From a virus (taxonomy: Duplodnaviria; Caudoviricetes), in the IMG/VR virus record IMGVR_UViG_3300011443_000215, positions 1 to 32,485 of that record: a stretch of 32,485 nucleotides of DNA; one strand, given 5' to 3'. Below the pieces are notes generated by a model. That model ran no database searches, was not told where the DNA came from, and saw only the letters and a program-made list of their open reading frames with translations. A program made the translations under genes and the position numbers. Numbering within the stretch: the first letter of the stretch is position 1; each line of letters begins with the position of its first letter. This document shows positions 1 through 32,485 of this stretch, piece after piece.

Positions 1-482
1 ATAAATTTTAATACGCTATCGGGGAAATGCCGCCTCTCACTTTCTGCCAAATCGGGATAAACCATAATCAGCCTATCTCTCACCGTTTCCCAAAAGCCTA
101 ATTTTTCTCTATCTTCCCAATTTAAGCCATCAAACATTGTATGGTGGTCGGGGCAAAGTATAATAAAATTTAACGGATGTGTTTTAACTGACGGGCATTT
201 CGTATCCCTTTTATCCAGCAAATGACAAATAGAGTAAATAGCATATTGGTAGATTTTGTTTTCAACTTTACAGCCACACCAATTACAAGTACTTCCCATG
301 TGCTTCATACGTTCTTTAAACCACTTTTGCAACTCCGTATCCCCGTCACCACGTACAGCCGCCTCTTGCTTTTCCTTTTCAATTCTTTTAACTGATTTTT
401 TGGCAATGCTATATGACTTCTTTTGGGGAAGTGGACGGTCTGCTAAAATGTGGGCTTGACGCTTTTTTAAATAGTCGCTCAT
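1..482 (-). CDS. Zn-binding HNH/NinG(Rap)-like endonuclease, 3' end truncated by window edge
   Basis: Not in the ORF track because it is open at the edge. Manual translation from the ATG at 482: MSDYLKKRQAH...STCNWCGCKVE...SICHLLDKRDTKCPSVKTHPLNFIILCPDHHTMFD..., i.e. a CxxC...H...N..LC..HH pattern typical of HNH-fold nucleases. No stop before position 1. Confidence 0.7.
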   Translation of the reverse strand, partial: MSDYLKKRQAHILADRPLPQKKSYSIAKKSVKRIEKEKQEAAVRGDGDTELQKWFKERMKHMGSTCNWCGCKVENKIYQYAIYSICHLLDKRDTKCPSVKTHPLNFIILCPDHHTMFDGLNWEDREKLGFWETVRDRLIMVYPDLAESERRHFPDSVLKF

Positions 483-485
483 GTA

Positions 486-659
486 TTATTTTTTCTTTCT
501 TATTGTAAAAAATACGTAGCCAATCATGTTTTGCATAGAGTCACGGCTAATGGCGACGTTTTCAGCAGTGGCGTTGACGAACTCCCATCCATCAGCATAA
601 AAAGCATTTAAGGTATCAACCTTGTCACGAACAGCTAAAGTTTTATATTCCCATTCCAT
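486..659 (-). CDS. DUF4177-like small protein
   Basis: MEWEYKT...LNAFYADGWEFV...YVFFTIRK resembles the WEYK...LN..G..GWELV signature. Start moved to the ATG at 659 because the longer 680 start lies inside the promoter. Confidence 0.6.
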   Translation of the reverse strand: MEWEYKTLAVRDKVDTLNAFYADGWEFVNATAENVAISRDSMQNMIGYVFFTIRKKK

Positions 660-677
660 AATTTTGTAGTTTGTATG

Positions 678-708
678 CAAATGTATGCAAAGAAATTAAT
701 TCGCCAAA
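678..708 (-). promoter_or_regulatory. Bacteroidota sigma70-type promoter, leftward
   Basis: On the minus strand: TTTG (708-705), 19 nt spacer, TACATTTG (685-678). Matches the TTTG-N19-21-TAnnTTTG consensus. Confidence 0.75.
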
Positions 709-728
709 TTTATTTTCAAAAAAAAGAT

Positions 729-759
729 TTTGTTATTTGCATACGGGTATATACATTTG
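729..759 (+). promoter_or_regulatory. Bacteroidota sigma70-type promoter, rightward
   Basis: TTTG (729-732), 19 nt spacer, TACATTTG (752-759), 8 nt upstream of the ATG at 768. Confidence 0.75.
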
Positions 760-767
760 CATACACT

Positions 768-947
768 ATGGACGAAAAAGAAGATAAGGGAGTTATATCC
801 GTAAGGCCGCCGGAAGGTTCTGATATAAAGGAACGCCTCAATCATTTAGCTGAAACAACAGAGAGAAGCATGAATTACCATGCTGTAAAAGCTATCGAAG
901 CATATCTACTAAAAAACAATCTCAAAACCAAAAAACAAACCACCTAA
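768..947 (+). CDS. Ribbon-helix-helix (CopG/Arc-like) DNA-binding protein
   Basis: GVISVRPPEGSDIKERLNHLAETTERSMNYHAVKAIEAYL shows a beta strand (ISVR), helix, RS turn and helix pattern. The start is probably the ATG at 768, because the ORF-track extension runs through the promoter. Confidence 0.75.
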   Translation: MDEKEDKGVISVRPPEGSDIKERLNHLAETTERSMNYHAVKAIEAYLLKNNLKTKKQTT

Positions 948-1489
948 TGCCTAAGAAGTATAGATTAATAAGACCTTGTATGGGAGGCGGTGGTATAATT
1001 GCCAAAGACACCGTTGTTGAAAAAGAATCAGATTCACATGAATGGTATTATACAGTTGATAGCAATAGAAATCCATTCCATAAAAAAGTGGTAGAAACAT
1101 TCCCAACTTGGTTTGAAGAAATAAAAGAGAAAGAAAGAATAGAGGTAATGGACTATGAACTACAGCAAGAGGATAATAACGGCCACTTTCACTACACATT
1201 AAAATTTAACAAGTACGTAAACTTCAATAAAGATTGGCCTAAAATAATAGAATCCATCGAATCAATCCTAAACAACGAACAACCAATAGAAGAAAAGACC
1301 AATAGAGAGAAGTATGAGGATTGGCAAGCAAGTTTGTACGTAAGTGGGGTTGAATATATTCGTAAACCATCTGATACTCAACCACTAACCGGAGAGTTTA
1401 TAACCAAAGAGGAATGTGAGAGAAGGGTGGAGGAAGCCCATGTTGAAGGGTATGAAGCGGGGAAATTGTATGGCCGATTTCACGGGTAA
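947..1489 (+). CDS. Hypothetical protein, paralog of 1516-1995
   Basis: 180 aa ORF coupled to the RHH stop (TAATG). Shares IKEKE.IEV.D, LN.E.PIE and QPLTGE.IT.EEC.RR motifs with the next gene. Confidence 0.75.
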   Translation: MPKKYRLIRPCMGGGGIIAKDTVVEKESDSHEWYYTVDSNRNPFHKKVVETFPTWFEEIKEKERIEVMDYELQQEDNNGHFHYTLKFNKYVNFNKDWPKIIESIESILNNEQPIEEKTNREKYEDWQASLYVSGVEYIRKPSDTQPLTGEFITKEECERRVEEAHVEGYEAGKLYGRFHG

Positions 1490-1515
1490 CTAATTGAAAA
1501 CAAACAACCTAAATA

Positions 1516-1995
1516 ATGCCTAACGATACTTTTATTTGGACAGATGAATTGGTAAGGGAGTTTTATTTGGGGGCAAGAAAAGAGCCATCGTACCCAATAA
1601 AACAACGCATTGAGGATTTCAAGCAATCAAAAATAAAAGAGAAAGAAATAGAGGTAACTGATTTGCAATATTACGGCGACAAGCACAGAGGGGATAATAA
1701 GTGGACATTCATGTTTAATTTAAATACCGATAACGTCCCAACCGACAAATATAATGCTCTCAAAGATGCAATGGAGACAGCCCTAAATGATGAACCAATA
1801 GAAGGGATGACCGATTGGGCGAAAATGCAAGGGCTTGAAATAGATAGAAATTGGTCTAAAAAAGACATTGATAAAATGGTGGATGATACTGTAAATCAAC
1901 CACTAACCGGAGAACTCATTACTTTGGAGGAATGTCAGAGAAGGGAAGCAAAAGCATACGCAAAAGGTAAGTTAGATGGAATATTTGGGTCATAA
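1516..1995 (+). CDS. Hypothetical protein, paralog of 947-1489
   Basis: 159 aa. Same motifs as the previous gene; 18 bp identity TCAACCACTAACCGGAGA at 1378-1395 and 1896-1913. Confidence 0.75.
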   Translation: MPNDTFIWTDELVREFYLGARKEPSYPIKQRIEDFKQSKIKEKEIEVTDLQYYGDKHRGDNKWTFMFNLNTDNVPTDKYNALKDAMETALNDEPIEGMTDWAKMQGLEIDRNWSKKDIDKMVDDTVNQPLTGELITLEECQRREAKAYAKGKLDGIFGS

Positions 1996-2026
1996 ACCGC
2001 AAACAATCAACTAAATAATAAACCAA

Positions 2027-2209
2027 ATGCCAATCAAAACAGATAAGATAATAGCCGAACTAAGCAAAGGGGATTCAGATGAAATGTTGGTGGCCTTAGA
2101 TGCCATTAAGTTAGTGATATTCAACAAGCTAAACGAAGAACAGCAAGCCGCCGATGAATTGGCAACCAAAAAACAAAGCCAAATAGACCGGCTGAATAAT
2201 AATAACTAA
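2027..2209 (+). CDS. Small helical/coiled-coil hypothetical protein
   Basis: 60 aa ORF with an A-rich leader that fills the operon gap. Confidence 0.6.
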   Translation: MPIKTDKIIAELSKGDSDEMLVALDAIKLVIFNKLNEEQQAADELATKKQSQIDRLNNNN

Positions 2210-2230
2210 AACGATTCATCCAATATCCTA

Positions 2231-2905
2231 ATGGACAAAAGAATTGCCTACATTTTCCCAAGTAGAACAAGACCGGCTAAGTTTTTCCAATGCCTGGAAA
2301 ATATTCAGGATATGAGTTTTTCTGATAACTATTTCGTTTGGGCTAAATTGGATAACGACGATCCAACCAAAGAAGAATACGAAAAAAGATTACACGAATT
2401 TCCAGAGGTAACAGTTAAATGGGGGTTAAGTAATAACAAGGTTCATGCAATCAATCGTGACCTTGAAGATTTGCCACCATGTGACATAATGATAATTCAA
2501 TCTGACGATATTCATTGGACGCAATTCGCATTTGATGATGATATAAGAGAAGCCTTCGTTGACCATTTCCCCGACTTAGATGGCACTATACATTGGCCTG
2601 AATTTCATGCCGGACGATCAACAATTATCGTTTCCATAATGGGAGTGAATATGTATAAGAAGTTGGGGTATATGTATTGCCCATGTTATGAAAGTGTTTA
2701 TAGCGATAATGATTTCACCGAAATGACAAAGGCTATGGGTAAATACAAGTTCATTAATAAGCAAATATTTTTACACAAGCATCCAATTTGGCAAGAATCA
2801 AAAACCGAATGGGATGCCCAATACAAGCATTCAGAACGACCTGAAGTTTATAAAAAAGACAGAGACACCTACCACAAAAGAAAGGCTATTAATTTTGGAA
2901 TATGA
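2231..2905 (+). CDS. GT-A fold glycosyltransferase (GT2-like)
   Basis: IFPSRTRP...LDNDDP...KVHAINR...DIMIIQSDDI (DxD-like)...YESVYSDNDFT...H.HP. Confidence 0.75.
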   Translation: MDKRIAYIFPSRTRPAKFFQCLENIQDMSFSDNYFVWAKLDNDDPTKEEYEKRLHEFPEVTVKWGLSNNKVHAINRDLEDLPPCDIMIIQSDDIHWTQFAFDDDIREAFVDHFPDLDGTIHWPEFHAGRSTIIVSIMGVNMYKKLGYMYCPCYESVYSDNDFTEMTKAMGKYKFINKQIFLHKHPIWQESKTEWDAQYKHSERPEVYKKDRDTYHKRKAINFGI

Positions 2906-3618
2906 GTAAACTTCAATTGCCGTCAGTAACGCTTATCTGTATTGATTGTGTAAATGCTAATAGGGCGGTTAGCGTTTTGGAGCTATGCAAGGATAAGGCC
3001 GATTTTGGGGCGGTGAAACTTTTAACAAGCCTTCCAATAGAGTACCAGCATAAAACAGAAATACCACCATTAAATACATTGGTTGCGTATTCTATTTTTA
3101 TGCTAACAAAAGTTCATGAGTTCATAAATACGGAACACCTGCTCGTGGTGCAAAGGGATGGATTTATATTAAACCCGCAATCTTTTAATCACGAATGGTT
3201 AACATACGACTACATTGCTCCAATATTTGTTCAGTATAATCACGTAGGGTCAGGAGGTTTTTCATTAAGGACAAATAGAATGATGCAAGAAGTTTCGGCA
3301 TCAATGCCGCATTGGGATTGGTCGCAAGAAAAAGCAGATGAAATACAAAGGGTCGCCTCTTATTATGAAGATGGAGTAATTAGTTTTACTAAACGCAAGA
3401 GGCCATTCAAGATAGCCCCGCTTGAGGAAGCCGCTAATTTTGCTCAAGGCGGCAATAGAGACCCTAAGTATTACCGGCCACACCCCTTCGGCTATCATGG
3501 GCTATGGAGTTCAATTAATGTAGAAACAGGATTAGTTCAACCAGTGTGTGAGCATATAGAAGGGAATTGCGAATGTGTTATGGGGTTTAAAAATTATTTA
3601 AAGGGGATGGAAACGTGA
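2902..3618 (+). CDS. DUF5672-family putative glycosyltransferase
   Basis: LLVVQRDGFI...YDYIAP...VGSGGFSLR...EDG...A.NF...PFGYH matches the family pattern (Q.D, YDYIGAP, GNGGFSLR, ED, PFG.H). ATGA overlap with the upstream gene. Confidence 0.75.
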   Translation: MSKLQLPSVTLICIDCVNANRAVSVLELCKDKADFGAVKLLTSLPIEYQHKTEIPPLNTLVAYSIFMLTKVHEFINTEHLLVVQRDGFILNPQSFNHEWLTYDYIAPIFVQYNHVGSGGFSLRTNRMMQEVSASMPHWDWSQEKADEIQRVASYYEDGVISFTKRKRPFKIAPLEEAANFAQGGNRDPKYYRPHPFGYHGLWSSINVETGLVQPVCEHIEGNCECVMGFKNYLKGMET

Positions 3619-3893
3619 AAAGAAGCGAATTTTTTAAATCAGTAGTTGGATTGGTTGGAGTAGCCGCCAGCATGGGGGAGCTTTCAACTATATCATTTAA
3701 AACGCATGAGATATTACCCGTAAGTACAATGGTTGGTGATTTGTTGATGAACTTTAAAAGCGAAGTATTTTATTTTACGGGTAGCCAAATTACAAACATA
3801 AGTACGGGGGAAAGTTTACCGGCCAAAGCAGGTATTGTGAATAACGGCGATTATCAAAGATTTTCAAGTTCAATAGGGGAGCGTAAAAAATGA
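3615..3893 (+). CDS. Hypothetical protein with Tat-signal-like N-terminus
   Basis: GTG start overlaps the upstream stop and its own stop overlaps the next ATG. N-terminus is MKRSEFFKSVVGLVGVAAS. Confidence 0.55.
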   Translation: MKRSEFFKSVVGLVGVAASMGELSTISFKTHEILPVSTMVGDLLMNFKSEVFYFTGSQITNISTGESLPAKAGIVNNGDYQRFSSSIGERKK

Positions 3894-4747
3894 ATAAAGT
3901 AGTTTTACAAAAAAGCGATATTTATGCAACATTAACTACATGGCTTTATTGTCATTTTTGGATGATGTGGAGTGCAGAACAACAAGGAATAGATGCGTAT
4001 ATCCATTGGCCTACTGGAAAATTCTTGCAATCATACGAGGATAGAAATAAGTTTAAAGAGATTCAAAATGCCTATGAATGGTACTTCGTTCAGCCAAAAT
4101 TAAATTCAAATCCAGGAAGTCCCGTTTGGCTTTGGGAAAACTGGAAAGACCCATCGCCTGTTGCATTCATGGCTCAACCACTACAAGTCATAAAAGACTA
4201 CTATAAAAAACACTTGCATTTTAATGATGCCACCAATGCAAGAGGGCGAGCAATACAAGAGAAATATGGCATTGACTTTTCAAAAACAATAGGGATAACG
4301 TGGCGGGGAACTGACGTTTATTTGGACGGTCGGCCACGCATTCCTATTGAAGTTTATTACCCATTCATTGATGAAATTTTAGAAAAACAACCAGACCTAA
4401 GAATAGCTTGTACGGCAGAAGAAGAAACAATCCTTGACCCGCTTTTAATTCGTTACCCTAATGCGTTTAAGATTGATGAGTTTATTTCTTCTCCGTTTGA
4501 ATCAAAGCACAACCCTGAAAGGTTATCAGATGTATCTGGATATGAGAGAGGGCTGCAACCGGCATTAATGGTTTGGTTGTTTTCTAAATGCGCTCATTAC
4601 ATTAAAAATAGAAGTAGTACGGGAGGGGTAGCAAGTTGGTTAAGTGATGGAAGGATAGTTTCGATTGCACACCCTGAAAATTTAGGTTTCCCTGCCAATA
4701 CTAATACAGCAGAGATTGAAGGTAAATTATATCCATTAAACCTATGA
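3890..4747 (+). CDS. GT-B fucosyltransferase-like protein (NodZ/GT23/O-FucT-like)
   Basis: TIGITWRGTD (cf. GVH.R.TD motif I), RIACTAEE (cf. F.ATD/E), LFSKCAHYIKNRSS (cf. LS.CD.lI...S). Confidence 0.7.
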   Translation: MNKVVLQKSDIYATLTTWLYCHFWMMWSAEQQGIDAYIHWPTGKFLQSYEDRNKFKEIQNAYEWYFVQPKLNSNPGSPVWLWENWKDPSPVAFMAQPLQVIKDYYKKHLHFNDATNARGRAIQEKYGIDFSKTIGITWRGTDVYLDGRPRIPIEVYYPFIDEILEKQPDLRIACTAEEETILDPLLIRYPNAFKIDEFISSPFESKHNPERLSDVSGYERGLQPALMVWLFSKCAHYIKNRSSTGGVASWLSDGRIVSIAHPENLGFPANTNTAEIEGKLYPLNL

Positions 4748-5310
4748 TAACAGTAAATACAAGAGCAGAATTTCTTATGGAGTTGGCCAAACTATTGCCG
4801 CCTAAAAGCAATGGTATTGAGTTGGGGGTATTGCATGGTGATTTCTCCCGAATGATTTTAGACATTGTAAAACCAGATTGGCTTGTACTTGTTGACCCAT
4901 ATACTGAAGGTGAAGAAAGATATGGCCCCGACCCTAACGCATGGAAAACGGCTTACTCAACAGAGGCGCAATACAATGCCGTTAAAAAGAGATTCAACAA
5001 CGAAATATTCTTAGGTAAACTTTTTATAGATAGAGGGTATTCATACGAAGCAGTAAACCATTATGTCAATCGTAGCTTCTCATTCGTTTACCATGATGCT
5101 TGCCATCTTTATGAGCATCTAAAAAAAGACTTAAATGATTGGATGCCGAAGTTGAAAGACGAAAATTCCTATATGTGTGGCCATGATTATGTTGATAGTA
5201 ACGGGTTTGGAGTAATACAAGCAGCAGATGAATTTTGCCAGGAACAAGGATTTGAAATGATAATTTTTAACGAAACCGAAGGAGACTTTGCACTAACAAA
5301 AAAACAATGA
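4744..5310 (+). CDS. Class I SAM-dependent methyltransferase (Methyltransf_24-like)
   Basis: GIELGVLHGDFS...LVDPY...FVYHDACHLYE..KKDL..W.PKLK...CGHDY. Confidence 0.85.
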   Translation: MITVNTRAEFLMELAKLLPPKSNGIELGVLHGDFSRMILDIVKPDWLVLVDPYTEGEERYGPDPNAWKTAYSTEAQYNAVKKRFNNEIFLGKLFIDRGYSYEAVNHYVNRSFSFVYHDACHLYEHLKKDLNDWMPKLKDENSYMCGHDYVDSNGFGVIQAADEFCQEQGFEMIIFNETEGDFALTKKQ

Positions 5311-6299
5311 ACCATTGCATCATCACAACTATCAATAAGCCAAGTAAGTCAGTAGAGAAAATCTACGAGTATTTTGGTGATGGCCTTATCGTAATTGGTG
5401 ATAAAAAAACACCGACCGATTGGAGTTATAAAGATGCAAAATACATATCACCCGATAACCAAAGAGAACTTGAATTTGTATGCAGGTATTACATTCCAGA
5501 TAACCATTATTCAAAAAAGAACATAGGCTATCTAATGGCAATGAAGGAACGGGCAACACTTATCTATGACACCGATGATGATAATTGCCCTAATGATAAT
5601 TTCAATTTCAGAACACGAAACGTTCAAGCAAATGAATCATTAGGTGAAGGATGGTATAATGTTTACGACTTAGTTGCAAGCAATTTCATGTGGCCGAGAG
5701 GGTTTTCATTAAAGCATCTAAGAGACTTTCCTTCATGTGGGATGGCGAAGTTTAGAGATAGTTCTATTCAGCAAGGGTTGGCAGATGGTGAGCCGGACGT
5801 TGATGCAATGTGGAGATTGATATTTGGAAGAAAAAATAAGTTTGAAACAAACAAAAGCATATATCTAAATCCTAATACGTGGTGTCCTTTTAATTCTCAA
5901 AGCACATGGTGGTTCCCAAAAGCATACCCATTGATGTATCTTCCTATATACGCAACGTTTCGCATGACTGATATTTACAGAAGTTTCGTTGCACAGCGTT
6001 GCATTTGGGAAATCGGTGAAGGAGTAACCTACCATTCCCCAAGTGAAGTATATCAAGATAGAAACCAACATGACCTATTAGCTGATTTCAAAGATGAAGT
6101 GCATGGGTATTTGCATAGTGGAATCATTGTTGAGATATTGCAGAAATTGAAATTAAAACCAGGAGTTGAAAACATTTGCGATAATTTAATAACGTGCTAC
6201 GTAGCTTTAATTGGTGATGGTATATTGCCGGTAAAAGAAATTGAATGCGTAAAAGCATGGGTAAAAGACTATGAGAACATTACAAAAAATATGGGCTGA
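5307..6299 (+). CDS. STELLO/DUF288-like (GT75-related) glycosyltransferase
   Basis: IITTINKP, VIGDKKTP..W, YSKKNIGYL.A, IYDTDDDN, WPRGF, QQGLADGEPDVDA..RL, PFNSQ.T.W, FRMTDI.RSF.AQR. Confidence 0.85.
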   Translation: MNHCIITTINKPSKSVEKIYEYFGDGLIVIGDKKTPTDWSYKDAKYISPDNQRELEFVCRYYIPDNHYSKKNIGYLMAMKERATLIYDTDDDNCPNDNFNFRTRNVQANESLGEGWYNVYDLVASNFMWPRGFSLKHLRDFPSCGMAKFRDSSIQQGLADGEPDVDAMWRLIFGRKNKFETNKSIYLNPNTWCPFNSQSTWWFPKAYPLMYLPIYATFRMTDIYRSFVAQRCIWEIGEGVTYHSPSEVYQDRNQHDLLADFKDEVHGYLHSGIIVEILQKLKLKPGVENICDNLITCYVALIGDGILPVKEIECVKAWVKDYENITKNMG

Positions 6300-6837
6300 T
6301 TTAGCCAATGCCGGAATGGAAACTGACAAAGGGTCAGTACATAGCTATATTGATGTTTACCAAGAGTTATTCTCTATTCAGAGAGTAGCGGCAAAGAACG
6401 TTCTTGAAATAGGATTATTTCAAGGCCATTCAATGAGAATGTGGGAGCAATATTTCATCTATGCAGATGTTCATGGAATTGATTGTAGTGACCAACCGAT
6501 AGGGGGCTTGGCAGATTTAAGACCAATGATAGCAGAGGGAACGCACAAGATACATATAATGGATGCCACAAGCCAAGAACAAATAGATGATGAATTTGGT
6601 GATATGAAGTTTGATGTAGTCATTGATGATGGCAACCATAACGTTAATAGCCAACTTCAGACTATTGAAATATTCAAGCCACGAATGAATCAAGGCGGCA
6701 TCATAGTGATAGAGGATATTCAAGATATAAATAATTTTTCATGGTCATTTTATGGGTCACATGACGATGTAGAGATAATTGACCTTCGTAAAATAAAAAA
6801 TAGATATGACGATGTTCTTGTAATATTGAAATTCTAA
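6271..6837 (+). CDS. SAM-dependent sugar O-methyltransferase (MycE/TylE-like)
   Basis: TDKGSVHSY...Y...VLEIGLFQG.S..MW..YF....GID...FDVVIDDGNH...GGIIVIEDI. Confidence 0.8.
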   Translation: MRTLQKIWADLANAGMETDKGSVHSYIDVYQELFSIQRVAAKNVLEIGLFQGHSMRMWEQYFIYADVHGIDCSDQPIGGLADLRPMIAEGTHKIHIMDATSQEQIDDEFGDMKFDVVIDDGNHNVNSQLQTIEIFKPRMNQGGIIVIEDIQDINNFSWSFYGSHDDVEIIDLRKIKNRYDDVLVILKF

Positions 6838-6840
6838 CCT

Positions 6841-7401
6841 ATGGATTTATCAATACTCGTACCATACATAAGAAGGCATGAGAGTGCTTTTCTAAAGTTG
6901 AAGTTTAAGCTATCAGCCCAAATACTACCGTATGCCGGAAGGATTGAACTACTAACGGATAACCACGAATATGATTTGGTGGGTACAAAAAGAAACAGAT
7001 TACTTGAAAGAGCAACCGGAAAATATCTTTGCTTCTTTGATGCAGATGATACACCTTCGCATGACTATATTGACCAAGTGATGAAAGGCATTGAATCAGG
7101 TTGTGATTGCACAAGTTTACGTGGGGAGATTTCAATAGATGGGAAGTTTGATGGGGTGTTTGAGCATTCGATAAAGTACAAAGAATGGAGAACAACAAAG
7201 AATGAAGTGAAGTATGAGAGGTATCCAAATCATCTCAACCCTATCAAGTCAGAGATAGCCAAGTTGTTTAAATTTCCAGACATTAATCACGGGGAAGATG
7301 CTGATTGGTCAACACAAATTTTTCAGGCGGGTTCATTGAAAACAGAACATTACATAGACGATATTATTTACTATTACGATTACGAGAGCGTTAAAAAATG
7401 A
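6841..7401 (+). CDS. GT2-family glycosyltransferase
   Basis: LSILVP...VGTKRNRLLERATGKYLCFFDADD...GEDADW. Confidence 0.85.
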   Translation: MDLSILVPYIRRHESAFLKLKFKLSAQILPYAGRIELLTDNHEYDLVGTKRNRLLERATGKYLCFFDADDTPSHDYIDQVMKGIESGCDCTSLRGEISIDGKFDGVFEHSIKYKEWRTTKNEVKYERYPNHLNPIKSEIAKLFKFPDINHGEDADWSTQIFQAGSLKTEHYIDDIIYYYDYESVKK

Positions 7402-8183
7402 CAAATACAGACACGGTAATATATTCAAGCTGGTGCTTATCGGATAACTTCGGGGATAAACTTACGCCATACCTTATTGAAAAAATAAGTGGTAAGAAAT
7501 GCGTTTGGTCGCCACCCGAAAGTGACATTGAAAAGTTCTTGGTAACGGGAAGTATATTGAATTGGGAGATGAAAAATGCAATCTCTTGGGGTTGTGGCCT
7601 TGCAAGTAAAGACGATAGGGTTGGTGTTGAAAAGGTGGTAATGGTACGGGGCCAAATATCAAAGTATATGGCAATTTTGGGCGGCATTGAAAATGAAATT
7701 GCCGTTGGCGACCCCGCATTATTATTGCCAAGATATTACACACCACCCGCAGCAAAGAAATATCAATTAGGGGTATTCACTCACTACATAGATACCGATG
7801 TTATTTCATACAATTTACTAAGCCAATTCCCCGATGATGTTGTATTGATAAATCCATTAGGGGATATTGAAGAAGTGATTGATTTGGTATGTAGTTGCCA
7901 CAGAGTAATATCAAATAGCTTGCATGGGTTGATAGTTGCAGATGCGTATGGCATACCGTCAAGGTGGGTTAAGTTTTCAGATAGAATACTTGGAGATGGA
8001 ACAAAATACATGGACTACTATTCATCCATTGGCTATGATATTGGAACGAAACCCGTTGATTTAAGAAATAACATTGACATAGAATCTCTATTAGCCGTTG
8101 AGTGTGATTTGAAATATCTGAAAATAGATTTAGATGCTATGATGAAGTGCTGCCCCTTTTTACCCGAAATAATAAACCAATAA
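7398..8183 (+). CDS. Polysaccharide pyruvyltransferase (ExoV-like)
   Basis: NFGD.L, GSIL, WG.G, VRG, GDPALLL, SNSLHGLIVADAYGIP, KY.DYY. Confidence 0.85.
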   Translation: MTNTDTVIYSSWCLSDNFGDKLTPYLIEKISGKKCVWSPPESDIEKFLVTGSILNWEMKNAISWGCGLASKDDRVGVEKVVMVRGQISKYMAILGGIENEIAVGDPALLLPRYYTPPAAKKYQLGVFTHYIDTDVISYNLLSQFPDDVVLINPLGDIEEVIDLVCSCHRVISNSLHGLIVADAYGIPSRWVKFSDRILGDGTKYMDYYSSIGYDIGTKPVDLRNNIDIESLLAVECDLKYLKIDLDAMMKCCPFLPEIINQ

Positions 8184-8184
8184 T

Positions 8185-8772
8185 ATGTTTTCACAGAACG
8201 CAGAAGAAATAATAATACTCCAATATTTTGCTGACAAGCCAATAGGAAAGTTCCTTGATATAGGCGCATTCGATGTTGAAAAATTTTCAAACACTCGTGC
8301 TTTATATAATAAAGGTTGGGGAGGTGTATTCGTAGAGCCAAGCCCAAAGCAATTCAATAACATATATGAGCATTACAAGAACGACCCCAAGATAGTAACG
8401 TTAAACGTTGCTATCGGCACAAGCTCAGAGCCGCTTGAATTTTATTTATCTGAAGATGCCGTTTCAACTTCCGATGTTCCGCACATGACCAAGTGGGCAA
8501 ATGCCGGAGTGAAATTTGAAAAGACAACAGTACCGCAAATCCATGTAGCTGACTTTATGAAAGAGTATTGCGTGGATATTGATTTCATCAGCTTAGATAC
8601 AGAAGCAACCAACATGAAAATATTCAGAGCAATACCAGATTTTGTCTTTGAGCAAATAAGTTGCTTTTGCATTGAGCATGACGGGCTATCAGATGAAGTT
8701 GAAGATAGGCTTGCAAGTTTTGCGTTCTATCCAATGTATTTTAATGGTGAGAATATAATTTTAGGTAAATAA
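8185..8772 (+). CDS. FkbM-family methyltransferase
   Basis: SQNAEE...FLDIGAFD...SNT..L...GW.GV.VEP...N.AI...IDFISLDTEA...CIEH. Confidence 0.85.
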   Translation: MFSQNAEEIIILQYFADKPIGKFLDIGAFDVEKFSNTRALYNKGWGGVFVEPSPKQFNNIYEHYKNDPKIVTLNVAIGTSSEPLEFYLSEDAVSTSDVPHMTKWANAGVKFEKTTVPQIHVADFMKEYCVDIDFISLDTEATNMKIFRAIPDFVFEQISCFCIEHDGLSDEVEDRLASFAFYPMYFNGENIILGK

Positions 8773-8778
8773 TTAGTT

Positions 8779-8970
8779 ATGAATAGTATTATATCAGAAA
8801 CTTTAAAAAAAGATTCGGATGAAGCGGTTCAATTAGGTAACGAATTTCCTGGGTACATGGGGGTGCCGCCAAAATCTTTTAGTAAGCAAGAATTAATAAT
8901 GCTTCTAAACGTTCTATTCAATGAGTTTATGGAAACAAGAAGAAGGGAATTAAGTTTAATGAGACTATGA
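8779..8970 (+). CDS. Hypothetical protein
   Basis: 63 aa ORF within the operon; its stop overlaps the next ATG (ATGA). Confidence 0.55.
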   Translation: MNSIISETLKKDSDEAVQLGNEFPGYMGVPPKSFSKQELIMLLNVLFNEFMETRRRELSLMRL

Positions 8971-9581
8971 TTATACCACATATCATATCCGACCCAAAAC
9001 TAACCGTAAGAAAGGAAGTTCTGATTAAAGAGTTGGCAAGGCAGCGGATTGAAACATATAAACTATGGCCTTCAGTCCACTTGCCACACTCTCCAAGACG
9101 TACAAGTATTTCAAAAGCTCATAAGCAAATAGTAGAGTGGGCAGCAAATGAAGGACTTGAAGAAGTGGCAATATTTGAAGATGACATTTGGTTTCCTTCG
9201 CCGGATGGTTGGGAATATTTCGTTTCAAAAAAGCCAAAGTTCTATGACCTTTACCTATGTGGAATTACAAGAGGGGAATTAGTAAATGGCAAAGTAAGGC
9301 GTTATACCGGCCAATTTGGTTACTTCATCCATGAGAAATACTACGATACATTTCTAAGAACAGATGAAAAATTAGACATTGACGGTGCGCAATCGGGGCG
9401 TGGGGATTTCCATGTTTGCTATCCATTTGCAGCTTTTTGTTATCCTGGTTTCTCAAAAAATCAGAACGGAGTGGTAGATTATTCCCACCTTTTAATAGGC
9501 AGAGAGATACATGGATTTGGGCTAATGAATGATAAAGCCGATGCTAAAAGGTTTTCAGATGCAGCCAAAGCCCTTATGTGA
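8967..9581 (+). CDS. GT25-like glycosyltransferase
   Basis: SISKAHKQIVE...VAIFEDD...DLYLCG...YFI matches the GT25/Lex2B-type SH...IFEDD layout. Confidence 0.65.
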   Translation: MIIPHIISDPKLTVRKEVLIKELARQRIETYKLWPSVHLPHSPRRTSISKAHKQIVEWAANEGLEEVAIFEDDIWFPSPDGWEYFVSKKPKFYDLYLCGITRGELVNGKVRRYTGQFGYFIHEKYYDTFLRTDEKLDIDGAQSGRGDFHVCYPFAAFCYPGFSKNQNGVVDYSHLLIGREIHGFGLMNDKADAKRFSDAAKALM

Positions 9582-9915
9582 GTTCTTCCCTTTTCTTTTT
9601 GGACAGCACTTCTATCTTACTTACCCTTAAATATTGGACAGCTACGGGGTCGCCACCGTTCTTTGGAACATGGACTTTTACATCGGGAGTGCCTTTGGCA
9701 TATACTTGGACACCTTTTTTGAGCATGGCGAGAAGTTCTTCACTATCGGAAAAGTAGGCACAATCCACCCAATGCTTCTTTTCTTCTTTTGTGCCATTTT
9801 CACGATTACGCCATTGTTCAGAGTGGCAAACGGCGAAGTTTATCAACTTTCTCCCATTGGCTACATTCATTACCGCATCAGCACCTAAGTTGCCGATAAT
9901 AAAAAACTCTATCAT
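9574..9915 (-). CDS. ssb: Single-stranded DNA-binding protein (bacterial SSB OB-fold)
   Basis: IIGNLGADA...INFAV...EQW......W..C..F......LKKG.QVY..G. Confidence 0.9.
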   Translation of the reverse strand: MIEFFIIGNLGADAVMNVANGRKLINFAVCHSEQWRNRENGTKEEKKHWVDCAYFSDSEELLAMLKKGVQVYAKGTPDVKVHVPKNGGDPVAVQYLRVSKIEVLSKKKREELT

Positions 9916-9927
9916 AGGGGGTTGGAT

Positions 9928-10197
9928 TTAAAGTTTGGCTACCAAAACATCTGACCTACAAAGCCATATATCCGGTTCAACTTCAACGCCGCCGTCTTCG
10001 GCAAGGCATATATCACCTATATCAATTCTGGTGATTTCCCAATCTTCTTTGTAGCAAAGAACATCTGAATCGGGGGAAATTCCTACTACTTCTACTTTGT
10101 TGAATGGATTTTTTACTGTGTCAAGGATGAGGCCGGAAGCTGATACTTTTTCTTCGTGGATTAGCTTAATAAGGACTTTATTACCTAAAGGCTGCAT
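9928..10197 (-). CDS. GroES/Cpn10-like co-chaperonin
   Basis: MQPLGNKVLIK..EEKVSASGLIL (PL.DRV and mobile-loop-like GIIL), then VVG and IGD. Confidence 0.75.
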   Translation of the reverse strand: MQPLGNKVLIKLIHEEKVSASGLILDTVKNPFNKVEVVGISPDSDVLCYKEDWEITRIDIGDICLAEDGGVEVEPDIWLCRSDVLVAKL

Positions 10198-10213
10198 AAG
10201 TATTGGAGTTTGG

Positions 10214-10260
10214 CAAATGTAAAAAAATAATTTGAAATAGTAGAAAAAATATTAATTTCG
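10214..10260. promoter_or_regulatory. Second divergent Bacteroidota-type promoter region
   Basis: Leftward -7 element TACATTTG (10221-10214, no clear -33). Rightward TTTG (10231-10234), 18 nt spacer, TAATTTCG (10253-10260). Confidence 0.55.
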
Positions 10261-10275
10261 TATATCTCACGCCCT

Positions 10276-11187
10276 ATGTCAACACCACGATGTATTCAAA
10301 ATCATATCCTTGTTGAACTGCCAAAGGCTTTTCAAGACGAACTTGTAACGAGCAACGGACTTAAATTCTATCAAGATACTACATTCAGACCGGAATGGAA
10401 TGTCACGCTTCAAGGTAAGGTTATTTCAGTCCCTACAAAACTCACATTTGGGGATGGTCAAATTCACTCCTACGACCCCGATAGAATACGCATTAACCCA
10501 ATCATAGATGTTGGTGACGACATAGTATTCAACTACTTAGTGGTAATGAAACGTGCGCAAACGGATAATAGGGCAGAGGTCTTTGAGAAAGAGCCAACAG
10601 TTGACCCATTCGTTACCACATGGTCAAATTACAACGACCAAAAGCTAATAAGAGTTTACCTTAAAAACGATAGGTGGAAGATAGGTTTATACGATACCAA
10701 GTCAAGAACATGGGTTGATAAATTGGAAGGTGGCGAAAGAGATATTGAGAGTTTCATGGGTAGGTATATGCCAACCGAAAACGTAGGTTTCAATTATCAC
10801 AACCTTTTGCCACACGAAGGGAAAGACTATTGGATGGTTGATTATGCCAATGCAGTAGCAATTAAAAAAGAAGATGGAACATTTCAGATGGTTGGTGATT
10901 ACGTCCTTGTAGAGCCAATTAGAGAGCCATTCAGAGGCACACATCAAGGGGTGATAGAAGTATATGAAATTAAGCAAGACACCGATTATAGAGCCATAGG
11001 GCGAGTTGTAAGCATAGGTGAACCGCTATTAGGCGACACCAAACTAAGTATTGAGCCAAACGATGTTATTTGTTCAGATATACGTTATGTAGAGAAGTAC
11101 GAAATTGACGGCCACGACTATTGGGTTATCCGTCAAAAACACATTTACGGAAAATCTGTAACGAATGAACATCCAAGAAGTACATGA
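10276..11187 (+). CDS. Protein with two GroES-like domains
   Basis: N-terminal HILVEL...SNGL...GKVISVP...VGDDIVF; C-terminal GDYVLVEP...GRVVSIG...IDGHDYWVIRQKHIYG (cf. GroES IDGEEYLIM.E.DILG). Confidence 0.65.
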   Translation: MSTPRCIQNHILVELPKAFQDELVTSNGLKFYQDTTFRPEWNVTLQGKVISVPTKLTFGDGQIHSYDPDRIRINPIIDVGDDIVFNYLVVMKRAQTDNRAEVFEKEPTVDPFVTTWSNYNDQKLIRVYLKNDRWKIGLYDTKSRTWVDKLEGGERDIESFMGRYMPTENVGFNYHNLLPHEGKDYWMVDYANAVAIKKEDGTFQMVGDYVLVEPIREPFRGTHQGVIEVYEIKQDTDYRAIGRVVSIGEPLLGDTKLSIEPNDVICSDIRYVEKYEIDGHDYWVIRQKHIYGKSVTNEHPRST

Positions 11188-11836
11188 TTTCATTGATTTA
11201 ATTACGGCGCAAGAAAGAGGCGGTTTCAATACACCCTCCGAAAAAGACCAAGCCTTAGACAGAGCAAGTTTAACCTTGTTTGAGTTCTATCGTGCAAGAT
11301 ATTCCACAGCTATTGAATCTAAAGAAGCACTTGCTCCATTCAGAGGAAGATACGACTACACAACCGATGGTAGCGGGGAAATAACCATTTCAACCGGACT
11401 TGACTTCGTTCACTTATTGGCTATGGACGTAATGGTAAACGACCCCGATACTCCATCGGGGTTCAATGATGATAGGCGTTACCCCGTTTCATTCCCAAAT
11501 GAGGATGAACTTGCTGACAGATTAAATTCCCAAATAAAACAACCAACAAGAACAGCACCAATAGCGGATATAATTGGCGTTGGTTGGTATAATTTATACC
11601 CGCAAGTCGTTCATGCCGGAACAATTTACTACTTATCAAGACCCGATACACCCGTATTTGGATATACGCAATCTGGAAGAACAATCACGTATGACCCATC
11701 AACAAGTACGCAATTACAATGGACAGAGCCGTATTTGAACAATGTAATTTTCCTTGCATTGAGGTTCTTAGGAATCAATCTTAACAACGAATATTTAAAC
11801 CAAGTAATGACCCAATATGTAGGGGAGACAAAATAA
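11165..11836 (+). CDS. Virion tail ring/adaptor protein (crAss-like/Flavobacteriia podophage type)
   Basis: N-terminus (I.A.E..GF.TP.E.D.A..RA...LF) and Y...P..P..GY resemble ring proteins of these phages; first gene of the tail module. Confidence 0.55.
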   Translation: MNIQEVHDFIDLITAQERGGFNTPSEKDQALDRASLTLFEFYRARYSTAIESKEALAPFRGRYDYTTDGSGEITISTGLDFVHLLAMDVMVNDPDTPSGFNDDRRYPVSFPNEDELADRLNSQIKQPTRTAPIADIIGVGWYNLYPQVVHAGTIYYLSRPDTPVFGYTQSGRTITYDPSTSTQLQWTEPYLNNVIFLALRFLGINLNNEYLNQVMTQYVGETK

Positions 11837-11845
11837 ATTTAAAAC

Positions 11846-12694
11846 ATGGCAACAGATATATCATTAGTAAATAACGTTGTAAAAATAACCATAGATAGCG
11901 GTAGGCCAAGACAGTATTCACTTGCCACAGCCACCTATGCCTTCAACGAAAATGACGTTCTAAATTTAACAATAGACGGGCAAAACTATTCAGTAGCACT
12001 TGCTGACTTGCGTATCAATGGTGCAGGTTCCGCACCCGTTTCCACAGCAGCAGCACTCACATCATTGAGTTCAGTTTTCCCTGCATGGAATCAAACCACA
12101 TATACGCTAAATGAAATATTAGCCGAAAGCAACGATGCCGGAGCTAATACTATCGACAACTTAGCCGACCCAACAACCGATCAACAAGCAGCCACAAAAA
12201 AATACGTGGACGACAATGCTGGCGGTGGCGAAGGTGGGGCTTTACTATCAGCAACCGTTGAATTGACTAATGCTCAAATAATCGCTTTGCCTAGTACGGG
12301 GGTTGAGTTAGTTGCGGCACAAGGGAGTGGTAAGATAATAAATGTAGTATCGTGCTATTGTGTTACAAATTTTGCTTCCGTTTATACGGGGACAACCGAT
12401 GCTAGTTTAAACCTTATGATGGGATTAGCTTATGTTAATTCAACTTTCCCTGATTGGGCAGGGGCATTGGAAACAACCACTCGTAAGGGGTTAAAGTTGC
12501 CAGAGAACAGTTATAGCGCAGGTGGCGGGTCTTTTGCAGGCGAGACTATTGGCCTCATGAGTACAAACCTAACAAATTTAGAAGATGAAGCCCTTGTGTT
12601 AAAAGATGATTATAGCGGCTTATCTGACTACGGCGGCGGCAATGCAGCAAATACTTTAAAAGTAACAGTTTTCTATACAATAGTTGATTTATAA
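11846..12694 (+). CDS. Tail fibre/virion appendage protein
   Basis: Rich in T/S/A/G. Contains TIDNLADPTTDQQAATKKYVD, a neck motif common to fibres and trimeric adhesins, followed by a Gly linker and a beta-rich C-terminal domain. Confidence 0.6.
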   Translation: MATDISLVNNVVKITIDSGRPRQYSLATATYAFNENDVLNLTIDGQNYSVALADLRINGAGSAPVSTAAALTSLSSVFPAWNQTTYTLNEILAESNDAGANTIDNLADPTTDQQAATKKYVDDNAGGGEGGALLSATVELTNAQIIALPSTGVELVAAQGSGKIINVVSCYCVTNFASVYTGTTDASLNLMMGLAYVNSTFPDWAGALETTTRKGLKLPENSYSAGGGSFAGETIGLMSTNLTNLEDEALVLKDDYSGLSDYGGGNAANTLKVTVFYTIVDL

Positions 12695-13069
12695 AATGGC
12701 AAAAGGGAAAAAAAATAAAAGTAACAATATGGCAAGCGTAATTTACAAAGCTAATCTAACTCAAGAAGATACTAATGTTCCTAATGCAATAATAGGGGTT
12801 GATACTATAACAGGTATTGTTTGGACAAGGGCGTCGGCTGGAATTTATTATGGAACAAAAACAGGGGCATTCCCAGAGGGTAAAACCCATTTATTTATAG
12901 GCAGTTCCATAAGCCCCATTCAACACGTATCTCTACAGTATAACGACGAAAATATTGTTGTTATAGAAACGAAAGTTTTTTCTGGTGGTGTTTGGACACC
13001 TACAGATTACATTCTTTACCTCACATCAGTAGAAATAGAAGTCTATCTATAGTAGTTGATTTATAAAAT
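12681..13069 (+). repeat. 17 bp direct repeat TAGTTGATTTATAAAAT flanking one gene
   Basis: Exact copies at 12681-12697 and 13053-13069. Confidence 0.85.
12696..13052 (+). CDS. Small beta-rich putative virion protein
   Basis: YKANLTQ...P...W.R...G.Y...VEIEVY. The ATG at 12696 is preferred over the TTG at 12684. Confidence 0.5.
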   Translation: MAKGKKNKSNNMASVIYKANLTQEDTNVPNAIIGVDTITGIVWTRASAGIYYGTKTGAFPEGKTHLFIGSSISPIQHVSLQYNDENIVVIETKVFSGGVWTPTDYILYLTSVEIEVYL

Positions 13070-13717
13070 ATGGCAACACTTTATTCAATATCAGAGCAAA
13101 TCAGATCGCTTTTACAAGGAGGCGACCCCCCACAAGCACCAAAGTTTGAAATGGAGGAAGTAAAGAGGGCTGCTATCCAAGTTATAAATGGGTTGATAAA
13201 AACACAGCACCTTGCCGAAGAAATGGCGGGCGGCGAAACCATTCCCGATGGGTCGGTATTGGCAGAATACGATAGTGTTGCAGTTGAAAAATACAAGAAC
13301 ACGGCAAGGGCAACATTGCCCGCAATGCCGGTTAAGCTACCAAGAGGGATGGGTATTTGGCACGTAAGCAAGACAGATGATATTATCAATGGGTTTATCC
13401 CCTTCCAACCAGGAGAGTTGCAAATGATAGGTGAGGAAGCAATGATTAGCGATATAATGGGGCAGATCGGTTATATGCCAGTTGGCAAATACATAATCTT
13501 CAACAAAGATATTACAACCAACCAAGATGAATATAAAATAGAGGAAGTGTATATGCAACTTGTGGTAAAAGATTTGACTTTATATGGAGATTTTGAAACG
13601 CTACCTATCCCAAGTTCTATGGAAATGGACGTTATCGCTGGAACATTTCAGATATTGACGGGGCAACTACCCGCTAATAAAAAAGTTGACGTAATAAACA
13701 AACAACCTGAAGAATGA
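13070..13717 (+). CDS. Putative tail ring/structural protein
   Basis: 215 aa acidic ORF in the tail module, with a C-terminal LPIPSSME motif and ATGA coupling to the next gene. Confidence 0.5.
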   Translation: MATLYSISEQIRSLLQGGDPPQAPKFEMEEVKRAAIQVINGLIKTQHLAEEMAGGETIPDGSVLAEYDSVAVEKYKNTARATLPAMPVKLPRGMGIWHVSKTDDIINGFIPFQPGELQMIGEEAMISDIMGQIGYMPVGKYIIFNKDITTNQDEYKIEEVYMQLVVKDLTLYGDFETLPIPSSMEMDVIAGTFQILTGQLPANKKVDVINKQPEE

Positions 13718-14469
13718 GATTAACAACTTTAAATGGGGTGGCAAGGAGTTCGCTTCTACTTTGTAGGAAGCCTATTCATTACTATTACCAGTTTCTAAAA
13801 TATTCCGCAGATTGTTTGCAAGAATTAATCTACGACACACTTCAAATAACCAATACAGTAAGGCTTGATTTGAATGAGTTCTTTGAAGCAGAGATACCGG
13901 CAGACTATGTTGATTTCGTTTCAATAGGGGTTCAAGCGGGGCAATTCACAAGACCATTAGTGCATAAAGATACGCTTGCAAGGCTTCCAAATTTAGATAC
14001 AGAAACCGGCGACCAAATTCAATACCCAAATAGCACAGAAGAAACAGACGATTGGACTGACTTATTTCAATGGTGGGGTATAAATATAAACTCACATGGC
14101 GAAAATACGGGAGCATATTACGGGTTAGGTGCGGGGAGCGAGCCGGATACTTATAATATAATCCCCGAACAAAACATTATAAAGTTCAACAGAAATATCG
14201 GGTTCAATCAAGTCGTTCTTAGATATATCAGCGATGGTACTTATGCAAATGCAGCCACTCAAATTCCAATATACGCTAAAAAATGCGTTGAAACATACAA
14301 CGATTGGCAATATAAAGAGTTTAGCAAATCATTCGGTGCTTATGATGCAGAAAGAGCAAAAGCGTTATTCATAAGAGAGCATGAGAAACTAAGAGCAAGG
14401 AAGAACGAGATGACCCCTGAAAACTTACACAGAATAATCAATAGAAACAGAAAGGCAAGTTTGAAGTAA
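13714..14469 (+). CDS. Putative tail ring protein
   Basis: IPADYVDFV..G and VVLRYISDG motifs recall crAss-like ring proteins; lies just upstream of the muzzle-like gene. Confidence 0.6.
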   Translation: MRLTTLNGVARSSLLLCRKPIHYYYQFLKYSADCLQELIYDTLQITNTVRLDLNEFFEAEIPADYVDFVSIGVQAGQFTRPLVHKDTLARLPNLDTETGDQIQYPNSTEETDDWTDLFQWWGININSHGENTGAYYGLGAGSEPDTYNIIPEQNIIKFNRNIGFNQVVLRYISDGTYANAATQIPIYAKKCVETYNDWQYKEFSKSFGAYDAERAKALFIREHEKLRARKNEMTPENLHRIINRNRKASLK

Positions 14470-15053
14470 TGCAGCAAATAACAGAAATATGGAAGCCGGT
14501 CGAAGGATTTGAAAATTTCTATGAGATTTCAAATTTAGGTCGGGTTAAAAAACTTTGGGAAGGCCGCAGCCACAATATCCCCAAAGGAATTATGAACGTA
14601 AAGATAAATAATAGCGGGTATAGGTATGCCTTTTTATGCAATAACGAAGGGAAGCAGCAATCAATACTCGTTCATAGGCTAGTGGCTTATGCGTTTATAC
14701 CAAATACAGAAAATAAGCCGCAGGTAAATCATATCAACGGGGTTAAATTAGACAATAGACTTGATAATCTTGAGTGGGCTACAAATTCTGAAAATCAGCT
14801 TCATGCATACAAGATAGGGCTTCAGTTTAAAGAAACTGGCGAAGGCAACCCATTATTTGGGAGAAGGGTACGTCGTGAGGGAAATTGGATGCTATCTCTG
14901 TCAAAAAGAGTTATTCATAAAGAAACTGGGAAGATTTATGAAAGTATAGCTGAAGCAGCTATACAGACGGGCATTAAATATTATACAATCGGCAGAAGCC
15001 TAAGAGGGGCTATAAAAAAAGACCTTGGATTTGCGTATGCAGCAGATAATTAA
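14469..15053 (+). CDS. NUMOD4-HNH homing endonuclease with C-terminal NUMOD1-like DNA-binding segment
   Basis: EIWKPVEGFENFYEISNLGRVK (NUMOD4); VHRLVAYAFIPN..NKPQVNHINGVKLDNRLDNLEW (HNH); TGKIYESIAEAA. Confidence 0.92.
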   Translation: MQQITEIWKPVEGFENFYEISNLGRVKKLWEGRSHNIPKGIMNVKINNSGYRYAFLCNNEGKQQSILVHRLVAYAFIPNTENKPQVNHINGVKLDNRLDNLEWATNSENQLHAYKIGLQFKETGEGNPLFGRRVRREGNWMLSLSKRVIHKETGKIYESIAEAAIQTGIKYYTIGRSLRGAIKKDLGFAYAADN

Positions 15054-18000
15054 AAAGTTGCTAAATGGTGGGCTTGACAGCGATTCGGCAGAGTTTCTTG
15101 TGCCGAAAGAGTGTTTCATTTCAGGTCAGAATGTTCGCATTGGCGGCACTACTGATTTGGGTGGAGTTGGGTATATTGAATCTATTCTTGAGAATGCTGA
15201 AAAGTTTCACGTATTAAATTCAGGTGGAGAAAACATAACCATTGGCTTTGCTTCAGATGCAGAAGAAGGATGGATAGTGAAATTTAATTGGAGCAGTACA
15301 GGCAATCACGGGATATTTTTATTCGACATAATCAATGAAACGTGGTATGACTTACTACTTGAAGCCGATGTAACGGGGGGGTTAAACTTTGAAAAGAACC
15401 AATTAATCCATAGTGCAAGAATAGAAAATGGGAATGTATATTGGTGCAATGCAGAACAAAACCAACCAAGAAGATTCAACATACGTGCAGCAGCAAATCT
15501 ATATGCACCAGGGACTTTCGATGATGTTGATGCTTACACAACGCCAATATCACAAGATGTAATTTATTGGATACGCAGACAACCGGGATTGCCGCCAATA
15601 ATGACCAAGATGATAGCAAGCCCCGTTATCAACAACTTCATTAAAGATGAAGGGTTTTGGGCTTCATTCAGATATATTTATAGAGACTATGAAATATCTA
15701 CGCTATCGGAACTTTCTGAACTTGCTAACTATAATGCCCCCGATGATGAGTTTAATGCACTTAATATAGAGATTCCAGTTGGCGAATATATCGAGCAAGA
15801 CGTATTGCAGGTTGACTTAGTAATTAAGTATGCAAGTACGGGAAAATCTTTCGTAATTCGTTCATGGAATAAAAATGTTGCGTTAGATTTAGCAGCTATC
15901 AATAATCATAATAGCGGGGCAGAACTTTTATATTTCGATTACTACAATGATTTCATAGGCACAGCACTTGATGATGCTTATTCAGTAAAACCTTATGATA
16001 GCTTACCAATCTACGCACAAACAATAGAGATAGCAAGGAACAGGTCATTCATGCTTAACTATACTCTTGGCTATGATACTCCGGTAGCACCAACTTCATT
16101 AGATGCTGTTTTTGTAACGCAAACAGAAGGAGAAACAGTAACGGGAACTTGGTGGGAGATGCAATGGAGGCCAAGCCCTTTTGGTAGCCCAGATACTTAT
16201 TACGTTTTATATCTTGAAAATATCGGGGCGTATAGTGGTTACTATGGGTATCTACCATTTCCTGGCCCTGTTGGAACGGTATCTACGCCACCAATATTAC
16301 CAATCATTGCAGATTACCCAACGGAATTAGCACTTGCGGGTTATACAGCTAATGACATTCTTCTTTATTTTTCATTAGACCTTTCGGGGTATGTAAACTT
16401 TATCCCAACATCATCAACGGCAAGCATTACTAATTCCCCCGAAACGGTAACGTTGGTTGGTGCGAATGTTTTCAAAAGTGATGCGCCATATCAAATAGCA
16501 CTTCAATTCAGGGACTTTGCCGGAAGAAAATGCGGTGCTATAACTAATTCTGGAATGATATTTACAACTCCCGATAGGGCGTATGATACCATTGCATTTA
16601 CTACTGCATTGACTTGGACGTTAAGTAATTCAAATAAACTTGCAGAGATACCAGATTGGGCTTTCTACTATGATATTTTAATAAGTAAATGTTTGCGTAC
16701 AAGATTCTTTTTGGAAGCAAGGGCTAAGAATATAACATACGTAGTAAAAGATATTGATGGAGAATATGAGTTCAATACAAATGCCTATGCCGATGACCTT
16801 AATGGCGTAGCCATTGATATTACCCTATTGAATGGGTATGGGATGGGGTACGTTTGGGCAGAAGGGGATGTAATAAAAATTTACAAAGATGGCGATGCAA
16901 CCGTTTATACCTTATCATTACTTGGGCAAGAAGGTAATTGGGTAATTGCGGAACTAAAAGATTTAGGCACTATTGGCAATACAGCATCACCATATTTAAC
17001 GGGGTTGTTTGAAATCTATACACCATTCAGACGTTCATCAAATGAGCCGTATTATGGGGTTGCGCAATCGTATAAAATTACAGACCCCGCAACAGACGAC
17101 AGAGAGTATTCAGTATTAACGGGTAGCATTGGGGGTGATGTTACATTGCTAAGTCGTGGCGATGGTAGCGCAAGTTACTTTACTGAAAATATGTCTCCCA
17201 ATGATAAATACCCTTACCAATGGAATACAGATTCAGGGAGGCCAAACTTCATTGATACAATAGGTCAAGAAACAAAAACCAATGACATAGCATATAGCGA
17301 TAGGTTGATTGCCGGAACAAGAACAAATGGTTTATCTACATTTGAAGCATTGAATACAAAGGACGTTCCGATTGAATGTGGCGATGGAATGAAGTTGCAA
17401 GTAGCCGATAAGATAACAGAGCAAGGAAATATTATGCTTGCGATATGTGCAAATGAAACTGTTTCTTTGTACCTTAGTGAAGCGCAATTATTGGGTTCAA
17501 CCGGCAATGCGTTTTTAGCGCAAGCGTCAGATGTAATTGGAACGGTCAATGTGCTGAAAGGCTCTTACGGGACACTAAATCCCGAAAGCGTTGTCTTATC
17601 AAGTGGACGGGTATTCTTCTACTCCCTTATTCGTGGATGCTTTGTTTCTTATTCCAACAATGGGTTATTCCCGATTAGTGATTATGGGTTGAAAAGAGTT
17701 TCGCATTTATTTTCACAAGCGTATGCTGGATTAAGCCAAGAAGAAATTGAAGAAATGGGAAGTAGGCCATTCGTATTTGGTGGAGTTGACCCTTACCACA
17801 ATGAAGTTTATTGGTCAATACCAACGACTACATTAACCCCACCAAAGGGTTACTTGGAAGATTATGTTTCACCCGAACCGCTTGTTATTTACCCCTATGA
17901 CATTTACGATGGGTTGGGTAAAGTTTTGGTGTTTAAAATGAATGAAGATAGATGGGCAACACCTCATTCATACGAAACAGAATACTTTGTTGACATAAGA

Positions 18001-18459
18001 GATTTCCTATACAGCGCAAAGGACGGTTCGCTTTTCAAGCATAATAATGACAATGGAACGGATGACACTTATAGCCGTTGGTACGGTTCGCAAGTAAACC
18101 CCGCTATTGGATTTATAATCAACGAAGAACCCAATATTGAAAAACAATATTTAACTTTGAGCGTTGAGGGCAACGGCTTTGAGCCTTCATGGGTGCATCA
18201 CAGAACAGAACTTCCAAATGTCCAATCAACGGATTGTGAAGAATGGGAAAACAGATCGGGTGTCCTATATGAAGCTAACGGAATATTAAGAGATAGATTA
18301 AGCCCTAACGTATCGGGTACATTTGATGAGAAGTTATTTACGGGAGATAAAATGTTAGGCCAATGGATGAAAGTATATGTAGAGTTTGAAACAAGAGAGT
18401 TAATACAAATTAGATTTTTTAATGTAGGCGCAGTTGTTTATAACGGCCAAAAAACATAA
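15037..18459 (+). CDS. Tail nozzle/muzzle (stabilization) protein
   Basis: ~1140 aa, aromatic and beta-rich. N-terminus GGLDSD...L.P......QNVR; YQIALQF.D.AGR; IAYS...NGLSTF; YG..NPES; GG.DPY..E. Position between ring genes and ejection genes. ATG at 15037. Confidence 0.7.
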   Translation: MQQIIKKLLNGGLDSDSAEFLVPKECFISGQNVRIGGTTDLGGVGYIESILENAEKFHVLNSGGENITIGFASDAEEGWIVKFNWSSTGNHGIFLFDIINETWYDLLLEADVTGGLNFEKNQLIHSARIENGNVYWCNAEQNQPRRFNIRAAANLYAPGTFDDVDAYTTPISQDVIYWIRRQPGLPPIMTKMIASPVINNFIKDEGFWASFRYIYRDYEISTLSELSELANYNAPDDEFNALNIEIPVGEYIEQDVLQVDLVIKYASTGKSFVIRSWNKNVALDLAAINNHNSGAELLYFDYYNDFIGTALDDAYSVKPYDSLPIYAQTIEIARNRSFMLNYTLGYDTPVAPTSLDAVFVTQTEGETVTGTWWEMQWRPSPFGSPDTYYVLYLENIGAYSGYYGYLPFPGPVGTVSTPPILPIIADYPTELALAGYTANDILLYFSLDLSGYVNFIPTSSTASITNSPETVTLVGANVFKSDAPYQIALQFRDFAGRKCGAITNSGMIFTTPDRAYDTIAFTTALTWTLSNSNKLAEIPDWAFYYDILISKCLRTRFFLEARAKNITYVVKDIDGEYEFNTNAYADDLNGVAIDITLLNGYGMGYVWAEGDVIKIYKDGDATVYTLSLLGQEGNWVIAELKDLGTIGNTASPYLTGLFEIYTPFRRSSNEPYYGVAQSYKITDPATDDREYSVLTGSIGGDVTLLSRGDGSASYFTENMSPNDKYPYQWNTDSGRPNFIDTIGQETKTNDIAYSDRLIAGTRTNGLSTFEALNTKDVPIECGDGMKLQVADKITEQGNIMLAICANETVSLYLSEAQLLGSTGNAFLAQASDVIGTVNVLKGSYGTLNPESVVLSSGRVFFYSLIRGCFVSYSNNGLFPISDYGLKRVSHLFSQAYAGLSQEEIEEMGSRPFVFGGVDPYHNEVYWSIPTTTLTPPKGYLEDYVSPEPLVIYPYDIYDGLGKVLVFKMNEDRWATPHSYETEYFVDIRDFLYSAKDGSLFKHNNDNGTDDTYSRWYGSQVNPAIGFIINEEPNIEKQYLTLSVEGNGFEPSWVHHRTELPNVQSTDCEEWENRSGVLYEANGILRDRLSPNVSGTFDEKLFTGDKMLGQWMKVYVEFETRELIQIRFFNVGAVVYNGQKT

Positions 18460-18469
18460 ATCCTTACCT

Positions 18470-19111
18470 ATGATATTCGGAGCAATTAATAGCCTAATAC
18501 AAGGCAAGAAACAAAAGAAAATGGCAAAGGGAATCAACCCAATTCAAGCCAACTACGAAACAAGTGAGCCAATTCAAGACTTATACAATGAAGGCAGAAA
18601 CCTTTATCAAGGACGTACAGCCGGAGCAAACGCATTGGAGCAAAACCTATTGACCAACCAAGCAAATGCAATGGGCAATGTCAATAGAAATGCAACAAGT
18701 GGTAGCCAAGCATTAGCAGTAGCGGCGGGGCTTCAAGGCCAAACCAATCAAGGCTTCCAAGACTTGCAATTAAACGAAGCCCAAGACAAGCAAAACAGAT
18801 TTGGCGTAATGTCCAATGTATCCCAACTTTTAGCGCAAGAAGGAGATAAAGTTTACCAAGATAAACTAAGGAAGTACTACGACGACCTTAATTACAAACG
18901 TGGGTTGGAAGGTGCGGCAATGCAAAACAATGCTAACTTTTGGGGTGGATTGGATAATGCGATAGGTGCAGGGGTTTCATTGCTTTCGCCCGGCGGTTTA
19001 TTGTCAGGTAGGAAATCACCAACAGGAGGGCAGCAAATGGGCAATACTATCGGAGGTACGCCAATGTACGGGGCTAACCCCAATTTATCTTATTTTAAAC
19101 CTAACGGGTAA
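18470..19111 (+). CDS. Putative ejection (cargo/internal virion) protein 1
   Basis: Helical and rich in Q/N/A/G, with a Gly-rich tail; directly follows the muzzle gene. ATG at 18470. Confidence 0.55.
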   Translation: MIFGAINSLIQGKKQKKMAKGINPIQANYETSEPIQDLYNEGRNLYQGRTAGANALEQNLLTNQANAMGNVNRNATSGSQALAVAAGLQGQTNQGFQDLQLNEAQDKQNRFGVMSNVSQLLAQEGDKVYQDKLRKYYDDLNYKRGLEGAAMQNNANFWGGLDNAIGAGVSLLSPGGLLSGRKSPTGGQQMGNTIGGTPMYGANPNLSYFKPNG

Positions 19112-20595
19112 TGGCATACGGAGTAGAGCAACAAATAGGAATAGGCCAAGCGCAAGTTCTCCCACAAGGGGCGAACCCTATGGCTCTTGTCCAACAATTA
19201 AATCGTCAAAAAGCATACAAAGACGAAACAGATAGGTATAACCAACAAGTAGCAAAGCAAGAAGAAAAAGACTTGTATGGTATAGTTGGAGATGCTTTAA
19301 ACCTAAGAGATTTCAACCCCGTTATTCATGAGCAAGTTAGAAAGGGTAAAACTGATTTAGCTAAAAAATTAATGACAGAAAAGCCATCATTAGCAGAGGC
19401 TCACATGATGGCACAAAACTATGCACAAGAACTTGGAATAGTAAGCGATCAATTCAATCAAGTAGATAAATATATTGCCGATTCTAAGAAAGAATACGAT
19501 GGGGATAAGGCTATAAATTTAGGGAACATTGAGGCATTAACGAGAAAAAAAGTTATAGATCAATATAAGGCAACTGGAAAGGTTGACACATCTATCAATC
19601 CGTTTGACGAAGTGATGATGGAAAATTCAGAGTTATCTTTAACGGGGAAAGGGAATCATTTAGATATTGATTTTAAAAACGTCTTAAAGCAAACTCCAAA
19701 AGGAGGGTATAAAAGAGTAAACAAAAATAGGGGATACGATGAAATGGATTGGGACGTAGAAACTTACCCAGATTACTACGATTTCAAACCGGGGGATGAG
19801 GGTAATGCTCCAACTATATCAACGAAATCAGAAGCATCGGGTCTAAAGGATGATGCGGGTAATGATATACCAATGTTATCTGAAAGTGCAATGGATTTGG
19901 TAACAGCTAAAACTTCCAATAAGCTAAAATTATTTAATAGGGTTAAAGAAAAATATCCAGACATTGATTTAAAAAGCGGCGAAGCTGAAAAATTAATGAG
20001 AATAGAAGCGTATAAAGATGTTAATGAAAAGATACCACTAATAAGTTCTAAGCCAAAGACAGCAGCTAATCCGGTAATGTCTCACTCTTTTAACTTTGGT
20101 AGTGGATTTGGACAACAAGGTGGTGCTGGCCAAACAAAAGGAAACGCATTCGATGATTTTCCAAACGAAGATCACGGAACGTTTAAGATTCAAGATGGTA
20201 CGTTTTTCGAAGCTGACGGTTCGCTTAAACAAGGTAAATTATTTATTAAAGGGGATAGGATACCATCAACTATTAAAACTGCCTTGAATGCAGGGGGGAT
20301 TGACCCTAAATTATTAATTAGCGGTGTTGATGCGATTCTTAAAGATGGTAAGATAGTAAGCATGAGCAATAAGCCAATAGGGGTAGTTACAAGGCAAGCG
20401 ATGGAAGGAGTATTCCAGCCAAAAGCAGATACAGAGCCATTGAAAGGTGAGAAGTTGCAGTTTGCGCCGAATCAGCAGCCTAAAGGCGGTAGCTACTCAA
20501 ATCAACAACCCGCTACATATAAAGGGAAGAAAATAAACGTCGGTGTTAAAAACGGCAAATGGTATAATACAGCAACCGGAGAAGAAATTAAATAA
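19111..20595 (+). CDS. Putative ejection protein 2
   Basis: 494 aa, charged helical N-terminal half and Q/G linkers; lies between ejection-like genes. Confidence 0.5.
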   Translation: MAYGVEQQIGIGQAQVLPQGANPMALVQQLNRQKAYKDETDRYNQQVAKQEEKDLYGIVGDALNLRDFNPVIHEQVRKGKTDLAKKLMTEKPSLAEAHMMAQNYAQELGIVSDQFNQVDKYIADSKKEYDGDKAINLGNIEALTRKKVIDQYKATGKVDTSINPFDEVMMENSELSLTGKGNHLDIDFKNVLKQTPKGGYKRVNKNRGYDEMDWDVETYPDYYDFKPGDEGNAPTISTKSEASGLKDDAGNDIPMLSESAMDLVTAKTSNKLKLFNRVKEKYPDIDLKSGEAEKLMRIEAYKDVNEKIPLISSKPKTAANPVMSHSFNFGSGFGQQGGAGQTKGNAFDDFPNEDHGTFKIQDGTFFEADGSLKQGKLFIKGDRIPSTIKTALNAGGIDPKLLISGVDAILKDGKIVSMSNKPIGVVTRQAMEGVFQPKADTEPLKGEKLQFAPNQQPKGGSYSNQQPATYKGKKINVGVKNGKWYNTATGEEIK

Positions 20596-23500
20596 ATGAC
20601 AACAGAGACATACGATAACAAACAGCCGCCACTACCTTCAGGGTTACAACTTGGCGGTGAAGATGAGTTGCCACCTATGCCATCGGGGCTTACTTTAGGT
20701 GAAAAAAAAAATCTTGGTGGCAACGTATCTTCCCCTACATCATCACAATCTCCATCAAGCGTAGGGAGTGAAACGCCTTTTTATGATACTTCTCAATATT
20801 TTGAAAAGCCTAAAGGCCCGTTTCGTAAAAGAGAAACACACCCCGACACCCCAAAGCCAAAAGAAGATAAAGGCGTATTTGGCTATAGAACTTTATTCCA
20901 AGACCCCGAAGCTGAAAAGAATAAATTCATAAAGCCACTCCCACCAAAGACAATAGAAAGTGGGGTTAAGCAAGATAAAAAGGTAGATACCGGAGTTACT
21001 GGTTATATATTCAATACCATTGTGGATGGTGTTGCAGACTTAGTTTCAGGACTTCCAGAGGCTACAAATGCGGTATTGGATGCCGGATACGACTTGATAG
21101 ATAAAGCGGCTGGGACTCCTGGTTTATCAAAAAGGTTAGCAAAGCAAGGGGGCCCGCTTGCGCCAATTCGTGCCCCTGAAGGAGAGGATATAAGAGAGGG
21201 GATGAAAAGTACATTCGGTGTAAATACAGAATATAAGCCAGAAGCATTTGACGTTACAAATGGTATTCAAGCATCAGATATTAAAACATTAGCAGTCGAA
21301 GCCCCAAGACAATTGCTTGATATGGCTTATGGTGCAGCAACGGGGGGTGGTTCTTTCTTTTTACAATCAATAAGTCAAAATGCAAAAGAACTTAACGAAA
21401 ATCCTAACGCTAAAAACTTATCATCAACTGAAAGGTTGACGTATTTATATACTCAAGGTGCGGTACAGGCTGCACTTGAAAAGTTCTCTCTTGATAAAAT
21501 ATTAAAATCCACAGGTCTTTCGCAAAAGGTAAAGCAGAAAATATCCAACGAAATAACGCAAGAATTTATAAAGAAAGGCAAAAAAGTAACGGCAAAAGAG
21601 ATAGAGGAAGCTGCATTTAAAAAGGCATCTTCATTTGCAAGTAAAGCTAAAAATGTAGGGGCAAAGGCCGCAACTTCATTTGGCGTGGAAGCCGGTACTG
21701 AAGCAGCGCAGCAGGGGGCTTCAGATGCCATGAAGTTGATGGTAGGGAGTAAGGTATTTGATACAGAAGATATAACTACAAACTTTGTAAAAAATGTAGT
21801 CAATGCAGGTGTTCAAGGAGGTGTATTCGGCGGTGTATTAGGTGGGGGCGTAGGCGCATTATCAAACACTAACAAGGCAATTAGGAATGAAATATCTAAA
21901 GTTCAAACACCAGAGGACGTACAAAAAATACAATCAGATATTGCAACGCAAGTTGAATTGGGTAATATCACTCAAGAGGAAGCGGAAGCCGCCAATATCA
22001 CAGCCCAACAGTATGCAGAAATAGCATCTACAATACCACAAGAAATAAATGCAGAAAAGAAGTACGCATTGATTGGTGGAATAGAACAAAGGGAGCAACT
22101 TAAAAAAGAAATTGAGAATGTCAATTCAGAAATGGGTTATCTTGACCCTGCATTCCATGAAGAACCAAAAGCAAGAATAGGATTACTTAATGCCAAACTT
22201 GAGCAAACAAATGATTACATAGATGGGCTTGTTGCTGATAAAAAAGTAACGTACAAAAAAGATGGGGATGCTTTTTTCAAGACAATGCCAAATGGAGAAG
22301 TTCGCCCAATATCAAAAGAGCATTACGATTTAGGTGTTGCAATACGTGAAGAAGAAGCTGCCAAAAATAAGAAACCCGAAATAAAACCCGAAGATAGAAA
22401 GTCATTCACTTTTACCCATGATGAAGATGTGCCAACGGAATTAGAAAACGTTAAGCCGGTTTACACTCAAGAAGTAGAAACAGAAGATGGGCCAAAAGTA
22501 GAAGTAACATATACGGGGGAGCAATTAATAAAAGCGGGGTTGGCTGAAAAAGAAGTAAGCCCCGAAGAAATGATAGTTGAGGAAGCTAAGAAAGGCACGT
22601 TAGGGTTTTATAACCAAATGGTGAAAGACAATCCAGATACCGCCAAAGATGTTCTACTGGACTATGCAAAGCAGAAGTACGGAGTATTAGGAGATGGTTC
22701 AGTAGATAAAAATGGCGGCGCACCAATAACCAATAAAGAGGCAGATGCAGCAGCTACCAAAGCATATCCAGACAAACAATCTACTGTAGATGCCGTTAAA
22801 GCACAATTAGCCACTCAAGAGCAACCTGTTACCCAAGAAACACAGGCATCAGAAGGGGCGGCAGGTAATGTCGTTCCTTCTTTAAAAGGGAAAGAAAAAA
22901 TAAATGAGCATATTAGCCAATTAACTGAAGATAATTATTTACTTACCCATGTGACTACCGAGGAAAATGCAAGAAATATTACCGAAGGAGGTATGTCTGT
23001 TGGGATAGGTACTGGGATATCAAGTACACTAACATCAGCAGGGGCGCAAACTGCAAGTAACCAAATAGAGAGATTGATTAATGGGGAAGTTGTTCATAGA
23101 GATGCAAATAATAATAGTGTAGCAGTTATAGCTGTCCCTAAAGCAGAGTTGGATAAAATGGAGGGTAAGTCAATTGCAGATAAATTTGAGAATTGGCTTA
23201 TAGAAAATGGGCATTTGAATGAAGATAAATCTAAGATGGTTATCCCAAAAGAATTTCATGCTGGATATTTAAGCGGGGATACATTTGTTCAAAATAAACC
23301 AAAGGAAGTAGCCGCACAACCAACCCAAACATCATCCAATGTCGTTCCTTCTTTGAAAGATGTGGAAAGTACAACTAAAGCAGTTCGGGATGCAGTTCGG
23401 GATGATTATACGGTAATGTACGGCTTGAATAATTTGCCACATGAAGTGAGTATTAGTGAAATAGATAAAAAATCAAAGACTAATTCACAAACAATAGATG

Positions 23501-26500
23501 AAGCGGTAGAAAACATAAAAAATGGTAAAACATCAAAAAGTGGCGAAACTACCCCTTTACTTGTTGCTAATAATGACGGGACTTATTCTATTTCAGATGG
23601 GTTTCACAGAATAGCGCAAGCAATTACCGATGGGAAGGATAAAATATCAGCGAAAGTTGTTTATGAAAATGAATTACAGGTATCAAAAGCCTACCATAAA
23701 GCAAAAAAAGATGGTAGCAATCCAGAACTTGTAAAAGCTGTTGAAGAATTATTAGGCCAAAAACCAACCCCACAAACCAAAGATGGGGGAGAGAAGGTTG
23801 AAAAAACAGCAGAAACAACGCAACTAACTGAAAATGAAGCAGGAGAAGGAGTACCCCCAACTACCACACCACCCGTTGCAGAAGGTACAGAGAACGAAGA
23901 TAAAAGCAACAAAGCATTAGCCACAAGGCTTGTAAACGCCAAGAATGTACCGGAAGCAGCCAAAGAAGGCATAAGAGCCGTTGGTTTAACCTATGAGCCA
24001 CAGAGCCAACAAGAGGCAGAAGAAATGGCAGATGCCATCATTGACTACTTAGGTATTGATGAAGCGGTATTGAGAGCAAGGGCGCAAGAGTTTGGTGGTG
24101 ATGTGAATACATTGGTGCAAACGCAAGCCCTTAACCAACTTGCTGAAATGTCAGACAAGGCTACCAACCCACAAGATAAATTACTATTTGATAAACAATT
24201 TGCTGAAGTAGGCATACAACTTGATGAATGGTTAAGAAAGCAAGGTAGGGGAATAGCAGCATTGAACTTCTTTTATAAGAAGTCTCCTTTGGGTATGCAG
24301 ATGATTGAAAATGCAACCAGGAAGAAAGACTTCGATCAATGGTCAAAGCCAAAAGATAAGTCATGGAAAGAGTTCTTTGATGAAATGATGAAAGATCCGG
24401 AGTTTGAAACTTTGGTAAAAGAGGAAGTGAAAAAAGAACGTGCCGACGAAAGAAAAGAAAAGAAAGATAAAGTACACAAAGCCATTGATGATGCAGCTAA
24501 GAAATGGGCTGACAAGTTAAAGCCGAAGCATGGCGGGGCTGACGATGCAAGCAAGGCCGGTTTAGGAGTTGATGAAATAATGAAGGCCGTTTCAGCTACC
24601 ATGAAAGCAGCTTATGATGCAGGGGAAGCTGTTGCAAAGGTAGTTCAAGATGCCATTGATTATATTTCAGCACAATTAGGCCACGATACATGGGGTACAG
24701 ATGAATTTAGAAAAGAGTGGGAGGATAAACTGAAAGATAAGGTCGCCAAAAAGAAATTAACCGATGAAGAAATAAAAGCCAAAGTACTTGATAGGTTCAG
24801 AAAGAAATTAAAAGGGTTAAGTGATGACCAAAAAGATGAAGTAGTAAGAAGGGCGTTTAAAGAAATTGTTGAGAACGGTGGCTTGGATTACGAGGACTTT
24901 AGAAAGATAATTTCCGATGTAACGGGTCGTGGGCCAATGACAGATGCCGAAGCTGCTAAGTTAAAAGAACTTGTTAAGACAATGAACTCCGTTGAAGATG
25001 CAGCGACAAAAGCCCGTACCGATAGAAATGAAAAATCACTAAGCGATTATAAAAGAAAGCAACTTGAAGCGGGTAGGGCATCAAAGGAATTAAGTTTAAT
25101 GCTATACAATAAGCCAAACGTATTAAAGAGGCTTACTTCTATAATGCAGTTAAATACGTTAGGTATCCCCGCATTGGTGAACAATCCTATTTATAACATT
25201 TGGAATCAAACTACATTGCGTTTCCCAATAGGAGTATTCAATAGTTTGGTTGATGGAACTATTTCAGCTATTGCAAAATCAATGGGTAAGAAATATACAT
25301 CAGAAACAAATGTAGTAATAGCGCAAAAAGAGTTCTTTAAGAAATTAGGATTAGGTTTTAAAGAAGCCGGTACGCAATTCTTTACAGGGTTGGATAGGCA
25401 AGATTATACTCAAAAAGAACTACAAGGACAACAAATAAGGCCGTTAAGTTCATTGATGGACCTATGGAGTAAGAGCAGAAGAAAGCAATTAACGAAGGCG
25501 CAAATTGCAGACAAAGCTATTCAAGCAAGCCCTCAAGGGTGGATAGCAGAAGGTATTGCCCGTGTGCTTAACTTAGGTGATAAGCCACAACGTTTCGCAG
25601 CCGAAGGAGCGCAAGCGGCAGCATTTTCAAAAGCATTAGGCATATCAGATATTGACTATAAACTATTCATTGAGTTCCCAAGAGAGGAAGCGTATAGACA
25701 ATATAAAGCAAAAGGGTTAAGTGATGCAGATGCAGGTAAGAAAGCTGATTACGTAAGAGATACCATTGTAAAGGAAGGGCAGCGTTCAACATTCCAGCAA
25801 GACAACTTCCTTAATGATTTATTGAATAAGATATTTGGCGGCGAGCAAAGTGGTGCAGGCAGTTTAGCGAAAGCAGTCGCCATTTCTCCGTATATAAAAA
25901 TACCTTCCAATGCTTTTTGGTCTTACTTTAATTTAGTAAATCCAGAGGTAGCTATTTTACAATCTGTTTATTACGGCACTAAAGCAGTAGCAAGACAAAA
26001 AGACCCCAATGTAAAATTCCCATTCGATAAGGATAAGTCAACAGCAGCTAAAGATTATCACGAAGCAAGATATTGGTTAGCCCATGCTGCCGTAGGTATT
26101 GCAATGCGTTCCGTTATAACGGGGATGGTTCTTGCCGGTGTATTCAGATCAAGTAATGATGACGATGAAACTAAAAAAGAAAGAGAAGGCGAGAAAAACT
26201 ACGAGGCGCAAGGCGGCGTAAATGCTAATAAACTTGCAGCATGGCTAAGAGGTGGCGACCCAAGTAAAGTTAAGGGCGGTCTTGTTATAGGCAACCGTTG
26301 GTTCGGCCATTGGGGTAGTGTTGGGAATACAATCGCTAAGAGGTATGAAGAAATGACACCCGAACAAAAAGAAGCCGGAGATACATATTGGAATATGATT
26401 GGTGGTAACTTACAGCTTTCAAGTTTGGAAGAATTGCAGCAAGGGGTGTTTAGTAATTCATCATCTATGATGACAGCGTTAGAAAATCCTTCATACGGAA

Positions 26501-27168
26501 TGAAACGTTGGGGATTGAGTACAATCGGTATGTTCACCAACATACTTCATCCGGCAGCAGCAGCACAATTATCAAGGGCTGAAATACCATACGTTTCTCA
26601 AACTAAAGCAGATACATTCGGTCAAGAGTTAAAGAATAGTATGTTGCAACGTTCAAGTTGGTTGAGAAAAGCAACAGGCCAATACCCGCCATCCAAAGTA
26701 AGTATTTGGGGCGAAAAAATAGACAGAACAAAAGACAACTTTGCACAAAGATTATTCGGGTGGAATAACGTAGATAAGGATGCTTTTGCAAGACCAATTT
26801 ACGATGATGTAGTAAGAACAAATGACATTGGATACTTCCCTCCAAGTGTTAAGCCTGAAATAGAAAAGATGAAGTTAAACGTAGAGCAAGCATCAAAACT
26901 TGAAACATATATAGGGCAAGCAAGGAAAGGGTATATAGCACCATTCATTAATGACCAAGCAACCATTGATGGATTTGATGTTAAGTACAGCCAACTAACA
27001 GACCCAGATAAAAAGTATGTTCTTCAATACTTATATGGGTTGGCTAAAGACGATGGTGAAGAAAGATTCTTAACTGAATTCCCAGCAATGAAAAAAGAGG
27101 AAGTTGATAGGGACTATGATAAAGAAGTACAAAAAGAAGTTTTCAAACTACTTCAAAAATATAAATAA
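20596..27168 (+). CDS. Giant (2190 aa) ejection/large polyvalent protein with ART-like and ParB-like modules
   Basis: Pro-rich N-terminus; G/A-rich EAGTEAAQQ...GGVFGGVLGGGVG segment; coiled coils; THVTTEENARNI..GG module; PLLV......ISDGFHRI.A module; long helical C-terminal half. Confidence 0.7.
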   Translation: MTTETYDNKQPPLPSGLQLGGEDELPPMPSGLTLGEKKNLGGNVSSPTSSQSPSSVGSETPFYDTSQYFEKPKGPFRKRETHPDTPKPKEDKGVFGYRTLFQDPEAEKNKFIKPLPPKTIESGVKQDKKVDTGVTGYIFNTIVDGVADLVSGLPEATNAVLDAGYDLIDKAAGTPGLSKRLAKQGGPLAPIRAPEGEDIREGMKSTFGVNTEYKPEAFDVTNGIQASDIKTLAVEAPRQLLDMAYGAATGGGSFFLQSISQNAKELNENPNAKNLSSTERLTYLYTQGAVQAALEKFSLDKILKSTGLSQKVKQKISNEITQEFIKKGKKVTAKEIEEAAFKKASSFASKAKNVGAKAATSFGVEAGTEAAQQGASDAMKLMVGSKVFDTEDITTNFVKNVVNAGVQGGVFGGVLGGGVGALSNTNKAIRNEISKVQTPEDVQKIQSDIATQVELGNITQEEAEAANITAQQYAEIASTIPQEINAEKKYALIGGIEQREQLKKEIENVNSEMGYLDPAFHEEPKARIGLLNAKLEQTNDYIDGLVADKKVTYKKDGDAFFKTMPNGEVRPISKEHYDLGVAIREEEAAKNKKPEIKPEDRKSFTFTHDEDVPTELENVKPVYTQEVETEDGPKVEVTYTGEQLIKAGLAEKEVSPEEMIVEEAKKGTLGFYNQMVKDNPDTAKDVLLDYAKQKYGVLGDGSVDKNGGAPITNKEADAAATKAYPDKQSTVDAVKAQLATQEQPVTQETQASEGAAGNVVPSLKGKEKINEHISQLTEDNYLLTHVTTEENARNITEGGMSVGIGTGISSTLTSAGAQTASNQIERLINGEVVHRDANNNSVAVIAVPKAELDKMEGKSIADKFENWLIENGHLNEDKSKMVIPKEFHAGYLSGDTFVQNKPKEVAAQPTQTSSNVVPSLKDVESTTKAVRDAVRDDYTVMYGLNNLPHEVSISEIDKKSKTNSQTIDEAVENIKNGKTSKSGETTPLLVANNDGTYSISDGFHRIAQAITDGKDKISAKVVYENELQVSKAYHKAKKDGSNPELVKAVEELLGQKPTPQTKDGGEKVEKTAETTQLTENEAGEGVPPTTTPPVAEGTENEDKSNKALATRLVNAKNVPEAAKEGIRAVGLTYEPQSQQEAEEMADAIIDYLGIDEAVLRARAQEFGGDVNTLVQTQALNQLAEMSDKATNPQDKLLFDKQFAEVGIQLDEWLRKQGRGIAALNFFYKKSPLGMQMIENATRKKDFDQWSKPKDKSWKEFFDEMMKDPEFETLVKEEVKKERADERKEKKDKVHKAIDDAAKKWADKLKPKHGGADDASKAGLGVDEIMKAVSATMKAAYDAGEAVAKVVQDAIDYISAQLGHDTWGTDEFRKEWEDKLKDKVAKKKLTDEEIKAKVLDRFRKKLKGLSDDQKDEVVRRAFKEIVENGGLDYEDFRKIISDVTGRGPMTDAEAAKLKELVKTMNSVEDAATKARTDRNEKSLSDYKRKQLEAGRASKELSLMLYNKPNVLKRLTSIMQLNTLGIPALVNNPIYNIWNQTTLRFPIGVFNSLVDGTISAIAKSMGKKYTSETNVVIAQKEFFKKLGLGFKEAGTQFFTGLDRQDYTQKELQGQQIRPLSSLMDLWSKSRRKQLTKAQIADKAIQASPQGWIAEGIARVLNLGDKPQRFAAEGAQAAAFSKALGISDIDYKLFIEFPREEAYRQYKAKGLSDADAGKKADYVRDTIVKEGQRSTFQQDNFLNDLLNKIFGGEQSGAGSLAKAVAISPYIKIPSNAFWSYFNLVNPEVAILQSVYYGTKAVARQKDPNVKFPFDKDKSTAAKDYHEARYWLAHAAVGIAMRSVITGMVLAGVFRSSNDDDETKKEREGEKNYEAQGGVNANKLAAWLRGGDPSKVKGGLVIGNRWFGHWGSVGNTIAKRYEEMTPEQKEAGDTYWNMIGGNLQLSSLEELQQGVFSNSSSMMTALENPSYGMKRWGLSTIGMFTNILHPAAAAQLSRAEIPYVSQTKADTFGQELKNSMLQRSSWLRKATGQYPPSKVSIWGEKIDRTKDNFAQRLFGWNNVDKDAFARPIYDDVVRTNDIGYFPPSVKPEIEKMKLNVEQASKLETYIGQARKGYIAPFINDQATIDGFDVKYSQLTDPDKKYVLQYLYGLAKDDGEERFLTEFPAMKKEEVDRDYDKEVQKEVFKLLQKYK
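22867..23354 (+). repeat. In-frame 17 bp direct repeat AATGTCGTTCCTTCTTT (NVVPSL)
   Basis: Copies at 22867-22883 and 23338-23354, 471 bp (157 codons) apart. Confidence 0.85.
23380..23403 (+). repeat. 12 bp tandem duplication GCAGTTCGGGAT x2 (AVRD-AVRD)
   Basis: Exact copies at 23380-23391 and 23392-23403. Confidence 0.85.
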
Positions 27169-28062
27169 ATGAACTTCGGAGAATTATTAACGGCAAGTCA
27201 AATGGATGGGGGTATTGACGACCCAAAAAAGAAAAAAGTACCTACAAAGGCAGAGGAAATGAAAGTACTCTACAAAAAACCATTTAAGTATGACAACAAG
27301 CCAGCGCATGAACTTACAAGAACCGTAGCTGAAAAGATGGGGGTTGACCCGTCTATGCTTTTCTCATCAGCTTTCCAGGAGGGGCTTAATCAATACCTTT
27401 CCAATCCAGATGCAGTAGAAAAGACAATGCAAAAAGAAGGTTGGTATAATAAAGATTATCCTGTAAGTGGTTATGAAACTTATGGGTTGGATACATTTGG
27501 GAGTAGGTTTGATGAGTTTGTGCAGAAGGGGTATCTACCACCAGAGTTTAAAGACCAATTCAATATCGTTCATGCAACGAATGACCACATGAAAGGAGTT
27601 GTTGACCCAATAACAAAGAAGGCTGTCATAGACCCAAAAACAGGGAAGCAAAAAATGATTGACGACCCGCAGCCAATTGTAACGGCAGATTTTAAAACCA
27701 ATGAAGCTGCATTGATGGCGAAGGCTGCATTTATAAAAGCGGAGCAAGAATCGGTAAAAAATTATGCAAAACAAAAAGGGGTAGAACTAAGCCCAGACGA
27801 GATTAACTATTTTACTCTTGCATCCTATAATTCTGGATTTAGACCGAAAGGTGCGCAAGGAATGATGGACGAATATCTTACAACTAAAGACAAACAGGGG
27901 TATCTTAAAAAAGGTTCAGCTAATCGTGGTTGGCAGAACATACATCAAAATGTAGCACCAAGACTTGAAACAATGAAAGTCGTTAATCAGTTGTATGCAC
28001 AAAACCCATTAGGAGTTCCAGCCCCGCCACCAACACCAATTCAACAACCAATTATACAGTAA
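27169..28062 (+). CDS. Lysozyme-fold/lytic transglycosylase-like protein
   Basis: AEKMGVDPSMLFSSAFQEG (SLT motif I with catalytic Glu), YGLD, and LASYNSG (cf. AAYNAG). Confidence 0.65.
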   Translation: MNFGELLTASQMDGGIDDPKKKKVPTKAEEMKVLYKKPFKYDNKPAHELTRTVAEKMGVDPSMLFSSAFQEGLNQYLSNPDAVEKTMQKEGWYNKDYPVSGYETYGLDTFGSRFDEFVQKGYLPPEFKDQFNIVHATNDHMKGVVDPITKKAVIDPKTGKQKMIDDPQPIVTADFKTNEAALMAKAAFIKAEQESVKNYAKQKGVELSPDEINYFTLASYNSGFRPKGAQGMMDEYLTTKDKQGYLKKGSANRGWQNIHQNVAPRLETMKVVNQLYAQNPLGVPAPPPTPIQQPIIQ

Positions 28063-28373
28063 TGGACTATAAAGAAAAATGTGAAGAATACGAAGCGATA
28101 TTAGGCATCGGCGGAAAGGATATAGCAAAGAGAGCATTCCTTTCATTGTGCAGAGTAGTTAATCAGCAGGTAGCAAGATTAGATAAATTCGTTTTAGATA
28201 AGGAGATAGGCGTAAATCCAAAAGACGACAAGATATATGATAGGACTATGGCTATTGCAGATGGTATGCCAAAGATGATTAAAGATATTAACGCCTTAAA
28301 ATTGGAACTAAAAATAACCAAGAAAGAAGAAGAAGAAACATTCATTGATGGTATTGCAGAAAAAAGAAATTAA
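28062..28373 (+). CDS. Putative terminase small subunit
   Basis: 103 aa helical protein ending FIDGIAEKRN. It is the last non-endonuclease gene before terL; the assignment is mainly positional. Confidence 0.4.
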   Translation: MDYKEKCEEYEAILGIGGKDIAKRAFLSLCRVVNQQVARLDKFVLDKEIGVNPKDDKIYDRTMAIADGMPKMIKDINALKLELKITKKEEEETFIDGIAEKRN

Positions 28374-28374
28374 T

Positions 28375-28995
28375 ATGTGGAACAGAATTGAGTACAATCG
28401 TGGTGAGCAGGTCGGGAATGTAATATTTCTATACGATGTTAAAGGTATGATTAAGGAGCGGCAGGCTATGTTTTCATGCATTTGCGGTAAAAACTTCGTA
28501 TCCTATATTAGTAAAATTAAGCGGTTTGAAACACAAAGTTGTGGGTGTTTACAAAAAAGGGTAACCAGCGAAACAAATTCAAGGCATAGATTAAAAGGCC
28601 ACAAGCTATACGGGGTATGGTCGGCTATGAAACGTAGGTGTAATAACAAGAATACTACCCAGTATAAGGACTACGGCGGGAAGGGAGTAGTAGTGTGTGA
28701 TGAATGGAAAGAGTTTATGCCATTCTTTAGATGGGCTATTGAGAACGGATGGGAGGAGGGGTTGCAGCTTGATAAGGACACTAAGGGCGGCGGCATGATT
28801 TATAGTCCAAGCACATGCTGTTTTGTTACCCCAAAGGCTAATTCAAATAAGAGAGCAACAAGTAGACATATAGAATATAATGGTGAAACTAAAACAGTAT
28901 CGGAGTGGGCTGACCATTTTCAAATATCTTTAAAAAATTTATACCAAAGATTATCAAGAGGTTGGGACTTTGAAAAATGCGTAAACAATGGGTGA
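28375..28995 (+). CDS. HNH-related homing endonuclease
   Basis: CICG...SCGC...LYGVWSAMKRRC.N....YKDYGGKGV.VC.EW..F..F..WA...LDKD....YSP..C, with a C-terminal HTH (YNGETKTVSEWA...RL.RGW). ATG at 28375. Confidence 0.8.
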   Translation: MWNRIEYNRGEQVGNVIFLYDVKGMIKERQAMFSCICGKNFVSYISKIKRFETQSCGCLQKRVTSETNSRHRLKGHKLYGVWSAMKRRCNNKNTTQYKDYGGKGVVVCDEWKEFMPFFRWAIENGWEEGLQLDKDTKGGGMIYSPSTCCFVTPKANSNKRATSRHIEYNGETKTVSEWADHFQISLKNLYQRLSRGWDFEKCVNNG

Positions 28996-31087
28996 TGTAC
29001 TAAATATATATGGGACTAAAATTACTTTGCCAGATGTCCCTTCTACCGGAATTGAGGATTGGGGGACATCTAACCCAAAAGAGCAATATTGGAGAAGAAA
29101 GGAAGTCCCAGATGGATTATTTGATGAAGTTAGTTTCGATGCAGAGGGCGGGGCAAAATTAAACCCAGAGCAAAAGGCGTATGCAAAGACTGAAGTAGAC
29201 CGTTGTAAAAAAGGGTTTTGGTTTTATGCTAACGGCAGGCCAACTTACATTACTGGGAGAAATTATTTCTATCTTCAATGGTGGCGGCTAGAAGATGACA
29301 TTCACCCAGATTACCGGGGAGCCGATAGGAGATACTTTTTGTTTTTAAATTATTGGCATAGTGTGTTATGGTGTTTAGGTGTTGGTCGTGGCAAGAAAAG
29401 ACGGGAGGGCGCAAGTTCTCAATCATGCTCCAATCTAATCTATGAGTGTATATTTTTTACCAATTCAAATTGCGGGCTTGTAAGTAAAACATTAATAGAT
29501 AGCAGAGATACATTCACAGATATGGTTGCTTTCGGGTACAACCAATTGCCCGTTTTCTTAAAGCCAAAGCAGTTAAATAAACCAGATAGCGTAAGTGAAT
29601 TAGTGTTTGATGTTAAGCCGGAGAAAGGTGTTGTAAAGAATACAAAGGGGCATCGCTCCAAAGTAAACTTTCGTGCGCCGGTTGAAAACGCCTATGATAG
29701 AGGTCGTATGAGTTGGGTGTTAGGTGATGAAGGGGGTAAGTGGCCTAATGAAGTAAAGTTCTCAAAGTTTATTTCTAAGGTATCAAAGACGATGGTGAAG
29801 GGTGCTAAGAGAGTTGGCTTTATGGAATGTCCAAGTACCGTAAATGAACTTACAAAAGGTGGCGGGATAGAGTATAAAAAGTTTTGGGAAGGGTCAGATC
29901 AATTCGCTCATTCAGGTAAAAAAACTCCATTAAGATTTGTAACGTATTTCACAGCAGCGTATGACAACTACGAAGGTTTCATTGACAAGTACGGCGAGAG
30001 TGTTATAGATGCTCCCGACCAAGAAACATACGATTATCTTGTTGCCAAGTGGGTAGTTAAAGACCCAATAACCGGAGAGACAGTAAGTGAAATAGATGAG
30101 AACGATATAAAGCTAGGGGCAAGAGCATACATATTCAAACGTAGGGAAGGGTTGGAAGGTGAGTTGTTGGAGGAAGAAATAAGGCAGAACCCAACGACAG
30201 TAAAAGAAATGTTTGAAGCAGCCAATTCGGGTTGCTTATTCAATTCATACAAACTAAACCAAAGGAAAGACTTACTTAAACTTCATGCTAAAGATTTATT
30301 AGAGAGGGGTAATTTCATTTGGAAAGGTGGGTTAAGAGATTCAGAAGTTGAGTGGTTTGCAGACCCAAATGGGAGATGGCAAGTGGTTAAGGAGTTCATG
30401 GATAAATTCAAAAAACCTTACCTAAAGTTTGTAAATGGGGTTGATAAAACATTCTGCGATGCCAATAATACAGAGAAAAGAGGCGGTTGGTATCTACCAA
30501 AGAACGATTATAGATTTGGTGGTGCTGTTGACCCCTATGACCACGATACAGTAGATGATAATAGACGCTCTCAAGCAGGTAGCATCATAAAACAAAAAAC
30601 CAATACCAATGACTTTGATGATAAATTCAATTGGTGTGATATATGCAAGTACATAGCACGACCATTGACAGCAGAGTTGATGTATGAGGATATGATTATG
30701 CAACATTTCTTTTTCGGGTGTAAGATGTTGCCGGAAACGCAAAAGCCGGGGATTATGAGGTATTTTAGGAATAGAGGCTACGCTTCATTTTTAATGATAT
30801 TGCCGGGATATGCAGAACCAGGTATACCATCAACTCCCGAAAACAAACAAATAGGATGCGAGTTCACAGAGTACGATGTAGAAACAAGAATAGATAAGTA
30901 CTACTTCATTGATGTTATTGATGATTTATTAAACTTAGATATTAAGAAAACACAGAAGTATGACTTAGGCATGGCAAAGCTATGGACAGAGGTAGCTTGC
31001 ATGAATAAAATGTATGAGAGAAAACCAAAAGATAACGTGGTGGATATAGAAACAATTTACAAGCATTATAAAATCAAATCCGCATAA
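28988..31087 (+). CDS. terL: Terminase large subunit
   Basis: YITGRNYFYLQW, Walker A-like KKRREGAS, Walker B VLGDEGGKW, coupling motif PST, nuclease-domain GAVDPY and KYD..MA. Confidence 0.9.
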   Translation: MGDVLNIYGTKITLPDVPSTGIEDWGTSNPKEQYWRRKEVPDGLFDEVSFDAEGGAKLNPEQKAYAKTEVDRCKKGFWFYANGRPTYITGRNYFYLQWWRLEDDIHPDYRGADRRYFLFLNYWHSVLWCLGVGRGKKRREGASSQSCSNLIYECIFFTNSNCGLVSKTLIDSRDTFTDMVAFGYNQLPVFLKPKQLNKPDSVSELVFDVKPEKGVVKNTKGHRSKVNFRAPVENAYDRGRMSWVLGDEGGKWPNEVKFSKFISKVSKTMVKGAKRVGFMECPSTVNELTKGGGIEYKKFWEGSDQFAHSGKKTPLRFVTYFTAAYDNYEGFIDKYGESVIDAPDQETYDYLVAKWVVKDPITGETVSEIDENDIKLGARAYIFKRREGLEGELLEEEIRQNPTTVKEMFEAANSGCLFNSYKLNQRKDLLKLHAKDLLERGNFIWKGGLRDSEVEWFADPNGRWQVVKEFMDKFKKPYLKFVNGVDKTFCDANNTEKRGGWYLPKNDYRFGGAVDPYDHDTVDDNRRSQAGSIIKQKTNTNDFDDKFNWCDICKYIARPLTAELMYEDMIMQHFFFGCKMLPETQKPGIMRYFRNRGYASFLMILPGYAEPGIPSTPENKQIGCEFTEYDVETRIDKYYFIDVIDDLLNLDIKKTQKYDLGMAKLWTEVACMNKMYERKPKDNVVDIETIYKHYKIKSA

Positions 31088-32485
31088 TGACAAACCAATA
31101 TCAAAACGTACCATTCCCAAAACACAACATCAATCCAGATGACAAGGATGATAAATGGTTACTACAATTTGCCAAAGCAGCATGGGGCGAATGCTATGGC
31201 TATAACATATTCTACCATGCAAGGGAGTATTATGCAGAACTAAGAGACTATGCTTATGGGAGGCAGACAATAGATAGGTACAAGCCAGCAATGGGGATTG
31301 ACCAAGCAGCAGATACAAGTATGTGGAATGTTACTTGGGGTGTTCGCCCGGTGCTTAGTAAGTACATGGATATTATCACCACCATAATGATGAACGTTGG
31401 TAGGAAAGCAATAGCCACACCAATAGACGCTCTTGCCAAAGACAGAGCCGACCAATACTTTGCAGAAGCAAGGGCTAAGATATTAATGAGAGATGCTTTG
31501 ATGCAGGTTAATCCAGAATTAGCGCAAAGCCCTTACTTGAAACCAGAACCAGGAGAGCCGGAGAACATGGAAGAACTTGAAATGCAGATGAACTACGGGT
31601 TCAAGTTTAATATGGCAATGGAAGCAGAGCAAGGAATTGAGTTGGTGCAGTATCAAAATAACCTCCCACAAAAAAGGTCACAAGTGGTTAAAGACTTAGT
31701 GCATCTTGGCGTTGGTGGTTACAAAGATTGGATTGACGAAAATGGGAAAGCAAAATTCAGAGATTGCGACCCATCAGCCGTTATTATGAGTTATTGCAGA
31801 AAGGCGGACTTTAGCGATAAGTTATATGTAGGTGAAGTTATCGAGCCAAGCCTTGCAGAACTTACACAGTATTTTGATGAAACTCAAATGGAGATAATCA
31901 AAAACAACATGAAGAACATTCAGGTATTGGATGACCACAATTACAGCACAAAGAGTGAAAAGCTAAAAGCAAATGTGTTGGATTTGGAAATTCTTACATG
32001 GAATGATTTGGTGTATAGCCGAATGAAGAATGAACATGGGAATGAAGAATACAAGAGGCGTTCACATGAAAATATATCCAACCCAAAAAGAAGTGAAGAA
32101 CTTTCAAACATCTACGATGAAGAAAACGGTTCGTATAAAAAGAAGTATTTCTCAAAGAAAGTAGAGTGTTGGTATAAAATAAAATGGGTAGTAGGCACTG
32201 ACCTATTCTATGATTGCGGTAAAGTTGACAAGCAAAAGAGGCCAAAGAATGCGTTGCAAACTTCCGAATCAAGCTATCACTTCCAAGCTGTGAATTTCAG
32301 AAACATGACAGCGCAAGGAATGGTGGAAAGAATGAAAGATATAGCCGACGAATACCAATTGACCATTTATAAGATACAAGACTTTAAAAACAAGTGGTTG
32401 CCATACATTATGGAAATAGACTTGGATGCACTTGAAGCGGTGGCCTATGGTAAAGGCGGAGTTGTATGGACACCGGAAAAGATAA
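31087..32485 (+). CDS. Portal protein, 3' end truncated by window edge
   Basis: Not in the ORF track. The ATG overlaps the terL stop (TAATG). Reads MTNQYQNVPFPKH...LRDYAYGRQTIDRYK...SMWNVTWGVRPVLSKYMDII...; the same frame ends EIDLDALEAVAYGKGGVVWTPEKI at the window edge. Motifs recall crAss-like portals. Confidence 0.8.
   Translation, partial: MTNQYQNVPFPKHNINPDDKDDKWLLQFAKAAWGECYGYNIFYHAREYYAELRDYAYGRQTIDRYKPAMGIDQAADTSMWNVTWGVRPVLSKYMDIITTIMMNVGRKAIATPIDALAKDRADQYFAEARAKILMRDALMQVNPELAQSPYLKPEPGEPENMEELEMQMNYGFKFNMAMEAEQGIELVQYQNNLPQKRSQVVKDLVHLGVGGYKDWIDENGKAKFRDCDPSAVIMSYCRKADFSDKLYVGEVIEPSLAELTQYFDETQMEIIKNNMKNIQVLDDHNYSTKSEKLKANVLDLEILTWNDLVYSRMKNEHGNEEYKRRSHENISNPKRSEELSNIYDEENGSYKKKYFSKKVECWYKIKWVVGTDLFYDCGKVDKQKRPKNALQTSESSYHFQAVNFRNMTAQGMVERMKDIADEYQLTIYKIQDFKNKWLPYIMEIDLDALEAVAYGKGGVVWTPEKI

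What the first reader, a model, noticed from the sequence alone, without database searches (positions are those of the whole stretch)
2231..9581. Ten-enzyme phage operon for building, methylating and pyruvylating a glycan
Seen: 12 same-strand ORFs, mostly overlapping or nearly abutting. Six are glycosyltransferase-like from five families (GT2 x2, DUF5672, NodZ-like, STELLO, GT25-like), three are SAM methyltransferases and one is a pyruvyltransferase. There is no flippase, polymerase, bactoprenol transferase, nucleotide-sugar synthase or obviously membrane-spanning protein, so it does not look like a captured capsule locus or a gtrABC serotype converter. Established: some mycobacteriophages and giant viruses glycosylate their virions, and T-even phages glycosylate DNA. 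Inference: this is a soluble cytoplasmic pathway using host NDP-sugars, SAM and PEP to put a complex capped glycan on virion proteins (or on DNA or a host lipid). It lies just upstream of the chaperonin and tail module.
Basis: partly seen in the sequence, partly recalled or inferred. Interest (0 to 1): 0.85.

Follow-up and report, generated by a model that had tools for sequence, protein, structure and literature searches.

The report
Modular phage glycan cassette with mutase
An uncultured phage carries twelve tightly packed genes, ten predicted to build, methylate and pyruvylate a sugar chain (one a predicted ring-contracting sugar mutase), and unrelated phages share and reshuffle these genes beside their particle genes, so it likely sugar-coats its own particle, though no sugar or acceptor has been measured.

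Summary
The 12 ORFs at 2231-9581 are real, intact and lack membrane segments. Ten are sugar enzymes:
- two GT2-type
- DUF5672
- a NodZ/FUT8-fold fucosyltransferase
- a GT25-like enzyme
- three methyltransferases (one of sugar-O-methyltransferase type)
- a pyruvyltransferase
- the 'STELLO' ORF, better read as a GT75 NDP-pyranose mutase: it matches MtdL (E 4e-36) and keeps 9 of 11 mapped active-site residues.

The window joins two phage modules. A six-gene core recurs in 15-16 of 16 distinct loci of unrelated phages; its NodZ-like gene gave no full-length hit in 185,579 bacterial/archaeal genomes. The GT25-like gene sits before the portal gene in most of 19 capsid-defined relatives, alone or with variable sugar genes.

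Three ORFs have homologs in actinophage GT clusters: Che8 gp108, and phiAsp2 pas33/34 beside a homolog of the enzyme reported essential for Che8 capsid glycosylation. TET and thymidylate synthase each occur in only 1 of 13 carrier records.

Best reading: cytoplasmic glycosylation of virion proteins (about 60%). Rivals are host-surface glycans, DNA, or a small glycoside. The acceptor is not shown, and no sequon was found in the window. New variant of a known kind.

The parts
2231..2905 (+). A: GT-A fold, GT2-like glycosyltransferase (SDD motif 91-93)
   Evidence: PHROG 14945; model and Foldseek; homolog of Mimi gp177 and of the phiAsp2 Pas34 N-domain; in 15 of 16 core-cassette loci
2902..3618 (+). 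B: DUF5672, putative glycosyltransferase (fold not tested here)
   Evidence: Pfam E 5e-18; invariant Q84-D86, E156-D157; in 16 of 16 loci
3615..3893 (+). c: 92-aa ORF, no family, no homolog in the related loci
3890..4747 (+). D: NodZ/FUT8-fold (GT23-like) predicted GDP-L-fucose transferase; WRGTD, TAEE and RSST motifs
   Evidence: 481 homologs
4744..5310 (+). E: Methyltransf_24 SAM methyltransferase; accessory, travels with F
   Evidence: homologous domain in phiAsp2 Pas34; in 8 of 16 loci, 7 of them with F
5307..6299 (+). F: GT75/STELLO-family protein, predicted NDP-pyranose/furanose mutase (MtdL-like)
   Evidence: E 3.8e-36 to MtdL chains 7xpr/7yua; residues checked
6271..6837 (+). G: sugar O-methyltransferase type
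   Evidence: PDB 8ia9 'demethylmacrocin O-methyltransferase' E 1e-9 and 3ssm E 6e-8; in 16 of 16 loci
6841..7401 (+). H: GT2, homolog of the Che8 gp108 N-domain, LittleE gp15 and phiAsp2 Pas33
   Evidence: in 15 of 16 loci
7398..8183 (+). I: polysaccharide pyruvyltransferase; accessory, in none of 76 related D loci
   Evidence: Pfam E 7e-13; phage homologs in Lak phages and Carin-5
8185..8772 (+). J: FkbM-family methyltransferase
   Evidence: PF05050; TIGR01444 above cut-off; in 16 of 16 loci
8779..8970 (+). k: 63-aa ORF, no family
8967..9581 (+). L: GT25-like glycosyltransferase (SKAH..EDD), anchor gene of this phage clade's cassettes; candidate priming enzyme
9574..10197 (-). SSB and GroES-like genes, convergent with the cassette
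10276..32484 (+). GroES-like gene, virion structural genes, terminase and portal (cut at contig end) of a phage distantly related to Elemovirus and phi38:1; candidate acceptor proteins

Best explanation
The cassette encodes ten predicted cytoplasmic sugar enzymes that likely build a branched, fucose-containing, O-methylated and pyruvylated glycan stepwise, most likely on Ser/Thr residues of the phage's own particle proteins. Shown: the genes, their families or folds, conserved motifs, the phage-wide distribution and the position by virion genes. Inferred steps: (1) a priming transferase puts the first sugar on a virion protein; in this clade the candidate is GT25-like L, by analogy with Che8 gp110 and Corndog gp38, while core-cassette phages without L would need A, H or B. 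(2) H, A and B extend the chain. (3) D adds L-fucose or a related sugar from a GDP-L-sugar. (4) F converts a GDP-L-pyranose into a furanose donor. (5) G, J and E O-methylate sugars with SAM, and I caps one with pyruvate from PEP. Swapping accessory genes would give each phage its own glycan. The benefit (shielding from proteases, grazers or decoy receptors, or altered adsorption) is inference.
For: H is homologous to the Che8 gp108 GT domain (profile E 5.5e-46), and gp108 is itself a GT2-methyltransferase fusion. In LittleE the H homolog follows the capsid gene. In phiAsp2, H (E 2e-40), A (5e-17) and E (1e-10) homologs lie three to four genes after the head gene, next to a Che8 gp110 homolog. 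Corndog has MT-GT-GT-gp38 just upstream of the major head gene. gp110 and gp38 are reported essential for capsid glycosylation (passage in PMC12363180), and gp110 is GT25, the family suggested for L. Of 36 distinct L clusters, 22 have a terminase, portal or ring-type virion gene within three ORFs, 2 more only the GroES-like gene, and 30 have such a gene in the locus. Of 19 capsid-defined clusters, 16 carry L, mostly directly before the portal; 3 have L alone between terminase and portal. One large freshwater cluster has fibre proteins with 39-173 Gly-X-Y triplets that are 78-96% Ser/Thr at X/Y. The core B, G, J (16/16) and A, H (15/16) recurs with D beside four terminase families. Relatives add GDP-mannose dehydratase, epimerases, GT11, GT47, NeuB/CMP-synthetase/GT29, matching GDP-L-sugar donors. 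The Mimivirus fibril cluster likewise pairs GTs with a pyruvyl- and a methyltransferase (passages in PMC9614988).
Against: No glycan, acceptor or activity was measured. L does not detectably match gp110 with a 102-sequence profile and only weakly with 187 sequences (12.1 bits; hhalign probability 17.5%), so orthology is not shown. Two records rated complete that carry the core (G007, G011) gave no L match (no positive control in that call). No tripeptide sequon is enriched in the window's virion proteins (DTG 0, SGE 1 in 2703 aa). Ser/Thr Gly-X-Y tracts occur in only 1 of 19 capsid clusters, and the window ends before the capsid and fibre genes. The capsid query was built from L-bearing loci, so 16 of 19 is biased upward. 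In G011 the cassette is inverted against the flanking virion genes, and the region between modules is also where mobile genes insert (HNH/GIY-YIG genes lie inside many cassettes). F differs from MtdL at D87 (Y68) and H287 (Q250), and plant STELLO proteins of the same superfamily do not need the mutase arginine (PMC4906169).
Confidence: 0.6

Rival explanations
1. The soluble enzymes remodel a host glycan on the cytoplasmic side of the membrane (O-antigen or capsule repeat, or the lipid-linked precursor of host protein O-glycans), changing the cell surface to exclude competing phages or grazers.
For: Soluble GTs normally extend lipid-linked repeats (established knowledge), so the lack of membrane segments does not exclude this. 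GT2, GT11, GT25, GT47, pyruvyl- and FkbM enzymes are typical surface-glycan enzymes. Cyanophage GT clusters are read this way in print (passages in PMC12801897), and B has homologs there. The cassette is inverted against virion genes in G011.
Against: D gave no full-length relative in 185,579 prokaryote genomes (a pattern-limited scan). One core is shared at 45-70% identity by phages with four terminase families, whereas host repeats are strain-specific. The minimal form is a single GT25-like gene wedged between terminase and portal. The closest characterised context of H is a virion-glycosylation cluster.
Confidence: 0.2
2. The enzymes hypermodify phage DNA with a sugar chain on a hydroxymethyl-pyrimidine.
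For: 2 of 62 L homologs hit the TET-associated GT family weakly (E 1e-3). G011 has a TET gene beside an FkbM gene. Phage GT-A enzymes do glycosylate 5hmC (passages in bioRxiv 10.1101/2023.12.21.572611). The window is a fragment.
Against: TET occurs in 1 of 13 and ThyS in 1 of 13 carrier records. 2 of the 3 records at least 90% complete have neither. The G011 TET lies about 22 kb from the cassette. Neighbours are packaging and virion genes.
Confidence: 0.07
3. The cassette makes a free small glycoside or oligosaccharide (a signal or inhibitor).
For: The best solved relatives of F and G come from antibiotic sugar pathways. D resembles Nod-factor NodZ.
Against: No aglycone, acyltransferase or exporter gene was recognised among the neighbours scanned. 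Position in the virion module is unexplained by this reading.
Confidence: 0.06
4. It is a captured or decaying host polysaccharide locus with no phage function.
For: I has no counterpart in 76 related loci and may be a recent gain.
Against: All frames are intact, motifs are invariant across 23-55 homologs, GC matches the contig, and the core recurs in unrelated phages but D was not found in bacterial genomes.
Confidence: 0.02

Closest known systems
Actinobacteriophage virion glycosylation (Che8 gp108-110, Corndog gp35-38, Myrna; Freeman et al. 2023, seen only as cited in PMC11256854, PMC12363180, PMC12619734)
   Same: H is a gp108-domain homolog; GT2 plus Methyltransf_24 plus GT25-type composition; soluble enzymes; location in or by the head module; phiAsp2 links A, H and E homologs to a gp110 homolog.
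   Different: Ten enzymes instead of about 3-4. A fucosyltransferase fold, DUF5672, GT75, FkbM and pyruvyltransferase have no counterpart among the Che8, Corndog, LittleE, Mimi or phiAsp2 proteins tested (the pyruvyltransferase was compared by blastp with Che8 only). L is at most distantly related to gp110. The host is likely Bacteroidota. The acceptor is not shown.
Mimivirus/Megavirus fibril glycogene clusters (L143 pyruvyltransferase, R132 methyltransferase; passages in PMC9614988)
   Same: Clade-specific clusters of GTs plus pyruvyl- and methyltransferase that decorate the particle; A's closest predicted viral structures include giant-virus GTs.
   Different: A bacteriophage; no full nucleotide-sugar pathway in the window; homology to L143 or R132 was not tested.
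GT75 NDP-pyranose mutases MtdL and Hyg20 (PMC9937993)
   Same: F keeps equivalents of D109-D110-D111, R159, D195, S228, Q229, R257 and D260.
   Different: D87 is Tyr and the Mn ligand H287 is Gln; activity and donor are untested; phage context, not antibiotic biosynthesis.
T4-like cyanophage 'LPS' gene clusters (P-SSM2, S-SCSM2R, S-H68)
   Same: Many GTs (GT2, GT11, GT25) and epimerases; B and F have homologs in cyanophages.
   Different: Those lie in 175-214 kb myovirus genomes and are read as host-surface genes without test in the passages seen. This compact core is shared by phages of roughly 40-70 kb and sits by packaging genes.
TET/5mYOX-associated DNA glycosylation clusters (bioRxiv 10.1101/2023.12.21.572611)
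   Same: Phage GT-A enzymes in operons.
   Different: No TET, ThyS or C5-MT in the window's cassette; TET and ThyS are absent from most carrier records.

Membership tests
Che8-type virion glycosylation system | Phage-encoded soluble GT homologous to the Che8 cluster | tested here: met
   H vs gp108 N-domain E 5.5e-46; no membrane segments
Che8-type virion glycosylation system | Ortholog of the essential gp110/gp38 enzyme | tested here: inconclusive
   Both GT25-like; direct profile match only 12.1 bits, hhalign probability 17.5%; none
Che8-type virion glycosylation system | Glycan covalently bound to capsid or tail proteins | not testable with these tools
   Needs virions; no cultured phage carries L or D homologs
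GT23-like fucosyltransferase (NodZ/FUT8) | NodZ/FUT8-type fold with the GDP-fucose motifs | tested here: met
   Foldseek top hits NodZ and FUT8; W138-R139-G140, D142, E177-E178, R241, S243-T244 invariant; reading these as the three fucosyltransferase motifs is recalled
GT23-like fucosyltransferase (NodZ/FUT8) | Alpha-1,6-fucosyl transfer to GlcNAc | not testable with these tools
   12-15% identity to NodZ/FUT8 does not fix linkage or acceptor
GT75 NDP-pyranose mutase | DDD motif, nucleophile Arg and substrate residues of MtdL | tested here: met
   D90-D92, R131, D164, S197, Q198, R219, D222 invariant in 24 homologs, mapped by hand on the alignment
GT75 NDP-pyranose mutase | Mn-ligand His287 and sugar-contact Asp87 | tested here: not met
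   Q250 and Y68 at these positions; works like a GT75 mutase, membership as an active mutase not claimed
GT75 NDP-pyranose mutase | Pyranose-furanose interconversion in vitro | not testable with these tools
   needs an assay
Wzx/Wzy capsule or O-antigen locus; gtrABC converter | Flippase, polymerase, bactoprenol transferase or membrane GT | tested here: not met
   No such Pfam/NCBIfam hit; maximum hydropathy 1.55
DNA hypermodification cluster | Linked TET/5mYOX or ThyS-like hydroxymethylase | tested here: not met
   None in the cassette; 1 of 13 records each; the rest of the window's own genome is missing

The most novel reading that the evidence does not exclude
A broad guild of environmental Bacteroidota phages wears a genetically programmed, swappable glycocalyx. 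A GT25-type enzyme primes virion proteins. Interchangeable modules then add fucose, furanose sugars made by a phage GT75 mutase, O-methyl, pyruvate or nonulosonic-acid caps, giving phages glycan 'serotypes' as varied as bacterial O-antigens.
Probability: 0.35. Interest if true: 0.82.

Novelty: new variant of a known kind. Interest (0 to 1): 0.62.

Why it matters
Virion glycosylation of tailed phages is reported for a few actinophages with about three enzymes. If this cassette acts on the particle, it extends the trait to phages of Gram-negative hosts. It would also bring chemistry (fucose, furanose, pyruvate, several methyls) like that on giant-virus fibrils and bacterial surfaces, in habitats without antibodies, which reopens the question of what the coat is for. 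The series from one gene (GT25-like alone between terminase and portal) to ten or more genes gives a direct test order. A phage GT75 mutase and a small soluble NodZ-fold enzyme are also easy biochemical targets.

Tried and rejected
- Single-sequence locus search with F in viral contigs: 18 pattern hits, none confirmed.
- PDB sequence searches with the profiles of D, A, B and L, and with I and E: nothing significant.
- No cultured phage has L or D homologs. Elemovirus, the nearest cultured relative by terminase, shows no annotated glycosyltransferase in the 32 kb read.
- Cluster look-up of 10 homologs gave no organism names.
- Promoter and terminator scan at chance level: 38 vs 41.7 and 7 vs 9.1 expected. 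The recalled Bacteroidota TAnnTTTG element occurs 15 times in the first 12.5 kb, about chance by my rough estimate; not used.
- Sequon search: no S/T/N tripeptide stands out in the window's virion proteins (best P about 1e-3, uncorrected); DTG and SGE are not enriched.
- Sequencing runs: no RNA holder listed.
- The exhaustive profile search with D was still queued at the end; no result.
- PMC13252515 passages concern glycan binding, not virion glycosylation.
- The recalled NodZ/NoeI (FkbM) 2-O-methylfucose parallel was not confirmed by the listing; it stays a recalled lead.
- Only D was scanned against bacterial genomes; the other nine enzymes were not.


Full report
Setting. The window is a whole 32,485-base virus record, cut inside the portal gene. 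Terminase and portal match 87 and 77 cultured-phage records; the rows shown are at 22-29% identity. The named hosts are Flavobacterium, Cellulophaga, Tenacibaculum and Maribacter, so a Bacteroidota host is inferred. The two best holders among sequencing runs are freshwater-sediment metagenomes; one may be the source.

Observation. Twelve + strand ORFs fill 2231-9581 with overlaps or gaps of at most 6 nt. GC is 0.36-0.39, like the rest of the contig. Pfam names B (DUF5672), E and G (Methyltransf_24), F (STELLO, partial), H (GT2), I (pyruvyltransferase) and J (FkbM). A, D and L have no Pfam hit. A folds as GT-A. D folds like NodZ and FUT8. L is GT25-like by language-model neighbours and weak family hits. 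Motifs are conserved in 23-55 homologs per family, and no ORF has a membrane-length hydrophobic stretch. SSB and a GroES-like gene follow on the opposite strand.

A correction. The profile of 24 F homologs matches MtdL, a GT75 enzyme, at E 3.8e-36. MtdL interconverts GDP-L-galactose and GDP-L-fucose between pyranose and furanose forms (passages of PMC9937993). Counting along the alignment by hand, F keeps D109-111, R159, D195, S228, Q229, R257 and D260, but has Tyr for D87 and Gln for H287. F is thus likely a donor-remodelling mutase, with doubt, because plant STELLO proteins share the domain and do not need that arginine (passages of PMC4906169). G matches macrolide-sugar O-methyltransferase structures. 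A search for phage, 'pyranose mutase' and GT75 together found 0 papers.

Module 1, the core. D has 481 homologs among 726 candidates. Locus searches gave 15 viral and 62 metagenome loci, one being the window itself. Among 185,579 prokaryote genomes there was a single 28-residue fragment; that scan rests on exact 9-residue patterns, so distant bacterial relatives are not excluded, and the atlas lists bacterial-majority look-alike clusters. Of 76 D loci, 23 have more than 3.5 kb on both sides, and they form 16 clusters at 90%. B, G and J occur in 16, A and H in 15, E and F in 8 each (7 together), L in 1, and I in none of 76. The E-F link gives Fisher P 0.01, but the loci are related. Flanks include contractile-tail genes, an HK97-type head, a 238-kb phage and four terminase families counting the window's, so the core moves between unrelated phages. 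Add-ons vary: NeuB, CMP-synthetase and GT29 in L001, an epimerase and extra GTs in L024, a Stealth-like gene in L011.

Module 2, the GT25-like anchor. L has 73 viral loci in 36 clusters at 80%. 22 have terminase, portal or a ring-type gene within three ORFs, and 2 more have only the GroES-like gene. Three layouts appear: L alone between terminase and portal; terminase-L'-GT2-GT11-MT-epimerase-FkbM-GT47-L-portal; and A-H-two unassigned genes-MT-L before the GroES-like and ring genes, the window's own site. A capsid-based search returned 61 loci. The 59 new ones (2 already held were left out) form 19 clusters, 16 with L. One of the other three ends at the portal, and the two most distant lack L there. 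The query came from L-bearing loci, so this is biased. The window thus reads as the third layout with its middle replaced by B-D-E-F-G and with I and J added (inference from gene order). By eye, several longest-contig lengths recur in the D, L and GroES-like homolog lists, hinting that the hybrid layout is not unique; I did not test this.

Link to a known system. H's matches among cultured phages are 63 actinophage records, including Che8 gp108 (profile E 5.5e-46). gp108 carries a Methyltransf_24/TylF domain, and gp110 is GT25. PMC12363180 (passages) states that gp110 and Corndog gp38 are essential for capsid glycosylation. PMC11256854 (whole text) and PMC12619734 (passages) also report glycans on capsid or tail-tube proteins. 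I could not read Freeman et al. 2023 itself or its supplements, which may list further carriers. Corndog, LittleE and phiAsp2 place these genes by the head genes, and phiAsp2 holds homologs of H, A and E beside a gp110 homolog. Against this, L and gp110 align only weakly, and two complete core carriers gave no L match, so no single priming enzyme is established.

Acceptor. Not shown. The window's virion proteins have no enriched sequon, and its capsid and downstream fibre genes are missing. One large freshwater cluster with the second layout encodes fibres with Gly-Thr-Ser/Gly-Ser-Ser tracts of 39-173 triplets. The cassette-free Elemovirus stretch has only short ordinary collagen repeats. But such tracts appear in just 1 of 19 clusters.

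Rivals. DNA: TET in 1 of 13 and ThyS in 1 of 13 carrier records; G007 and G010, rated 100% and 96% complete, have neither. G007 repeats several genes and may be a merged assembly. Host surface: not excluded, and it is the printed reading of cyanophage clusters (passages of PMC12801897). A small glycoside is possible, given the antibiotic-pathway relatives of F and G. Mimivirus clusters with pyruvyl- and methyltransferases that decorate fibrils (passages of PMC9614988) show that this enzyme mix can serve a particle.

Novelty. Ten literature searches (listings seen) gave no description of this cassette or of a phage GT75; the library lacks most subscription papers. Earlier notes of this scan describe two look-alike cassettes and about 1,900 findings with these words, so phage glyco-cassettes are a recurring theme; those notes are not independent evidence. 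Added here are the GT75 mutase reading, the two-module anatomy with a one-gene minimal form, and the phiAsp2 bridge. Verdict: real; a glycan pathway about 0.9; virion acceptor about 0.6; new variant of a known kind; interest 0.62.

Noticed in passing
L001:2416-7345 and 12643-13533: A core-cassette phage (record rated 24% complete) adds NeuB, a CMP-sugar cytidylyltransferase, a GT29 sialyltransferase-like and an MptE/Maf-like gene: a possible phage nonulosonic-acid capping module.
   Followed up: no
L122-L170 group, e.g. L132:18147-20516, L170:18700-20529: Putative fibre proteins after the capsid gene carry long Gly-Thr-Ser/Gly-Ser-Ser tracts (39-173 triplets, 78-96% Ser/Thr at X/Y) in phages with a GT25-GT2-GT11-GT47 cassette; the best acceptor candidate seen.
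   Followed up: partly
L254, L260, L263 (L102, L151): A single GT25-like gene sits between terminase and portal: a minimal system for testing.
   Followed up: partly
G011:41205-42796 (L090:3205-4796, - strand): A TET/JBP dioxygenase next to an FkbM methyltransferase, about 22 kb from the glycan cassette; possibly a separate DNA-modification pair.
   Followed up: no
L024:2182-3117; L108; L162:8512-9480: GDP-fucose-synthase-like epimerases (name by my reading of the sequence, recalled) and a GDP-mannose 4,6-dehydratase inside related cassettes.
   Followed up: partly
window 9928-11187: Two divergent GroES-like genes, one of 89 aa and one of 303 aa with a long insert; the long form has 74 homologs.
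   Followed up: partly
window 14469-15053, 28345-28995; many related cassettes: HNH and GIY-YIG endonuclease genes inserted between virion genes and inside the glyco cassettes.
   Followed up: no
window 947-1489 and 1516-1995: Two paralogous unknown ORFs with a shared C-terminal stretch just upstream of the cassette.
   Followed up: no
L024:15303-18824: A large protein with ART-PolyVal (ADP-ribosyltransferase) domains after the cassette.
   Followed up: no
L123:12975-13469: A ferritin-like gene between portal and scaffold in the abundant freshwater cluster.
   Followed up: no
G007 (L084-L087): The record repeats muramidase, DUF6291 and terminase genes; it may be two related phages merged or a long redundancy.
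   Followed up: no
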